From Candidatus Zixiibacteriota bacterium (GTDB taxonomy: Bacteria; JAAXHH01): DNA of 62,794 bases. The stretch lies in the NCBI GenBank assembly GCA_016867335.1, contig VGJU01000001.1, positions 1 to 62,794 of the forward strand, written 5' to 3'. A program made the translations under genes and the position numbers. The notes below the pieces were generated by a model. The model did not search any database. It had not been told where the DNA came from and saw nothing but the letters and a program-made list of their open reading frames with translations. The number at the start of each line of letters is the position of its first letter. The stretch's first letter is position 1. Shown piece after piece: positions 1 to 62,794 of the stretch.

Positions 1-52
1 TGACCGGAGTTGCCGACTGGACGGCGCTTTACATCGTCTCCGGGCAAAAACT

Positions 53-1174
53 GTGACGGTCTCCGACCCACCCCGCGAACCGCACGGCACTTTGCTCGAC
101 ATCGGAAACTCGGTCCGGCTCCGACTGCGCGTATACCCACCGACCCGATGGAACGGCACCGACCCCGTCGTGCTCGTCCACGGGTTGCTCTCCTCGTCCG
201 ACATCTTCGATCTGCCCGGCGTTCCGGAGGCCAGTCTGGCACGGTATCTTCAACATCGCGGGTTTCTGGTGGTGACGTACGACCAGCGCGGTGCGGGCGG
301 TTCTCAAACCCAATCATGGAAATTTGGTTTGAGCGAACTGGTCACCGAAGATCTGCCGTCCGTGGTGGCATGGACACTCAGAACGTTCGACGCCAAACGG
401 GTAACACTCGGCAGCCACAGCCTCGGTGGGTTGGAAGTGTATCTGTTGCGCGCCTTTCTGGCCATGGGCGGGCAGACCGGAGAAGTTACCCCAGACTGTC
501 TGGGACACACGTTTACCATCGCTTCTCCGGCGTCGTTTACGCCCCAGCTCTCGCCATGGCGGCTGGCGCTACGCCGGAAAAGCCTGTTTCTCGAACGGAC
601 CGACACCCCGGAAGGCGTCGTCACCCCGACCGAATACGCATGGGGGTTGTTCGACCTGAGTTGCCCTCGACTCGCGGCACGGGTTCCCGTCGAGAAAGTC
701 GGCGCGATATGGGCGTTTCTTGGACGTCATCGGTTCGTAGCCGCCTTGTCCTCTTTTCTACCTACTCCCATTCTGGTATACAGCCCCGGCGATTTTTCCA
801 TGTTTGCCCTTCCAAACGTGCTTAACTCTCGGATACTCGATCAGGGGGCGGGACAACTGCTGGCGGAACTCGGACAAGCTATGCGCACCGCCGGAGAAAT
901 GGATATCGAAACGGGCGGACAAAAGATCAAAATGCCCGAAGCGCTGTCGTTCGTACCGCCGTTTTCTCTGCTGACCATCGCCTCGCGTGGCGACCGGATG
1001 ATACCGGAGGCGGATGTGCGTACCGCCACGTCTTTTGTCGCGGGTGTCGAACACGTGGTCGTCGAGGACCGGTTTGGCATACGGTGCGGTCATGCGGGGT
1101 ATCTGTTCAAACCGAGTTTGTATCCGCAGGTTTATCGGATGGTCGAAGCGTTTATCGGAAAGGATAAAGGATGA
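53..1174 (+). CDS. alpha/beta-fold hydrolase (esterase/lipase-like)
   Basis: 373-aa ORF with an HGLLSS oxyanion-region motif and a GSHSLGG nucleophile elbow (GxSxG). ATGA stop/start overlap with the next ORF. Confidence 0.75.
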   Translation: MTVSDPPREPHGTLLDIGNSVRLRLRVYPPTRWNGTDPVVLVHGLLSSSDIFDLPGVPEASLARYLQHRGFLVVTYDQRGAGGSQTQSWKFGLSELVTEDLPSVVAWTLRTFDAKRVTLGSHSLGGLEVYLLRAFLAMGGQTGEVTPDCLGHTFTIASPASFTPQLSPWRLALRRKSLFLERTDTPEGVVTPTEYAWGLFDLSCPRLAARVPVEKVGAIWAFLGRHRFVAALSSFLPTPILVYSPGDFSMFALPNVLNSRILDQGAGQLLAELGQAMRTAGEMDIETGGQKIKMPEALSFVPPFSLLTIASRGDRMIPEADVRTATSFVAGVEHVVVEDRFGIRCGHAGYLFKPSLYPQVYRMVEAFIGKDKG

Positions 1175-2631
1175 AGGGTGAAATCGGGACCTCAGTATCC
1201 GACGTGCCGGCGGTCGAGGCGCTTGCGCGGCTGTATCTCGATTGGGCCGGTCGTCCAGCGTCTTCCATCGTCTCGCTGGGAGCGGACGGCTCCGCGCGCC
1301 ACTACTTCCGCATTGCGGGCATGGAGACCGTCATTGGGGCGTACAACGCAAATCGCCGGGAAAACGAGGCGTTTGTCGCGCTGTCTCGTCATTTTGGCAC
1401 GCATGGGCTGCCCGTTCCGGAGATTTACGCCCAACATCTCGATACCGGTGTCTATTTACAAACCGATCTCGGCGACGATACGCTGTTTTCCCATATCCGT
1501 AGGATGCGTACGGGCGAAATCTTTCCCGACGGTCTGACAGCCTTGTACTACCGCGTGATCGAATGGCTGCCGGAATTTCAAATCATCGCAGCACGCGACA
1601 TGGACTATTCGGTCTGTTATCCGCGTAGTCGCTTCGACGCGCAATCGATGCGTTGGGATTTGAACTACTTCAAATACGACTTTCTCAAACTGGCCGGCAT
1701 ACCGTTCGAAGAGCAGGATCTGGAGCACGATTTCGACCGGTTGATCGCATTTTTGGAACAGGCGGATGCCGTCTATTTTCTGTACCGCGATTTTCAGTCG
1801 CGCAACATCATGTGGACGGACGCGGGGCCGTACTTTATCGACTATCAGGGGGGCAGACAGGGGGCGCTCGCCTACGACATCGCCTCGCTTCTGCTTGACG
1901 CGCGTGCCGCCATTCCGTGGGACATCCGCGAAACGTTGCTGGATTTTTACATGGACATGGTTTCCCGTCATCTTCCGCTGCGCCGCGACGTATTTCGACA
2001 TTATTACGGCGGATATGCGTATCTGCGTCTGTTACAGGCAATGGGCGCCTATGGATTTCGGGGGCTTCACGAAGGCAAGACCCACTTTCTGGCGAGCATT
2101 CCTCCTGCGATACACAATCTCGAAGGGCTGATGACCCGATACCGTCTTCCTGTGGCCCTGCCGGAGCTTTCGCGGATCTGGGAACGTATGTGCGCTTCGG
2201 AGACACTGCGTGGGTACGGCGCGTCTGCCGTTCCGGAGTTGACCGTCCACATCCGGAGTTTTGCCTATAAAAACGGTCTACCCCGTGATACGACCGGACA
2301 CGGAGGCGGATTTGTGTTCGACTGCCGGGCGTTGCCCAATCCGGGACGATATCCGGAGTATGGGATGCTGACGGGCCGTGATGAGACGGTACGGGCGTTT
2401 TTATCGCAGGCCGAAGAGGTGAAACGGTTTGTGTCGCTTGTGGAGGAGATGGTGGATCGGGCGGCGGAGCATCACCGTGCGCGCGGGTTTACCGACCTTA
2501 CGGTCGCGTTTGGATGTACGGGCGGGCAACACCGATCCGTATACTGCGCCGAGCGTCTATCCACGCATCTATCCGGTTGCGAAGGCATACGGGTGGAGAC
2601 GGAGCACCGGGAATTAAAGGGGACTGTGTAG
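1171..2631 (+). CDS. aminoglycoside/AmgK-type sugar kinase domain fused to a RapZ C-terminal domain
   Basis: 486-aa ORF. The N-terminal ~330 aa carry phosphotransferase motifs (YRDFQSRNIMW, IDYQGG). The C-terminal ~130 aa match the RapZ C-domain pattern (FDCRALPNPGRYPEY..LTG, VAFGCTGGQHRSV). Confidence 0.8.
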   Translation: MKGEIGTSVSDVPAVEALARLYLDWAGRPASSIVSLGADGSARHYFRIAGMETVIGAYNANRRENEAFVALSRHFGTHGLPVPEIYAQHLDTGVYLQTDLGDDTLFSHIRRMRTGEIFPDGLTALYYRVIEWLPEFQIIAARDMDYSVCYPRSRFDAQSMRWDLNYFKYDFLKLAGIPFEEQDLEHDFDRLIAFLEQADAVYFLYRDFQSRNIMWTDAGPYFIDYQGGRQGALAYDIASLLLDARAAIPWDIRETLLDFYMDMVSRHLPLRRDVFRHYYGGYAYLRLLQAMGAYGFRGLHEGKTHFLASIPPAIHNLEGLMTRYRLPVALPELSRIWERMCASETLRGYGASAVPELTVHIRSFAYKNGLPRDTTGHGGGFVFDCRALPNPGRYPEYGMLTGRDETVRAFLSQAEEVKRFVSLVEEMVDRAAEHHRARGFTDLTVAFGCTGGQHRSVYCAERLSTHLSGCEGIRVETEHRELKGTV

Positions 2632-2655
2632 ACGGCCCGGTGGAGAGATGGACTT

Positions 2656-3129
2656 TTACTTGTCCTCTTGTTTTAGTCTTTTAAACAGGTGTTTTTCTTC
2701 GTAAAGCGGAAGGGCGCTACGGATAAAAGCGGCGGTTTCGGAGGCGTGGTAGACCTGCTCGAGTTCGGTACAGAGGGCTTCCACCTCTTGGCGCGTGGCA
2801 CGGTGCGGGCGTAGCGCGTTATAGACGGCGAGGATTTTTTCGTTGGGAACACCGGTCAGTTCGGCGGCGCGACGCAGATTGCCTGCCAACGCGCGCTGAC
2901 CGGCTGCCTCGGCAATATCGGCCTGTCGGCGCAACGTCTCCGGTGTGATCCGCAGATCACCCGCGTCGATTTCACCGGAAACCACACGATCGAGCGAGAC
3001 CTCGTTTAGCGGTATGCCCGACGGGGTGGAAACCCACTCCGGATGTTTTTGCGACAACGGATAGTCTTTTTGAGGGTCAAGCACGAGGGACGAACTCCAT
3101 TTCGCGGATAGGCGCGTCGGCGCGGACAC
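2656..3129 (-). CDS. pduE: coenzyme-B12 diol/glycerol dehydratase small (gamma) subunit (PduE/DhaB3-like)
   Basis: 157-aa ORF with DYPLSQKHPEW, DLRITPETLRRQADIAE, NLRRAAELTGVP and YNALRPHR. A GTG at 3084 overlapping the upstream stop is a plausible alternative start. Diol versus glycerol specificity cannot be told from sequence alone. Confidence 0.85.
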   Translation of the reverse strand: MSAPTRLSAKWSSSLVLDPQKDYPLSQKHPEWVSTPSGIPLNEVSLDRVVSGEIDAGDLRITPETLRRQADIAEAAGQRALAGNLRRAAELTGVPNEKILAVYNALRPHRATRQEVEALCTELEQVYHASETAAFIRSALPLYEEKHLFKRLKQEDK

Positions 3130-5317
3130 ATTCGGTTTCGCGTCGGTGCATGAGCGTAGTTTTGACGATATACCTCAGTCGCGCCATATTGTCGATCATC
3201 GAAGGAACGGGCGACACGGGAAGCCCCTTGGCGTATCGCGCCGCATTGCGTCCTATGGTCCGGTACGATTCGACGGTAAGATTGGGTGACATGCCAAAAA
3301 GTTCGAGGTTGTTTAGCGGGTTGAGTCCTTTTTTCGTGATTAGGATGGTCCCTTTGGACTGCATCCCTATGGCGATGCCGGAACCGCTCAGTTGTGCGCC
3401 GTGCCACCCGATAAACCCACAGTCCGACGTCTGAAACACCTTGACGATACGGGCGACAAGCCCCTCGGTTTCGATACCTTCGACAAGCGCTTGCAGTATC
3501 GTCTCGTGCGGAATCCCCGACAGCGTTTCCGTGATGGCGGTCCCAAATGCCGGACCGAGCGCGACGACTACTTCGCCGGGTGTTGGACCGGGTTGCGCCG
3601 GTCCTTTGGACTTCAATCCTTTGAGCGGTTGGCCCGACGTGGTGGAGCGGATCACCTCATCCGGTTTCCGGGCCTGAGGGATACGTTTCAACCGTTCCCA
3701 CCGCTCGCCGTCCACCCGGTAGCCGGAGCCGGGACCGACATAGTCATTGGGATCGTTGACGCCGCTTAGCGGCTCGAACCGTTCGGTGATGATGGCGGCA
3801 GGCTGGAGATAGTCGCCCGAGAGACGTTGTTTTTGCATTTCGAGCAGTCTTTCGGCTACATCCGGACAACCTCCGCGAGCCAGCGCCGCAATGACGTTGA
3901 CGATGGTCTGCGGCCCGTTGAGAAATGCCTCTGCCGCGGCAAGGTCGGCCACTCGGTCGCGGTCGGGCATGTCCTCGCTGGCATGGCCATATACCGCGGC
4001 ATTTACCTCTTCATCGGTAATGGAGGGGAAGCCGAGTTCGGCGTAGACCGTCTGAATCGCCCGTGCGCCCCGCATCCGAGCCGCCACGACCTCTTCCTCG
4101 GTCGCGGGCGCGATACCGCCGTCCACCTGCATGTCGCGTTGCACGACCGTCCAGTCGTCAAAATCCTCGGCGTCGAAATCGCCACCGCCAAACAGGTTGT
4201 CCTTTCTCGGCATCGAACTGTACCCGGACGTGATAAAGTCGGTCCCCGGCAAAAGCTGCAACATCAGCTTAGCGGTCTTGCGGATGTCGGAGTGCGAAGC
4301 CATGGCGTCGTTGCCGGAAGCTACTTCGAGACCCAGCATCGTGGCGATGAGGTTTTCCGCAAGAACACCCCTTACCCCGCCGGGTAGCGATTCGGGAAGC
4401 GCGATACAACTGATGGAGCCGTTTTGCACACCCTGACTGCCGCTGCCCTTGACCAGCATCAGACACCGCGCTTCCAGATAAAGCATCGACTTGCCTTCGG
4501 CGTGTCCCATGAGCGCTTCCGAGCCGGTTCCGGAGGTAAAACGGATTTTTACGCCACGGCCGGCATAGGCCGAGGCCAGAAAGGCTTTGGACCATGGCGT
4601 ATCATCGCCATCGGTAAAGGTGGCTTCGGTGCCGTAAACCGACAACGTTTCGGCGTACGAGGTAAATCCTTTCATCGCCAGCTTGAGACTCATCGCCTCC
4701 TCGACGGCGCATTGGGTCAGCACCCCGCCGCGCCCCGCCTGCGAGCCGACGAGAATCGATAGCGCGTTAAACGGGGCGGAACGCGAAACCGCTACGGTAG
4801 TCTCCTCTTCGGCAAACCCCCGCCACGCGGCTTCGGCGGCATCGGCGGCCAAAAGCGCCGGATGCTCTTTCCGGTTGGTGACGTGCGCCTGATTGGCCGT
4901 TGTGCGTCGTACACGCAATTTCTGTAACGCCATCATCATCTCGACCACGTTTAGATGACGAACGATATCCACGAGTTTTGCCGGTGTTACCCCCTCCAGC
5001 ATCCGCACAATTTTGTGTCGCGGCACGTGGATGTCCACCAGCATACGGGCATATTCGAGCGAATCGACCGCCATCGACGCTTCCGCTATGACCGGGTCAA
5101 TGGCATGATCGGCAATAAACCGGTCGATCATATCAAATCGATCCTCCGTACGTCCGTCCATCTCGACGATACGCCCATCTCTTACGCAAATACCGGGCTT
5201 GGGATCGTTTGGGCTGTCCATGATCGTCAGACCCGCGTCCGCCCATTCTTCTATAAAACTGTCCCGATTGACTTCGCGGTCGGCCAGCAGGGCAAACCGC
5301 CGGGAACGTTTTTCCAT
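3077..5317 (-). CDS. pduC: coenzyme-B12 diol/glycerol dehydratase, fused large (alpha) + medium (beta) subunits
   Basis: 746-aa ORF. The first ~550 aa show the large-subunit pattern (VVEMMMALQKL, FTSYAETLSVYGTE, RFTSGTGSEALMG). The last ~190 aa show the medium-subunit pattern (GIPHETILQALVEGIETEG, GMQSKGT) in the same frame. Confidence 0.9.
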   Translation of the reverse strand: MEKRSRRFALLADREVNRDSFIEEWADAGLTIMDSPNDPKPGICVRDGRIVEMDGRTEDRFDMIDRFIADHAIDPVIAEASMAVDSLEYARMLVDIHVPRHKIVRMLEGVTPAKLVDIVRHLNVVEMMMALQKLRVRRTTANQAHVTNRKEHPALLAADAAEAAWRGFAEEETTVAVSRSAPFNALSILVGSQAGRGGVLTQCAVEEAMSLKLAMKGFTSYAETLSVYGTEATFTDGDDTPWSKAFLASAYAGRGVKIRFTSGTGSEALMGHAEGKSMLYLEARCLMLVKGSGSQGVQNGSISCIALPESLPGGVRGVLAENLIATMLGLEVASGNDAMASHSDIRKTAKLMLQLLPGTDFITSGYSSMPRKDNLFGGGDFDAEDFDDWTVVQRDMQVDGGIAPATEEEVVAARMRGARAIQTVYAELGFPSITDEEVNAAVYGHASEDMPDRDRVADLAAAEAFLNGPQTIVNVIAALARGGCPDVAERLLEMQKQRLSGDYLQPAAIITERFEPLSGVNDPNDYVGPGSGYRVDGERWERLKRIPQARKPDEVIRSTTSGQPLKGLKSKGPAQPGPTPGEVVVALGPAFGTAITETLSGIPHETILQALVEGIETEGLVARIVKVFQTSDCGFIGWHGAQLSGSGIAIGMQSKGTILITKKGLNPLNNLELFGMSPNLTVESYRTIGRNAARYAKGLPVSPVPSMIDNMARLRYIVKTTLMHRRETECVRADAPIREMEFVPRA

Positions 5318-5372
5318 CGTCCGACTCCGTGAAAACGTTTAAGTTTCCGACGGGACATGCCGCAACCATTTC

Positions 5373-5489
5373 CAAAACCCGACGCTTCGGGTCTCAAACG
5401 GTTGTAAATGGTTACAGGATGCCCCGTCAGGCAGAGCGTTCGGGTCCAAAACTCGACGCTTCGGGTCCAAACAGTTGTAATCGGTTTAC
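5373..5489. repeat. two ~43-nt imperfect direct repeats plus a third core copy
   Basis: 5373-5415 (caaaacccgacgcttcgggtctcaaacggttgtaaatggttac) versus 5447-5489 (caaaactcgacgcttcgggtccaaacagttgtaatcggtttac). An extra core cgttcgggtccaaa lies at 5437-5450. The repeats sit upstream of the dehydratase start. Confidence 0.8.
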
Positions 5490-5519
5490 GAGATACACTG
5501 CCGGAAAAAGAACTGGATG

Positions 5520-5711
5520 TCAGTCTCCAACCCAAGTCCATGACCGCCAGAACCGAAAATGGCAGGAAGGACACCGGTACGGACACTGCCCCCACCGGAA
5601 CAGCGCCGCGATCCAGTCTATCGCCCGAAATGGGGCTTGGGGGACCGGTTCCGTTTTGCAGTGGGGACATATACGCATGAGATATCCACCGTTTCCTTTT
5701 CTCCATAGCAC
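5520..5711 (-). CDS. possible small zinc-ribbon protein (63 aa)
   Basis: ORF with CPHC..(27 aa)..CPSC spacing (ICPHCKTEP ... YRCPSCHFRF). It sits in a 760-bp divergent intergenic region, and I saw no clear SD. Confidence 0.3.
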   Translation of the reverse strand: MLWRKGNGGYLMRICPHCKTEPVPQAPFRAIDWIAALFRWGQCPYRCPSCHFRFWRSWTWVGD

Positions 5712-6077
5712 GCTTTGAGCGCAGACACGATATGCGCTGAAAGACTCTCACGCAAGCAAATTGTGGCATCGCACGACAGACCGAACAGGGTCTTGTGTGA
5801 TATGGATCACATAAAATTCGACAGAGTTTATATTTTCATTTGCATGTTTACCAGAGAGTTATATATTTTTATCGTCTTTCCATGTAAAATTTCGGAACGG
5901 GATGAAACACGCTGCCGTCTTATGGACAGCAGTGGAAATGCCTGTTCCGTACGAGACGAAACGACAAAAAAAAGGAACACATTTTTGCTTCGGATCGTCT
6001 AACAAGTAGGACAGGCACGATGGAAAGCGCGGTGCACCCGGGCGAATCGCAAAACCTTCATCACCGGAAACCGATTT

Positions 6078-6908
6078 TTGTTACAGGAGGATACACGCAT
6101 GACGCACCTTTCTCGACTCACCTCAGCCGCCGGCGTACTTGCCGTCGTTTTTGTGACAGGATGCGGCCAGACCCCGCTGTCGTCCAATCTGACCAACATC
6201 AACACGGCTGCGGAGCAGATCGCCACGCTCCAAGCAAACGGCATAGACGCCGAACTTTTGGCGCTTACCAGCGAGGTGGACGAGGTTCCTTCTCCCAACG
6301 ATGGTCTGGTTCCGCCGCCCAATCAGCAGCCGCCGCCACGTATCGACCGGCTCAAGGAAGCGCTGGGACTTTCCGACGATCAGATTGCCCAGATCGAAGC
6401 CATCGTCGAGGATGTACGCGATCAGATCACGGCGATCCATGAACAGGTAAAAGCCGGCACGCTGACCCGCGCGGCGGCCCGTGAACAGATCAAGGCCATT
6501 CATGACGACCAGAAGGCCCAGATCGAAGCTCTGTTGACCGAAGCGCAAAAGACCAAGTTTGCCGAACTGCGTCAGCAACATGGCCGTCAGTTCAACATCG
6601 ACCGTCTGGCTGCGTTTCTTGGGCTTACCGATGAGCAGAAAACGCAGATAGAGACCATCATGCAGACACACCGGGATCAGATGGCGGCGATCCGCCAGCA
6701 GGTGGAGGCCGGCACGCTTTCCCGCCAATCCGCGCGCGAACAGATCAAAACGCTCCACAACTCCGAACGGGATCAGTTAGCGGGTGTGTTGAGCCAAGAA
6801 CAACTTCAGAAACTGCGCCGCGTGCTTAACCACCACCGCTTCGGGTTAGGTCCGGGCGGATTTGGACGCGGTCCTCAAGGAAATCATCCCCGCCCCGGCG
6901 AACCGTAG
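6078..6908 (+). CDS. lipoprotein with two Spy/CpxP-like (LTxxQ-type) helical repeats
   Basis: The likely start is the Met at 6099, preceded by GGAGG. Signal peptide plus lipobox VFVTGC. There are two ~95-aa internal repeats (LGLSDDQIAQIEAIV...QVKAGTLTRAAAREQIKAIH and LGLTDEQKTQIETIM...QVEAGTLSRQSAREQIKTLH). Confidence 0.7.
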   Translation: MLQEDTRMTHLSRLTSAAGVLAVVFVTGCGQTPLSSNLTNINTAAEQIATLQANGIDAELLALTSEVDEVPSPNDGLVPPPNQQPPPRIDRLKEALGLSDDQIAQIEAIVEDVRDQITAIHEQVKAGTLTRAAAREQIKAIHDDQKAQIEALLTEAQKTKFAELRQQHGRQFNIDRLAAFLGLTDEQKTQIETIMQTHRDQMAAIRQQVEAGTLSRQSAREQIKTLHNSERDQLAGVLSQEQLQKLRRVLNHHRFGLGPGGFGRGPQGNHPRPGEP

Positions 6909-6930
6909 AAGACACCTCGCTCCTTCCCAA

Positions 6931-6964
6931 CCCCGTTGTTCTCCGGAACAGCGGGGTTTTTTTA
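6931..6964 (+). terminator. intrinsic terminator
   Basis: An 11-bp stem CCCCGTTGTTC / GAACAGCGGGG (one G-U pair) with loop TCCG, followed by TTTTTTT. It lies 22 nt after the stop of the lipoprotein gene. Confidence 0.8.
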
Positions 6965-7948
6965 TGTATCCACGCGCCGCACCCCATGCCGTCCCACGCC
7001 GGACAGCCACGCATGCGCATAGCGAACCCCAGCGGACGCCGTTAGGGCGATGCCGAGCGCATACACGCCAAATCTCTCGAGCCATCCCTTGCGGTGTTTT
7101 CGAAAATATCGGTAGCAACACCGGTGTGACGCCAGAATCATATGGGGCCGCACCTGATTGACACTCCCACCGCCGTAATGCGTCATGACCGCACCGGGTA
7201 CGAAATGGATTATCCATCCGTGTTGCCGGATACGAAGACACCAATCCACATCGTTAAAAAACATAGGCAGATGTTCGTCCCACCCGCCTATCTGTTGCCA
7301 TATTTCGCGCCGGACCATCAAACTCGACCCACGAGGCTGATCGACCTCGCGGAGGGTTTGATGGTCAAAATCGCCCATACGCCATTTGCCAAAGACGGGA
7401 TGTTTGGGCAACAGACGGCTCAACCCCGAAAACTCCCAGACAAACGTCAAAAACGTAGGAAACGTGCGACATGAGAGTTGAGGACGTCCATCCGGATAAA
7501 CGAGCCGCGGCCCTACCGCACCGGTTTCGGAGTGGGTTTCCAGAAAACTGGCCAACGTATCCAGCGATTCAGGATGTATAAATGTGTCGGAGCAGAGCAG
7601 TTGGATAAAAGAGCGTCCGCTTTGTTCCATGCCACGGTTAAACGTGGCGGACACGCCGAGGTTGCGGCTGTTTTCGATCAGTTTGACTTGGGGAAACTGT
7701 CGGTGGACAAAAGCCGCACTGCCGTCCGTCGAGGCGTCGTCCACCACGATGACCTCTATGTCGCGCCCACGCGCCGCTACATAGACTGCGTCAAGACACC
7801 GTTCGAGAAACGCGGCGCTGTTCCAGCTTCCCACGACGACCGACACGTCGAGCGGACGGGCAGGTACGGTGGAGAGGTCAGTGGATTGCGGCGGTGTCGA
7901 GGACACGAGCAAGTTGCTCCGCGAGAAAGGGACGGGTAAAAGACGCAA
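6962..7948 (-). CDS. family 2 (GT-A) glycosyltransferase
   Basis: DVSVVVGSWNS...IEVIVVDDASTDGS N-terminal pattern. The start is uncertain because of a 71-nt overlap with the upstream ORF. Confidence 0.8.
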   Translation of the reverse strand: MRLLPVPFSRSNLLVSSTPPQSTDLSTVPARPLDVSVVVGSWNSAAFLERCLDAVYVAARGRDIEVIVVDDASTDGSAAFVHRQFPQVKLIENSRNLGVSATFNRGMEQSGRSFIQLLCSDTFIHPESLDTLASFLETHSETGAVGPRLVYPDGRPQLSCRTFPTFLTFVWEFSGLSRLLPKHPVFGKWRMGDFDHQTLREVDQPRGSSLMVRREIWQQIGGWDEHLPMFFNDVDWCLRIRQHGWIIHFVPGAVMTHYGGGSVNQVRPHMILASHRCCYRYFRKHRKGWLERFGVYALGIALTASAGVRYAHAWLSGVGRHGVRRVDT

Positions 7949-9152
7949 GCGACGGCGTATTAACCGGAAAGACCGGGAACATACCTTGTATGTGTTGAGC
8001 GACCCATGTTTCGAGCGTGTTCGCCATGTCGTCGATACGGTCGGGCGACAGCGTCGTGCCGCGCCCGTATGCCGTGATCAGACGACTGGCGGCACCGTCC
8101 GGAGCGATACACAACACAGGTTTTCCGGCGGCGAGGTATTCATAGATTTTTCCGGTTGGCACATCCATCGCTTCGGCCGTGTCCGACGTGATAAAAAGCG
8201 CCAGGGCGTCCGCCTCGAGCATCTGTGTCACGGCCTCTCGGTGTGTCAGATATCCGAGGGGGAATAGGGTTTTTTCGAGTCTATAGCTGCGGATGATCCC
8301 GGCAAGATCGATCCCTACCGCCGCGCCTGCCAACCGGACCTCCACACGGGATGCCGCCGCCGGGTTGCGGTCCCATAGTCGCCGCAGGGCACGCAACAAC
8401 GGTTCCGGGTTGCGGGCGGTGTTAAACGCCCCGCAACAGGTCAGCACAAAACGATCCGGATGCGGTGTCGGAGCCGGAGTTGCAAAATCCGCCGGGTCGA
8501 ACCCATTGGGGAGGATCCGCACCACACTGCCGGGCCGTGCCGTCAGGAGTTGCGTACCGATTCCCTCGGATACTGCGGTGATGCAGGCCGCCGTATCCAG
8601 AATGGTTTTCTGAAGCCGCTCGGTCAGATGGCGTCCTGCATCGCCGCGAAAACGCTCAAATTCGCCACCGGTCCACGCATCCCGGAAGTCGGCTATATGC
8701 GGCAGACCGGTAAGCCGATGGAGCAAATGCCCAGCCCAATGGGCGGAAGCAGGCGGAAACGTTGAAAAGATTGCTTCTACGGGTTCACGGGATATGACGC
8801 GAAGCCCGCGTGCTACGGCAAAAGGTATCCATCCGGCTTGATAGTCGGGAAAACAAATCCGACGCAACCATGCCGGTCCGGCAGTTACCTTTGCTTTGTC
8901 CGAATGGGATTTGTTCCCGATCAAATACGCCAGTCGAAGCGGGTCGAGCGATTCCGTGCGTTCCACACACACCGTTTCGGGAAGTTCGTCGAGAAGCGAA
9001 GGGTCGTAGCCGTAGTAACGCACATTTTTTACCGTTATCACGACGGGGCGCCATCCGTACTCCGGGAGATAACGGGCGAATTTGAGCGCGCGCTGCACCC
9101 CGCCCAACCCCATCGGCGGGAAATAGTAGGCCAGCATGAGAACGGAAGACAT
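7878..9152 (-). CDS. GT-B (family 4-like) glycosyltransferase
   Basis: Track ORF 7878..9272 trimmed to the Met at 9152 (MSSVLMLAYYFPPMGLGGVQR). The C-terminal region includes KIYEYLAAGKPVL. TGATG stop/start overlap with the upstream gene. Confidence 0.75.
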   Translation of the reverse strand: MSSVLMLAYYFPPMGLGGVQRALKFARYLPEYGWRPVVITVKNVRYYGYDPSLLDELPETVCVERTESLDPLRLAYLIGNKSHSDKAKVTAGPAWLRRICFPDYQAGWIPFAVARGLRVISREPVEAIFSTFPPASAHWAGHLLHRLTGLPHIADFRDAWTGGEFERFRGDAGRHLTERLQKTILDTAACITAVSEGIGTQLLTARPGSVVRILPNGFDPADFATPAPTPHPDRFVLTCCGAFNTARNPEPLLRALRRLWDRNPAAASRVEVRLAGAAVGIDLAGIIRSYRLEKTLFPLGYLTHREAVTQMLEADALALFITSDTAEAMDVPTGKIYEYLAAGKPVLCIAPDGAASRLITAYGRGTTLSPDRIDDMANTLETWVAQHIQGMFPVFPVNTPSLASFTRPFLAEQLARVLDTAAIH

Positions 9153-10027
9153 CAAGTAACGGATACGCCCGCCTCCCGGGCGATGCGATGCACGTTGGCT
9201 ACCGCGGTCGGGATACGGTCGTCGGGCAGATGCTCGACCAGCATGTAGCCGGTCGGATACAACGCCTCCCACCGGCGTACCGCAGTCACAAGATCGAGTT
9301 CTCCCTCACCCGGAACCTCTTCGTCGATATGCAGTACCAGCCCGTCGGAGAGTTTGATGTCCTTGATATGGGCGATGGAGGAGATGTCGCCCATCACGTC
9401 GAAGATATGGTCGATACGACTTGTGCTGTTGTAAACCTGTTCGAGCGACTGGAAATGGTTGACAAAATCCATGACCACTTTCATGCGGGACGACCCCACC
9501 GCTTCGATCACCTGTCGGTTGATTTCCGGCGACCCCATGAGGGTCAGTAGATGGGTTTCGATCACGATCGTCATCCCTTCGTGTTCGGCTTTGTCGGCGA
9601 CACGGCGGAGCGTTTCTACAAGCTGTTCGAGTCTTCCGGATTCGATATTTCGGCGTGAAGGGCTGTACGCGCCGGCGGGGTTAAGGCTACCGGTGCGGAT
9701 CAAGGCCATGCCGGCGTTGAGTCTGCATGCCGTCTCAATCCCCCGGTCGATAAGCCGGACGACGTGGTTTCGGGTTTCGGCGTCCGGGTCAAACAAACAT
9801 TCCCTGTATCCGATACCCATTTGTGCCAGTTCGAGACCCTCTTGGGTGTACAGATCGTTGATACCTCGGCAGTCAGGCGCCGTTAGCTCCGAAAGAATGG
9901 GTTCGCCGATGTGATAGCAGACCGTCGTGATGTTCAACGCTCCGGCCCGACGCAGATGTTCGGCAGTGATTGCGCGGGGGTCGCCCGGAACCATGCCAAC
10001 GATGCCGAGACGCATGGGTAACTCCAT
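9152..10027 (-). CDS. sugar phosphate isomerase/epimerase (xylose-isomerase-like TIM barrel)
   Basis: 291-aa ORF with the typical pattern (IVIETH, VMDFVNH, MLVEHL). GGAG lies 8 nt upstream of the ATG. Confidence 0.7.
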   Translation of the reverse strand: MELPMRLGIVGMVPGDPRAITAEHLRRAGALNITTVCYHIGEPILSELTAPDCRGINDLYTQEGLELAQMGIGYRECLFDPDAETRNHVVRLIDRGIETACRLNAGMALIRTGSLNPAGAYSPSRRNIESGRLEQLVETLRRVADKAEHEGMTIVIETHLLTLMGSPEINRQVIEAVGSSRMKVVMDFVNHFQSLEQVYNSTSRIDHIFDVMGDISSIAHIKDIKLSDGLVLHIDEEVPGEGELDLVTAVRRWEALYPTGYMLVEHLPDDRIPTAVANVHRIAREAGVSVT

Positions 10028-10065
10028 AAAAAGAAGTGTGAAGTGTGAAAGGGGTGGTGATGGGA

Positions 10066-13000
10066 TCAGACGACGACTTCAAACCGTGAGCCGATATCGG
10101 GATATTTGGCAACCTCGATACGGGAGGGAAAGGCGTTTTTGAGCCGCTCCAAATGGGTGACGACGATGATCTTCTCGAAGTCTTCCTGAATGCCCTGCAA
10201 GGCGTCCACTAAATGGTCCAACCCTTCGGCGTCTTGCGTACCGAAGCCTTCGTCGATGATCAGCGTGCGAAGACTTGCGCCGGCGCGGCGTGCCAACAGT
10301 TTGGACAGGGCGATGCGCAGGGCGAAGTTGGTGCGAAACGCTTCGCCGCCGGAGAAAAGTTCGTAGGGCCGCGTACCCAACTCGTCGGAAATCTGGATGT
10401 CGAGTGTTTCTTTTGACCCGCCTGTTTTGAGGTTGCGCAGCGGTTCGATGGTAATCTGAGTACGGTTGTCGGTAAGACGGCTCAAAATCGCGTTGGCCTC
10501 TTCTTCGATTTCGGGGATCGCATTTTCGATGATCAGCGCCGGGATGCCGTCCCGGCTAAAGGCGACGGTCAGTTTTTCGTATACCTGCTGGTCTCTGGCG
10601 GCCTGTCGGAGATCCGTTTCAACGGATGGACGTTCTTCGGCCATCTGCCGATATCGGGTGGCTTTTTCTTTTTCCGCGCCAACCTGTTGGTTCGTCTCTC
10701 GCTCTTCCTGTGCGACCGTCTCGCGCAGTTTGCTCAGTTCCTCTATCAGCTGTTCCGTTTCCGTCGTATCTTCGCTTTCACGTTCGAGCGTTTCGATCTG
10801 AGCCGTCAATCCGTCCAGTTCGGTTCTCAACGCCTCGGCAACCTGCAAGCGGTCCGCAAGCATCATCCGCGTCTTGTCATGTTGACGGATCGCCTCATCC
10901 AACTTTTCCTTCTGGCTGGGTGCGTCCTTGAGTTCTTCAAACCGGCGTTCGCAACATTGGGAGTTGGTTTCGTCGTACCTCAGTGCCTCCATGTCGCATT
11001 CCACGTTTTCAAGTTCGGCGCGAAACGCTTCCGCGTATGTCTCGGTTTCCAATTCCCGATCCATATTGGAAATATGTTCCATGACCTTTTCCCGTTCGGC
11101 AACCGCAGTGTCATACCGAGCTTGAGTTTCTTCGAGACGTGACTTTTCCGATTCGAACGTCTGTAACTCGCGTAGTTTGGTTTTGAGCGCCTCGTGTCTA
11201 TCGGGATCGTAGCCCAGCGTTTTGAGCGTTGCCTGACCGGTTTCGATCTCGCGGCGCGCCTCTTTGCCATAATCGCCACGCTCCAGCCGGTTTTGCAGGG
11301 CTTCGACATCCCGGCGCGGTCCACGCGCTTCTGCGGCGGCGGCGATGGCATCTTGAAGCGCCCGATCCGCAGTCGCGATTTCCTGCTGAAGTTGCGGCAA
11401 CGCCTCCAATTGCGGACGGATCGTCTTGAATTTTACCGTCAGTTCTTTTTTCTCCTCTTCCGCAAGCTGGATGCTACGAAGCGACTTGTCTATTTCGACG
11501 GCATGAGCTTGCAAGGTATCGCCTATATTGGCCTCGATGGTTTCACGGCGTCTTTCGTCAAGCGCGGCGTCGCACAGCGGACAGTTGGCCTTTGTTTTTT
11601 GAAGCAGCTCCTTGAGTCGGTCGTTGGCCTCTTCTTCCTGGTGCTTGTACAGCTTGATCTTGTTTTTTTGCATATCGATATGCGCCACCAACTCGCGTCC
11701 GCGTTCTTCTATCTTTTGTTTTTCCTGTTCCTTCCGGCGGAGGTCTTCATCCTGTTCCTTGAGTGCGGCGACCCGTGTTCTGTGCGACTCGATACCCGAA
11801 ACGCGGCGGTCGAGATCTCCCAAACGGTGACGCAGACTGGAAAGCTCGGTCTGCAGAGCGGATTCATCTTGTCTCAGCGTCTCGCGGCACTCGCGCATCC
11901 GAAGGTCGATTTCGTCGTATCTGCGGCGTTTTTTGTCCCACTGTTCGTCGGCGCGACGGGCCAGCAAAAGTCTTTGATAGCCTTCTTCAATCCGGTTTTT
12001 TTTGCCGAGCAATGCCTGTGCTTCTGTCAGGCCCTTTTCCAGTGATTCCCGGCGCGCGATCCACTTTTGCTTTTCCACTTCCCGACCGTGGCGGGCCTGA
12101 AGGATTTTCGTATCGATCTCGTTTTTTCTTCCTTCCAGCCGTCTGAGTCGTTGAAGACTCCGGTTGAGTCTTTCGCGTTCTTCAGTCAGCGCACGGTATT
12201 CGAGAAAGGTTTGTTCGATCACAGCGCGTTCGGAAAGCGTGTGGACAAATTCTTCTATTTCGGCACGCTCACTGGCTATCTGTACATCCATGTCGGATAG
12301 CCTCCTGAGGCGGTTTTGACGTTGCTTCCTCAGGTCGTCCAGCCTTTTCCGTGCCGTGTCCGTCGTGGCAAGACGCACCCGCAGACCGTCCCGCTCTTTA
12401 TCGATTCGCTTGCCTTTTGTGGTAAGCCGTTTGAGATCGGCTTCGAGCGTTTCGATTCGTTTGCGACAGGCCGGTTCCTCTTTGAGCGCCGTGTCGATGT
12501 CGCTCAGACGTCTTCCCCGCTCCGCCGCCGTTCGCCGGGCCGATACGGCGCGTTGCCGACTGCGTTCTTCCAGTTCTTCGTACAGCCACAGCCCCAGAAT
12601 ATCGGCCAGAATTTTTTTGCGGTCGGAAGCGCTACGGCGGGTAAATTCGTCCGCTCTGCCCTGTACGATAAATACCGAGTTGATAAACGTGTCGTACGCC
12701 ATCCGCAGGGTCTGTTCGATAAGACGCTGGGTGGCGGTAAGACTGGGTTGGGTAAGCGAATGAAACCCCTCCGATTCGGGGCTGTAAATCTGAAATTCGA
12801 GCGCGCTTTTGCCGCCGCGTGTGGGGCGGTACTGTCGCAGGACGCGATACCGGTCGCGATGCGTTTCGGTTTGGACATCGAACTCGAATTCGACCGCCAT
12901 CTCACCGGCGCCTTTACGAAGCAGGTCGTCGTCGGGTTTGCGCGCACCTGCGGCCTTTCGCGCCTCTCCCCATACCGCCCAGGTCATGGCGTCGAGCAGG

Positions 13001-13122
13001 GCGGATTTGCCGTGTCCGTTGTCTCCGGAGAGACATACGACGTGAAGCGGTGTAAAATCGAGCGGAGGCACCTCTTCGCCATAACTCAGAAAATTGCGCA
13101 AGGACAGACGGACCGGGATCAT
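10066..13122 (-). CDS. sbcC: SbcC/Rad50-family DNA repair ATPase
   Basis: 1018 aa with Walker A GDNGHGKSALLDA, a long coiled coil with a CPLC zinc hook, signature LFSGGEAFR, Walker B LIIDEGFG and H-loop VVTH. Confidence 0.92.
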   Translation of the reverse strand: MIPVRLSLRNFLSYGEEVPPLDFTPLHVVCLSGDNGHGKSALLDAMTWAVWGEARKAAGARKPDDDLLRKGAGEMAVEFEFDVQTETHRDRYRVLRQYRPTRGGKSALEFQIYSPESEGFHSLTQPSLTATQRLIEQTLRMAYDTFINSVFIVQGRADEFTRRSASDRKKILADILGLWLYEELEERSRQRAVSARRTAAERGRRLSDIDTALKEEPACRKRIETLEADLKRLTTKGKRIDKERDGLRVRLATTDTARKRLDDLRKQRQNRLRRLSDMDVQIASERAEIEEFVHTLSERAVIEQTFLEYRALTEERERLNRSLQRLRRLEGRKNEIDTKILQARHGREVEKQKWIARRESLEKGLTEAQALLGKKNRIEEGYQRLLLARRADEQWDKKRRRYDEIDLRMRECRETLRQDESALQTELSSLRHRLGDLDRRVSGIESHRTRVAALKEQDEDLRRKEQEKQKIEERGRELVAHIDMQKNKIKLYKHQEEEANDRLKELLQKTKANCPLCDAALDERRRETIEANIGDTLQAHAVEIDKSLRSIQLAEEEKKELTVKFKTIRPQLEALPQLQQEIATADRALQDAIAAAAEARGPRRDVEALQNRLERGDYGKEARREIETGQATLKTLGYDPDRHEALKTKLRELQTFESEKSRLEETQARYDTAVAEREKVMEHISNMDRELETETYAEAFRAELENVECDMEALRYDETNSQCCERRFEELKDAPSQKEKLDEAIRQHDKTRMMLADRLQVAEALRTELDGLTAQIETLERESEDTTETEQLIEELSKLRETVAQEERETNQQVGAEKEKATRYRQMAEERPSVETDLRQAARDQQVYEKLTVAFSRDGIPALIIENAIPEIEEEANAILSRLTDNRTQITIEPLRNLKTGGSKETLDIQISDELGTRPYELFSGGEAFRTNFALRIALSKLLARRAGASLRTLIIDEGFGTQDAEGLDHLVDALQGIQEDFEKIIVVTHLERLKNAFPSRIEVAKYPDIGSRFEVVV

Positions 13123-13125
13123 GGC

Positions 13126-14094
13126 CTATATCTGCCCTCTCCAGTAGTCGAGACACTCGGAGAGCGTTTCCTGCCAGTTATAACGGGGTGTCCATCCGGT
13201 GGCTTCGCGAAACCGGGTGCTGTCGCCGATCAGAATGGGCACGTCGGACGGGCGGACACGCGCCGGATCTTCGCGGGTTGTAATACGGACAGGGGTAAGA
13301 CCGGTCAGGTAGTCGAGCATATCTTGCACGCACAGCCCTATGCCGGAGCAGATGTTGTACGCCTCGCCCCACACACAGCCCCCGTCCAGGCTCATCCAGT
13401 AGGCCCGGACGATATCCCGTACGTGCGTCATGTCTCGGATGGGGGTGAGGTTGCCATGCTCGATGACCGGTTCGCGCATCCCTTTTTCGATTTGCGCAAT
13501 CTGTATGCTAAAGGTGGCTTCGGAAAACGCCTCGTGTCGGCGTGCGCCACTGTGGTTGAACGCCCGTGTGCGGACGATTTTCATGCCGTAGTTTCGGGCA
13601 TACTGATACCCCAGCATGTCCTGACTGATTTTGCTGCACGCATAAGGAGAAAGCGGACGAAACGAGTTGGTTTCTTTGACGGGAATTTCGTCGGGTAGCA
13701 CCAAACCGTACTGTTCGCTGCTTCCGCATATCTGAATCCGACATTCGGGCGCGGTCTGTCGAAGCGCTTCGAACAGGTTGATCTGTCCGATGACGTTGAC
13801 TTTCATACATTCTGCCGGGGCAAGCCGCGAGGTGGGTACATGCGACATGGCGGCGGTATGAAAACAACGGTCCGGAGTATGTCTTCTCAAGAGGTCGTAC
13901 TGGCTGTGTGCGTCGGCAAGGTCACCGATTTCCCAATGAACGCGCGGATGCTGGAGCAGATGGGTGACGTTTCTGAGATCGGAGCGGTCTCGGCGCATCG
14001 CTACCACATCGTAATCGGGGTGGTTCTCCAAGATGTAGTCGATCATCGTACTGCCGACCATGCCGGTCGCGCCGGTTACCAGTGCGGAGGGCAT
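13126..14094 (-). CDS. extended SDR NAD-dependent epimerase/dehydratase, GDP-6-deoxy-mannose reductase (Rmd)/GMD-like
   Basis: 322 aa with Rossmann motif VTGATGMVGS and the catalytic YACSK (Yx3K). 3-nt gaps separate it from both the sbcD stop and the sbcC start. Confidence 0.8.
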   Translation of the reverse strand: MPSALVTGATGMVGSTMIDYILENHPDYDVVAMRRDRSDLRNVTHLLQHPRVHWEIGDLADAHSQYDLLRRHTPDRCFHTAAMSHVPTSRLAPAECMKVNVIGQINLFEALRQTAPECRIQICGSSEQYGLVLPDEIPVKETNSFRPLSPYACSKISQDMLGYQYARNYGMKIVRTRAFNHSGARRHEAFSEATFSIQIAQIEKGMREPVIEHGNLTPIRDMTHVRDIVRAYWMSLDGGCVWGEAYNICSGIGLCVQDMLDYLTGLTPVRITTREDPARVRPSDVPILIGDSTRFREATGWTPRYNWQETLSECLDYWRGQI

Positions 14095-14097
14095 GGT

Positions 14098-15369
14098 TTA
14101 TTCTCTTTCGTCCGACATCGACCCAGTCGTATGGCCTTGTCGTTCCATAAAAAGTTCGTGTTCGAGTTGGCGCGCACCGGCTTTCATGTCGTCTGCAAAG
14201 GGTTCGAGATCGCCGTTGTTCTCGAAGTACCGATCGAGCGCGTCCATAAGTCCCATTTCCTCGGAGACGGCCGCACGACGCACCCGTTCCTGCACTTCCG
14301 TCTTGCGAACGATGGCGGAGACCACAAAGGCGTCTTCGAGCGCAGTCCGGATACTTTTTACATCCACCAAATGCTGACGATCTTCCGGTGTGGAGTAGAT
14401 GATCCGCACCACGGCTTCTTTGAGGTCGTGACGCCCGATTTCGCGGAGTATGCACTCCGTAGGCGCATCGTCGGAGGCCGTATCCACCTCGATGGTGACA
14501 AAAGGACGCGCGGGTGTCGCCACAAACCGGAAAGAGGTCCGGCCTTTGGTTTCATGTTCGACGATACAAAAACCGCACGACTCGTGTTCCTCGCCAAAAT
14601 CCACCCGTTCGATACTGCCGGGGTAGACGACGTGCGGATTGCCCGCCGGGTTCAGATCCTGAAATTTGTGGATATGACCGAGCGCTACATAGTCGAAGGC
14701 CGGATTGGCAAGCACGCCGGTGAGTATGGTCGGGTCGTGACCGATGACGGCGGAGCGTTCCGTGCCGGCAAGACGCGCATCCGTAGCCGCGATATGCGCC
14801 ATGAGAAACGAGGGCAACAAAGGGTCCATCTCGTCGGCAAACGACTGTATGATCCGCGAACACAGATCTTCGATCAGGACGCGAACTTCGGTTTCCGGAA
14901 GATTTTTGTACTGTTCCTTGGTCAGGAGATTGCTTTTGGTAGGCCAAGGTAGACAGGCCACTTGAACAGGACCGTTTCGTGTAGGCACTACGATCCGTTC
15001 GGGTCTGGCGACAACCGTCGTTCCGGTGGAGCCGAGCGTTCCGAAAATGTCGATCGAAGAAGCCTTGCCAAAGGCCACCGGGTTGTCGTGGTTGCCTACG
15101 ATCATCACCACTGGGATCCCGTTGTCTTCGAACCGGCGGAACTGGGCCGCCAGTTCGCGCTGGTGCGTGGGGTTGGGGTCGCAGGTCCGGTAGGCGTCGC
15201 CGGAGAAAAGGACGAGATCTATCTGCTCTTCCAGCGCCGTATCCACGACAAACCGGAGACAGCGCACAAAATCCTGCAACCGGGTATGGAGTCCCGTATC
15301 GGGGTCAATACGCCCGTAGTTTTCCATGCCGATATGGATGTCTGCAAGATGCAGGGCTTTGATAGGCAT
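14098..15369 (-). CDS. sbcD: SbcD/Mre11-family nuclease
   Basis: Track ORF trimmed to MPIKALHLADIHIG. Carries the FSGDAY and GNHDNP calcineurin-like phosphoesterase motifs. Confidence 0.9.
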   Translation of the reverse strand: MPIKALHLADIHIGMENYGRIDPDTGLHTRLQDFVRCLRFVVDTALEEQIDLVLFSGDAYRTCDPNPTHQRELAAQFRRFEDNGIPVVMIVGNHDNPVAFGKASSIDIFGTLGSTGTTVVARPERIVVPTRNGPVQVACLPWPTKSNLLTKEQYKNLPETEVRVLIEDLCSRIIQSFADEMDPLLPSFLMAHIAATDARLAGTERSAVIGHDPTILTGVLANPAFDYVALGHIHKFQDLNPAGNPHVVYPGSIERVDFGEEHESCGFCIVEHETKGRTSFRFVATPARPFVTIEVDTASDDAPTECILREIGRHDLKEAVVRIIYSTPEDRQHLVDVKSIRTALEDAFVVSAIVRKTEVQERVRRAAVSEEMGLMDALDRYFENNGDLEPFADDMKAGARQLEHELFMERQGHTTGSMSDERE

Positions 15370-15384
15370 GAGAAAAGCGAAAAG

Positions 15385-15412
15385 TAAGGGTGAAGTTTGG
15401 AAGGGTGAAAGC
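15385..15412 (+). repeat. tandem purine-rich 14-nt unit (AAGGGTGAAGTTTG / AAGGGTGAAAGC)
   Basis: tAAGGGTGAAGTTTGgAAGGGTGAAAGc. The exact 14-mer AAGGGTGAAGTTTG recurs, inverted, at 32867-32880. Confidence 0.8.
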
Positions 15413-15552
15413 GTTTTTCGTCCGTAGCGAAAACGCGTTGGAGCGTCATTTCTCGGATATGCGAGACACCGCCGAAATTCGTGTTTAGTATACACCTTGC
15501 CGGGACCGGTGTCAATCGTAAATTTGTCGGTTCTGTGGACGCGGTTCCGGGT

Positions 15553-16707
15553 TTACACAGGGTTTTCGTCGAGTCTTTCCAATGTCGCCGCGACCAGCGA
15601 CACCGTTTCCTCCAGCCCTTCGGGTTCCAAAAGATCGAGGGTATCCTGCGGGGTATGCACATGTCGAATCTTTTTCGATACACCGACCAGGCTGGTCGCG
15701 GTAAATCCGGCCCGGCTAAACGGGATATGGTCGAGCAAAAAACCCGGTGGCATTCGGCTGGGTTTTGCCGATATGTCCAGCCGTGTTGCGGTTTGTTGCA
15801 ACAGACGAGCAAAACGACTTCTCGGAAGAGACAGCATCCGCGCTCCTTCCATGATGCGCAGCGATCCCCTTACGCCGACCCCGTCCAAGTTGAGTATCCA
15901 CGTCCGTTGTGGATCGAGCGAGGTCTTTGCCCGCCCCGCAAGCCAAGTCGAGCCGAGCAGTCCCAATTCTTGGGCTCCGACAGCCACAAAAACGGGTTGT
16001 ATGTTTTTCCATGCGCGTCCTTGAAACTTTTCCGCAAGCGCCAACAGCACATCTACGCTGCCGGCATTGTCCAGCCCACCGGGTGAGCGGTTTTCGGTTC
16101 TCATGCCCAGCAACACCAACCCCACTCCGATCGCGGCGACCCACAACACGACGGCGACCCACGAAACCGGTGCAACGCCGAGCAACGCATTCGATCCGGG
16201 ATACAGCCCCACGGCAAGATGTACACCGCTAAACCCTGCCATCCCGGCGATCAGGACGACGATCAACGCGATCCGCTGCCGAATCGACAGGGTTTGGCTT
16301 TTGGTGTCGTAATGCGCCGTAAAATAGACGGTAAAAGCCCGGTGGGGGCTGGGGGAGGAGGCTATGAGGTTGGCGGAATGATACAGCGGCGCGCGGTTGT
16401 CGGTTTTCCGAGAGACGCGGCGACGCCAGAGCCGGTCCATAGCGGGCAGGATGATAAACGGCGCGGCACTGCACGATGAGGCGACAAGCGGCGCATACGG
16501 AGCGACGCTTCCGTCGGTAATAAGCAAAACGATACAAAGACTCAGCCCGGCGCGGATCCAGCCCCACGGCGTTTCCCACACGGGAAAGCGGTCGGTTTCG
16601 GTTGGGTATCCGAGCGACCGAAAGGTTTGGGCGATAAAATCGGCGGCCTCCCGTTCTCCCCAACGCCCTGTAAGACGCGGAAACGCGATCCGGGAAGCAT
16701 ATTTCAT
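15553..16707 (-). CDS. membrane-embedded M28-family zinc peptidase
   Basis: 384 aa with FTAHYDTKSQ and GAQELGLLGS peptidase motifs, and several hydrophobic helices inserted between the N- and C-terminal halves. Confidence 0.7.
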   Translation of the reverse strand: MKYASRIAFPRLTGRWGEREAADFIAQTFRSLGYPTETDRFPVWETPWGWIRAGLSLCIVLLITDGSVAPYAPLVASSCSAAPFIILPAMDRLWRRRVSRKTDNRAPLYHSANLIASSPSPHRAFTVYFTAHYDTKSQTLSIRQRIALIVVLIAGMAGFSGVHLAVGLYPGSNALLGVAPVSWVAVVLWVAAIGVGLVLLGMRTENRSPGGLDNAGSVDVLLALAEKFQGRAWKNIQPVFVAVGAQELGLLGSTWLAGRAKTSLDPQRTWILNLDGVGVRGSLRIMEGARMLSLPRSRFARLLQQTATRLDISAKPSRMPPGFLLDHIPFSRAGFTATSLVGVSKKIRHVHTPQDTLDLLEPEGLEETVSLVAATLERLDENPV

Positions 16708-16717
16708 TCTTTCTCCT

Positions 16718-17290
16718 TTACCCTTGCTCTTCGATCACTTCGGCGGCAAACACAAAAACCTCCGTTTCCGGATCTTTCCACGCATCCGGCCACAGACCGG
16801 CTTTCTCGCAGGTATGGATCAGAAAGGTTTCGGCGTCCCACTGATACGTTTGGGCCACCTGTGGCAGCAGTAGCCCGGAAAATCCGGATCGCCGGACATA
16901 CAGTCCATGACGACCGATTCGGACAGCGGCAGGGTCTTCGAGAGGAACAAAAGCTCCCATCACCGAGACTTCTATGGAAAGCGCATCGAGTTCGTCCGGC
17001 TGGACACGGGCAAAACGGGGATCGCGTGTCGCCGCGCCGACCGCCGCCTGTTCGACGACCTCGTACAACGGACGGGCGGATGGCAACTGGCCGACACACC
17101 CGCGCAGACGCCCATTGCGGTGTAGTGTCACAAACGCGCCCCCCGGCAGGGCAAGACGCGCCGATATCTCCAGCGGAGGCCAAGACGCCGTTTCGCTTGG
17201 CAACACTGTTTTTCGCACCGCATCGCGAGCGATACGGAGCAGGAGCGTTTTTTCGTCGTCGGTCAGGGGAGCGGGGTCGATAGGAGGCAT
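16718..17290 (-). CDS. amrA: AmmeMemoRadiSam system protein A (AMMECR1 domain)
   Basis: 190 aa with LLLRIARDAV and GAFVTLHRNGRLRGCVG. Confidence 0.85.
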   Translation of the reverse strand: MPPIDPAPLTDDEKTLLLRIARDAVRKTVLPSETASWPPLEISARLALPGGAFVTLHRNGRLRGCVGQLPSARPLYEVVEQAAVGAATRDPRFARVQPDELDALSIEVSVMGAFVPLEDPAAVRIGRHGLYVRRSGFSGLLLPQVAQTYQWDAETFLIHTCEKAGLWPDAWKDPETEVFVFAAEVIEEQG

Positions 17291-18144
17291 TTACGCTCCG
17301 GGACTGGGGTGGCATAAAACGCCGCCGCGCCATATCCGACCATATAGCCGTCGCGTCGTCCGGTGATGTCCGCCGAAGTGGTATGCGTCAGGATGTCCGC
17401 TTGGCTCCCCGGCATCCGTCGCGCAAGATGCTGGGCAACAGCGATGGGACCGCCGCCGCACGCCTGAAAGACGCCTGACGCCAGTCCGTCCGAAAACGCC
17501 TGAGGGTCGAGTTGTACGACGCCTTCCAGCGTCCGTCGGTCGGAGGCGTGGCATTCGGCGTAGTCGTATCCGTGATACAGATCGGAACTGGCCACGATAA
17601 GGACGGGTGTATTGCCCGACGCAACAACGATAGCGTCTGCCAGTCGCGCGCATTCGGTCGGTGTTCGGGTTCCCATCACCAAGGGAACCAGCGTCCATCC
17701 CGGCGCAAGGGCATGTTGAAGAAAAGGCAGTTCGACTTCGATACCGTGTTCCTCGCGGTGTCCGGCTTCCCACGCGCGGATCAGGTCGGGTGTAGCATCG
17801 AGAAGTATTCGGCAGCGCTCACGGTCGATCGGGATATCGCCGAGCGGGGTGCGGTAGGCGTCGCCGGGGTAGACCGTCACACCGCTAAAAAAGTCAAAAT
17901 GGCTTGGCCCGACGACAAAGACGGTTTCGAACGCTTGTCCGGCGACCTGTCCAAACGCGGCGGCGGCAGTGGAACCGGAGTAGACGTATCCGGCATGGGG
18001 TGCGACAAGCGCCGTGACCGTCGCGGTGGAAGACTGCGGAGCGGTGTCAAGCAACTCGGCGACTTGACGTTTCAACACCGCAGGTTCGGCGGGATAAAAA
18101 CGGCCTTCGGCTGAAGACGGACGTATGGTGCGAGAGACAGGCAT
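17263..18144 (-). CDS. amrB: AmmeMemoRadiSam system protein B (MEMO1 family)
   Basis: Track ORF trimmed to MPVSRTIRPSSAEGRFYPAEP. Carries LVAPHAGYVYSG. 28-nt overlap with amrA. Confidence 0.8.
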   Translation of the reverse strand: MPVSRTIRPSSAEGRFYPAEPAVLKRQVAELLDTAPQSSTATVTALVAPHAGYVYSGSTAAAAFGQVAGQAFETVFVVGPSHFDFFSGVTVYPGDAYRTPLGDIPIDRERCRILLDATPDLIRAWEAGHREEHGIEVELPFLQHALAPGWTLVPLVMGTRTPTECARLADAIVVASGNTPVLIVASSDLYHGYDYAECHASDRRTLEGVVQLDPQAFSDGLASGVFQACGGGPIAVAQHLARRMPGSQADILTHTTSADITGRRDGYMVGYGAAAFYATPVPERKCLLSTPLP

Positions 18145-18285
18145 AACAGGGTTCAAAACGAGGTTTGAAGGGTAAAGAAAATCTGTAAACGGACGACGAT
18201 AATATACGTCCGTTTTATGCGGAACGCATGGGCAAAGTCGCGGCGTATACAAGAAAGGACACGCGACAGGCGATAAAGTTGACCA

Positions 18286-18314
18286 TTGACAACCCGTTTT
18301 CGGTGCGGTATACT
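18286..18314 (+). promoter_or_regulatory. sigma70-type promoter candidate
   Basis: TTGACA (18286-18291), a 17-nt spacer, then TATACT (18309-18314). It lies 42 nt upstream of the cyclase ATG. Confidence 0.55.
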
Positions 18315-18355
18315 AATGGGTTGTTCATTCCATAATAACATAAACGGGATAACAT

Positions 18356-19570
18356 ATGACCTGTCCCGAATGTCGTCACGACAACCGTGAAGGGGTGCGC
18401 TACTGCACCCGGTGCGGAACATCCCTCTTTCTTCTTTGTCCTCGCTGTCACGCTGGTGTTGTGGCGGACGACCTATACTGCGGGGAGTGCGGCGTCCGTC
18501 TGCCTGTCGCCACAAGCCGTCCCATCTTGTCCGAAAACCGCCCGACTCGCCCTGAAACGGTATCCACCCCACCCGACGGAAACGGTGCGGCCCGCGCCCC
18601 CATGGAGTCGGCCCGTAAACACGTGACCGTCCTGTTTGCGGACATCTCCTGTTTTACCGCGTTGAGGGAAAAACTCGACCCCGAGCAAGTCACCGATCTC
18701 ATGAATGGGTGTCTGTCCCGGCTGGCCGATGTGGTCCGCAAATACGAAGGCCACGTAGACAAGTTTATCGGCGACTGTATCATGGCGTTGTTCGGCGCGC
18801 CCATTGCGCATGAAAACGACCCGGAACTGGCGGTGCGCGCCGCGCTCGAAATGAAACAGGTGACCGAGGAGTACAACAAAGCGCTACCGGTAAAACTCGA
18901 AAAGCCGCTCAACCTGCATATCGGTATCAATTCCGGCATGGTGGTGGCCGGCGGCGTCGGATCACAGGACCACATGTCGTATACGGTGATGGGCGACACG
19001 GTCAATCTTGCCTCTCGACTAGAGTCGCTGGCAAGCGACCGACAGATATTTATCAGCAAATATACTTACAATCTGGTACGAAGCCGGTTCGATTTTCAGC
19101 CGCACGATCCGATCAAAGTCAAAGGCAAAACCGATCCTGTCCCCGTATACGAGGTACTTGGTATTCGAACCTCGGCGGGCGAGGAGCGACAGACGGTCAA
19201 GACCCCGCTTATCGGGCGTTCTCATGAAAGCGTGCTTCAGCGGGCCTTGCGTATCCATCGAGAACTCGGACTCAACCTCAAAATCATCGCCAACGAATTG
19301 GCGCTTTCCCGTGTAGCCATGGGCAAAGGCGACTACGAACAGGCGGCGGCCTATCTGGGCGATGCGCGCAGTATCGCGGAAACCGACGACAACCGGTCGG
19401 ATCTTGCCAAAATCCTGCATGCCGAAGCCGAGTTGGTGGCCCGTCAGGGGCATGATGCTCGCGCCGGTTTTGAAGCGGCGCCGGCGTTGTTTGACGAACT
19501 TGGAAGAAGCCGAGACGCCGAGCGGGTTCGGGCCGATCTTGCCGCGCATACCTCCGGCCGCCCCGCATGA
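18356..19570 (+). CDS. class III adenylate/guanylate cyclase with N-terminal double zinc ribbon and C-terminal helical-repeat region
   Basis: N-terminus: CPECRHDN..CTRCG and CPRCH..CGECG. Cyclase core: VTVLFADISCFT, FIGDCIMALFGAP, GINSGMVVAGGVG, YTVMGDTVNLASRLE. Confidence 0.85.
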   Translation: MTCPECRHDNREGVRYCTRCGTSLFLLCPRCHAGVVADDLYCGECGVRLPVATSRPILSENRPTRPETVSTPPDGNGAARAPMESARKHVTVLFADISCFTALREKLDPEQVTDLMNGCLSRLADVVRKYEGHVDKFIGDCIMALFGAPIAHENDPELAVRAALEMKQVTEEYNKALPVKLEKPLNLHIGINSGMVVAGGVGSQDHMSYTVMGDTVNLASRLESLASDRQIFISKYTYNLVRSRFDFQPHDPIKVKGKTDPVPVYEVLGIRTSAGEERQTVKTPLIGRSHESVLQRALRIHRELGLNLKIIANELALSRVAMGKGDYEQAAAYLGDARSIAETDDNRSDLAKILHAEAELVARQGHDARAGFEAAPALFDELGRSRDAERVRADLAAHTSGRPA

Positions 19571-20712
19571 AAATTACTCAAGTAGAACTCCTCTCCGCCG
19601 ACATAGGAAGAATTTATCACTTTGTCCGGCTTCACATCGACGCGGGCATCACAGGCGTCGGAGAGCCGTCGTGCGTGGGCAAGGAACGCGCGGTGGCGGG
19701 TGCGGTACAGGATTTGACCCCCTATCTGATCGATGCCGATCCGTTCGAAATCGAACGGCTGTGGAACTACATGTATCACACAGTCATCTGGTGTGGCGGC
19801 CCTGTACTCATGGCGGCGCTCAGCGGGGTCGAACATGCCTTGAGGGACATCAAGGCGCGTGCGCTCGGCGTACCCGTGTGGGAACTGTTAGGCGGCAAGG
19901 TGCGCGACCGGGTGCGGGCGTATGCGTGGATACACGGCGACACCCCCGCCTCATACCAGGAAGATGCACTTCGCCGCATGGAAGAAGGATTCCGCACGGT
20001 CAAGTTTACCCCGTTCGAACCCTCCGACGCCGGATACACGGTGGCACACGGAAAACGAGTGGAAGCCCGCGTGGCCGCGGTCCGGGAAGCGCTTGGCGAT
20101 GACGCCGGCATCGCCATCGACGGTCACGGTTTGCTTGGCCCGATCACTGCGATGGAGATGGCCAAACGTATCGAACCATACGGTATTTTGTTTTACGAAG
20201 AACCCGTGTTGCCCGAAAACCTGGATGCCATGGCCGACATACGGCGTACCGCACGCATCCCGATCGCTACCGGTGAGCGTCTGTTTACCCGATACCCCTA
20301 CAAAGACTTGCTCGTCAAACAGGCGGTAGACGTCATTCAGGCAGATGTAGGCAACGCAGGCGGCATCCTCGAAGGATACAAAATCGCCGCCATGGCCGAA
20401 GCCTTTTACGTGCAGATGGCTCCCCACAACCCGTGGAGTCCGCTTACTACGGCTATCTCCCTCCACCTGGACGCGGTCATCCAGAATTTTCTCATTCAGG
20501 AAATCCCTACTGCCGGTGCGTCGCCCGAACGCTCCCAACTGCTTCTCCAGCAAATCGAAATACCCCGTGACGGCTATCTCGACATCCCTACCGGGCCGGG
20601 CTGGGGCGTGGATCTCAATATAGAGTTTATCCGGTCCCATCCGTGGGATCCTTCGATGCAACGCAAACCCTGGATACCCAGAACCCCGGACGGCGGGCTG
20701 ATTCACACGTGA
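19567..20712 (+). CDS. enolase-superfamily dehydratase (galactonate dehydratase-like)
   Basis: 381 aa with an MR/MLE N-terminal capping domain plus barrel (GVGEPS, WNYMYH, AIDGHG, FYEEP, IATGE). ATGA overlap with the cyclase stop. Confidence 0.8.
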   Translation: MKITQVELLSADIGRIYHFVRLHIDAGITGVGEPSCVGKERAVAGAVQDLTPYLIDADPFEIERLWNYMYHTVIWCGGPVLMAALSGVEHALRDIKARALGVPVWELLGGKVRDRVRAYAWIHGDTPASYQEDALRRMEEGFRTVKFTPFEPSDAGYTVAHGKRVEARVAAVREALGDDAGIAIDGHGLLGPITAMEMAKRIEPYGILFYEEPVLPENLDAMADIRRTARIPIATGERLFTRYPYKDLLVKQAVDVIQADVGNAGGILEGYKIAAMAEAFYVQMAPHNPWSPLTTAISLHLDAVIQNFLIQEIPTAGASPERSQLLLQQIEIPRDGYLDIPTGPGWGVDLNIEFIRSHPWDPSMQRKPWIPRTPDGGLIHT

Positions 20713-20752
20713 TTCGACCTGCCGATGCTGGCAAACGAAAGAGAGCGGTCGC

Positions 20753-21223
20753 ATGGCCTTCGATCCGATGGAACAGCGGCGTATTTTAGGTCACTTTGCC
20801 ACGGGCGTGACGGTGGTGACTTCGAGAAACGGAGATGAACTCTACGGCATGACAGCCAATGCCGTCACGTCGCTTTCGTTGGACCCCCCGTTGATTCTTG
20901 TGTCTGTAGACCGCAAAGCCCACATGCACGGCTTTCTCAAGGAAAGCAAGCGTTTTGCGGTCAACATACTGGCCGAGGAACAGGAGGACAGGTCGCGTCG
21001 TTTTGCCGCACGCGGCCCCAAAGATTTTTCGGATTTGTCACTGATCGACGCCGTGACCGGTTCGCCGATTTTTGCCGATGCGCTTGCGTATGTGGACTGC
21101 TGGCTTACCGAGGTGTTGTCGGGAGGGGACCACGATATTTTTATCGGTGAAATCGTGGCAGGCAACGCAGGAAACGGGCGGCCGCTTATGTTCTATCAGG
21201 GAAAATACCAGAAATTGGGGTAG
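20753..21223 (+). CDS. flavin reductase (split-barrel FMN-binding, HpaC-like)
   Basis: 156 aa with GHFATGVTVVTS and MTANAVTSLSLDPPLILVSV. Confidence 0.8.
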   Translation: MAFDPMEQRRILGHFATGVTVVTSRNGDELYGMTANAVTSLSLDPPLILVSVDRKAHMHGFLKESKRFAVNILAEEQEDRSRRFAARGPKDFSDLSLIDAVTGSPIFADALAYVDCWLTEVLSGGDHDIFIGEIVAGNAGNGRPLMFYQGKYQKLG

Positions 21224-21230
21224 CGATCTA

Positions 21231-21265
21231 CAAACGAAAACGGCCGCGATGCTCATCGCGGCCGT
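21231..21265 (-). terminator. intrinsic terminator oriented for a leftward transcript
   Basis: Perfect 11-bp stem ACGGCCGCGAT/ATCGCGGCCGT with a 4-nt loop (21240-21265). A T-run (TTTTCGTTTG) follows only on the minus strand. It may also serve the convergent flavin reductase gene. Confidence 0.65.
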
Positions 21266-21275
21266 TAGTGAAACC

Positions 21276-21317
21276 TCATTCGCTTATCCTCCATGACCAG
21301 TCCGGTGGTGTCATCAT
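21276..21317 (-). CDS. candidate 13-codon micro-ORF (MMTPPDWSWRISE)
   Basis: AAAGGAGG lies 4-7 nt upstream of a tandem ATG ATG. The stop is 10 nt before the terminator hairpin. No homology can be assessed. Confidence 0.3.
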   Translation of the reverse strand: MMTPPDWSWRISE

Positions 21318-21768
21318 GCTACCTCCTTTGTATCCGATAAGTTCGGCCCGTCCCTCACATCCGCGATCCCACTCGTATTCTCGATCCGCCTGCCGATGAC
21401 ATCCCGTTTCGGGGAGAGTCAGTCTCCGGGACTCGTTTTCCGGTCCGGTTTGTCAGCGAGACGTCTTCTTTGGGCGCGACTGTCCTCCGGATCTTTTCGG
21501 ATGGCTGCCGTCTTCTTTAATCTTTTGCGGCTATATTTAAATATAAGCAAAAAAGGGACACTCGTCAAGGGGATTTTGCTCGTAGCTTGAGATTATCTCG
21601 CCCCGCTGAAAGCGGACAAGCACGGTTGCGGTTGTGGTAGTATGGAATTATCGTATCGTTCGTATCGTCGGATGTCAAAAAAAGATACGGGTAGCATGTT
21701 GCCGCCACCGCGTCGTATATTGGCGTCACTGCTCCTTTGTTTCGCCCACCCTTTCAAGCGAGAACCCT

Positions 21769-22824
21769 ATGCCCAACCCGGAATATCTTGTCTCTCTTCT
21801 TCAGGAATTGATCTACGCGCACGGTCCGTCCGGGCAGGAGGACGCGGTACGAAGCATCTGTCTACGCGAACTTGAAACCGTATGCGACAAGGTATGGACC
21901 GATCCTGCCGGCAATGCCATCGGACTGATCCGGGGCGGCGACGGCCCTGTGGTTCGCGTCATGGCGCATATGGACGAATTGGCGATGATCGTCAAGCGCG
22001 TCAACGACGACGGCACATTGCGCGTGCATCCGCTTGGCGGTATGTGGCCCGCCAACTACGGCCAGGGACCGGTTGAGATTCTTGCCGACACGGGTGTCGT
22101 GCCCGGTATTCTGTCCGTCGGTTCCATGCATACGACCGCCGAGTCCGCCAAAATCTGGGAGACCAAAGCCCGTAGCGGCAACAAGGCGATGGACTGGGAC
22201 CACCTGTTTGTCTTTACCCGGAAAACACCGGAGCAACTCAAGACACTCGGCATACATGCGGGCACACGGGTAGCGATCGCGCATTCGCGGCGTACGCTTT
22301 TTGAAGTGGACGACTGTATAGGCGGATATTTCATGGACAACCGGGCGGCGATCGCCATCTCGCTCGGCGCGGCCGCCCTGCTTGAACGGCAAAATGCAAA
22401 ACCCGCCGGCGATGTGTATTTAGTAATGACGACCATCGAAGAAATCGGGGCGCACGGCGCGAGCTATGCCTCACGTACGCTACCCGGCGACATCACGCTG
22501 GCGGTCGATTCCGGCCCGGTGGCGGCGGAATACGGCGTTGCGCTTACAGCGGAGCCGATCGTGGTATACGGTGATGCAATGGGACTCTACGACCTTGATA
22601 TCGCCGACCGGTTGCTGGCCTGTGGCCGCGCGTTGGGGATGGACCCGCAGTGCGCTTTCTGGCAGAGTTATGGATCGGACGCTTCCATACCCAAAGCGCA
22701 TGGACAAACTGCCCGAGCGGGTCTGCTCTGTATCGCCACCGAAAACACACATGGGTTCGAGATCGTTCCAACTGCCGGGCTTGGCGCGTGCGCCCGTCTT
22801 TTGGCGGCGTTTCTGAAAGGATGA
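21769..22824 (+). CDS. M42-family aminopeptidase (FrvX/endoglucanase-like)
   Basis: Track ORF trimmed to MPNPEYLVSLLQELIYAHGPSGQED. Carries VMAHMDELA. Confidence 0.8.
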   Translation: MPNPEYLVSLLQELIYAHGPSGQEDAVRSICLRELETVCDKVWTDPAGNAIGLIRGGDGPVVRVMAHMDELAMIVKRVNDDGTLRVHPLGGMWPANYGQGPVEILADTGVVPGILSVGSMHTTAESAKIWETKARSGNKAMDWDHLFVFTRKTPEQLKTLGIHAGTRVAIAHSRRTLFEVDDCIGGYFMDNRAAIAISLGAAALLERQNAKPAGDVYLVMTTIEEIGAHGASYASRTLPGDITLAVDSGPVAAEYGVALTAEPIVVYGDAMGLYDLDIADRLLACGRALGMDPQCAFWQSYGSDASIPKAHGQTARAGLLCIATENTHGFEIVPTAGLGACARLLAAFLKG

Positions 22825-22828
22825 CCCT

Positions 22829-24100
22829 ATGTCGCTCAAAGTAACCGCAATAGACCTTATCGTCGTGGATGTGCCCTTTACCCCGCGTCAACAGCAGATA
22901 ACGGCACGGACCGTCTTTAACTGGGGGGTATTGGAGTTGTGCCGGGTCTCTACGGACGCCGGTATCGTCGGGTGGGGCGAAACGGTGATCCACTATACCT
23001 ACGCGCGAGTGACGGAAGCGGCGGTACAGCGGGTGATCGGGCGTAGTCCGGCGGCGTGCTTGACCGACGATACGCTTGGCGCTGGGCTTCAGATGGCGCT
23101 GTATGATGTTGTGGGAAAGGCGCTTGGCGTTCCGTGTAGCCGTCTCATGGGCAACCGGGTGCGGGATTGGGTTCCGATTTCGTGGTGGTCCAACGAGGCG
23201 TCGTCGGAAGATTGGGCGGAAGAAGCCCGTGATGCGGTCCGTCAGGGCTATACCAGCATCAAACTCAAACAGCGCCCTTGGCGCGACATCGTCGAACAGG
23301 TCGAGACCGTGACCGCTGCGACACCGTCGTTTTTCAAACTCGATCTCGACGCTAACGGTTCGATGCAGAACGCGGCGGCGGCCATGCCCGTGATGCGGCG
23401 TCTGGAAGAATTTGATCAGGTGGCGATGTTCGAGACGCCCATCCCACAGACGGATATCCTCGGTAACCAACAGTTGCGGCAGGTCATTTGCCGACCCATT
23501 GCCATGCATTTCGGTTCGCCACCCTATGTGACGGTGGTGCGCGAGGCGGTGTGCGACGGGTTTGTCGTGGGGGGCGGAGCGACACAAGTGTTGCGCGAAG
23601 GAACGCTTAGCGCCGAGGCCAATATGCCGTTCTGGCTTCAATTGGTCGGCGCGGGACTGACGACCGTATGGGCCAGCCATCTCGGCGCGGTGTTGTCGCA
23701 CGCCTCATGGCCGGCCATCTCGTGTCTCAACCTGTACAGCCATTCACTGCTCACGTCGCCTATCGAGGTGATAGGAGGGTGTCACCACGCGCCCGAAGCG
23801 CCCGGGCTGGGCGTTTCGGTGGATGAAGAGGCGGTGGCGCGGTATGCGGTCCCGGAGGAGACGATCCGGGCGCTTCGGGCGCGTGGTGCGTGGTACGACC
23901 GTCCGCGTCCCCGCATCGTCCGTACCGCCGTGTATCCCGATGGAAGCCGCGTCCACATGGCAAACGTCTCGCAGGGGATGGATCTTGCGCCTTACACGCC
24001 CGGCGTCCGGCTCGAAACGTGGGCGGACGACGGATCGGAGGCATGGAACGATCTGTGGAAGCGTGTGCAGACCGCGCCGGTACGCAGTTTATCGGCCTAA
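22829..24100 (+). CDS. enolase-superfamily (mandelate racemase/muconate lactonizing) enzyme
   Basis: 423 aa with GWGETV, KLDLDANGS and MFETP metal-ligand contexts. Confidence 0.75.
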   Translation: MSLKVTAIDLIVVDVPFTPRQQQITARTVFNWGVLELCRVSTDAGIVGWGETVIHYTYARVTEAAVQRVIGRSPAACLTDDTLGAGLQMALYDVVGKALGVPCSRLMGNRVRDWVPISWWSNEASSEDWAEEARDAVRQGYTSIKLKQRPWRDIVEQVETVTAATPSFFKLDLDANGSMQNAAAAMPVMRRLEEFDQVAMFETPIPQTDILGNQQLRQVICRPIAMHFGSPPYVTVVREAVCDGFVVGGGATQVLREGTLSAEANMPFWLQLVGAGLTTVWASHLGAVLSHASWPAISCLNLYSHSLLTSPIEVIGGCHHAPEAPGLGVSVDEEAVARYAVPEETIRALRARGAWYDRPRPRIVRTAVYPDGSRVHMANVSQGMDLAPYTPGVRLETWADDGSEAWNDLWKRVQTAPVRSLSA

Positions 24101-24859
24101 CCAGCCGCCGTCCACAACGAGCAGATGCCCGTGGACATAGTCCGAAGCGCGGGAAGCGAGAAAGACCGCCGCGCCTTTGAGATCGGCGGGCATGCCCCAG
24201 CGTCCGGCAGGGATACGCGCTAAAATGGCTTTCGACCGCACCGGATCGTTGCGTAGCGCGTCCGTATTGGCGGTTTCGCAGTATCCGGGCGCGATGGCGT
24301 TGACATTGACCCCATGCGCCGCCCACTCGTTGGCCAGCGCCTGTGTGAGCTGGGCCACCGCGCCCTTGCTGGCGGCGTACGACGGCACAAAGATGCCGCC
24401 CTGAAAACTCAACACCGACGCAATGTTGATGATCTTTCCGTGTTTGCGTGCCACCATGTGACGCCCCGCCGCCTGACAACAGTACCAGACGCCGTTCAGG
24501 TTGAGGTCGAGTACGGCGCGCCAGTCGTCGTCCGAAAAGTCCACGGCCGGCGCGCGCCGGATGATCCCCGCGTTGTTGACCAGTATGTCGATACGGCCAA
24601 AACGGTCTATGGCCTGTGCGATCATGGTCTCTACCTGATCGCGTTTCGATACGTCACAGGCGATGGGGAGACATGCGCGTCCCAGCCCTTCGACCTCTGT
24701 TATCGTTTCGCTCAGATTTTCGGTTTTGCGGCTGACAGCGACGATGTGCGCCCCGGCTTCGGCCAGCCCTTCGGCCATGCCGCGTCCCAATCCAAAACTC
24801 GCGCCCGTGACCACCGCCACCTGATCGTCCAAACGAAACATATCGACCATACCCGACAC
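24089..24859 (-). CDS. short-chain dehydrogenase, KduD/2-deoxy-D-gluconate 3-dehydrogenase-like
   Basis: 256 aa with VTGASFGLGRG, NNAG and YAASKGAV. Confidence 0.8.
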   Translation of the reverse strand: MSGMVDMFRLDDQVAVVTGASFGLGRGMAEGLAEAGAHIVAVSRKTENLSETITEVEGLGRACLPIACDVSKRDQVETMIAQAIDRFGRIDILVNNAGIIRRAPAVDFSDDDWRAVLDLNLNGVWYCCQAAGRHMVARKHGKIINIASVLSFQGGIFVPSYAASKGAVAQLTQALANEWAAHGVNVNAIAPGYCETANTDALRNDPVRSKAILARIPAGRWGMPADLKGAAVFLASRASDYVHGHLLVVDGGWLGR

Positions 24860-24915
24860 GTTACCTCCCTAAAGGTGAACCCCTATCCGGGGGAAGCCAC
24901 CAGGACCGTCCCTGC

Positions 24916-25875
24916 TTACGATACCGGTTTTACCAGTCCTGTACGTGGATAATGATAGTCGCGGGTCTGGGTCTCGTCTTTGTAGACGTACCAGACGCAC
25001 GGTGCGTTGTGATCGAGCGTATGATCGAGCGGGCGCAACGGATGACCACGCCGACGTCCTGGTAGCCATTCCATGGCGATGGCGCAGTGACTGCAATACC
25101 AGTGAACACCCGTCTTGCCCCATGTCCATTCATGAGGCTCCCGGTTCATCCCGTCGGTCCGATAGGCTTCCCGTCCTGTCTCCGGATCGCCGCGGCGGAG
25201 TACGCCTCCGGTTCCGCATGGGTCGAAAGAGATTGCAAAACGGTCTTGTTCTTCCCGGACCGCCACGTCGCCCTTGCGGCTTGTACCGCTCAGATGCCCC
25301 CGCATCCCCTCGACGGTCAGCGCCACCTTTTCCCACGGCGTCATCTGATCCCATCGCTCATAACGGTCGCCCCAGATGCTCTGATGGGTCTCTATGATCG
25401 AATTGAGCACCGTCTCCTCGGTCTGTTGCGACAGATAGGCAAACATCTCGTTGATCCAGGCTACGAGCACGTCGTGGGGGATTTTGAATTCGAGCCAGAG
25501 TCGTTCGAGCGCCCGGTCCGCGGTTTCGAGGTTGCCGGACCGGATAGCGATTTTGAGCGTATTCAAGGGGGCGGTACCAAACTCGAAATCCCACCATGCC
25601 TTGCAGATGGCTACGGACACCGGGTGTGCGACGTCGTTGCCTGCGCCTGTGTCACGCGAAACAATAAAACGCACGATATCCTGTCCCCACGTCATGAGGA
25701 TATTGTGCATGATGCGGAGTTCTTTGTGATAATAGTCGGCCAGCGCGAGGGCGTCTTGGGTTTTGCCGCCGCGTATCAGTGTTTCCAACATCGTGTAGGT
25801 AGACACGCCGATGGTGCCGATGTCGTCCATACGGACGAAACGACCGAGGTTGTCGTTGTGTTCCAGCCTGAGCAT
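24916..25875 (-). CDS. uncharacterised Cys/His-rich protein (319 aa)
   Basis: Protein-like composition, with C-terminal motifs DPCGTGG, HWYCSHCAI and HNAPCVWY. It starts 3 nt after the stop of the MetE-like gene. No family recognised. Confidence 0.6.
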   Translation of the reverse strand: MLRLEHNDNLGRFVRMDDIGTIGVSTYTMLETLIRGGKTQDALALADYYHKELRIMHNILMTWGQDIVRFIVSRDTGAGNDVAHPVSVAICKAWWDFEFGTAPLNTLKIAIRSGNLETADRALERLWLEFKIPHDVLVAWINEMFAYLSQQTEETVLNSIIETHQSIWGDRYERWDQMTPWEKVALTVEGMRGHLSGTSRKGDVAVREEQDRFAISFDPCGTGGVLRRGDPETGREAYRTDGMNREPHEWTWGKTGVHWYCSHCAIAMEWLPGRRRGHPLRPLDHTLDHNAPCVWYVYKDETQTRDYHYPRTGLVKPVS

Positions 25876-25878
25876 GGC

Positions 25879-26916
25879 CTATCCTCCGACTTCCTGCCGG
25901 ACGATACGCGCGGCTTTCGCAAGGGTTGCCAGTTTTTGCACCGCCAACCAGCGGACCGTCTGGCTAAAACCGCAGTCGGGTGCCAGCCAGAGCCGGTTTG
26001 CGGGTACCTGTTTGAGCAGGGCACGGATACGGTCTGCAACCACGTCCACCGGCTCCAAGGATCGCCCTTTTACGTCGATCACCCCCGCGCACAGGATGGC
26101 GTCGCCCCCGTATCGGGGCCACAGATCGGCTTCGTTCATGCCTCGGTTGGCAAACTCCATGTTGATCACATCAGCGTGCAGGTCCTTGAAATGCGGGGCA
26201 AGCGGAGCATAACGACGGTCCGCTGTAGCCGGTCGTCCCCGGAAATTGCCAAAACAAAGATGTACTTCGATCGTGGCGTCGGTAATGCCGTCTACACAGG
26301 CGTTAAACAGATCCACCCATTCGGGGTAGCCGCCGGGCAAGGTCCAGAATGCCGGTTCGTCGAACTGAACATGTCGCGCCCCGGCGGCTACAGCTTCCTT
26401 GAGTTCGCGGTTATAGGCCGGCACGAGCGCCCAGGCGATTTTCCCTTTGTTTGGGTACACGGTCCCCGGATGGATACGAAAAGCCTGTGTCGCCGGGCTT
26501 TGAAGACCGATGACAAACGGTTTTTCGGTGCGGCTTTTGAGAAACGCCACTTCCCGCGCCAACCCGTATCCACCCGGCACGTTCAAAGGGGCGATGCAAC
26601 GAAAGGCATCGAGTTGGTCCGGACCGGGATAGCCGAGTCGTCGGTCGAAAGGTATGGGTTCCAGACCGGTTACATGCTCGTGAAAATTCCATGTAAAATC
26701 GGCGCGAAACATCTCTCCGTCCGATAGAATATCGGCACCGGCTTCGATCATGTCCATGATGGCAAGCCGGGCGGCGTCGGTCATGGCTTCCTGCAAGTCG
26801 GCAGGGCCTGCCTTGCCTTCGGCGACGGCGTCCTTGAACGCCCACATCCACCCCGGCGTGCCATGACTACCCATGACTTTGACGGGCAAAAGCGGAAGAT
26901 CGGTATACGTCAGCAT
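25879..26916 (-). CDS. cobalamin-independent methionine synthase (MetE) C-terminal-domain-like zinc methyltransferase
   Basis: Track ORF trimmed to MLTYTDLPLL (345 aa). Shows the Zn-ligand pattern HLCFGN ... NMEFA ... LAPDCGF. Confidence 0.75.
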   Translation of the reverse strand: MLTYTDLPLLPVKVMGSHGTPGWMWAFKDAVAEGKAGPADLQEAMTDAARLAIMDMIEAGADILSDGEMFRADFTWNFHEHVTGLEPIPFDRRLGYPGPDQLDAFRCIAPLNVPGGYGLAREVAFLKSRTEKPFVIGLQSPATQAFRIHPGTVYPNKGKIAWALVPAYNRELKEAVAAGARHVQFDEPAFWTLPGGYPEWVDLFNACVDGITDATIEVHLCFGNFRGRPATADRRYAPLAPHFKDLHADVINMEFANRGMNEADLWPRYGGDAILCAGVIDVKGRSLEPVDVVADRIRALLKQVPANRLWLAPDCGFSQTVRWLAVQKLATLAKAARIVRQEVGG

Positions 26917-26982
26917 GTACGGTTCTCGATAAAAGGGGGAAGAAGGAAGAATAAAAGAGAAAGAGCTTAGAAACGCCCAAAG

Positions 26983-27011
26983 TTGACACCGGGAACATGA
27001 GCACATATATA
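26983..27011 (+). promoter_or_regulatory. sigma70-type promoter candidate
   Basis: TTGACA, a 17-nt spacer, then TATATA. It lies about 70 nt upstream of the TIM-barrel gene start at 27081. Confidence 0.45.
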
Positions 27012-27080
27012 GACGATTTGGCAAATAACATGCTCGCAGGGGGTCTGTCAAGTCAACGCATACGACGGAAAGGGGATTGC

Positions 27081-27953
27081 ATGTACGCATCGATTCGAGA
27101 CGGGACGCTTTTGGGGGGCGGGTATAAAAATCTGCTCGAAGGGCTTAGGGACGTGGGACTTTCCGCCGTCGAACTGGAGGTGTTTCGAGACAGCACGGTC
27201 AGGACGCTGACCTTGGCGGGGGCCGGGTTTTCGCTAACCGGAGACAAGCCGCTCAATGCGCTCAAAACCCACTACGACGAACACGGGATTCGGATATCGG
27301 CGCTGATGCTCGGCAACAATTTCAATGCGGAAAATGTAGATGCGGAGATCGCCTGGTGTGTCACGGCGATAAACGCCGCCGGTTTTCTGGGTGTAAAGGC
27401 CGTTCGTATCGACTCGATCATGCGGGGCGAACGGGAGATGCGTCTCGATGCCCGCATAGAGACCTTTACAAAGGGCATCACGCTGGTGCTGGAGGCCACC
27501 GAAGGGTCTTCGGTACAACTCGGTATCGAAAACCACGGAGTAAGCGGTAATCAGCGTGAGTTTCTGGACGGGGTGTTGGACCGAGTGGATCACCCACGGC
27601 TGGGCACCACGATGGACACCGGCAATTTCTACTGGTACGGGTATCCGCTGGATACGGTGTACGACATTCTGGCGCATTTTGCTCCAAAGGCCAAGCATAC
27701 GCATGTCAAGAATATCGCCTATCCCGAACCGGAGCGGGGAAAACAGCGGGAAATTGGCTGGAAATACGGAGAATACGCGGCGCCATTGCCGGATGGGGAT
27801 ATCGACTTGTGGCGTGTGGCGGGGTTTCTAAAGTCGGTGGGATATACGGGCGATATGTGTGTCGAGGATGAATCCATCGGCAGGATGCCGGAGGCCGAAC
27901 GACGCGAGGCGCTTCGGCGCGATGCGGCGTTTGTACGGGAAATCTGCGGGTAA
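27081..27953 (+). CDS. sugar phosphate isomerase/epimerase (xylose-isomerase-like TIM barrel)
   Basis: Track ORF trimmed to MYASIRDGTLL (290 aa). Carries LGIENH, TMDTGNF, THVKN and CVEDE. Confidence 0.7.
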   Translation: MYASIRDGTLLGGGYKNLLEGLRDVGLSAVELEVFRDSTVRTLTLAGAGFSLTGDKPLNALKTHYDEHGIRISALMLGNNFNAENVDAEIAWCVTAINAAGFLGVKAVRIDSIMRGEREMRLDARIETFTKGITLVLEATEGSSVQLGIENHGVSGNQREFLDGVLDRVDHPRLGTTMDTGNFYWYGYPLDTVYDILAHFAPKAKHTHVKNIAYPEPERGKQREIGWKYGEYAAPLPDGDIDLWRVAGFLKSVGYTGDMCVEDESIGRMPEAERREALRRDAAFVREICG

Positions 27954-28064
27954 GGGAAACCGGTATCTTCGGCTTTGACAAAGGTTTCGGTCAATATAGA
28001 CCCGTGGAGAACGGACATGGACCGTTCCCCTAGCCAAAACGCGGGACATAATGCGCCGTTTTGG

Positions 28065-28984
28065 CTAGGTCATTCGGACCGCCGCAAGGTCTTCCCTCGG
28101 ATCTGCCGGTTCCTCAAGCGTCCGGTAGCGCGGTCTCCGCTGGATATATCCACTGCTTACGTGCAACGGGCGCAAGGCGTCGGGCAGACTGGCGACAAAA
28201 TCGGGTTCGAGACGGAAATCAGGTCGATGACTCTCCATAAATAGCCACGGGAAGTAGGTCGTCCCGTATCCGCAGATGATGATCGTCCGCTCCCGGTCGC
28301 TGGTAATGTCCCCCGTCGCGTGGAGTAACGCTTCTGTAAAAAGCAACGCCGAACCGGAAGGCGCGACGACTTGGTGAATCAACGACCGATCTGCATACGC
28401 CGCCTCGACGATCTCCCGCTCGTTGGCGTCCACCATGTGGCTACCGGGAATGACCACCGTACCGCCATCGTCGGGGCCAAGATCGGTCAGGTTGGTCAGC
28501 ACCTTTACAAACGACGAATGAAACAGTCCATTCCGGTAGTGGTTTCCCTCGGTAACGGGCAATCCTCGGTGAAAACCATACCGAGGTTAGCCATCCGCCC
28601 CCATGTCCCATTGCGGTGCTTTTCGGTTGATATGCGCGTTGGCCTCTAAAATATGCGCCTGTCCACCGATGACTTCCTCTTCCATGCCCACGTTTCAGGA
28701 TGAGTTACATAGGCTAAAATCGCCGGATAACGCCGGCTCTGGCCAATCGCCCCAATATAGTGGTGGTGTGGCATATCGTGCTGAAAATAGGCGTGGTCGA
28801 TGACACGCCGGTCCGGATCGGGGATAGCCAGTAAATCCCGTTTGAGCCGATGGAGGTCGTCGCGCATGGCCCCACACTCCTCCTCAGTCAAAACACCCGG
28901 TACGATGACATATCCGTGTACATCAAAAAAATACCGTTGTGCGGGTGTCAACGCGGGAAACGGTCTATGTTGCGGATGGGTCAT
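28065..28984 (-). pseudogene. PhyH-family 2OG dioxygenase, disrupted (one frameshift plus one in-frame TAA)
   Basis: The N-terminal piece (FFDVHGYVIVPGVLTEEEC) loses frame near 28690-28697. It continues as ..GMEEEVIGGQAHILEANAHINRKAPQWDMGADG, then an in-frame TAA at 28587-28589. The same frame then resumes as PRYGFHRGLPVTEGNHY...VVIPGSH. Confidence 0.6.
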
Positions 28985-29090
28985 ATAGTTCCCTGTGAAG
29001 TGACTGTGAGCCTTGAGGTATCGCTTTTCGGGAGTGGGCAGTCAAAAGGTACAGGTTCAAAACTGCCTGAAGTTGCAGTCTTTCACCCAA

Positions 29091-30041
29091 TCACCCGTCC
29101 CACCGCGATGTTTTGCGGAGGATTTCCCGGTCCGGGACGACCGGGCACGGATCGGCGGCGCGACGACGACACACCTCGAGTATGCGTTGGATCGCGTCGT
29201 ACAGGGCCTGCAGAAACACCCGGTCGCCTTTGAGCAACGCGCCGATACCACGCAGGGTCATCCAAAGGGCGTGATACGCCAACAGTCGGCGGTCTCGAAT
29301 GTTGCGCCACACGAACAGGATTCGGTTTCTCCGGCTGATACGTTCTACCGTCCGGATTTCATACGCCGATTTGATTGTCGCGCTGTGTTCGTGTCGCGCC
29401 CGGCTTTGCGGTTCATAGCGTATTTCCCATCCACGTTGCCAAGCGCGGTAGGAAAGATCAAGGTCTTCCGAGTAAAACGGCGCATACAGCGGGTCGAATC
29501 CGCCTAGCTCGAGAAATTTCGCTCTGCTCCATGCCGCCGCCGCTCCGTTGGCGTAGAGCGAGAGAGTGGGGCGCTCCCTGTCGGCATCGCGTTCGGCCCA
29601 GCGCAGTCTAAGCAGACCGCCGTGAAAGTATCCGCGTACCAACCCTCCACCCGGCGTACTCCCGTCCATCTGAAACACCCTTGCATTGACGGCAAACACC
29701 CGGTCGTCCCGAAAGTTTACCAACAGGGGCGCAAGAAACCCGGGTTCGACCACGATGTCGTTGTTGAGCAGAACCACGACCGGGGCGCCGCTTTGCGCGA
29801 CCCCTTTGTTGCACGCCGCGCCAAAACCTCCGTTTTGCTCATGCCGCACCACCACGACACCGGGAAATGACGCAAGGATATGCTCCTGCGTACCGTCCGT
29901 ACTGCCGTCGTCTACTACGATAATTTCCACATTTCCCATATCGCCCGACCGCAACACGGACCGCAGACACCGGTCTACCCACTCACGTCCGTTCCATGTC
30001 GGAATGACGATACTGCATGCGGGACAGGCAGAATCGCTCAT
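29091..30041 (-). CDS. family 2 glycosyltransferase
   Basis: 316 aa with CSIVIPTWNG...VEIIVVDDGSTDGT. Confidence 0.85.
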   Translation of the reverse strand: MSDSACPACSIVIPTWNGREWVDRCLRSVLRSGDMGNVEIIVVDDGSTDGTQEHILASFPGVVVVRHEQNGGFGAACNKGVAQSGAPVVVLLNNDIVVEPGFLAPLLVNFRDDRVFAVNARVFQMDGSTPGGGLVRGYFHGGLLRLRWAERDADRERPTLSLYANGAAAAWSRAKFLELGGFDPLYAPFYSEDLDLSYRAWQRGWEIRYEPQSRARHEHSATIKSAYEIRTVERISRRNRILFVWRNIRDRRLLAYHALWMTLRGIGALLKGDRVFLQALYDAIQRILEVCRRRAADPCPVVPDREILRKTSRWDG

Positions 30042-30835
30042 GCGATAGGTTGGTCGGACGTGGACGTGTCCGCATCATACGCCGATCCGGGCTTGGGGCA
30101 GGTCATTTGCCATACCTTGACCAGACGCAAAAACGAATACAGCCCCATACACAAACTGAATAGCAACCCGATGTACCCGTCCCGGTAGCCTTGTTTGACG
30201 ATAAAACACTTCCACGCCATGCCGATGGGCGAAAAGACCACCCGCGCGCGGCCTGCGCGCTGGCCCTGTCGAACCCGGTCTTCAGCGTCCACGGTAGTAT
30301 AATAGTCGATCCGAGAGATAAAATCGCTTATCGTGTTGTGCGAGTCGTGATACAAATCTTCGTGAAGGAGTCCCATTTCGCCTTCCACCTCGATATGGGC
30401 ATGCGCGCCGCCGGTCCAGTACCCTTTGCCACGCCGTAGCAGACGCGGTTGATAGCTTGGATTGAGCGTGCCGTGCCGGATCGGATATCCGAGAAAGTGT
30501 TCGACCCGGTGTATCTTGTATCCGTCGCAAGGAGGATCGGTCTCCAACATCTTCCTCAACCGAGCGTTGAGACCGTCCGTCAAGTATTCGTCGGCATCCA
30601 AAAACAAAATCCAGTCGCCGGTGGCGTATTCCATGCCGAGCGTGCGCTGACGGGCAAACCCCTGCCACGGGTGTCGGTATATCCGGTCCGTGTATTCGGC
30701 GGCGATATCGGTGGTTTTGTCCGTGCTAAAGCTGTCCACCACGACGATCTCGTCGGCCCATCGGACCAGTTCGAGACATCGCCGGAGTTTTTTTTCTTCG
30801 TTTAACGTGATGACGACGACGGACAGACGGTTCAT
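30038..30835 (-). CDS. family 2 glycosyltransferase
   Basis: Track ORF trimmed to MNRLSVVVITLNEEKKL...VVVDSFSTDKT (265 aa). 4-nt overlap with the downstream GT2. Confidence 0.8.
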   Translation of the reverse strand: MNRLSVVVITLNEEKKLRRCLELVRWADEIVVVDSFSTDKTTDIAAEYTDRIYRHPWQGFARQRTLGMEYATGDWILFLDADEYLTDGLNARLRKMLETDPPCDGYKIHRVEHFLGYPIRHGTLNPSYQPRLLRRGKGYWTGGAHAHIEVEGEMGLLHEDLYHDSHNTISDFISRIDYYTTVDAEDRVRQGQRAGRARVVFSPIGMAWKCFIVKQGYRDGYIGLLFSLCMGLYSFLRLVKVWQMTCPKPGSAYDADTSTSDQPIA

Positions 30836-30840
30836 ACCGT

Positions 30841-31641
30841 TTACCGGTGGAGGTCTTGGGGCAGGTCTTCGGGGTTTTGCCACCGATGCCACAGCTTGGC
30901 GTATTTGGCAAACACATAAGAGGCGGACAGCCCGCACAGAATCAACCCCGGCAGACCGTCCAGAAAACCCCGTTTGAGTACGTACATCTTGAAGAAGGCG
31001 AAGATGGGGCGGACGAGAAGGTCCGTCAACCGGAATCGGCGGCCCGACCGGTAAAGCTGATCGGCGGCAAGCGAGGTGTACCGGTTGAATTTGGTCAGAT
31101 AATGCTCCAGCGATGGATCGGTGTGATGGATAAGCGGCGAGGTGAGAGAAGCGACGGGGCCGTCCACAAGCACCCGTTCGTGTACGAGGACGTCGGAAAA
31201 ACGGCCTGCTTCGCGCCGAAACAGACGAAGGACATCGTCCGGATACCATCCGCAGTGCGCGATCCATCGTCCAAGAAAAATGGCTTTGCGCGGGATGTAA
31301 AACCCTGCCGTATCCGTCCGTCGGAGCGCGGCAAGGATTTCCTCACGGAGCGCGGGCGTAACCCGCTCGTCGGCGTCGATCCAGAGTATCCACCCGCAGG
31401 TGGCTGTCTTGCACCCGATTTCCTTGCTTTCCGAATACCCGCGCCATTCGGTTTCGATGACACGCGCCCCACACGCTTGCGCCTGCGCGACCGTATCGTC
31501 CGTACTCCCGGTGTCGACCACGATCACCTCGTCGGCAAACCCTACGGTTTCGAGACACGGGCGTATCTGATGCGCTTCGTTTTTGACCAAAACGATGGCG
31601 GAGAGTGACGTGTCGGGCGGAGAAGAGGAGGGGGCGGTCAC
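30841..31641 (-). CDS. family 2 glycosyltransferase
   Basis: 266 aa with LSAIVLVKNEAHQI...VIVVDTGSTDDT. Confidence 0.85.
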   Translation of the reverse strand: MTAPSSSPPDTSLSAIVLVKNEAHQIRPCLETVGFADEVIVVDTGSTDDTVAQAQACGARVIETEWRGYSESKEIGCKTATCGWILWIDADERVTPALREEILAALRRTDTAGFYIPRKAIFLGRWIAHCGWYPDDVLRLFRREAGRFSDVLVHERVLVDGPVASLTSPLIHHTDPSLEHYLTKFNRYTSLAADQLYRSGRRFRLTDLLVRPIFAFFKMYVLKRGFLDGLPGLILCGLSASYVFAKYAKLWHRWQNPEDLPQDLHR

Positions 31642-31660
31642 TAGGCGGTATCCGGCGTGG

Positions 31661-32170
31661 TTATTTGATCACACGCAAGGTAACGTCTACATACAGCGCC
31701 GGGAAGAGAAAGGAGACATACTTTTCCCAGCGCCGAGGGAAGAGATTGGCCATCGCGGCGATGCCGACGACCCGGTAAAAGTCGGTAAATACGAGTCGGT
31801 GTCGTTCGAGCCGAAACCGACCGCCGTTGCACAGATGGGTAAAGGTGACGTGTCCGAAATGGTGATAGTGGGTCAGGTCGCCATAGGAAAGCTGAGAGGT
31901 GTAATGCGGAGTGACGATGCGCACGGTGGCGTTGGGACGGGCGATGCGCCATACTTCCTGCATGGCCTGCGCCGGGTGGAGCAGATGTTCGAGGATGTGT
32001 GACATCTCGATATGCTCGAATCGTCCGTCTTCGAACGGATAGGGATATGCGTTGAGGTCCTGGACCAGATCGACGTGCGGCGCGGGTATGATGTCCACCC
32101 CGATGGAGTCGTTCATTTTGCGGAAGGGGCCGCATCCCAGATCGAGCACGACAGACATGGCCAATGCCAC
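31661..32170 (-). CDS. class I SAM-dependent methyltransferase
   Basis: 169 aa with VLDLGCGP motif I, and ILEHL. Confidence 0.75.
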   Translation of the reverse strand: MALAMSVVLDLGCGPFRKMNDSIGVDIIPAPHVDLVQDLNAYPYPFEDGRFEHIEMSHILEHLLHPAQAMQEVWRIARPNATVRIVTPHYTSQLSYGDLTHYHHFGHVTFTHLCNGGRFRLERHRLVFTDFYRVVGIAAMANLFPRRWEKYVSFLFPALYVDVTLRVIK

Positions 32171-32278
32171 CGTAGGGACACGGTATCCGTATCCCGGTAT
32201 AGGTAAAACGCGGCGGGAGTGTCCGCGCAGATATCCCAGCCACGTTACGACGGGATCGACATGGGTACGGGTCTACCG

Positions 32279-32869
32279 TCAGAACCGGAAAAACAGACCG
32301 ACGCTTGTTCCGAGATGGACGGAAGCGCGGAAGGCGCTACGCGGGCCGGAAAGCGGAAACCGCGCAACATCGCTACCGGTAAGCGCGATTCCGGCAAGCG
32401 CCGCGATTTTCCAGTGTCGGGTAAGCAGATATTCGGTTCCGGCGTATTCGACACCGCCAAAGGTCATAAGCGCATCTTCCTGATCTACTTTTTTCTCCGG
32501 GTCGTAGTAGAAGAGGGCGGGGCCGGCGGCCACAAAGGGTCTGAAATGCGCAGACGGTGACAGCGTGGCTTTGACGGCGGCGCACAGCGAGTACAGGTTG
32601 ACTGGGAACCCGGCATGACCTTCGCCGGACGTATACACGCACCCGGCTGTGCCAAGAAGGGAAAACGGACCGGTCAGATCGATTTCCATCTGGCCTTCGA
32701 CATAGAACGCGCCGTCTTCGACCGCCGGATTGCCCGACGAGCCATTTAGTCCCCCCAGAGCGCCGAGACCGAGCGGAACCGGACGGCTTTCCTGCGCCGC
32801 GCCGCCGACCGGACACAGAAAAACCGACAGAAAGAAGAGTACAGGGTAAAAACCGGTATGGGGTTTCAA
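32279..32869 (-). CDS. outer-membrane beta-barrel protein (OmpW/porin-like)
   Basis: TTG start, signal peptide, alternating hydrophobic strands, and a C-terminal GLFFRF ending in Phe. Confidence 0.65.
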   Translation of the reverse strand: MKPHTGFYPVLFFLSVFLCPVGGAAQESRPVPLGLGALGGLNGSSGNPAVEDGAFYVEGQMEIDLTGPFSLLGTAGCVYTSGEGHAGFPVNLYSLCAAVKATLSPSAHFRPFVAAGPALFYYDPEKKVDQEDALMTFGGVEYAGTEYLLTRHWKIAALAGIALTGSDVARFPLSGPRSAFRASVHLGTSVGLFFRF

Positions 32870-32898
32870 ACTTCACCCTTCAAACTTTACCCTTTCAG
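32867..32898 (-). repeat. tandem 14-nt unit AAGGGTAAAGTTTG + AAGGGTGAAGTTTG
   Basis: The minus strand reads ctgaAAGGGTAAAGTTTGAAGGGTGAAGTTTG. The second unit is identical to 15386-15399 on the plus strand. Confidence 0.8.
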
Positions 32899-33665
32899 AT
32901 CAGCGCTCTCGACTGACACCCGTCTACGTTGATACAGGCTCCGTTGACCCAACTGGCACGATCGGACGCCAAAAATACCACGACATTGGCGATTTCTTCC
33001 GGTGTGCCAAAGCGTCCGCACGGGATTTCGCGTTCGACAAACTGCCGGATGCCTTCCGGATCGGCGTCGAGGCGTTTCTGCCAGTTGCCGCCCGGAAAGA
33101 TGACCGATCCCGGTGCTACGGTATTGACACGAATACCGGTTTTGGCAAGCTCTTTGGCGAGCATTTTTCCCATGCTGATCTCGGCGGCTTTGGTGGCGTT
33201 GTAGGTAACCGGGCCACCCGACTCGCGTCCAAAGATGGACGAAATGGTGATGATCGAACCGCTTCCCCGTGTCTTCATCGACGCAAGCGCTGCGCGTGTC
33301 ATGCGCACTGCCGCAAACAGGTTGAGGTTGAAGATATCCATCCATTCCTCATCCGGCACGTTTTCAAACGGGGTCCACTTGCTTCCACCCACGTTGTTGA
33401 CCAACACGTCGATACGTCCCCACCGGGCCAGCGTTGCCGCGACGACCCGCTCCACTTCTTCGGGGCGGGTTACATCCGCCGGGGTCGCCAGCGTCTCCAC
33501 GCCTTTGACACCCACTTCCGCCGCCGTCTGTTTGAGCGTTTCCTCGCCACGAGCACACAGACTTACATGACACCCCTCGTCGGCAAGCCCCAGCGCGATC
33601 GCGCGTCCTATACCCCGGCTGGAGCCGGTTACCAATGCGACCTTATCTTTGAGACCCAAGTCCAT
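32895..33665 (-). CDS. short-chain dehydrogenase/reductase (FabG-like)
   Basis: Track ORF trimmed to MDLGLKDKVALVTGSSRGIG (256 aa). Carries NNVG and YNATKAA. Confidence 0.8.
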   Translation of the reverse strand: MDLGLKDKVALVTGSSRGIGRAIALGLADEGCHVSLCARGEETLKQTAAEVGVKGVETLATPADVTRPEEVERVVAATLARWGRIDVLVNNVGGSKWTPFENVPDEEWMDIFNLNLFAAVRMTRAALASMKTRGSGSIITISSIFGRESGGPVTYNATKAAEISMGKMLAKELAKTGIRVNTVAPGSVIFPGGNWQKRLDADPEGIRQFVEREIPCGRFGTPEEIANVVVFLASDRASWVNGACINVDGCQSRALI

Positions 33666-33750
33666 AAATCGCTCCTTGTGTATGTACGGTTTTTTTCCTA
33701 TCCGCAAACCCATCCCGGAGTCGAACAAAGCAGGTTTTCGGAGACACAAG

Positions 33751-35115
33751 TCACGCACCTTCTTGGTGCGGTCTCTCGCGTCCGACGACCGCATCGACCA
33801 CCTGACCGGCAAGTCCGGTATAGGCACGCGGTTCCAGCAGTGCTTCTACATCTTCTTCCCGCAGATGATCGCGTACTTGTGGTTCTTGCATCAGCGCGGT
33901 TTTGAGCGAAATACCTTCTTCATACGCCCGCATCGAGGCGTGGTATACCACATCGTGCGCATCCTGTCTGCCGATATGAGCGGCCAGTTTGAGCATCGCC
34001 GCTTCGGAGAGGATGAGCCCTTGGAGCATGTCTACGTTGCGGGCCATACGCTCCGGGTATACGATAAGCCCGTTGATCACCCGGATCGTCTGTGCCAGTG
34101 CGCCGGCAACGAGCAGACACGTTTCGGGCACGAGCGCCCATTCGATATGTACCTGCGCCCAGTCGCGTTCGTGTTCGTGACCCATGGCCTCGAGCGCAAG
34201 GGGAACCTGCTGTCGCGCCAGCCGTGTCACGCCTACGATGGCTTCGCAGATCATGGGATTGCGTTTGTGGGGCATGGTGCTGCTACCCACTTTGCCGTAG
34301 ACGTAGGGTTCTTCGAGTTCGGCGATTTCGGTCCGTTGGAGATTGATCACTTCGTTGGCGATTTTTCCTATGGTTGCGGCGATCATACCGAGGATGGAGA
34401 CAAATTCGGCGATGCCGTCGCGTGCGGTATGCCAAGGGATTTCGGTAACGCCGAGACCGAGATCGTCCATCATGCGTTTACGGATTTCGGGGCCGTGCTC
34501 GGCGACCGAGGCGAGCGTGCCTGCGGCCCCGGCAAACTGGCCGATCAGAAGACGCGGTTTGCATTGATCGAGTCGCTCGATATGACGGCGTGTCTCGGCG
34601 ACCCATATCGCCATCTTGTATCCGAACGTCACGGGCAGGGCGTGCTGGCCGTGCGTGCGTCCCGGCATCAGGGTATCGCGGTGTTCGACGGCGCGGGTGG
34701 CAAGTGCGGTTCCCAGTGCCGTCAGATCGCGTAAAACGAGTCGATACGCCTCTCCGATCTGGAGTACGAGCGCCGTGTCGGTGATGTCTTGTGTCGTCGC
34801 ACCCCAGTGGATGTACTGGCCGGCGTCGTCATCGCAGACTCGCTGGAGCGCGCGGATCACCGGCACGATGGGGTGGCTGGTGGTCTCCATCTCGTGGGCG
34901 ATGACGGCTTTTTCCAAATACGCTGATCTGGCTTTTCGGACGATTTCTTTGGCGGCTTTAGCGGGGATCAGTCCGATGGCGGCTTCGGCGCGTGCCAGCG
35001 CCGCCTCCACGTCGAGCCAGCGCTGGAGCAGGGTGTCGTCGTCAAACACCCGGCGCATCTCTTCCGTGCCGTACTGGTCGCGGAAAAACACCGAATCGGT
35101 GACGTGGCTGCCCAT
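33751..35115 (-). CDS. fumarate-lyase superfamily enzyme (adenylosuccinate lyase / 3-carboxymuconate cycloisomerase-like)
   Basis: 454 aa with the GSSTMPHKRNP signature. Confidence 0.8.
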   Translation of the reverse strand: MGSHVTDSVFFRDQYGTEEMRRVFDDDTLLQRWLDVEAALARAEAAIGLIPAKAAKEIVRKARSAYLEKAVIAHEMETTSHPIVPVIRALQRVCDDDAGQYIHWGATTQDITDTALVLQIGEAYRLVLRDLTALGTALATRAVEHRDTLMPGRTHGQHALPVTFGYKMAIWVAETRRHIERLDQCKPRLLIGQFAGAAGTLASVAEHGPEIRKRMMDDLGLGVTEIPWHTARDGIAEFVSILGMIAATIGKIANEVINLQRTEIAELEEPYVYGKVGSSTMPHKRNPMICEAIVGVTRLARQQVPLALEAMGHEHERDWAQVHIEWALVPETCLLVAGALAQTIRVINGLIVYPERMARNVDMLQGLILSEAAMLKLAAHIGRQDAHDVVYHASMRAYEEGISLKTALMQEPQVRDHLREEDVEALLEPRAYTGLAGQVVDAVVGRERPHQEGA

Positions 35116-35117
35116 GA

Positions 35118-36158
35118 TCAGTCTACAGGGCTGAGGAGGATTTTCATCCCCTCTTTGCGGTGGAGACGGTCAAAAGCGGTTTTCCATTCGGTGATGGGTA
35201 GCACATCCGAAACGATGGGGGCCAATTCGATTTTCTTTTGCCGGAGAAGCGTCATGGTGCGGTCCCACGACTGGAGCGACCCGGAAAACGAGGTGCGGAG
35301 GGTGATTTCCTTTAGTTCCGCTTTGAAAAGATCGATTTCGAATGGGCGGCCATGCAGACCGATCTGCATGAGTATACCTTCTTTGCGCAACAGGTCGATA
35401 CCGGAGCAAGTGGCGGCGGCGGAACCAGAACATTCGAGTACGATGTCAGCGCCGTGACCGTCGGTAAGGTCTTTTACGATCTCGTCAAGATTTTCTTCTT
35501 CTATGTTGACTGTCAGATCTACCCAACGAGCGCCGAGGGCAAGTCGTTCGCGGTCGATCGACGTGCCGGTAAGGATCACATAAGCGCCTTCTGCGCGGGC
35601 CACCTGCGCCGTAAGCAACCCGATGGGGCCAGGACCGGTGACGACGACGATATCGCCCGCGGTGACACGTGTAAGCAGGGACACCGCCTTGACACAACAG
35701 GAAAGTGGTTCACTCATGGCGCCGCTGTGGCAATCGATATGCGCGGGCAGTTTTCGGATCGACCAGGCGGGAACGACCAGATAGCGGGTAAACGCGCCCT
35801 GTATACCGCTGCCAAAGGAAAGCCGCGTGGGGCACAGGCTGAGTTGACCTTCCTGACAGTAGCGACAAGCGCCGCAGACGATGACCGTAGGTAGCGCCGT
35901 GACGGCGTCGCCGGGAGCGATATGGTCTGTTCCGTCGGCATCTACGACGATACCGGCTACTTCGTGTCCCAAGACGACAGGCGGTCGGCACGGGTATTCG
36001 TGCGCATAGATGTGCAAGTCCGTACCACAGATACCTGTGGCGCGGACCTCTATCTTGACATGGCCGGGGCGCATATCGGGTTCGGGCACGTCCTGTACGG
36101 CGAGATTGCCCGGTCCGAGCGCGTATTTGACCAAACCTTTCATGGATACCTCCGACAT
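35118..36158 (-). CDS. zinc-dependent medium-chain alcohol/polyol dehydrogenase
   Basis: 346 aa with GHEVAGIVV, a structural Cys cluster CGACRYC, and VVTGPGPIG. Confidence 0.85.
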   Translation of the reverse strand: MSEVSMKGLVKYALGPGNLAVQDVPEPDMRPGHVKIEVRATGICGTDLHIYAHEYPCRPPVVLGHEVAGIVVDADGTDHIAPGDAVTALPTVIVCGACRYCQEGQLSLCPTRLSFGSGIQGAFTRYLVVPAWSIRKLPAHIDCHSGAMSEPLSCCVKAVSLLTRVTAGDIVVVTGPGPIGLLTAQVARAEGAYVILTGTSIDRERLALGARWVDLTVNIEEENLDEIVKDLTDGHGADIVLECSGSAAATCSGIDLLRKEGILMQIGLHGRPFEIDLFKAELKEITLRTSFSGSLQSWDRTMTLLRQKKIELAPIVSDVLPITEWKTAFDRLHRKEGMKILLSPVD

Positions 36159-36191
36159 GGATACGACAGGGTTGTAATGTCAACATTGCCG

Positions 36192-36219
36192 TTGACAGAG
36201 AGGGTGTCCGGCATATATT
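36192..36219 (+). promoter_or_regulatory. sigma70-type promoter candidate for the tRNA
   Basis: TTGACA, a 16-nt spacer, then TATATT. It ends 14 nt before the tRNA 5' end. Confidence 0.55.
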
Positions 36220-36233
36220 ACGCCGCGACGTTT

Positions 36234-36306
36234 GCCCCTGTAGCTCAGAGGATAGAGCAGCGGTTTCCTAAACCGTTGGTCGGGTGTTCGAGTCTCCCCA
36301 GGGGCA
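36234..36306 (+). tRNA. tRNA-Arg (anticodon CCU)
   Basis: Hand-folded cloverleaf. The 7-bp acceptor GCCCCTG/CAGGGGC is present, with U8, a D-arm GCTC/GAGC with GG, and anticodon stem GCGGT/ACCGT with loop TT-CCT-AA. The T-arm GGGTG/CTCCC has a TTCGAGT loop and one U-U mismatch. No CCA is encoded. Confidence 0.85.
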
Positions 36307-36307
36307 T

Positions 36308-37003
36308 CTATCCTCGTTCTACGGACCGTTCGAGCAGTTGTTGCAGACGTTCCGGAAAAGCCGTGTATATTTCCCTTTTGACAAGAGGCCAGCCTTCGGG
36401 GGGTCTGTATACATACCACGGGATATAGGCGGCGTTGGCGCCCATCCGGTGCGCCGAAACGGCCGTATTGGGACCGTTGCGATGCCATGTGGCGCCGTGC
36501 CAGATCAGCACCGACCCTTTTTTTCCTATCATCGGTATTTCTTTTTCGAGGGCATCGGCGTCAGGTGGACGACCCGACACATGGCTTCCCGGAACCAGCC
36601 GTGTCGCGCCGTTGTCCGGCGTGAAGTCGGTCAGCATCCACATGGTCTGAAGCAGCATGGGCCATGGCGGCCAAGGCTGTTTGACCCCGCCCAGTGGCCA
36701 GTCGGAATGAAGCCCGCCTCCCGGGGCGCCGGGTTGACACCACATCATGCACACGTTGTTTGCGAGAAAAAACGGTTTGCCCAGCAGACGTTCGGCGATT
36801 TCCATGATGGCCGGATGATGACACAGCTGCGCGAGGTCCGGGATCGGGTTGAGCGCGCCTTCCAGTTTGACATAACCGCCGGTCCGGTTCATGAGCGGCT
36901 GTGCCAGACGGTCCAACCGTTCCGCCTCGGCAGGATCGAGTAGGTTCTCCAGGATACAGTATCCGTTTTGTTCGATATGAGCGACCGCAACGTCGGTATC
37001 CAT
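36308..37003 (-). CDS. PhyH-family 2OG-Fe(II) dioxygenase
   Basis: 231 aa with IEQNGYCILENLL, GGGLHSDWP and ATWHRNGPN. Confidence 0.75.
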   Translation of the reverse strand: MDTDVAVAHIEQNGYCILENLLDPAEAERLDRLAQPLMNRTGGYVKLEGALNPIPDLAQLCHHPAIMEIAERLLGKPFFLANNVCMMWCQPGAPGGGLHSDWPLGGVKQPWPPWPMLLQTMWMLTDFTPDNGATRLVPGSHVSGRPPDADALEKEIPMIGKKGSVLIWHGATWHRNGPNTAVSAHRMGANAAYIPWYVYRPPEGWPLVKREIYTAFPERLQQLLERSVERG

Positions 37004-37054
37004 AAACGCTCTTTTCTTGTTCTCACGATCCTGCTTTGAGCGGCTGGCAACGCC

Positions 37055-37069
37055 GGTTATATTATAACC
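37055..37069. promoter_or_regulatory. 15-bp perfect palindrome GGTTATA-T-TATAACC (candidate operator)
   Basis: It lies in the divergent intergenic region between the PhyH gene and the RibD_C-like gene. Confidence 0.3.
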
Positions 37070-37201
37070 CTACGATCTCTATGACCAGCATTTTCTTGTT
37101 TGGTGTCTATTCGAAAACCGACGCGGAGTTTTCCGGTGAGGTAAGCGTCGGGCAAGAGGCGCTCAACGCCCCACCCACCCGAATGTCGGAGAAACCGAGT
37201 C

Positions 37202-37798
37202 ATGAGAAAAATCATCGTGCTTGAACATATTTCCCTCGATGGGGTCATACAAGCCCCAGGCGGGCCGGACGAAGATACCAGCGGCGGTTTTGCGTATGTC
37301 GGGTGGATAGCGCCCTATTCCGACCCGATCCTCGGGACGGCGCTGAGAAGACAGATGAACCTGCCATTCGACTTGCTGTTAGGACGCAAAACTTTTGAAA
37401 TCTGGGCGCCGTACTGGCCGCAACATGGGGATATATGGCCGGGTGTCAACGCGGCAACCAAGTACGTCGTCTCGAATACCCTGACATCCGGTGCATGGCA
37501 GCCGTCCGTGTTTCTAAACGGAGACATTGCGGAGAAAGTCACCCAAATCAAACAACAGAAAGGACCCGATTTGCACGTCTGGGGAAGCGGTAATCTCATT
37601 CAGACGCTTATCAGGCAAGATTTGGTCGATACGTTTTGGCTGATGATATATCCGATCACGTTGGGCGGTGGAAAACGATTGTTTGCCGAGGGCACGATCC
37701 CGGCGGCGTTCAAGGTGACGGAAAGCACGGTCACCCCGAGTGGCGTCATTGTCGTGCGTTATGAGCGGGCCGGTGCAATGGCAAACGGAAGTCTATAA
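37202..37798 (+). CDS. dihydrofolate-reductase-like (RibD C-terminal domain) protein
   Basis: 198 aa with [36 protein letters not shown] and [10 protein letters not shown]. Confidence 0.8.
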
Positions 37799-37922
37799 AC
37801 TGCCCGACCCATGCGGCGTTCTGCGTGGACTACGCCCCGCAGACGCACATAGTTTCAATCGCCGATAGCACTGAACTATACAAACGAGACGGGATGCTCG
37901 TACTTCCGGGAAGGAGTCTTTC

Positions 37923-39221
37923 ATGTTGCCTGAATTAGAACGACATATCGACCAAACACCGCTTATGGACACCCACGAGCATCTCTACATGGAGGATCAG
38001 TGGATAAACGGCGGTCCCGACGTGCTTCAGGATCTCTTTGAGAACTATGTCCAAGCCGATCTGGTGGTCGCCGGTGCAACGGATGCGGATGTACAGTTTT
38101 TGCTGGATGCCAAAAATCCGGACCTGAAAGCGCGTTTCGAACGGGTGCGCAAGGCATGGGAGGCTGTACAGCATACAGGATACGGCGAGGCCGTCCGTAT
38201 CCTTGCCGAACGTATCTACGGGATGCACGAGATCACGCCCGAGGGTTTGGAAGCGGCGCGTGAAACCAATCTCCAGTTGCGCAAGCCGGGGACACGGCTG
38301 GGGCTTCTTCAGCGCGGTGCCAATCTGGACCATGTGCAGGTAGACAACTTTGTCTGGGCTTGTCTGCCCGACCTGTCGGGACCGGATTTTTTTCTGTATG
38401 ATCTGAGTTGGTTTGCTTTTTGCAATGGACAGGTTCCGTGTGAACAATTGGCGCAAGAGACCGGCATCGCGGTACAGACGCTTTCCGATTTGCGGGCTGC
38501 GATGGAAAAACTATTTGCCCTGTACGGTCCTGTGGCGATTGCGGTAAAGGCGCAACACGCCTATACGCGCACGCTGTGCTGGGAGGAGCGGACCGACGCA
38601 GCGGCTTCGGCGGCGCTCGACCGCATCCTGCGCGACCCGGAGCACCCGGAAACCGCGGACCAGTTGTGCCTCGGTGACTGGGCGTGGGCGCGGGGGCTTG
38701 AACTTGCCATCGAGTACCGTCTGCCGTTCAAGATTCATACCGGATACTATGCCGGACATAGCCGTATGGCGGTAGACCGGATCAAGGGCGGCAATCTGTG
38801 CCCGCTGTTGTCCAAATATCTCGATGCGAAGTTTGTGCTGATGCACATCGCGTATCCTTACAACGACGAGTTGGTCGCCATTGCCAAACACTATCCCAAT
38901 GTGTGGGTGGACATGTGTTGGGCGTGGTCGATCAACCCGTATGCGTCGAGCGATTTTGTGCGTCGGTTTCTGCACGCCGTGCCCATCAACAAGCTGTTTG
39001 TATTTGGCGGGGACACACGGTGGCCGGCCAGTTCGGTGGCGTATGCTATTCAGGCACGCAAATGGTTTACCCGGGCGCTGTCGGCGGAGGTGATATCCGG
39101 CGATCTGACCGAAGAACAGGCCATGGCCGTTGCCACGCGGCTGATGCAGACCAATCAACTCGAGTGCTTCGATCTCGAAGGCACACGAGCCGCCATCCAT
39201 GCCAAGATAAACGCCGCCTGA
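37923..39221 (+). CDS. amidohydrolase-superfamily metal-dependent hydrolase
   Basis: 432 aa with MDTHEHL, FKIHTGY and LMHIAYP. Confidence 0.7.
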   Translation: MLPELERHIDQTPLMDTHEHLYMEDQWINGGPDVLQDLFENYVQADLVVAGATDADVQFLLDAKNPDLKARFERVRKAWEAVQHTGYGEAVRILAERIYGMHEITPEGLEAARETNLQLRKPGTRLGLLQRGANLDHVQVDNFVWACLPDLSGPDFFLYDLSWFAFCNGQVPCEQLAQETGIAVQTLSDLRAAMEKLFALYGPVAIAVKAQHAYTRTLCWEERTDAAASAALDRILRDPEHPETADQLCLGDWAWARGLELAIEYRLPFKIHTGYYAGHSRMAVDRIKGGNLCPLLSKYLDAKFVLMHIAYPYNDELVAIAKHYPNVWVDMCWAWSINPYASSDFVRRFLHAVPINKLFVFGGDTRWPASSVAYAIQARKWFTRALSAEVISGDLTEEQAMAVATRLMQTNQLECFDLEGTRAAIHAKINAA

Positions 39222-39241
39222 TCCTCTTGGCACTGTGCAAG

Positions 39242-39273
39242 CAAGACCGGGACGCGCCGAGTGCCCGGTCTTG
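39242..39273. terminator. 10-bp perfect hairpin between convergent genes
   Basis: CAAGACCGGG - 12-nt loop - CCCGGTCTTG. No U-tract on either side. Confidence 0.4.
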
Positions 39274-39294
39274 TGAGATGCATGGAAGCAGACC

Positions 39295-40285
39295 TCAATA
39301 CTCCTGTTCAAACTTCGGATGCACCCACAGGAACTCTTGCCGCTTGTTCGGAACGCGAACAAGGCCACCGAAGCTCGGATCCTCCTCCTTCAGCCACGCG
39401 TGCAACTGCCGAAAGACCCCCCCCTGCGCCCGGACCGCATCGCCGCGTTCCAGGTCCGGCGCGTCGCTGCGGCCCAGCCTCGCTCGCAAAAGTCAGAAGG
39501 GCGTCCCACGCGGCCGTTGCGTTCGCGACAGGATCCGGATCGGTTGACTTGAGGGCGAGCAGCGTCTTGACGTGCGCCTCGGTCTGGCGCGTGGAAGTAT
39601 GGAGGTCGAGGCTCAGGACGTGGAGCACACGCAGAAAAGGCCACAGGTCTTTGGCAGTGACGTGCGTTTCTTCTAGTGCGCTGACGATCTTGCAGAGCTC
39701 GTTGCACAGATGGACAGACTTCTTCGAGATAAATCCGTCGAGAGACAGCCATCTTTCGAACTCCTCGCCATTGGCCGCGCCTCTGGCGCAGTCGAGCAAC
39801 CCGACAAAATTCTCGAGGAGCGTGTTCGTGCCGCGCAGCGTCACGAGGACAAAGCTGTCGTGCTGGGGATTGAAAGGGTCGGCCTCCTTGAAATCCTTCC
39901 AGAAGTCGCCAATGGCCTTCTTGCATTCGTCGTCGGCGGCACTGATGGTGAAACTGCGTTTCACCTGCCCGACGAGCCGCGCAGTCGCCGCGGCTGCGCG
40001 CGTGCAGACGACGAGGACGTCGTCCGTATTGAAGCCGAGATGCTCGGTCTGGAAATGGACTTCGGTGACGCCGGTATCGGTGAGGATCGGCGGGATGCTG
40101 CGGACGAGCAGCTGCGCTAGCCAGTACGCCGCGACGTGTTGCTCGAAGAACACGCCCTCGCCGCCTGTGGAGATCGGACTTGAAACTCGTTTCTGGCTTG
40201 GGCTATCCATGCCATCCACCAAATGTTCCACTGTTTCGATGACGACCTCATGCGAGTAGTTGCACGGCCCGTCCGATGGTTCCAC
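39295..40285 (-). pseudogene. PD-(D/E)xK nuclease-like (Cap4/DUF4297- or Mrr-like head) protein, frameshifted
   Basis: Carries GGEGVFFEQHVAAYWLAQLL, EVHFQTE, DDVLVV and LVGQVKRS. The frame is lost near 39480-39495. The tail continues in another frame (..RGDAVRAQGGVFRQLHAWLKEEDPSFGGLVRVPNKRQEFLWVHPKFEQEY*). Confidence 0.5.
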
Positions 40286-40913
40286 GGACCACGAGTAGCA
40301 AGAACGCTTGATGTCTCATTGGCATGGTGGTGCTCCTACTGGGAGTCCGGTATTGTCCTATAGCGGGTCATCAAAGGACGACTGCCATGTGCGTTCGATG
40401 CCGCATAACTTCTTATTGAACGGAAGACTCAACTCGGTATAAATAGCCAAAAAGAGATGATTAAACGCGTTGCTCCGTAGACCCTGCCGATACTCCGACG
40501 CCCGGAGCAACACACCCCGTCTACCGCTCTGTACCCATGTCGCACTAGCCACCCCCTTTGAACGGGTTTAACCTACCCCCAAATGCAGTTTGACGCTTTA
40601 ACGCGAGATAAACCTCCCTGCCGGATAGGTTGGTTAGGTTGAATCGACACGGAGCAGCCTTTGATTGTTCCCTGCAGAGGGATTAGAGGGAAAGACCATG
40701 TTTCTGTCTAATCTTTCCGCGCAGGACGATTGGATGGAATACGCTCGCCACATGCCATACCGCGCGCCTTACGCCGACTAGGTGTGGTAAGTCCGGCTCG
40801 AACCCGTCACAGCGTACACTGCCGCAAACAGACTGCGTTCGCCTTACCGATGGGTAAGCCTGCCGCGGTGTTTCGCCGAAACAAAAATCATCTTATCTGT
40901 AAAAGGAAGGATT

Positions 40914-41147
40914 ATGCCCATAAATAAACATTATTCGGATCAAAATGGCAACCAGTATTGTACCGCACGCCCCCCGCGTCTGCCCGGCCAAGTGCAAATC
41001 ACCATACGCACCAAACATTACACCTACCGTACGGAAGAAACCTATGTCCCCCCTCCTCGAAAACGGTTACGCCCCCCGCGCCTGCCCGGTCATACAAGCG
41101 TCAAAACCACGCAGATTTACACCTACGTGCTCAACCGGGGGTGGTGA
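40914..41147 (+). pseudogene. integron-integrase (IntI-type tyrosine recombinase) relic lacking the catalytic core
   Basis: A 77-codon ORF joins IRTKHYTYRTEETYV (N-terminal HYSxRTE motif) directly to LPGHTSVKTTQIYTYVLNRG (C-terminal LLGH..TTxIYTHVLNRGG motif). AAGGAAGG SD is retained. Confidence 0.65.
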
Positions 41148-41254
41148 AAAAGGAAAGGCTCCAGGGTAGATTAGGTACGACCACCTTTACAATGAACGTA
41201 CCCTTCCCCCAAGGAGCCTTTCGATCAAAAGGGCATGGATGTTTTCCCAACAAG

Positions 41255-41560
41255 ATGGAAACCGTGTCGGTAGAGAAAGGGGAAGAGACGGCTTGGTTTC
41301 TTTCCGATCAGGATACGCGGATCGTGCTTATCCAGGCGCTTCTTTCATTGGGTCTTGCGGCGGTTTCCGACATCCTTGCTCAGGAGGTCTGCTCGCTCTG
41401 TGGGGCGCGTCACAACCGCAAGGGGGAAGATCGGAGCCATCGGCGCTGTGGGGCGCAGACCGGCTCGGTGTATCTGGAGGAACAAAAGGTCCGGGTGAGC
41501 GTGCCGCGCGTTTGGGATGCGCGGGCAAAGAAGGAGCGCTCACTCTTGGGGCAACTAACC
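41255..41560 (+). mobile_element. N-terminal fragment (~100 aa) of an IS256/Mutator-like transposase
   Basis: METVSVEKGEE..LIQALLSLGLAAVSDILAQEVCSLCGARHNRKG..GSVYLEEQKVRVSVPRVWD. Similarity stops where the convergent ThDP-enzyme gene ends. No DDE core is present. Confidence 0.5.
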
Positions 41561-41564
41561 TTTT

Positions 41565-43307
41565 TCAATCTTTCTTCAAACTCCCCTCGTATCCAGCCTT
41601 TTGACCTTTGGCAAGCGCGTTCCGGTAGCCAAACAAGGGCGTTTCGTCACCGGACACCACGATGTCGACGACCGCGGGCGCGGCGGCTTCCAGCGCTTGG
41701 CTCAGTCCTTTGCGCAGGTCTTCGGGACGCTCGATCCGAATACCGAAACACCCAAACCCCCGCCCGACCGCGCCAAAATCCGCATCGCCCCAACGAAACG
41801 GCGCGCCGGAGCCTTCGAACAGGATGCGGTGATAATGGTCTATCCAAGCCAGTCGCTGGTTGTTGAAAATGATATTGACGACGTTCATGCCGAAATATGG
41901 CAGGCTGGCTAATTCTCCTACATAGTACGAGAATCCGCCGTCGCCGCATAGATTGATGACACGGCGTCCGGGACAGGCGGCGCTGACACCCATGGCCGCA
42001 GGCAGTCCAAAACCCAGTCCGGCAGAGCCGCGGGGTGCGATCACTTGTCTACCGCTTTTTCTCAGATGATAATATAGAAGCCCCCACCCGGAGGCGTAGC
42101 TGGCGTCGCATACGATCAGGTCGTCGGGACCGGTGAGGGTGTTGAGTTCGGCCATAACTCGCTGGGGCTTGATAGGCAGATCGTCGGAAGCAAGGTCCGC
42201 CGCGCACTCGGCTTCCCACGCCCTTTTGAGTCGGGTGGCGTATGCGAGTCGGTCGTGCCGGACCTCTTCCGGTATCTCCCACTCTTGGAGTGCCTCAGCC
42301 ACCGCCTCCAGACCCAACCGGGCGTCGCAGACCAAACCGATTTCGGTGGGAAACACCTTGCCGATCTCCGCGCCGTCTATGTCCATGTGGATCACTTGTT
42401 GATCGGCCGTGGGAAGCGTCCAGGCAAGGGTCGAATTTTGTCCCGATTTGCATCCTATCATAAACAACAAGTCTGCCTCGCGCGCCGCATCGATAGCGCT
42501 TTGCGCGCCGATGTTGCCCAGAAGCCCCAGCGAGAGCGGATGGGCGTCCGGCAACGCGCCTCTGCCGCTAAAGGTGGTGACGATCGGGGCGGACAGATAT
42601 TCGGCAACCACACGGACCTGTTCACAGGCGCCGGCGATATGGATCCCGCCGCCAACGAGCAATACGGGACGTTTGGCGGAGACGAGCATCTGGACGGCGC
42701 GGTCCACATCTCCTGTGTCCGGACCGCTACGCTCGACCGGAAAACGGCCATACGCAGGGTTGATGTATGAAGCGAGACACGCGGGATCGACCGTCGTGTC
42801 GAAGATGTCCTGCGCCACGATCAGGGCGACCGGTCCGGGACGCCCGGACGTAGCAGTCCTGACGAGCATATTGAGCATCGCGGGTAACTGCTCCGGCGAC
42901 CTGAGCGTCGCCACGCGCTTGACAAAGGGCCGTACCAAGCTTTCCTGATCCAGTCCCTGCGTGGCTGTTCCGCCCCGATCTACCAGATGTGTCCACCCTG
43001 TGGGGATGTCGCTGATGATCGCCAGTACCGGGATAGACGAGGCATAGGCTTCGTACAACCCGGACGGCAGTTTGACCGCGCCCGGACCTACCGTTACGTC
43101 GCAAACGCCGATACGCCCGGTCATGCGGGAAAAACCGTCGGCGGCGAAAACCGTGTTGCGTTCGTCACGCATCATGTAGTGCGTGATCTCGCCGGAACGC
43201 CGCAGACACCCGTCTACCAGTGCTACCGTCTGGCCACCCGCCGCGCCGAATAGGTGCGTCACCCCGTACCGGATCAAAAGATCGGTAAGCAGATCACCCG
43301 TATGCAT
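41565..43307 (-). CDS. thiamine-diphosphate-dependent enzyme (acetolactate synthase large-subunit-like)
   Basis: 580 aa. N-terminal Pyr domain (GVTHLFGAAGG), a central domain, and a C-terminal PP domain (GDGGFSY...NN). Confidence 0.85.
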   Translation of the reverse strand: MHTGDLLTDLLIRYGVTHLFGAAGGQTVALVDGCLRRSGEITHYMMRDERNTVFAADGFSRMTGRIGVCDVTVGPGAVKLPSGLYEAYASSIPVLAIISDIPTGWTHLVDRGGTATQGLDQESLVRPFVKRVATLRSPEQLPAMLNMLVRTATSGRPGPVALIVAQDIFDTTVDPACLASYINPAYGRFPVERSGPDTGDVDRAVQMLVSAKRPVLLVGGGIHIAGACEQVRVVAEYLSAPIVTTFSGRGALPDAHPLSLGLLGNIGAQSAIDAAREADLLFMIGCKSGQNSTLAWTLPTADQQVIHMDIDGAEIGKVFPTEIGLVCDARLGLEAVAEALQEWEIPEEVRHDRLAYATRLKRAWEAECAADLASDDLPIKPQRVMAELNTLTGPDDLIVCDASYASGWGLLYYHLRKSGRQVIAPRGSAGLGFGLPAAMGVSAACPGRRVINLCGDGGFSYYVGELASLPYFGMNVVNIIFNNQRLAWIDHYHRILFEGSGAPFRWGDADFGAVGRGFGCFGIRIERPEDLRKGLSQALEAAAPAVVDIVVSGDETPLFGYRNALAKGQKAGYEGSLKKD

Positions 43308-43343
43308 GAAACCGCTCCGCGAAAAAGAGAAAATAAAACCCCG

Positions 43344-44357
43344 TTATCGTTCTTCGAACCGCCGAATATCTTCGTCCACCATGTATTGCAACAATTGCTC
43401 GAACGTCATACGAGGTTCCCAGCCCAAATCGGCTTTTGCCCTTGCATAATTACCCCGCGACGCGGCGATTTCGGTCGGTCGCATAAACTGCTCGTCGGAG
43501 CGTACGTGTTCGCGCCAGTCCAACCCCACATGACCAAACGCCGTTTCGCAAAGATCGCGGATGGTAAACGCCGTGTTGGTAGCGATGACATAGTCTTTCG
43601 GATGGTCTTGCTGAAGCATCAGATACATGGCTTCGACATATTCCTTTGCATATCCCCAGTCACGCACGGCATCCAGATTGCCAAGTTTGAGCATCCCGTT
43701 TTCGACAAGCGGTCGTCCGGCTTCGTTGAGCGGTGGATTTTTAATACCCGTCTTGATACAGGCGACGGCCATCGTAACCTTGCGCGTGACAAAATGAAGA
43801 CTTCGCCGAGGGCTTTCGTGGTTAAACAGAATACCGCCGCAGGCAAACATATCGTACGACTGTCGGTACGTGTCCACCATCAGATGCGCGTACAACTTGG
43901 CGACACCGTACGGATTGTTGGCTTTGAACGGCGTATCTTCGTCCACTTCTTCCTGTTCGACACCGCCGTATATTTCCCGGCTGGTAGCCTGATAAAACCG
44001 GGTGTCCAGATTGAGACGGCGTATGGCTTCCATAAACCGCACCGGACCAAGCGCCGTGATTTCGGCGGTGACGATGGGCTGGCTCCAACTGTCCGCAGGG
44101 ATGGACTGCGCCGCAAGGTTGTATATTTCGGAAGGCCGATAGGTGGACAGGATTTTTTCGATGCTGTGCGGGTCTATCAGATCGCCGTATTCGAGGATCA
44201 TACGACCCGCAAGATGCTGGATGTTTTCATGGTGATAGTGGGTAGATCGGCGCGCCAGCCCTACGACCTCGTATCCTTTTTCAAGAAGCAGATCGGCCAG
44301 ATAAGAACCGTCCTGTCCCGTAACACCTGTGACTACCGCTAATTTCGAAGATGCCAT
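43344..44357 (-). CDS. gmd: GDP-mannose 4,6-dehydratase
   Basis: 337 aa with VTGVTGQDGSYLADLLLEKGYEV, YGVAKLYA and FNHESPRR. Confidence 0.9.
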   Translation of the reverse strand: MASSKLAVVTGVTGQDGSYLADLLLEKGYEVVGLARRSTHYHHENIQHLAGRMILEYGDLIDPHSIEKILSTYRPSEIYNLAAQSIPADSWSQPIVTAEITALGPVRFMEAIRRLNLDTRFYQATSREIYGGVEQEEVDEDTPFKANNPYGVAKLYAHLMVDTYRQSYDMFACGGILFNHESPRRSLHFVTRKVTMAVACIKTGIKNPPLNEAGRPLVENGMLKLGNLDAVRDWGYAKEYVEAMYLMLQQDHPKDYVIATNTAFTIRDLCETAFGHVGLDWREHVRSDEQFMRPTEIAASRGNYARAKADLGWEPRMTFEQLLQYMVDEDIRRFEER

Positions 44358-44441
44358 ACTTGCTCCAAAGGGATGAAGGAGGGGTTAGAAAGGAGGAAGG
44401 AGGAAACATAGGCTATCTGTTGAAGCGTTGTTTTCCTTTCT

Positions 44442-45251
44442 TCAGCCCTCGAACCTTTTTAACGTATCCTGTTCTCGCGGCAGGTGGACCTCCCATGGCT
44501 CCCAGTCGATCCATTCGCCGCTTATGAACCCGCCGTATTCCGCGTCGCGCAACAGGGAAAGCCCGTCGCGATGGTCGATGTCGCCCGAACCGATGGGCAC
44601 AAGAACCAGCTTTGCGTCTTGGGTTTTTCCGTCATGCACGTGGACATGGCCTATATAAGGCCAAAGCGTCCGGAAGGCCGACGTCATCGTGGCAGCTCCG
44701 GTGCGCACCGGATGCATGATATCCCAGTTTGCGGCGACCGCGGGATGATCTACCCGGCTCAGCACTGCCGCTGCGTGGGATGGGTCGCACCAGTCGTCGT
44801 GCGTTTCCATACAGAGGACGACCCCGCGTTCCGCTGCATGATCGACTGTTTGGGAGAGCGCGGCGGCGACCGTTTCCACTGCTTTTTCCCTTTACACACC
44901 CATAGGGATTGCACCACCGAAAACGCGCAATACCGGAATCCCCAAATCGCCGGCCAAATCGATACACTCAAGGGTATCGGCGATCATCCGGGGGTTGTTC
45001 GCAGCATCGGCATATTTGAGCGATGTGGCTAGACAGGCGAGCGTCACCCCGTGACGAAGCGCGATGTCTCTGTGCCGGGCGCGTTCGCCAGCGGAAAGCC
45101 CCGTCTCTACGCCGTGCGCGTGTCCCGCGTCCATACGCGGCTCTATTCCCGCATACCCAAACCGACGCGCAACGGCGCACATCTCGTCCAGTGTCAGCCG
45201 CAGAGTGGAAAAACTTATAAAGGCATATTGCACACCGTTCTCCTCAGACAC
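44442..45251 (-). pseudogene. xylose-isomerase-like TIM-barrel protein interrupted by an in-frame TAA
   Basis: ..LRVFGGAIPMGV-TAA(44892-44894)-REKAVETVAAALSQTVDHAAERGVVLCMETHDD.. is continuous in one frame. Confidence 0.6.
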
Positions 45252-45320
45252 GGTCGGCGTGCCGATCGCGCATCCGGCAGGGCCAAAACGTTATAAAGTG
45301 TATACGGATCGGTGCGAATG

Positions 45321-46724
45321 TCAACGGGTATTGCGACGCCACATCAGATACGCGGGGAGACCGAGCGCCGAAAGACCGAGCCCGGCGAGCGATTCGACCG
45401 GGGTTTCGAACAGCATGTTGACCATGATGCCGAGCGAAACGACGATAAAGAGGGCGGGGACGTATGGATACCCCCACGCTTTGTAGGGACGGGGACGGTC
45501 GGGGTATTTTTTTCGAAGGGTAAATACCGCTGCTGCCGCTGCGATCCAAAGCATAAGGCTGGAAAAAATAACAAAGGCGATAAGACTTTCGTGGCTTCCG
45601 CTGACCGTCAGCACCGTCGCCCACGCCGCCTGCATGAGCGTTGCCGCACCGGGCGTAAGATACCGAGGATGGACGGATGCGGCGCTGCGGAAAAACAGCC
45701 CGTCGCGCGCCATGGCGTAATACACCCTCGGCCCTACCAATATCGTACCGTTGAGCGACCCCAGCACCGCGATCATGACGGCAACGGCAAAAAACCCCGT
45801 CCCCGCATGACCAAAAATCGCGTTGGACGCGATCTCTCCGACACGCACCACACCGGCCATCTCCTGGACGGGAATCGCCCGGAGATACACATAGTTGACC
45901 ACTACGTACAACACTGTCACACTGCCCACACCGATCAACAGCACCCTCGGCAGGTTGCGCTCCGGGCGTTTTACTTCTCCGCCGATAAAGCTGACTTCTT
46001 CCCACCCCGCGATGGTCCAAATGACCGATACCAGCGCAATGCCAAAACCGGAAAACAACATGCCGACCCCAGCCTCTCCGGCGGAGACCGTCCAGTCGAT
46101 CGTATGGGAAGGTGTATGCAACAGCCCGGCTACCACAAGGGCGAGAACGGCACCGATCTTGACGATGGTAGAAACATTCTGCACCCATTTGCCAAAATGA
46201 ACACCAAGGTAGTTTATCGCGGAGATACTGAGAATCAGCAGAACGGCGATGACATGACCTGCCGAAAAGCCGTAATGTATGGGTCTGCCCAACAGGGTAA
46301 AATCGGTCTCGTAGAGCATCCGTCCGGTGGAAAGGGCAGGAAAGAAATACCCAAAATACTCGGCGAAGCCAACGGCAAGCGCGGCGAGAATACCGGTCAG
46401 ATAGACGAGAAAAGACACCCATCCGAATAGAAAACCCACGAGACGCCCATAGGCTTCGCGCAGATACACATACTGCCCACCCGCTTCCGGCATCGCCGCG
46501 CCAAGCTCGGCAAAGGTCAACGCTCCGGCGATGGAGTGGAGTCCACCCAGCGTCCACGCGAGCAGCAACAGCGTGGGCGAAGGGATTTCTTTTGCCATGA
46601 GTCCGGTGGTCAGAAAAATCCCGGAGCCGATGACGATACCAACGACGATCATCGTCGTATCGAAAAGACCGAGTTGGCGTACAAGACCGGGTTCGGGGGA
46701 TGGAGCCGAGGAAGACGTCACCAA
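45321..46724 (-). CDS. APC-superfamily amino acid permease
   Basis: 467 aa with 12 hydrophobic segments, plus GSGIFLTTG and ELGAAMPEAGGQYVY. Confidence 0.85.
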   Translation of the reverse strand: MVTSSSAPSPEPGLVRQLGLFDTTMIVVGIVIGSGIFLTTGLMAKEIPSPTLLLLAWTLGGLHSIAGALTFAELGAAMPEAGGQYVYLREAYGRLVGFLFGWVSFLVYLTGILAALAVGFAEYFGYFFPALSTGRMLYETDFTLLGRPIHYGFSAGHVIAVLLILSISAINYLGVHFGKWVQNVSTIVKIGAVLALVVAGLLHTPSHTIDWTVSAGEAGVGMLFSGFGIALVSVIWTIAGWEEVSFIGGEVKRPERNLPRVLLIGVGSVTVLYVVVNYVYLRAIPVQEMAGVVRVGEIASNAIFGHAGTGFFAVAVMIAVLGSLNGTILVGPRVYYAMARDGLFFRSAASVHPRYLTPGAATLMQAAWATVLTVSGSHESLIAFVIFSSLMLWIAAAAAVFTLRKKYPDRPRPYKAWGYPYVPALFIVVSLGIMVNMLFETPVESLAGLGLSALGLPAYLMWRRNTR

Positions 46725-46940
46725 GACGGAACCGGATCGGGGTGAAAGAAAAAGGCCGCACTGCGACCGAGAAAGACAGCTTTTATGTTATGAGAAACAA
46801 AATACCATGTCAAGCCGCAGAAACCTGCTCAAACTGGCCAGATGGATTGGAACTTGATCCGGAACGCCCGCTATCTTTATATTAGCAGGCGTCACGGGTA
46901 TGTGTTGCCATTCAGGGATTGTAAAGAACGGAGATAGGTT

Positions 46941-47753
46941 GTGGACCAGAATGCTATGGGTTCCCCACAGGATTTTATCGACACGGACCGGTATCCGATC
47001 CACCGACCCGGAACATCGGCATACGACGCGCTCGTGGCTCATTGCCGCACGGCGCTTGAAACGCAGGGCGCATGTCTGCTCCACGGATTTGCCGTTCCGG
47101 AGGCCGTCGCGTGCATGGCCACCGAGACGGACCGGGTGGTAGAGAGGGCCTATCTGTGCCGCGATACCCACACCGTGTATTTGAATACTGGCGAGTCGGG
47201 ATTCCCGGAAGATCATCCACGCCGGCGTCTCGAAGTGACCGAACTGTATTCGGTAGCCTGTGACCAGATCGCGTCCGAAGACGCGCTCAAGCGGGTGTAC
47301 CACTGGGATCCGCTTCTTTTTTTTCTGGCAGACGTCCTGCAGCGACGTGCCTACTACCGAATGGCCGATCCACTGGCGGCACTCACGATAAACGTCATGC
47401 GCGAAAACCAGAATCACGGGTGGCATTTCGACGAAGCGCAGGTGACCACCACGCTCATGATCCAAGCGCCGGAACAAGGCGGACGGTTTCAGTACGTACA
47501 CAACCTGAGAACCGAAGACGAACGGGAATACGAAGGGATTACACAGGTGCTGGATGGTACGCATCCGGGTATCCGGACGCTGGATATAAAACCGGGGACA
47601 CTGTCAATTTTTGCGGGATACTATTCGCTTCACCGGGTGACACCCGTGGCGGGGGGTACCACCCGTTATCTGGCAACGTTCTGTTTCAAGGACCGACCCG
47701 GTGTCAAAAACAGTCCGGAAGTGCAAAAGCTGTTCTATGGAAGAACGGCATAA
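46941..47753 (+). CDS. 2OG-Fe(II) oxygenase-superfamily protein
   Basis: 270 aa with the HxD triad context GWHFDEA and a distal His in YYSLHRVTPV. Confidence 0.55.
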   Translation: MDQNAMGSPQDFIDTDRYPIHRPGTSAYDALVAHCRTALETQGACLLHGFAVPEAVACMATETDRVVERAYLCRDTHTVYLNTGESGFPEDHPRRRLEVTELYSVACDQIASEDALKRVYHWDPLLFFLADVLQRRAYYRMADPLAALTINVMRENQNHGWHFDEAQVTTTLMIQAPEQGGRFQYVHNLRTEDEREYEGITQVLDGTHPGIRTLDIKPGTLSIFAGYYSLHRVTPVAGGTTRYLATFCFKDRPGVKNSPEVQKLFYGRTA

Positions 47754-47847
47754 CCGTCTATTTCCGTAGCGCTGTGATGAGGTCTTCGAAAGTCTTTTTT
47801 AGCCGCACATATCCTTCAGGGGCGTTGTACATAGCCGCCGCCGTATA

Positions 47848-48219
47848 CTACCGAATGGCTCCGCTTTTGGTGTCCCGCAGGGTAAGCTCAAGGGCAAAGT
47901 CGTCCGCAACCGGCTCGGCGGGTTCGTAATCCCCTTTTATCTGTGCGGTAGCCAGCAACACGGCCTGTTCGAGTTCTCGGCGTTGCTGGGGTGTGAGCGT
48001 CTTTACGATATCGGCGTCGGTGGGAATACCGCGAAGCGTTATCTTTACTTGGCCTTGTTCGTCTACCGATACTTCGTGAAGACTGCCTGCAATCCCACCG
48101 CTCAACCGGTAGGAAATCGAAACCGACGTTCCCTCACTCGAACTGATCAGATCCACCCGACAGGCCGCCCACATCATCAACAGGGCGAGACCCAAGATAG
48201 CCACAAACCGTCGCTTCAT
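47848..48219 (-). CDS. small lipoprotein, function unknown (possibly emfourin-like)
   Basis: 123 aa with a signal peptide and lipobox MWAAC. The pattern RLSGGIAGS...DDFALELTL loosely recalls protease-inhibitor emfourin-type proteins. Confidence 0.5.
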   Translation of the reverse strand: MKRRFVAILGLALLMMWAACRVDLISSSEGTSVSISYRLSGGIAGSLHEVSVDEQGQVKITLRGIPTDADIVKTLTPQQRRELEQAVLLATAQIKGDYEPAEPVADDFALELTLRDTKSGAIR

Positions 48220-48372
48220 CTGTATCCTCCTCCTGTAGCCTAAAACAAAACATACATGGACCGGAACTTATGCACCGGTCCTTTCATTGTAGGAACAGAC
48301 TCTTTTAGTATACGGTTTTTTGCCACTGGTGTTTCATTTTTTTTGATGCCCATACGGACAGGAGCCTTTGTC

Positions 48373-49644
48373 ATGCACGTGGCCATTGTGGGAAATGGCG
48401 TGACCGGCGTTACCGCCGCAACCCGTATCCGTCAAAAACAGCCGACATGGAAAATATCCCTCATATCGGGCGAATCCACGCATCACTATTCGCGCCCTGC
48501 GCTTATGTACATCTTCATGGGACACATGATGTATCGACACACCAAACCGTTCGAGGATGCTTTTTGGGAAGAACAGCGACTCGAATTGATCCGGGACTGG
48601 GTGACGGGCATCGACACACCCGGTAAACGGTTGATGCTCTATAAACGGCAGTCGCTGGCCTACGACCGCCTGCTTATCGCCACGGGTTCCAAACCCAATC
48701 GCATCGGGTGTGTCGCCGAACATTTGGCAGGCGTGCAGGGGCTTTACGGACTGCCGGACCTCCAAACGTTGTACGAGAACGTAAAACATACCCGACGTGC
48801 CGTCATCACAGGCGGCGGACTGATCGGTATAGAACTCGCCGAAATGCTCCACGGACGGGGCATCGAGGTGACGTTGCTCATCAAGGAGTCTTCCTATTGG
48901 AATCGCATTCTGCCGCCCGAAGAGTCTGCGATGGTTTCCCGTATCATAGAAGAACAGGGTATACGGTTAATCGGAAATACACGCTTGCGTGAGATACTCG
49001 ACAACGGGTCGGGCCGGGTCGGAGGGGTCCTAACCGATGCCGGGGAGCGGATCGACTGCGATTTTGTAGGGACGACCATCGGCGTGTCACCCAATATCGA
49101 TCTGTTGCGCAACACGTCAATCGAGACCGGCAGGGGCGTATTGGTCGACGATTCCTTCCGAACCAGCGTAACCGATGTGTTTGCGGCAGGCGATTGCGCC
49201 GAAATCGTAAACCGCAACGGCAGGCCAAACCTGATCCAGCAGGTATGGTATACCGGAAAATTGCAGGGGGAGGTCGCGGGAAGCGTCATCGCCGGCGAGG
49301 AGCGGACTTATGCGCCGGGTATCTGGTATAATTCCGCCAAATTTTTCGATCTGGAATACCAAGTATACGGACAAGTAAATCTCGGTCTGCCAGGTGAAAA
49401 AAATCTGTACTGGGAACATCCCGGTGGTAGGGCGTCGGTACGCATCGTCTATACGGACGAGGGCGTGATCGGTTTCAATTTTATGGGCGCACGTGGCCGA
49501 CATCGAATATGCGAACGTTGGATTGTGGAGCAAAGACCGCTGTCCTATGTCCTCGAACATTTAGACCAGGCGGAGTTCGATCCTGAATTTGCGCAACGTG
49601 TTGCACCGGCAGTGCGCCGGATGGCAAAGGAGCAGGCGGCATGA
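48373..49644 (+). CDS. FAD/NAD(P)-dependent pyridine-nucleotide-disulfide-type oxidoreductase
   Basis: Track ORF trimmed to MHVAIVGNGVTGVTAA. A second dinucleotide fold is present (ITGGGLIGIELAE), plus FAAGDCAE. Confidence 0.8.
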   Translation: MHVAIVGNGVTGVTAATRIRQKQPTWKISLISGESTHHYSRPALMYIFMGHMMYRHTKPFEDAFWEEQRLELIRDWVTGIDTPGKRLMLYKRQSLAYDRLLIATGSKPNRIGCVAEHLAGVQGLYGLPDLQTLYENVKHTRRAVITGGGLIGIELAEMLHGRGIEVTLLIKESSYWNRILPPEESAMVSRIIEEQGIRLIGNTRLREILDNGSGRVGGVLTDAGERIDCDFVGTTIGVSPNIDLLRNTSIETGRGVLVDDSFRTSVTDVFAAGDCAEIVNRNGRPNLIQQVWYTGKLQGEVAGSVIAGEERTYAPGIWYNSAKFFDLEYQVYGQVNLGLPGEKNLYWEHPGGRASVRIVYTDEGVIGFNFMGARGRHRICERWIVEQRPLSYVLEHLDQAEFDPEFAQRVAPAVRRMAKEQAA

Positions 49645-51089
49645 ACGTCCCCTCTTCCCCGCTTATCGATCCCCAGACCATCGGATACGTTTTTGACGAA
49701 GAACATACAAACTACGAAGAGCCGCCGGGACCATCCGGGCATCCCACACATCCCGTCGCAAAAATCTGCGCCGCCTTTGCCGCGGTCGGAGCCCTGGTGC
49801 TGACCGTCCAACTGGCCGCGCCCGATCTGGCTGGCTCTTGGGTCGGATTTTTGGCCGGTTTCGGTCTTATCGTCGCCGGAACCTCGGGATATTTCTGGTT
49901 TTGCTACAAAGATACGGTTCCCGGTATCAAACACGACAGGATCATGTTTAGCAGCACGATGCACCAAGGCATCATAGGATGGGCGCTTGGGCTTTTTCTG
50001 ACCGGATTTTACATGCTCCTGTACTGGTATCCGGAGTATTTGGAACGCGCCATACGGCTTGTCGATCCCTTGGCCTTGGCGCTGGCAGGCCAACCCGCCG
50101 ACCAATGGTTTTTCTACGGGTTTCTGTACACGCTGGCTATAGTCACTTTTGGCGTGCGTATGTTTATGAAATACCGTCACAGCCGGTATCATACGATTCG
50201 CACCAGTTCGGTCATGTTTTTTCAACTCGGTCTGGCTTTTCTGCTTCCGCAGTTTCTGCGGAAGATCGGCGAACCGGAGTTCTATTTCTCCTATTTCTGG
50301 CCGCTCAAATACGACTATCTGTTTCCCGGAACCGTCTCCTATCTCCTCGACACGCCGGGCACATTGGGCTCGTTTATGGTAGGCTGGGGCGCGGCGGCTA
50401 CCTTTGTAATCACCCCGGTGTTGACTTACTTTTTTGGGAAAAGATGGTACTGCTCCTGGGTCTGCGGATGCGGGGGTCTTGCCGAGACGCTCGGCGATCC
50501 ATGGCGACATCTGACGCCCAAATCCACCGCCTCCTGGCGTATCGAACGGGCCATCATTTATACCGTGTTGGTGGTCATCACGGCAACGACCGTCGTGTTG
50601 TGGCTCAACACCTATGAGACGAGCGCATGGCTCGACAAAATCGCCGAACCGATGCGGGAGTGGTACGGCTTTTACATCGGCGCCTTGTTCTCCGGCGTTA
50701 TCGGTGTAGGTTTTTATCCCGTGCTGGGCACACGGGTATGGTGCCGGCTCGGATGCCCTATGGCCGCGATACTCGGTATACTTCAACGATTTTTCTCGCG
50801 GTTTCGGATTACGACAAACGGGGGGCAGTGTATGTCGTGCGGAAACTGTACGACATACTGCGAAATGGGGATCGATGTGCGGGCCTATGCCGAACGCGGA
50901 GAAAATATCGTGCGTGCCTCGTGCGTTGGATGCGGAGTATGCGCCGCCGTGTGTCCTCGTGGGGTGCTGAAATTGGAATCCGGCAAAACGCACAAAGACC
51001 GGTATCCGGGGTCGGATCGCCCCTTGGGGGCGCTACGGACAGCCCTCAAAGGGGTCGGAATCTGCGGCGACAAGGACGGCTATGTTTAG
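49641..51089 (+). CDS. integral-membrane 4Fe-4S polyferredoxin (NapH/MauN-like)
   Basis: 482 aa with multiple TM helices and the motifs CSWVCGCGG, CRLGCP, CMSCGNCTTYCEMG and CVGCGVCAAVCPRG. ATGA overlap with the upstream oxidoreductase. Confidence 0.8.
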   Translation: MNVPSSPLIDPQTIGYVFDEEHTNYEEPPGPSGHPTHPVAKICAAFAAVGALVLTVQLAAPDLAGSWVGFLAGFGLIVAGTSGYFWFCYKDTVPGIKHDRIMFSSTMHQGIIGWALGLFLTGFYMLLYWYPEYLERAIRLVDPLALALAGQPADQWFFYGFLYTLAIVTFGVRMFMKYRHSRYHTIRTSSVMFFQLGLAFLLPQFLRKIGEPEFYFSYFWPLKYDYLFPGTVSYLLDTPGTLGSFMVGWGAAATFVITPVLTYFFGKRWYCSWVCGCGGLAETLGDPWRHLTPKSTASWRIERAIIYTVLVVITATTVVLWLNTYETSAWLDKIAEPMREWYGFYIGALFSGVIGVGFYPVLGTRVWCRLGCPMAAILGILQRFFSRFRITTNGGQCMSCGNCTTYCEMGIDVRAYAERGENIVRASCVGCGVCAAVCPRGVLKLESGKTHKDRYPGSDRPLGALRTALKGVGICGDKDGYV

Positions 51090-51131
51090 CGTTTAGGGGC
51101 ACAAGGGTGAAACATGCGGGGCATGTCGCCC

Positions 51132-54100
51132 TTACTTTACCAGCGTCATCTTTTGCGGGGCCGTATAAGCCCCTGCGGTCAACCGGTATAGGTAGACTCC
51201 GCTGGCGACAGCCCGTCCGCTGGCATTGCGTCCGTTCCACACAGCCTCATAGGTTCCCGTGCTCTGCACTCGATCCACCAGCGTGGCGACCTCTTGAGCT
51301 TGCAAGTTGTAGACGGTCAGCCGGACCGGGCCGGTACGCGCAACCGTATACCGAATCGCCGTGTCCGGGTTGAACGGGTTTGGATAGTTCTGGTTTAACG
51401 CATACGCACGTGGCAAAACATCGGTTCTTCCCCCGTCCGGAATCGCAGTCGGTGTGGTGGATGCCAGCGCCCACGTGGAAAACTTCGTCGTAGTGGCCGT
51501 AGCGACGTTTGCTAGCGTATCGACGACAGTAACCAACTGTATCCATGTCGAGTCCGCCGTATTGTAACGGAAAAGCCGCAACGAGGTTTCGCCGGTCACC
51601 TTGGCGCTGTCGAGTTGAGCCTTTGTATATTTCACGCGGAGTTGCGCGGAAAAAGCAACCGTATCCGGGATGGTGGACGATAGCGTAAAGTACTGCACGG
51701 GCACGCTGGGTGGGGGCGATTTGGGTAACGCCGAAGGCAGTTTGCGTCCGTAGTTGAGATAGGTGACGCTCCGTCCTGATACCGTGCCGGAAATAAATTT
51801 TATCACCGCCTGCGAGCCGTCCGGCGCGTTAAACGCCACCGTAGCGGTGTCCGACGTCGCCGGTTGCTCGCTTGCCGTAGACGTTCCGAGAAATATCCCG
51901 CATCCGTGCGTCGCCACCGCCACGATGCCATCCGACAACCGCGCGTCCAGCGCCGATACGATGGTCTTGCCGATTACGTCCGCGCCCTCCTGAAGCCACG
52001 TCGTATTGGCTCCGTTGAGCGTCGTCGTAGAAAACAACCCGACGCTCGTGCCGATCAGATACTGCGTGATGCTGCCGACAGGCAAAATCGCCCCCCATCG
52101 CAGCGAAGGTCCGGGATGGTTTGTCGTACCAGTCAGGTTGCCCTCGACGGCGGTATAGCTCTGACCCCCATTCGTGGAATGATACAACCCCACGATGTTG
52201 TAGTTGGACATGACCACCATGATCTCCGCCGCGTTGTTCGGGTTGACGGCGATGTGGTGGACATACGCCCCGGCCGGCGCGCCCGGAATCGAGATTCCCG
52301 TCTCTCCGTCCGTAGCGGTTCGGGCACTGTCGAGACGGTATATCTTGGGCGCGGCCACACCCCGACGGGTCGCTTGCGGCAAAATACAACCGTCCTGCCG
52401 GGTTGGTCGTCGATACGCTCAAAGCCGACACGGTCGTGCCGGAGGGCCCGGACACGTTGTTTAACTTGGTTCATCCCGTAGACGTGGTCGCTGTGCCGAG
52501 ATTGCCGTTTCTCCATATCACATGATCCAGAGGGTAAAACAGAATTTTCTCATCTCCCGGATCCACGGCAAAAGGATGGATAAACAACGGAGAACCACCG
52601 TGACCGTCGGGTGGAGCGATAGCCACAAAAGAATCGTCCAGCTCGATTCGGAATGCCTGTCCTTCTTGAGCGGAGGTGATGGCGCGGTCTTTGGCGAGAT
52701 AGACAAACGCGCCGTCGCCGGAAGAGATGTCCACGGAACCGGCTCCCGGATCGGTATAGTCGAAAACGGGTGTACCGTTGTCCTGCGTGCCGCCGGCGAA
52801 GTCGGTCAGTTCGGCCTTGCCCGACTGATGTGCCAAGGCGACCGTGTAAAACTGAGTTACGTTGTATCCGCTGTTCATATCCTCCCAGACCACCGGTTCA
52901 GCGGAGATGTTGTGTGACCGGCTGATGCCACCGTCATGCCCGGACCAGAGCATGTTGGAATTGAAAGGGTCGAAAAAAAGCGCATGCTGGTCCGCATGGT
53001 GGTTTTCGTATCCGCTGACATCGTTGACGGTCGCATATCCGCCCACCCATCCTTTGTCCTTGATCGTGGGTTTTGTGGCAAACCCATCGGTAGAGCGAAA
53101 CAGATTGATACCGCCGATAAGGACAAAATTGGGATCGTTGGGTTTGAGGGCAATCGCCATGTTGTAGTCAAGTTGTGTGTCCATGTAGCCTACCGGGTTG
53201 CCAAAGTCCGGGATGTTGGCGGACAGATCGGTCGAAGCGCCCGAAGAGAGGACGATTTTGTGTAGTTTTACATCGGTGCGATCGCCGTCGCCCTTAGAAG
53301 TGAGCACATAGGCCAGATCGCGGTTGGACGGCGCGATGGTTATCACGCTCCGGCTGTGGCTGGACGGGAAGGTAGCCGGTGTGACCCGGGTCCACGTATC
53401 GCCATGGTTGACCGATTTGTAGACACCCGGTGTGTCCACCGGCGCGACGCCGAAATTTTCCGAAGACAGCACCGCGACCAGCACCCCACTGCTGTCGGCC
53501 ACGGCTATGTCGCTCCACTGATGCCCCCCGTCGGTTCCGATCACCCGCGAAAACGTGCCGCTGCCATTGGTAGACCGATAGATGCCAAACCCGTCGCTGG
53601 CGATATAGACATTGCCGTTAATCGGACTGACCGCCACCTTGGAGACAAAGTCAAACGGTCCGCTATACTCGTTGGGCGTATTGTCGGCGGACGATGACAA
53701 AAACTGCCATGTCTCGCCGTTGTCGGTCGATTTGTAGATACCATTGCCAAAAAACGTGGCGGTTCCGCCGAGGTCGCTTCCACTGCCGCGCTGTTCGCCG
53801 GATACGTAGTACCAGACGGCGCTTTGCCCGTTTCGCGGGTCTTGGGCAATCCATGTGACGCTAAGTGGCGTATTCATGGAGGTTTTGAGTTTCCATGTCC
53901 GCCCTCGGTCCGTAGACTTCCAAATGCCACCCGACACACCTCCCGCGATGACCACGTTGGAATCCGTCCGACTTACCGCCAGCGCGGTGTACGCCCTCCC
54001 ACATCCGTCGGTCCGGCCTCCTGCCATACAAACGGCGTACCATCCGTGATGCCGGTCGTCTTGCTCAAGACACCGAGACGTTTGGGCAACGCGCGTGCAA

Positions 54101-54344
54101 ACGCCAATTCTTTATCGCGTATCCCGTGCGGAATCGTTCCGGTCACCGGATCGCGCAACATCCTGAGAAAATAGTCCATCCGTGCTTTTTTCGCGGCGAT
54201 GCGGCCTTTGGACGAACTGGTCGAGTAGATTTTGCCGGGGTTCCGAACGATTTGCTCCGGTGCGGTCGTGCGTCCGGTTATCCAATAGGCGACCGTCGCA
54301 AAGAAGCAAAAAAGGAGAAATAGCCGCAAAGGGGTAAAACCCAT
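51132..54344 (-). pseudogene. secreted BNR/Asp-box beta-propeller protein with T9SS C-terminal sorting domain, broken by two frameshifts and one TGA
   Basis: Signal peptide MGFTPLRLFLLFCFF, and SxDxGxTW repeats (KSTDRGRTW, KSTDNGETW, KSVNHGDTW). The C-terminus is NYPNPFNP..VYNLQAQEV..GVYLYRL. The lesions are: about 53986-53993 (GGRT|ALAV junction), TGA at 52471-52473 (TSTG*TKLNN), and about 52360-52364 (DPSG|VAAPKIY, in a G/C run). Confidence 0.6.
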
Positions 54345-54364
54345 GAGACCCTCCCGAGTATGGT

Positions 54365-54892
54365 TTAGTGGATGACGACCACCTGCCACGAAGGAGGCGG
54401 GGGCTGAACCGTTGTCATGAGTTTCTGATACCTGAGTGTTGTTTCTGCGGAAAGACCCGCGCGTCCGAGCGTTTCGGCCCGATCAACCGATTTCTCGATA
54501 CGCGCCCGGATTTCGTTGCCAGCGGCAAGCGGGGGTGTCGATGCGCCGCGGCCCGTCACGGTGTCGATACGGAGGATGACGAGAAAACCGTCTGTCGTCT
54601 CTTCCGTCGTCAGTAACGTCACGCGAGCGCGAAACGTGCCGGGCGCCGAGGCGAGAGTTGACGCAGGTGGGGCGGATGGTGTTTGAATCGTCGACGCAGG
54701 GCGGGGCATGGTATCTTCTGCGGAGGCTACCGGAGCTGGCGTCGTATCCGGCGCGGCAACGGTCGATTCCGCCGGTGCGGTCTGAAGGGCGGCCGGTAAC
54801 GCCGACGTTTCCGGGGGCGTTTCGGGCGATGACGAACAGGCTGTGCCGGATACCAGCGCAAGCCCGGTAAATAGACCCAATAAAGATCGCAT
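54365..54892 (-). CDS. lipoprotein with Pro/Ala/Thr-rich linker, function unknown
   Basis: 175 aa with lipobox VSGTAC, an ~80-aa low-complexity stretch, and a small C-terminal domain. Confidence 0.55.
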   Translation of the reverse strand: MRSLLGLFTGLALVSGTACSSSPETPPETSALPAALQTAPAESTVAAPDTTPAPVASAEDTMPRPASTIQTPSAPPASTLASAPGTFRARVTLLTTEETTDGFLVILRIDTVTGRGASTPPLAAGNEIRARIEKSVDRAETLGRAGLSAETTLRYQKLMTTVQPPPPSWQVVVIH

Positions 54893-55299
54893 ATCGGATT
54901 CCGGTAGAGAATTGGTAAGTTAACAGAACAGCGAGTGCATACCTTGCAGCAAGCTGCAAGACCAACTACACCCCGCTGGTAGAAGCGTGAAGATGCTTCG
55001 ATTGCTCCGCAATGGCTGTGGGGAACTTCACAAACGCTACGACAGGATATATGGGAATGAAACGGGATTTGAAAAAACCGTCAAGCGCAATCGGCAGCGT
55101 GCCGCAAACCGGATCGAAAAACAGTTGCCGTGACCGGAAGTCCTTGGCGTTGAATAGTCGCTTGACAATCGAGTTGAGACCGGCTAACTTGGTTTCTTCA
55201 TAGTATCCCCATCGTCTCTTTACATTTCACGATTTTAGCATCGCAACTCGTTTCAAAAAAAGGGATTACGTACATGTTTCACCCTGTTCTCCGCTTCTC

Positions 55300-56088
55300 A
55301 TGAAACAGAACGTTCAGCCCGTCACAAGATGCGGAGACGGTGACATCGCGCCATACGTCTTTCTATGCGGCGACCCGGCCCGCGTCCCTAAGATCGCTGT
55401 CGGGTGGAACGACGTCCGCGAGGTCTGCCGGGTACGCGAGTATCTGATCCTGACCGGCGTATACGAGGGAGTAAGGATGACGGCCGCCTCGACCGGCATA
55501 GGCGGCCCCTCTACCGCCGTAATCGTCGAGGAAACGGCCAAACTCGGCGCGCATACCTATATCCGGGTCGGCAATAGCGGGGGGCTGGCCGACGACCTGC
55601 GTATCGGCGACTATGTGATTACGACCGGCGCGGTACGCGACGAAGGGACAAGCCGAAGCTATGTAATCCCCGAATATCCTGCCGTTGCGCATTATGAAGT
55701 CGTATCCGCGCTCATAGAGGCCGCTCGGTCCGTCGGCCCCCGCATCCATGTCGGAACCACGTGGTCCATGGACGGTTTTTACGCCCGGAACAAAGTGCTC
55801 GGAGAAAACGGCGTGTTGCTTTCCATGTCCTATCGCGGCTATACCCAGACCGCTATGAACAACATGGTGCATGATATGAAGATGGCGGGTGTCAAAAACT
55901 GCGAGATGGAATCGAGCACGGTGCTGACGCTTGCCGGGCTGTTTGGTCTGCGCGCCGGATGTATCTGCACCGTGTCGGACCTTACCCCCTGGCCCGGACC
56001 TTGCCCCGAAGCGCTCGATCTGGATCGAAATATGGTCGGCTGTATCGTCGTCGCTTGGAACGCCATGCTCAAACTGGCAAATGGGTGA
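55300..56088 (+). CDS. nucleoside phosphorylase (PNP/UDP family 1, uridine phosphorylase-like)
   Basis: 262 aa with LCGDPARV, STGIGGPS, RVGNSGG and EMES. Confidence 0.8.
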   Translation: MKQNVQPVTRCGDGDIAPYVFLCGDPARVPKIAVGWNDVREVCRVREYLILTGVYEGVRMTAASTGIGGPSTAVIVEETAKLGAHTYIRVGNSGGLADDLRIGDYVITTGAVRDEGTSRSYVIPEYPAVAHYEVVSALIEAARSVGPRIHVGTTWSMDGFYARNKVLGENGVLLSMSYRGYTQTAMNNMVHDMKMAGVKNCEMESSTVLTLAGLFGLRAGCICTVSDLTPWPGPCPEALDLDRNMVGCIVVAWNAMLKLANG

Positions 56089-56176
56089 CGGGTTTATTTT
56101 GAGGGAACTTTGTCCGGGGATTTTTGGTTTACGGTAAAACGCCCTCTATCCTTTTTCTTTCTCAAGGAAAAAATAA

Positions 56177-57322
56177 ATGGACCTCTTCCTTCTCATTCCG
56201 CTTGTGTTGACCGCCGACTTAGACTATGCCAACGGTGCAAACGACGTGTCCAGAGGCATTGCCACCCTCGTCGGAAGCAGAGTGACGGATTACCGGCGTG
56301 CATTGATATGGGGTACGGTATGGACGTTTGCAGGCAGTGCGCTTGCAATAGTGGTTTCGATTGCGCTGGTAAAAACGTTTACACGGGGTGTGTTGACCGA
56401 AACCTCGAACATCGGTGACACCGGACGGGTGCTGGCGATCTCGGTCATGATCGCAGCGTCGTTATGGGTATTTCTTGCCACCCGAACTGGTTTGCCGGTA
56501 TCGACCACCCATGCAATCGTCGGTTCGCTGTGCGGCGCAGGGAGTTTTGCCCTCGGCACGGATGGCATCCTGTGGGGTTCGGTCTTTGGTAAAATCGTAC
56601 TTCCGATGGTGATCAGCCCGCTGGTGTCCATGATGCTGGCCTATGTCTCTACCCCTTTGGTATTGCTGGGGTTGTCCGGTTGGGGCGGGCATTGTTTCTG
56701 CGTTTTTCCAGCCCGATCCGCGTTACTGACGGTTGAACCAAGCGGTACAGTACAGATGACGACCATGCAACCCGGTCTTGTTGCCGCCGTAGATGTGCCT
56801 GCTTGCGACACGCCTGCCGAACCGCGCATCCTTTCGTTGCGGATGGGACCGAATACGTTTCACTGGCTAACCGCCGGGTGGACGAGTTTTGCACGCGGTC
56901 TTAACGACGCGCCCAAGGTGACGGCACTCATGGTGGGCTATATGTTGCTGTCCGGCGAAACCGGGATAGGGTTGGAATGGGTGTTTGCAACGGTGGCGCT
57001 ATCCATGACCGCCGGCGCGTATTTGAATGGCCGCCGCGTGACGGCTTCGCTAGCGGAAAAAGTCACCCGCATGGATCATCTTCAGGGATTTTCGGCCAAT
57101 TTGATCACCTCGATACTCGTTACGGTTGCCGCGCATTTCGGTTTGCCTGTATCTACCACGCATGTAAGCACCAGCGCGATCGTAGGGATGGGACTTCATA
57201 ACGGTGTTCGTAGCATAAACTGGAAAATGGTGTCCGAGATGCTGACCGCATGGGTGGTGACGGCTCCTCTGTCCGCACTTATTGCGGTCTGTGTGGCTTT
57301 TCTTTTATCCACACTCCTGTAA
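56177..57322 (+). CDS. PiT-family inorganic phosphate transporter
   Basis: 381 aa with the duplicated PiT signature (ANGANDVSRGIAT near the N-terminus, GLNDAPKV in the second half) and about 10 TM helices. Confidence 0.85.
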   Translation: MDLFLLIPLVLTADLDYANGANDVSRGIATLVGSRVTDYRRALIWGTVWTFAGSALAIVVSIALVKTFTRGVLTETSNIGDTGRVLAISVMIAASLWVFLATRTGLPVSTTHAIVGSLCGAGSFALGTDGILWGSVFGKIVLPMVISPLVSMMLAYVSTPLVLLGLSGWGGHCFCVFPARSALLTVEPSGTVQMTTMQPGLVAAVDVPACDTPAEPRILSLRMGPNTFHWLTAGWTSFARGLNDAPKVTALMVGYMLLSGETGIGLEWVFATVALSMTAGAYLNGRRVTASLAEKVTRMDHLQGFSANLITSILVTVAAHFGLPVSTTHVSTSAIVGMGLHNGVRSINWKMVSEMLTAWVVTAPLSALIAVCVAFLLSTLL

Positions 57323-57423
57323 AGACGCAAACCGGAAAACGGTCCCTCCATGGTTGTTAAGATAGCCACTCGGAGGGCTAAACGATACGGCTCTGTTTGG
57401 GAAAAGCCGGCAAGGAGTTTTGT

Positions 57424-59925
57424 ATGACGACGGTAGAGTTTAACGAAAAGCTTGTTTTGCACACGCCTGCACTGGCCGGTCACGACTACGATAGCGTAAC
57501 GCTGATGATGGACCCGGACGCCCCCAACTGGATCGGAACGGACCGTCGAGGCGCGCGTCTGCTCCGTATGCTGGATGGACACCGGACTTTTGGCGAGGTC
57601 GTGAGTCTGTATGCACAGGAAAACGCCATGGATGTGGCCAAAGCATGGCTGCACTGTCACGACTTTGTCAAGGAAGCGATGCGTTATAACATGGTTTCCC
57701 TCAAACCGTTTGTCTCGCCGCCGTATGCGGGGCGCGCCGCCGTCGCCAAAGCCGACCGTCTTTCCGAACTGTGGATACACACCAACAACTCGTGCAACCT
57801 TACCTGCGCGCACTGTCTGGTGTCCTCGTCGCCACACGGTGAAGCCGGTCTCCCTACGGAAACGCTCAAGCGGATCATCGACGAGGCGGTGGACGCGGGA
57901 GTGGAGCGGTTCTATTTTACCGGCGGCGAGCCGTTTGTCCGCAAAGACCTCTTTGATCTTATCGGATACGTCACCGATCGGGCCGACTTAGTCATCCTGA
58001 CCAACGCGATGCTGCTTCACGGTACGCGGCTCAACCGTCTGGCGGCGATGGACGCTTCGCGTCTGCGTTTTCAAGTGAGTGTGGACGGATCGACCCCCAA
58101 AATCAACGACCCCATACGCGGCGAAGGCAGTTTTGCAGGCACGATACGCGGACTTAAAAACCTCAAATCCATCGGTTTCGATCCAACGATCACCACGGTC
58201 GTCACGCCCGACAACGTAGATGATGTACCCAACGTCACACGGCTTGCGGGCGAGTTGGGGCTGTCCACGCACCATCTCATGTGGATGCACGCACGTGGTC
58301 GCGCCACCGAGCCGGGCGGAACCGGTATCGTGCTGTCGGTGGAACGGCTGATCGAGACCGCCAAAAAGGCGCGTGCCGCCGGCGAAGAGGTCGGCGTCAC
58401 CATAGACAACTATCAAGCGATGGAGAACCGAGTCAACGGCGAACCGAGCGTCAAACTCGATCTGAGTCTGGCCGGATGGGGTTCGCTGTGCGTCTATGCC
58501 GACGGTCACGTATACCCGTCCGCCTCGTTTGCGGGTCATGGACCGCTCGACATGGGCAGCGTCCTTGAGCGTCCGCTCAAGGACATCTGGCTCGACTCCC
58601 CGATCGCCCGTCATTTTCGCGAGGCAACGGTCCAGCAAAAGGATGTCTGTCACGCTTGTCATCTCAAGTTTGTCTGTGGCGGCGGCGACATCGAACACAG
58701 TTATTTTCACTCGCGCCGTATCGAGGGCGAAGGCCGTCTGCTCGCATGGGATCCCTATTGTGAACTGTACCGACATTTTATCTACGAAGGCATGGGAAAA
58801 CTGACCGAGGACAAGGCGCGCGCAAAAGTCAATTCGGGCTACAACTCGCCGCCGCTGCACCATGCGATGGGCGAAGGGGCGGTCGTTTGCGGCGCAAACG
58901 GTCATGCCCCGCGTCCCGGCGCGTTGCGGGTGGAAATGCTTCACTCCAACTGCGTGCTGACTTACGACCTCGACATATCCCGCGCCGTGGTTCGCGAGTT
59001 TTACGGTCAGGCCGCCGAACAACCCCAGACCGAACTGTGCTGTCCTACTTCCTACGACCGCAGTCTGACCGAACATATTCCGCAAGAAGTACTCGACCGG
59101 TTTTACGGATGCGGGTCGCCCATGGAACTCGGCGAAGTACAGCCGGGCGAAACGGTCATCGACCTCGGCTCCGGCGGTGGGATCGACTGTTTTATCGCGG
59201 CCCGATTGGTCGGGGCGACCGGCAAGGTTGTCGGAGTGGACATGACCGATCAGATGCTTCAGGTGGCGCATGAAAACCGAGTCAAGGTAGCTACCTCGCT
59301 CGGATACGACGTGGTGGAGTTTCGCAAAGGGTTTTTGGAAGAACTGCCGGTCGAGGACCGCAGTGTGGACCTGATCACGTCAAACTGCGTGATCAACCTG
59401 TCGCCCGACAAAAAACGGGTGTTCCGCGAGATGTGGCGCGTCCTCAACGACCACGGGCGGGTCGTGGTTTCCGACATCGTCACCGAAGTGTCGGTCCCGG
59501 CGCATCTGCAAGCCAACGCGCGGCTGTGGGGCGAATGTCTGAGCGGCGCGCTGACCGAAGACGAATTTCTCAGCTTTCTCGAACAGGCGGGATTTTACGG
59601 GCTGGCCATACTTAAAAAGACGTACTGGAAAGAAGTGGAAGGCTATCGGTTTTATTCGGTTACGGTACGCGGGTTCAAATACGAGAAAAAGGCAGGATGC
59701 GTGTATATCGGTCAGGCAGCTATCTACCGGGGACCGTTCAAATCCATCATGGACGAGGAAGGTCATCTATTCCCGCGCAACGAGGCCATCGCAGTATGCA
59801 CCGACACCGCCGCCAAACTCCAGCAGGGACCGTACACGGGGCTGTTTACCGTGACCGACCCGACCCGCGAAATCCCGGAAGATTTTCTCTCCGCCTGTTG
59901 TGGCCCGGGCGGCGCGTGTTGCTGA
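57424..59925 (+). CDS. arsM: PqqD/RRE-like head + radical SAM + SPASM domain fused to a full-length ArsM-type As(III) SAM methyltransferase
   Basis: 833 aa from the ATG at 57424, with AAGGAG 6 nt upstream. Radical-SAM and SPASM motifs: CNLTCAHC, CVYADGHVYP...CHACHLKFVCGGGD. ArsM motifs: LCCPTSY, FYGCGSP, VIDLGSGGGID, ITSNCVINL, LWGECLSGAL and a terminal CCGPGGACC. Confidence 0.8.
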   Translation: MTTVEFNEKLVLHTPALAGHDYDSVTLMMDPDAPNWIGTDRRGARLLRMLDGHRTFGEVVSLYAQENAMDVAKAWLHCHDFVKEAMRYNMVSLKPFVSPPYAGRAAVAKADRLSELWIHTNNSCNLTCAHCLVSSSPHGEAGLPTETLKRIIDEAVDAGVERFYFTGGEPFVRKDLFDLIGYVTDRADLVILTNAMLLHGTRLNRLAAMDASRLRFQVSVDGSTPKINDPIRGEGSFAGTIRGLKNLKSIGFDPTITTVVTPDNVDDVPNVTRLAGELGLSTHHLMWMHARGRATEPGGTGIVLSVERLIETAKKARAAGEEVGVTIDNYQAMENRVNGEPSVKLDLSLAGWGSLCVYADGHVYPSASFAGHGPLDMGSVLERPLKDIWLDSPIARHFREATVQQKDVCHACHLKFVCGGGDIEHSYFHSRRIEGEGRLLAWDPYCELYRHFIYEGMGKLTEDKARAKVNSGYNSPPLHHAMGEGAVVCGANGHAPRPGALRVEMLHSNCVLTYDLDISRAVVREFYGQAAEQPQTELCCPTSYDRSLTEHIPQEVLDRFYGCGSPMELGEVQPGETVIDLGSGGGIDCFIAARLVGATGKVVGVDMTDQMLQVAHENRVKVATSLGYDVVEFRKGFLEELPVEDRSVDLITSNCVINLSPDKKRVFREMWRVLNDHGRVVVSDIVTEVSVPAHLQANARLWGECLSGALTEDEFLSFLEQAGFYGLAILKKTYWKEVEGYRFYSVTVRGFKYEKKAGCVYIGQAAIYRGPFKSIMDEEGHLFPRNEAIAVCTDTAAKLQQGPYTGLFTVTDPTREIPEDFLSACCGPGGACC

Positions 59926-61071
59926 CTACCAGTTGGTATACGATCCGTCGCGGCGGTGCAGATGCGGCGCTTCCCAGAACCGGAACGCCTCCTGCGCCAG
60001 CGTCTCGTCGAATTCTACGCCCAGACCGGGTTCTTCCGGCAATGGATAGCCACACCCGGCCAGTTTGATTTGCTTGGGAAACAGATCGTCACCAAACGAA
60101 AATTCACGTTCGCGCGACTCCAGCCAAGCAAAATTGGGTACGGCGGCGCTGAAATGTACATGTGCGGCCGTGCTGATAGGGCCAAGCGGATTGTGTGGCA
60201 TCATGTCGATATAATGCGCCTCGCACCACCCCGCCACCTTTATCGCCTCGGTAAAACCGCCCACATTGCAGATGTCGATCCGCGCAAACTGGGTCAACCC
60301 CCGCTCGATATACGGCAAAAACTGCCATTTGCTGGAAAACTCCTCTCCAATGGCAAACGGGACGGGGGTCATCGTCCGTAGGGAGGCGTAGGCGTCGGGG
60401 CATTCGTCACGGATCGGCTCTTCGAGAAAATCGAGCGCCCCGGGCAAAAGACGCTGACAAAACGAGGCGGCCTCGGCTACGCTCAACCGATGGTGATAGT
60501 CTATACCGAGCACCGGTCCCGGCCCTACCGCCTCGCGGACCCGGTTGAGCCATTCGGCTGTCAGCCCGATGGATTCGCGTGGTTCGAACAGATTCGGGTC
60601 GCCGCCCGTATCGGGGTGTCCGGGAACAAAACGGATCGACTGCCAGCCGTCGGCAACCATTTTTTGCGCGTGTTCGACGACCGCAGGACCGTCAAGCCCG
60701 ATCGAGGTGACAAACCCCGGCACGATATCGCGATGCGCGCCACCCAACAGCCGATACACAGGAATGCCGAGACTGCGGGCCACAAGATCGTGCAACGCAA
60801 TGTCGATCGCCGATATCGCCCCGGTAAGAATACGACCGCCTTCGAAATACTGACTTCGGTACATCTCCTGCCACAACGCGCCGATACGTCGGGGGTCTTT
60901 GCCGATCAAAAATTCGCGGTAGTGCCGGATCGCGCCTTCTACCGCCAGTTCGCGCCCCGATATGCCAGACTCGCCCCAACCGTAACAACCGTCGTCCGAC
61001 TCTATCTTGACGATCAACTGGTTGCGATGACCGACCCACACCGGAAACGTTCGGATGGAAGCGATTTTCAT
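59926..61071 (-). CDS. enolase-superfamily dehydratase (mannonate/galactonate dehydratase-like)
   Basis: Track ORF trimmed to MKIASIRTFPVWVG (381 aa). Carries GWGESG, IDIALHDL, GIDYHH, FLEEP and FAIGEE. Its stop codon abuts the stop of the convergent 57424-59925 gene. Confidence 0.8.
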   Translation of the reverse strand: MKIASIRTFPVWVGHRNQLIVKIESDDGCYGWGESGISGRELAVEGAIRHYREFLIGKDPRRIGALWQEMYRSQYFEGGRILTGAISAIDIALHDLVARSLGIPVYRLLGGAHRDIVPGFVTSIGLDGPAVVEHAQKMVADGWQSIRFVPGHPDTGGDPNLFEPRESIGLTAEWLNRVREAVGPGPVLGIDYHHRLSVAEAASFCQRLLPGALDFLEEPIRDECPDAYASLRTMTPVPFAIGEEFSSKWQFLPYIERGLTQFARIDICNVGGFTEAIKVAGWCEAHYIDMMPHNPLGPISTAAHVHFSAAVPNFAWLESREREFSFGDDLFPKQIKLAGCGYPLPEEPGLGVEFDETLAQEAFRFWEAPHLHRRDGSYTNW

Positions 61072-61193
61072 GACGGAAGCCTTTCGTGTAAGCAAGGATA
61101 GACCGGATTCCATGTTGCATGTCAGGGGATGCGTCTATATTATACAGACACATTCGGAAAACCGCTACAGGGATTCGTAAAAAGGACACGCGC

Positions 61194-62045
61194 ATGGCCT
61201 TGCTGAACCGGCAACAATGCACGCTTTACGAAGAACAGGGCTATCTGATCGTCCGGGACGTACTTACGGACGACGATCTATCGCTGGTTCGATCCGCCGT
61301 CGAACGGCACGTGGACGAGCAAGCCCACACGTTTTACGCAGAAGGAAAAATTGCGGAACGGTACGAAAAGCTACCGTTTACCCATCGCCTGACCCAACTC
61401 TACCAACATCGAAGCCGGAAAAGCATCGGGTGGAATCGGGAAGTCTTTAGCCGAGAAATCTACGACTTTGGCATGCTTCCGCAGATTCTCGACATAGCCG
61501 AGTCGCTTGTCGGTCCGGAACTCCAGTTTAACGGCGACTACTGGATACGAACCAAGTTGCCCGGCGACAGCGTCACCACGTTCCCGTGGCATCAGGACAG
61601 CGGCTATTACGGCGATCCGACGCCATTTCACATCCTGTCGCTTTGGATCCCGCTGGTGGACGTGGATGAAGAAAACGGCTGTATGCAGGTCATTCCAGGC
61701 AGCCATCGGTGGGGGCTTTTGCCGGTAGGACGAGACGACGAAGGGCATCATGTTCCGCTGGAGGAACTGGAAAAACGCGGAGAGGTCGTCACGCTGCCCA
61801 TGAAAGCTGGAGAGATTTTTGCCTTTCACAACCTGACGATTCACCGATCCCTGATGAATCGGACGGACGGCATCCGCTGGAGCATCGATCTTCGATATTC
61901 GGAAACCGGCATGCCGCTGGTATGGCTCTGGAAATGCGGACTCAACGGATTTGTCGCGCGTAGCCGCAAAAATCCGGATCAGGTGGATGCGTGGGAAGGC
62001 TGGCAGGAGAAACGCCGGCTGGCCGATATCGAAGCCGGAAGGTGA
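61194..62045 (+). CDS. PhyH-family 2OG-Fe(II) dioxygenase
   Basis: Track ORF trimmed to MALLNRQQCTLYEEQGYLIVRDV (283 aa). Carries FPWHQDSGYY and LTIHRS. Confidence 0.8.
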   Translation: MALLNRQQCTLYEEQGYLIVRDVLTDDDLSLVRSAVERHVDEQAHTFYAEGKIAERYEKLPFTHRLTQLYQHRSRKSIGWNREVFSREIYDFGMLPQILDIAESLVGPELQFNGDYWIRTKLPGDSVTTFPWHQDSGYYGDPTPFHILSLWIPLVDVDEENGCMQVIPGSHRWGLLPVGRDDEGHHVPLEELEKRGEVVTLPMKAGEIFAFHNLTIHRSLMNRTDGIRWSIDLRYSETGMPLVWLWKCGLNGFVARSRKNPDQVDAWEGWQEKRRLADIEAGR

Positions 62046-62056
62046 AGAGGGTAGAC

Positions 62057-62794
62057 ATGATCACTACGCCCGAACAGCGGAAAAGATTTGAAGAGGACGG
62101 GTTTCTTATTATCCGAGGATTGTTTTCGTCGGCGGAAATCGGGGCGCTCAAAGCCGATATGCCTGCGCTTCAGACGGAGCGGTTGGTGGGCGAGGCGGGC
62201 GGACGTAACAAAGGGGGTATGGTCGTGGAGGACGGTACTACCCCCCGGCTTCAGTTTGACATACACCGGACCGGAACCAAGTTCGACCTGCTGGCGCGGC
62301 ATCCCCGAACCGCCGGTATCGTGCAGGAGGTCATGGGCGCGTCAATGTACCTCTATCACACCAAACTGGCCTTTAAGGCCGCCTTTACGGGGTCGGTTCA
62401 GTTCTGGCATCAGGATTACGGATACTGGGTCGGCGTAAAACATCCCCAGCCAGCGATGGCCTCGTGTCTGGTCATGCTCGATGCGGCCAGTGAAGACAAC
62501 GGGTGTATGCAGGTGCTGGTCGGGTCGCACAAGGGCGGCGTAAAACCGCACGAACCGTGTCCGCGCGAATCCACCGGGGACGGACAGATACGTCTTCCCA
62601 ATACGGCGATGGAGACGTACTGCCGGATGTATCCCCGTCTCAAACTGATCGGTGTGCCGGGGGATTTTGTCGTTTGGCATTCCAACACGATGCACGCATC
62701 GGCGCACAATGTTTCCGAGCGATCCAGACACGCCGCCATCATTGCGTACAACGCGGTGGGCAATTACGACAAAAATCAGCAGATCCCCGCCAAC
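62057..62794 (+). CDS. PhyH-family 2OG-Fe(II) dioxygenase (3' end beyond window)
   Basis: Open frame from the ATG at 62057 to the window edge; it is absent from the ORF track because it has no stop. Carries MITTPEQRKRFEEDGFLIIRGLF, FWHQDYGYW and VVWHSNTMHAS. Confidence 0.75.
   Translation, partial: MITTPEQRKRFEEDGFLIIRGLFSSAEIGALKADMPALQTERLVGEAGGRNKGGMVVEDGTTPRLQFDIHRTGTKFDLLARHPRTAGIVQEVMGASMYLYHTKLAFKAAFTGSVQFWHQDYGYWVGVKHPQPAMASCLVMLDAASEDNGCMQVLVGSHKGGVKPHEPCPRESTGDGQIRLPNTAMETYCRMYPRLKLIGVPGDFVVWHSNTMHASAHNVSERSRHAAIIAYNAVGNYDKNQQIPAN

Follow-up and report, generated by a model that had tools for sequence, protein, structure and literature searches.

A radical-SAM/SPASM enzyme fused to a complete ArsM beside a PiT-family transporter is a candidate organoarsenical-biosynthetic enzyme

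The window, the 62,794-nucleotide stretch of Candidatus Zixiibacteriota DNA analyzed here, encodes an 833-residue protein that joins an N-terminal radical-SAM enzyme to a complete ArsM, next to a PiT-family transporter. This fusion enzyme is real, widespread across many uncultured bacterial phyla, and uncharacterized. On balance, and without strong confidence, we favor the interpretation that it serves organoarsenical biosynthesis as a bifunctional enzyme, with a non-orthologous radical-SAM domain in the place of ArsS. The original prediction of an organoarsenical module is strongly supported by a conserved linkage to PiT, by the accessory genes of ArsS/ArsM loci, by ArsR and ArsC-like neighbors, and by a parallel ArsS-ArsM fusion.

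Table 1 Features of the locus in the window, and a natural ArsS-ArsM fusion used for comparison
Feature	Position	Strand	Remarks
Nucleoside phosphorylase family gene (PNP_UDP_1)	55300..56088	+	Pfam PF01048, E 5.7e-38
PiT gene	56177-57322	+	381 aa ORF
PiT central-loop cysteine trio C173, C175, C210 (CxC...C)	56693..56806	+	loop without alignment to TmPiT
Fusion gene	57424-59925	+	833 aa from ATG 57424; TTG start at 57397 also possible
RRE/PqqD-fold N-terminal domain	57451..57693	+	~residues 10-90; fold match
Radical-SAM core	57760..58323	+	~residues 113-300; PF04055, E 2e-21, residues 121-273
CX3CX2C motif (CNLTCAHC)	57793-57816	+	C124/C128/C131
Partial SPASM domain	58453..58728	+	~residues 344-435; PF13186, 29.4 bits vs 21.5, residues 350-413
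Flexible inter-domain linker	58831..58983	+	~residues 470-520; carries C489, C510
Complete ArsM-type As(III) SAM-methyltransferase	58984..59925	+	Rossmann domain and C-terminal domain
Cys-rich C-terminal tail CCGPGGACC, ending -CC	59887..59922	+	disordered; residues 822-833 with pLDDT < 50
Convergent ORF	59926-61113	-	directly abuts the fusion stop codon
ArsS-ArsM natural fusion (metagenome locus L106)	8167-9984		ArsS 399 bits vs 300 cut-off

Domain identities, like the conservation and genomic associations described below, were observed directly. Profile searches and structure models bore out the claim that four modules share one frame, and every motif quoted in support of it was found in the protein. 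Homolog alignments favored the ATG as the start, and an AF2 model of the full protein had a pLDDT of 87.8 and a pTM of 0.85. The N-terminal head has invariant residues at D30, P34, W36, Y63, W75, and R87. It scored 17.1 bits with Pfam PqqD, short of the cut-off of 23.4 that relatives in its clade pass with 26-40 bits. Modeled alone, the head reached a pLDDT of 95.2 and its best PDB matches in Foldseek were RRE domains (the TbiB1-leader complex 5v1v with a TMt of 0.72, PqqD 5sxy, and the lasso B1 protein 6jx3), as anticipated for an RRE-like head. The three cysteines of the CX3CX2C motif are present in 97/97 family members, and both this motif and the GGEP motif of the core are invariant across at least 15 phyla. 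The core matched CteB, SuiB, SkfB, anSME, BlsE, and PqqE in Foldseek. The best profile matches of the radical-SAM half were Rv1681, MftC, NirJ2, and AhbD, none of which reached its cut-off. This half had no match to the ArsS models and resembles ArsS only at the superfamily level (22% over 166 aa), so the same chemistry is not guaranteed. The SPASM region carries only four cysteines: C356 is kept in 97/97 members and C409, C412, and C418 in only 56-59 of the 97, indicating that the auxiliary cluster is dispensable in the roughly 40% of members that lack them. The linker has low-confidence stretches (residues 489-498 and 515-517, pLDDT < 50), and its cysteines C489 and C510 are present in 92/97 and 97/97 members, respectively.

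The C-terminal half is a full arsenite methyltransferase by several measures. Methyltransf_31 matched residues 574-723 (E 1.6e-33), and the NCBIfam arsenite methyltransferase model NF008823 gave 247.5-250.7 bits, slightly below its cut-off of 263. The best PDB sequence matches were ArsM structures (5evj, 2.7e-43; 4fr0, 1.6e-39), and the top 13 Foldseek matches were all ArsM/AS3MT with TMt values of 0.60-0.66. The cysteine contexts that had been read as As(III)-binding held up: C539/C540, C563, C655, and C705 align with C72, C174, and C224 of CmArsM and the N-terminal cysteine of CrArsM, and every one of the 97 members keeps all four cysteines of the As(III) site. Within the tail, C832 is kept in 97/97 members, C833 in 96/97, and C826 in 92/97. 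A terminal -CC is common to all examined ArsS-partnered ArsM proteins that have the full C-terminal domain. By analogy with ArsL, whose RCCLKC tail binds As(III) (bioRxiv 10.1101/2024.02.01.577332), we regard the tail as a candidate arsenic hand-off arm, an inferred role.

Full-length relatives of the fusion number more than 1,000 in at least 15 phyla, and not one of these proteins bears a specific name; a relative is encoded on 578 genome stretches. About 120 full-length homologs among the matches listed share 51-85% identity over ~820-860 aa and stem from independent NCBI, JGI, ENA, and Logan assemblies. An assembly mis-join is ruled out by this breadth of independent, full-length occurrence. 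The radical-SAM clade also occurs joined to ArsM-like domains with the order reversed (P0273) or with an additional metal-binding domain present (P0259 and P0290), which speaks for a partnership of the two activities. Fusions to TusA (one member) and to an MbdU-like metal-binding domain are found in the clade as well.

ORF calls agreed with the reported layout, in which the fusion lies 101 bp downstream of the co-oriented PiT gene and is directly followed by the convergent ORF. The transporter matched PHO4 over its full length (PF01384, E 3.6e-69) and, like TmPiT and E. coli PitA, consists of two PHO4 repeat halves (residues 5-165 and 231-380 in the alignment to TmPiT 6l85). Unlike these proteins, it belongs to a short subfamily (~377-382 aa) with an invariant cysteine trio in its central loop, and its scores fell well short of the cut-offs for PitA and CysP. 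The complete trio was present in 120/120 top PiT homologs; among the 23 fusion-linked PiTs, C175 and C210 were found in all and C173 in 19. We consider the trio a candidate As(III)-binding site, binding being inferred. In 22/75 loci, a PiT gene is no more than 6 kb away from the fusion (14 of the 50 loci flanked by at least 3 kb on each side), answering the question of whether this linkage is conserved. Outside the window, the subfamily is tied to arsenic radical-SAM modules in 6/7 further sampled members: three adjoin a fusion (L164, L168, and L170) and three lie in ArsM-ArsR-ArsS-PiT operons (L165, L166, and L169; ArsS 454 bits). Since the same transporter stands beside either arrangement, the fusion fills the slot of ArsM and ArsS.

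In the window lineage, the fusion and PiT genes form a three-gene unit with the PNP-family gene first. This gene is uridine-phosphorylase-like, below the curated cut-off (TIGR01718, 213 bits vs 280). The PNP-PHO4-fusion order is kept in the two nearest fusion relatives (85% and 83% identity); around the second of these, on the contig of P0003, both flanks differ from the window. Only two loci, L161 and L162, had homologs of the PNP-family gene (77% identity). A search of the window for arsR, arsC, or acr3-type genes found none, in line with the reported absence of arsR, arsB/acr3, and arsC, and a transferase gene is likewise absent from it.

We next consider the 75 fusion loci against known arsenosugar loci. 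In the Synechocystis-type arsenosugar pathway, ArsS, a TIGR04167 radical-SAM enzyme, adenosylates DMAs(III) to DDMAA. Like the fusion, this route pairs an ArsM that has a four-cysteine As(III) site and a terminal -CC with a CX3CX2C radical-SAM enzyme. Of the 50 well-flanked fusion loci, 36 carry one or more of the recurrent partner families (TIGR04282/3 in 15, PiT in 14, DUF547 in 11, FAD-oxidoreductase in 9, and VTT in 8) and 14 have none. TIGR04282 (196.6 bits vs 134) and TIGR04283 (249.8 and 233.5 bits vs 182) passed their curated cut-offs at fusion loci; their "arsenosugar" labels are the curators' own genome-context inferences. Canonical ArsS/ArsM loci, confirmed by scores of 437 bits for ArsS (cut-off 300) and 555 for arsenosugar ArsM (cut-off 400), carry the same accessory set of TIGR04282, TIGR04283, DUF547, and VTT with FAD-oxidoreductase; GT2, redoxin, ArsR-type regulators, and the Cys-trio PiT are further shared features. 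No ArsS or separate ArsM was found in the 75 fusion loci, which do not cover whole genomes, so that an ArsS elsewhere is not excluded. Given ArsS-type accessory genes and PiT without ArsS, functional replacement of ArsS is the simplest reading. By contrast with ArsS, the radical-SAM part of the fusion has no TIGR04167 match and no Cys/Sec-rich DUF3641 C-terminal domain; its additional parts are instead an RRE head and a partial SPASM domain, and the two activities, separate in ArsM and ArsS, are covalently joined. The original prediction could not place the fusion in any described pathway. That part can be refined: the context is that of an arsenosugar-type (ArsM + ArsS) neighborhood, with a radical-SAM domain that is non-orthologous. 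The statement that described routes use separate enzymes holds for the publications searched; metagenomes nevertheless contain ArsS-ArsM fusions. The one in L106 adjoins TIGR04282, VTT, FAD-oxidoreductase, and DUF547. It has the same order of radical-SAM before ArsM and a -CC end, and its ArsM part is the nearest match to that of the window fusion (54% identity). It differs in having a bona fide ArsS half, an ArsM without the long C-terminal domain, and no RRE or SPASM.

These comparisons suggest a scheme in which each chemical step is inferred. The ArsM domain would hold As(III) on its conserved cysteines and methylate it with SAM, presumably to dimethylarsenite. The N-terminal domain, a recruited RiPP-maturase-type RRE/radical-SAM/SPASM enzyme and not an ArsS homolog, would then use a radical mechanism to make an additional C-As bond, and the flexible -CC tail probably ferries arsenic between the two active sites. 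The likeliest reaction would be of the ArsS type, with a 5'-deoxyadenosyl radical and DMAs(III) giving 5'-deoxy-5'-dimethylarsinoyl-adenosine. Adenosylation of this type is redox-neutral and needs no external electron sink (PMC13598754), with which the loss of SPASM cluster cysteines in ~40% of members is compatible. The adjacent PiT may be a dedicated arsenical permease; its substrate is inferred and its direction of transport unknown. In the window lineage, the PNP-family phosphorylase could plausibly strip adenine from the adenosyl-arsenical to yield an arsenoribose phosphate, much as MTA phosphorylase acts on MTA; in other lineages, TIGR04282 and TIGR04283 transferases may carry the pathway onward. 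There is no biochemical evidence behind the bifunctional reading, and the ligand of the conserved RRE fold is unexplained, the role of this fold being likewise inferred.

It is unlikely, yet worth keeping in view, that the enzyme works on arsenic by other radical chemistry, making or modifying a C-As bond not by 5'-deoxyadenosylation and possibly yielding an undescribed organoarsenical. Examples would be an ArsL-like 3-amino-3-carboxypropyl transfer or the coupling of arsenic to another carbon substrate. The radical-SAM half, of the RRE and SPASM maturase type, comes from a different clade than ArsS, its RRE hints at a ligand that is peptide-like or larger, and the ArsM half scored somewhat better with the arsinothricin than with the arsenosugar ArsM model (239 vs 183 bits, both below their cut-offs). 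In the arsinothricin pathway of Burkholderia gladioli, ArsL likewise forms a C-As bond alongside an ArsM. ArsL is a CX3CX2C enzyme with a Cys-rich, As(III)-binding tail like that of the fusion in its richness in cysteine, but it is a separate protein and cleaves SAM non-canonically at the C-gamma-S bond (PMC13598754; bioRxiv 10.1101/2024.02.01.577332). However, the ArsM score is far short of the 500-bit arsinothricin cut-off, fusion neighborhoods are of the arsenosugar type and lack ArsS, with accessory genes and a PiT partner that match those of ArsS loci, and no glutamine-synthetase-resistance gene or other arsinothricin-type neighbor was seen. A role in detoxification alone has only a slim chance of being correct. 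The protein would then be chiefly an arsenite methyltransferase, its radical-SAM/RRE half would play an accessory part by reductive activation, by demethylation, or by cycling the ArsM cysteines between thiol and disulfide, and PiT would provide resistance through export or import of arsenicals. The ArsM-ArsR-ArsS-PiT operons do have a resistance-island context, a mobile element that also carries mer genes, an integrase, and T4SS genes; MerR and MerC adjoin the fusion in L168, and some fusion loci are flanked by ArsR (directly upstream in L170 and L006) or ArsC-like genes (L164, L024, L042, and L048). An accessory role fits poorly with the invariance of CX3CX2C and GGEP across phyla, and the repeated independent fusions of the clade to ArsM, together with the transferase linkage, point to a dedicated chemical step on an arsenical.

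The remaining alternatives set arsenic aside. We think it very unlikely that this is a RiPP-type system in which the RRE recruits a peptide, perhaps the protein's own Cys-rich tail, for cross-linking by the radical-SAM/SPASM domain and methylation by the methyltransferase, with arsenic incidental. The RRE fold is genuine, standalone clade members resemble RiPP maturases, and the order RRE, radical-SAM, SPASM is that of CteB, SuiB, SkfB, and PqqE/PqqD. The N-terminal half matches such maturases, including sactisynthases and SuiB, with TMt values of 0.59-0.71 (CteB 5wgg, 0.71 over 481 columns), and the head matches the TbiB1 and PqqD RREs at 0.71-0.73. Unlike those maturases, the fusion is joined to an ArsM with all four As(III)-site cysteines invariant, is set among arsenic genes with no protease or RiPP-type exporter, and has four SPASM-region cysteines of which three are dispensable. 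It also has no precursor peptide gene: in 75 loci, no free-standing small ORF at a distance of up to 1.5 kb was conserved, and those that recurred were all alternate-frame shadows of bigger genes. This makes a RiPP role unlikely and counts against the peptide-modifying option originally raised. Least probable in our judgment is a module of the same kind that works on Se, Te, or Sb. Several selenoprotein families contain ArsM-like domains, ArsS itself can be a selenoprotein, one clade member is fused to TusA and others to MbdU-like domains, and thiol-redox genes (redoxin, DsbD, and FAD-oxidoreductase) are frequent fusion neighbors. Against this, ArsR-family regulators and ArsC-family reductases lie beside relatives, the PiT family transports oxyanion analogs of phosphate, and the solved structures and the profiles that come nearest are those of As(III) methyltransferases. 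We return, with the reservations given above, to organoarsenical biosynthesis by a bifunctional enzyme: the gene neighbors indicate that the fusion replaces the pair of enzymes, ArsM and ArsS, by which arsenosugar-type organoarsenicals are known to be made.

Both ORF positions proposed in the original prediction were borne out by ORF calling (see the table), and the gap between the PiT transporter gene and the radical-SAM/ArsM fusion, counted to the ATG of the latter, is 101 bp. A search of 5.8 billion proteins returned at least 1,075 relatives of the fusion among the candidates scored. Of the 120 relatives listed, nearly all are full length (about 820-860 aa), at 51-85% identity; they bear generic names only, and their source assemblies are independent ones from NCBI, JGI, ENA and Logan. 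Because the full-length architecture is conserved across these independent assemblies, a mis-join or frameshift at the domain junction can be excluded. Scanning one genome per species, we found at least 578 genome stretches that encode a relative. The best 80 of these are nearly all labelled as MAGs; Latescibacterota is the closest among them (76% identity), and the remainder include Scalindua and other Brocadiales, Nitrospirota, Nitrospinota, Acidobacteriota, Elusimicrobiota, Omnitrophota, Wallbacteria, Thermodesulfobacteriota, Dadabacteria, Gemmatimonadota, Armatimonadota, Hydrogenedentota and others. An AlphaFold2 single-chain model of the protein (pLDDT 87.8, pTM 0.85) shows disorder only at residues 489-498 and 515-517 of the linker and in the final 12 residues. 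The radical-SAM cysteines, C356, linker cysteines C489 and C510, all ArsM-site cysteines, C759, C792 and the terminal CC vary little or not at all in an alignment of 97 sequences. No curated NCBIfam model covers the protein, and we found no description of a radical-SAM/SPASM-ArsM fusion in the full-text literature searched.

Coordinates of the arsenic module, other features of the window and loci used for comparison
Feature	Position	Remarks
PiT/PHO4 gene	window 56177-57322 (+)	same strand as fusion
Fusion ORF	window, start 57397 (TTG) or 57424 (ATG), end 59925 (+)	ATG start backed by homolog alignments
Convergent ORF, galactonate-dehydratase-like (MR_MLE)	window 59926-61113 (-)	end abuts the fusion's stop codon exactly
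PhyH-family dioxygenase gene	window 61119-62045 (+)	downstream of fusion
Two large secreted-looking proteins	window 51132-52382 (-), 52471-54027 (-)	
GT2-like glycosyltransferase clusters	window 6962-9272 (-), 29091-31641 (-)	weak TIGR04283 cross-matches
tRNA-Arg (CCT)	window 36233-36308 (+)	sole tRNA of the window
ArsS-ArsM natural fusion	L106:8167-9984	metagenome contig Ga0154361_104; ArsS part TIGR04167 399 bits vs 300
ArsM-ArsR-ArsS-PiT operon	L165:3333-7134, L169:3333-7134	Nitrospira MAGs GCA_029194675.1, GCA_964465695.1
Vicinamibacteria radical-SAM/MoaA pair, example	L073:16032-18077 and 18220-19242	

The C-terminal half contains a class I methyltransferase domain (residues 574-723 by Pfam; Methyltransf_31, E 1.6e-33) in which the SAM-binding Rossmann motif DLGxGxG is met by VIDLGSGGGID. 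Its nearest NCBIfam match is NF008823 (arsenite methyltransferase), whose curated cut-off of 263 bits it narrowly misses (247.5 bits with the full protein, 250.7 with the isolated domain). ArsMs that adjoin a true ArsS score similarly against this model (232-236 bits), indicating that the shortfall is typical of the clade. The best relatives of solved structure are the ArsMs of Chlamydomonas (E 2.7e-43) and Cyanidioschyzon (E 1.6e-39), and the first 13 Foldseek matches of the whole fusion model are ArsM/AS3MT structures. All four As(III)-site cysteines (CmArsM C44, C72, C174 and C224) have counterparts in the fusion: C563, C655 and C705 align with C72, C174 and C224 of CmArsM (4kw7), and C539 aligns with the N-terminal arsenic-site cysteine of CrArsM (5evj). 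All 97 aligned family members keep these cysteines. The window's ArsM half shares 45% identity with the ArsMs whose genes neighbour ArsS and PiT, and merely 30-34% with glycosyltransferase-cluster ArsM. Like the fusion's ArsM, all ArsS-partnered ArsMs compared whose C-terminal domain is complete have -CC at their end.

Radical_SAM (PF04055) matches residues 121-273 with 77.2 bits (cut-off 29.5), and the CX3CX2C motif at C124/C128/C131 is likewise conserved in all 97 members. SPASM (PF13186) matches residues 350-413 with 29.4 bits (cut-off 21.5). The seven-cysteine SPASM motif for two auxiliary [4Fe-4S] clusters is not met; just C356, C409, C412 and C418 are present, and the last three are kept in only 56-59 of the 97 family members. 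Where they are gone, the CxxCx5C stretch reads, for example, DPYRFITGGGD (alignment A2, window residues 409/412/418). Because the roughly 40% of members that lack them, including the Nitrospirota-labelled relative P0026, keep everything else in this alignment, the sequences imply that an auxiliary Fe-S cluster would be optional for the conserved function of the family. The N-terminal half did not match TIGR04167 (ArsS) among the listed NCBIfam families, a model on which true ArsS proteins reach 362-454 bits, and in tblastn a true ArsS aligned only with a 166-aa part of the fusion's radical-SAM core, at 22% identity.

The head of the protein had been predicted to be RRE-like. It scores 17.1 bits against PqqD (PF05402), below the gathering score of 23.4, and relatives in the same clade score 26.0 (P0249), 29.3 (P0264), 32.7 (P0251) and 39.7 bits (P0299); several full-length fusion homologs also have precomputed PF05402 matches. 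Folded alone, the first 98 residues (pLDDT 95.2) form the three beta-strands and three helices of the winged-helix-like RRE fold. Their Foldseek matches include the TbiB1-leader complex 5v1v (E 3.7e-4, TMt 0.72), PqqD 5sxy (TMq 0.69), lasso B1 6jx3, MadB, McbBCD and PbtF. Since the isolated fold best matches RREs and several clade relatives pass the Pfam PqqD threshold, we conclude that this assignment was correct. After the ArsM structures, the whole model matched the RRE-bearing RiPP maturases SkfB, SuiB and CteB (the last at TMt 0.71, 481 columns), then anSME, BlsE and PqqE.

An exhaustive search with the N-terminal half recovered only 200 representative clusters at E <= 1e-30, and these included other domain arrangements. 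P0273 (705 aa) has the reverse order, ArsM-like then radical-SAM, and P0259 and P0290 (about 1020-1047 aa) combine radical-SAM, ArsM-like and DUF5714/MbdU-like metal-binding domains. P0251 (689 aa) joins radical-SAM to the sulfur carrier TusA, and further members are radical-SAM proteins with a generic methyltransferase or standing alone. Because independent fusions occur in both orders, these arrangements indicate a putative functional partnership of the clade with ArsM-like domains.

To define the neighbourhood of the fusion, ORFs were called and clustered in 75 fusion loci. The recurrent neighbours were PiT, DUF2064, GT2, DUF547, a cellulose-synthase-like GT2, DUF3179, a polytopic membrane protein, a VTT/DedA protein paired with a MerA-like FAD oxidoreductase, and a redoxin with DsbD; at least one recurrent family was present in 36 of the 50 loci that extend 3 kb or more to either side of the fusion. 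The DUF2064 neighbour is TIGR04282, "arsenosugar biosynthesis glycosyltransferase" (196.6 bits, cut-off 134), and the GT2 neighbour is TIGR04283 (249.8 and 233.5 bits, cut-off 182). These families, whose "arsenosugar" names are context-based, passed their curated cut-offs and lie near the fusion in 21 of the 75 loci. The closest genome relative has fusion, PiT and TIGR04283 in that order, and locus L039 has PiT, fusion, TIGR04283, TIGR04282, DUF547, VTT, FAD-oxidoreductase. In L006 the gene immediately upstream of the fusion is ArsR, and L024, L042 and L048 have ArsC-like genes. Neither an ArsS-type radical-SAM nor a separate ArsM was found in the 75 loci.

Two apparent additions to this set were discarded. 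A "PiT" ORF in L032 that matched the C-terminus of the fusion was an out-of-frame ORF-calling artefact and not a PiT-ArsM fusion, and the extra "fusion cluster" members in Vicinamibacteria loci proved to be MoaA and a Tes-like radical SAM that have no relation to the fusion. In five loci (L061, L073, L074, L078 and L080), a MoaA gene and the gene for a radical-SAM protein of ~690 aa occur downstream, a few kb away from the fusion. This protein resembles the tetraether lipid synthase Tes (306 bits, under the 450 cut-off), and the link probably reflects single-lineage synteny, not function.

For comparison, we used metagenome loci anchored on TIGR04282. These include true ArsS (437 bits, cut-off 300) and arsenosugar ArsM (555 bits, cut-off 400) flanking TIGR04282. 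The fusion was absent from these loci, in which most contigs are too short. Accessory genes common to ArsS and fusion loci are DUF547, TIGR04282/3, VTT with FAD-oxidoreductase, GT2, the membrane protein and redoxin. One contig, L106, encodes a natural fusion of ArsS to ArsM, for which we found no description in the literature searched; its ArsM part is the closest match to the window's ArsM half (54% identity). DUF547, GT, FAD-oxidoreductase and VTT genes lie upstream of it and TIGR04282 downstream. From gene content, we conclude that the radical-SAM/ArsM fusion would fill the position held elsewhere by ArsM plus ArsS; it does not belong to the ArsS family, yet by context it works in the ArsS/ArsM pathway.

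The window's PiT matches PF01384 over its full length (233.8 bits, cut-off 33.7; profile positions 1-350 of 350) and aligns in two halves, its two inverted repeats, with the Thermotoga PiT structure 6l85. C173, C175 and C210 sit in the central loop, which is unaligned between the two halves. This trio is kept in the fusion-linked PiTs and all 120 top homologs and therefore defines a PiT subfamily, of which we found no description in the full-text literature searched. PiT-anchored context look-ups provided seven further members. Three lie with the fusion: L164 (fusion, PiT, ArsC-family reductase, VTT), L168 (fusion, PiT, VTT, GT2, DUF2064) and L170 (ArsR, fusion, DUF2064, PiT, redoxin, DsbD). 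The pairing of PiT with the fusion, seen also in L039 and the closest genome relative, is conserved. L165, L166 and L169 have ArsM, ArsR, ArsS (454 bits) and PiT in one operon, which in two cases sits on a mobile element alongside mer genes; they overturn the notion that PiT is absent from ArsS loci. L167 is an unrelated PiT context. Because of these contexts and the ArsR and ArsC-like genes at fusion loci, the Cys-trio clade is tied to arsenic radical-SAM modules of both kinds.

The operon of L165 and L169 lies beside merR, merT, an HMA gene, a phage-type integrase, RadC and T4SS genes (TrbC, VirB3, VirB4). This setting looks like an integrative or conjugative element and suggests that the arsenic radical-SAM module has spread horizontally. 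In L164, a sulfite-oxidase-family molybdoenzyme (8908-9951; SorA/SoxC-like, under curated cut-offs) directly follows the fusion, PiT, ArsC-like and VTT genes.

The unit of PNP_UDP_1, PHO4 and fusion genes in the window is kept in its two nearest relatives (85% and 83% identity), and the PNP-family gene was found in this lineage only. On the P0003 contig the unit has other genes at each flank than in the window, and the downstream genes of P0002 (PhyH, MR_MLE) resemble those of the window. The 85%-identical relative has two PhyH genes and an MR_MLE gene downstream and the 83%-identical relative lacks them; these genes are likely just local synteny. No TIGR04282/TIGR04283 homologs, ArsR or ArsC were found in the window. 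Weak TIGR04282/3-like matches at 7.0-7.9 kb and 29-31.6 kb were rejected as ordinary GT2 genes of a polysaccharide cluster, and the GT2 clusters seem to serve polysaccharide biosynthesis, with no relation to the arsenic module. The window had no Rfam match, and its promoter and terminator patterns did not exceed the counts expected from shuffled sequence. The first of the two secreted-looking proteins ends in NYPNPFNP..., which we take to resemble a T9SS (Por) C-terminal sorting domain; such a motif would presumably be in keeping with a lineage close to the FCB group or Latescibacterota.

The original prediction had left room for a peptide-modifying module, and small ORFs conserved beside the fusion would have supplied a precursor. 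None emerged: among 2,515 small ORFs clustered from within 1.5 kb of the fusion, no free-standing ORF of 20-90 aa was conserved across the 75 loci, and the recurrent ones all overlap a larger conserved gene in another frame. Because no such ORF is conserved, a nearby RiPP precursor is disfavored; the sequences argue against one, without excluding a precursor elsewhere in the genome. We favor the interpretation that the fusion is a bifunctional enzyme, with a non-orthologous radical-SAM domain in place of ArsS in an arsenosugar-type pathway. The ArsM domain would methylate As(III) and the radical-SAM domain would then make a further C-As bond, both steps being inferred and not shown. The most economical second step would be the ArsS reaction, inferred here, in which DMAs(III) is adenosylated to DDMAA. 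That reaction is redox-neutral, the arsenic-centred radical re-reducing the cluster (PMC13598754), and such chemistry fits the loss of auxiliary-cluster cysteines in about 40% of the family.

ArsL has an As(III)-binding RCCLKC tail (bioRxiv 10.1101/2024.02.01.577332), and by analogy the disordered Cys-rich tail of the fusion may shuttle arsenic; the same tail may be the ligand of the RRE. The PNP-family enzyme could split adenine from DDMAA, an MTA analogue, and PiT may import arsenate or move an arsenical, although neither activity has been shown. The PiT Cys trio suggests As(III) coordination, also not shown. A more specific proposal, which we regard as speculative and rather unlikely, is that a RiPP-maturase-type radical-SAM (RRE plus partial SPASM) was recruited for C-As bonding, with arsenic held on its own Cys-rich tail and the RRE docking this tail or a peptide-like carrier as a built-in "leader". 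It would constitute a second independent radical route to adenosyl-arsenicals or to an undescribed organoarsenical, served by an arsenical-specific PiT branch not recognised before and widespread in anammox bacteria, Nitrospirota, Nitrospinota, Acidobacteriota and candidate phyla. That the chemistry of the fusion or the role of its RRE is genuinely new is an open possibility.

In marine and some freshwater food webs, arsenosugars and related organoarsenicals are the dominant arsenic species, and to our knowledge the sole characterised committed organoarsenical step so far is that of ArsS after ArsM in cyanobacteria. If our interpretation is true, the fusion family would be a second, non-orthologous enzyme for the ArsS step, joined to its ArsM. 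The producers would be mostly uncultured and often anaerobic, among them Scalindua and other Brocadiales, Nitrospirota, Nitrospinota, Acidobacteriota, Elusimicrobiota and Latescibacterota. Surveys of arsS would miss these carriers, and arsM counts would mis-score them as plain arsenic methylators. The fusion offers a one-polypeptide system in which to study a proposed hand-off of arsenic between a methyltransferase site and a radical-SAM site, it shows an RRE domain in a setting other than RiPP biosynthesis, and the Cys-trio PiT clade is a candidate arsenical transporter.
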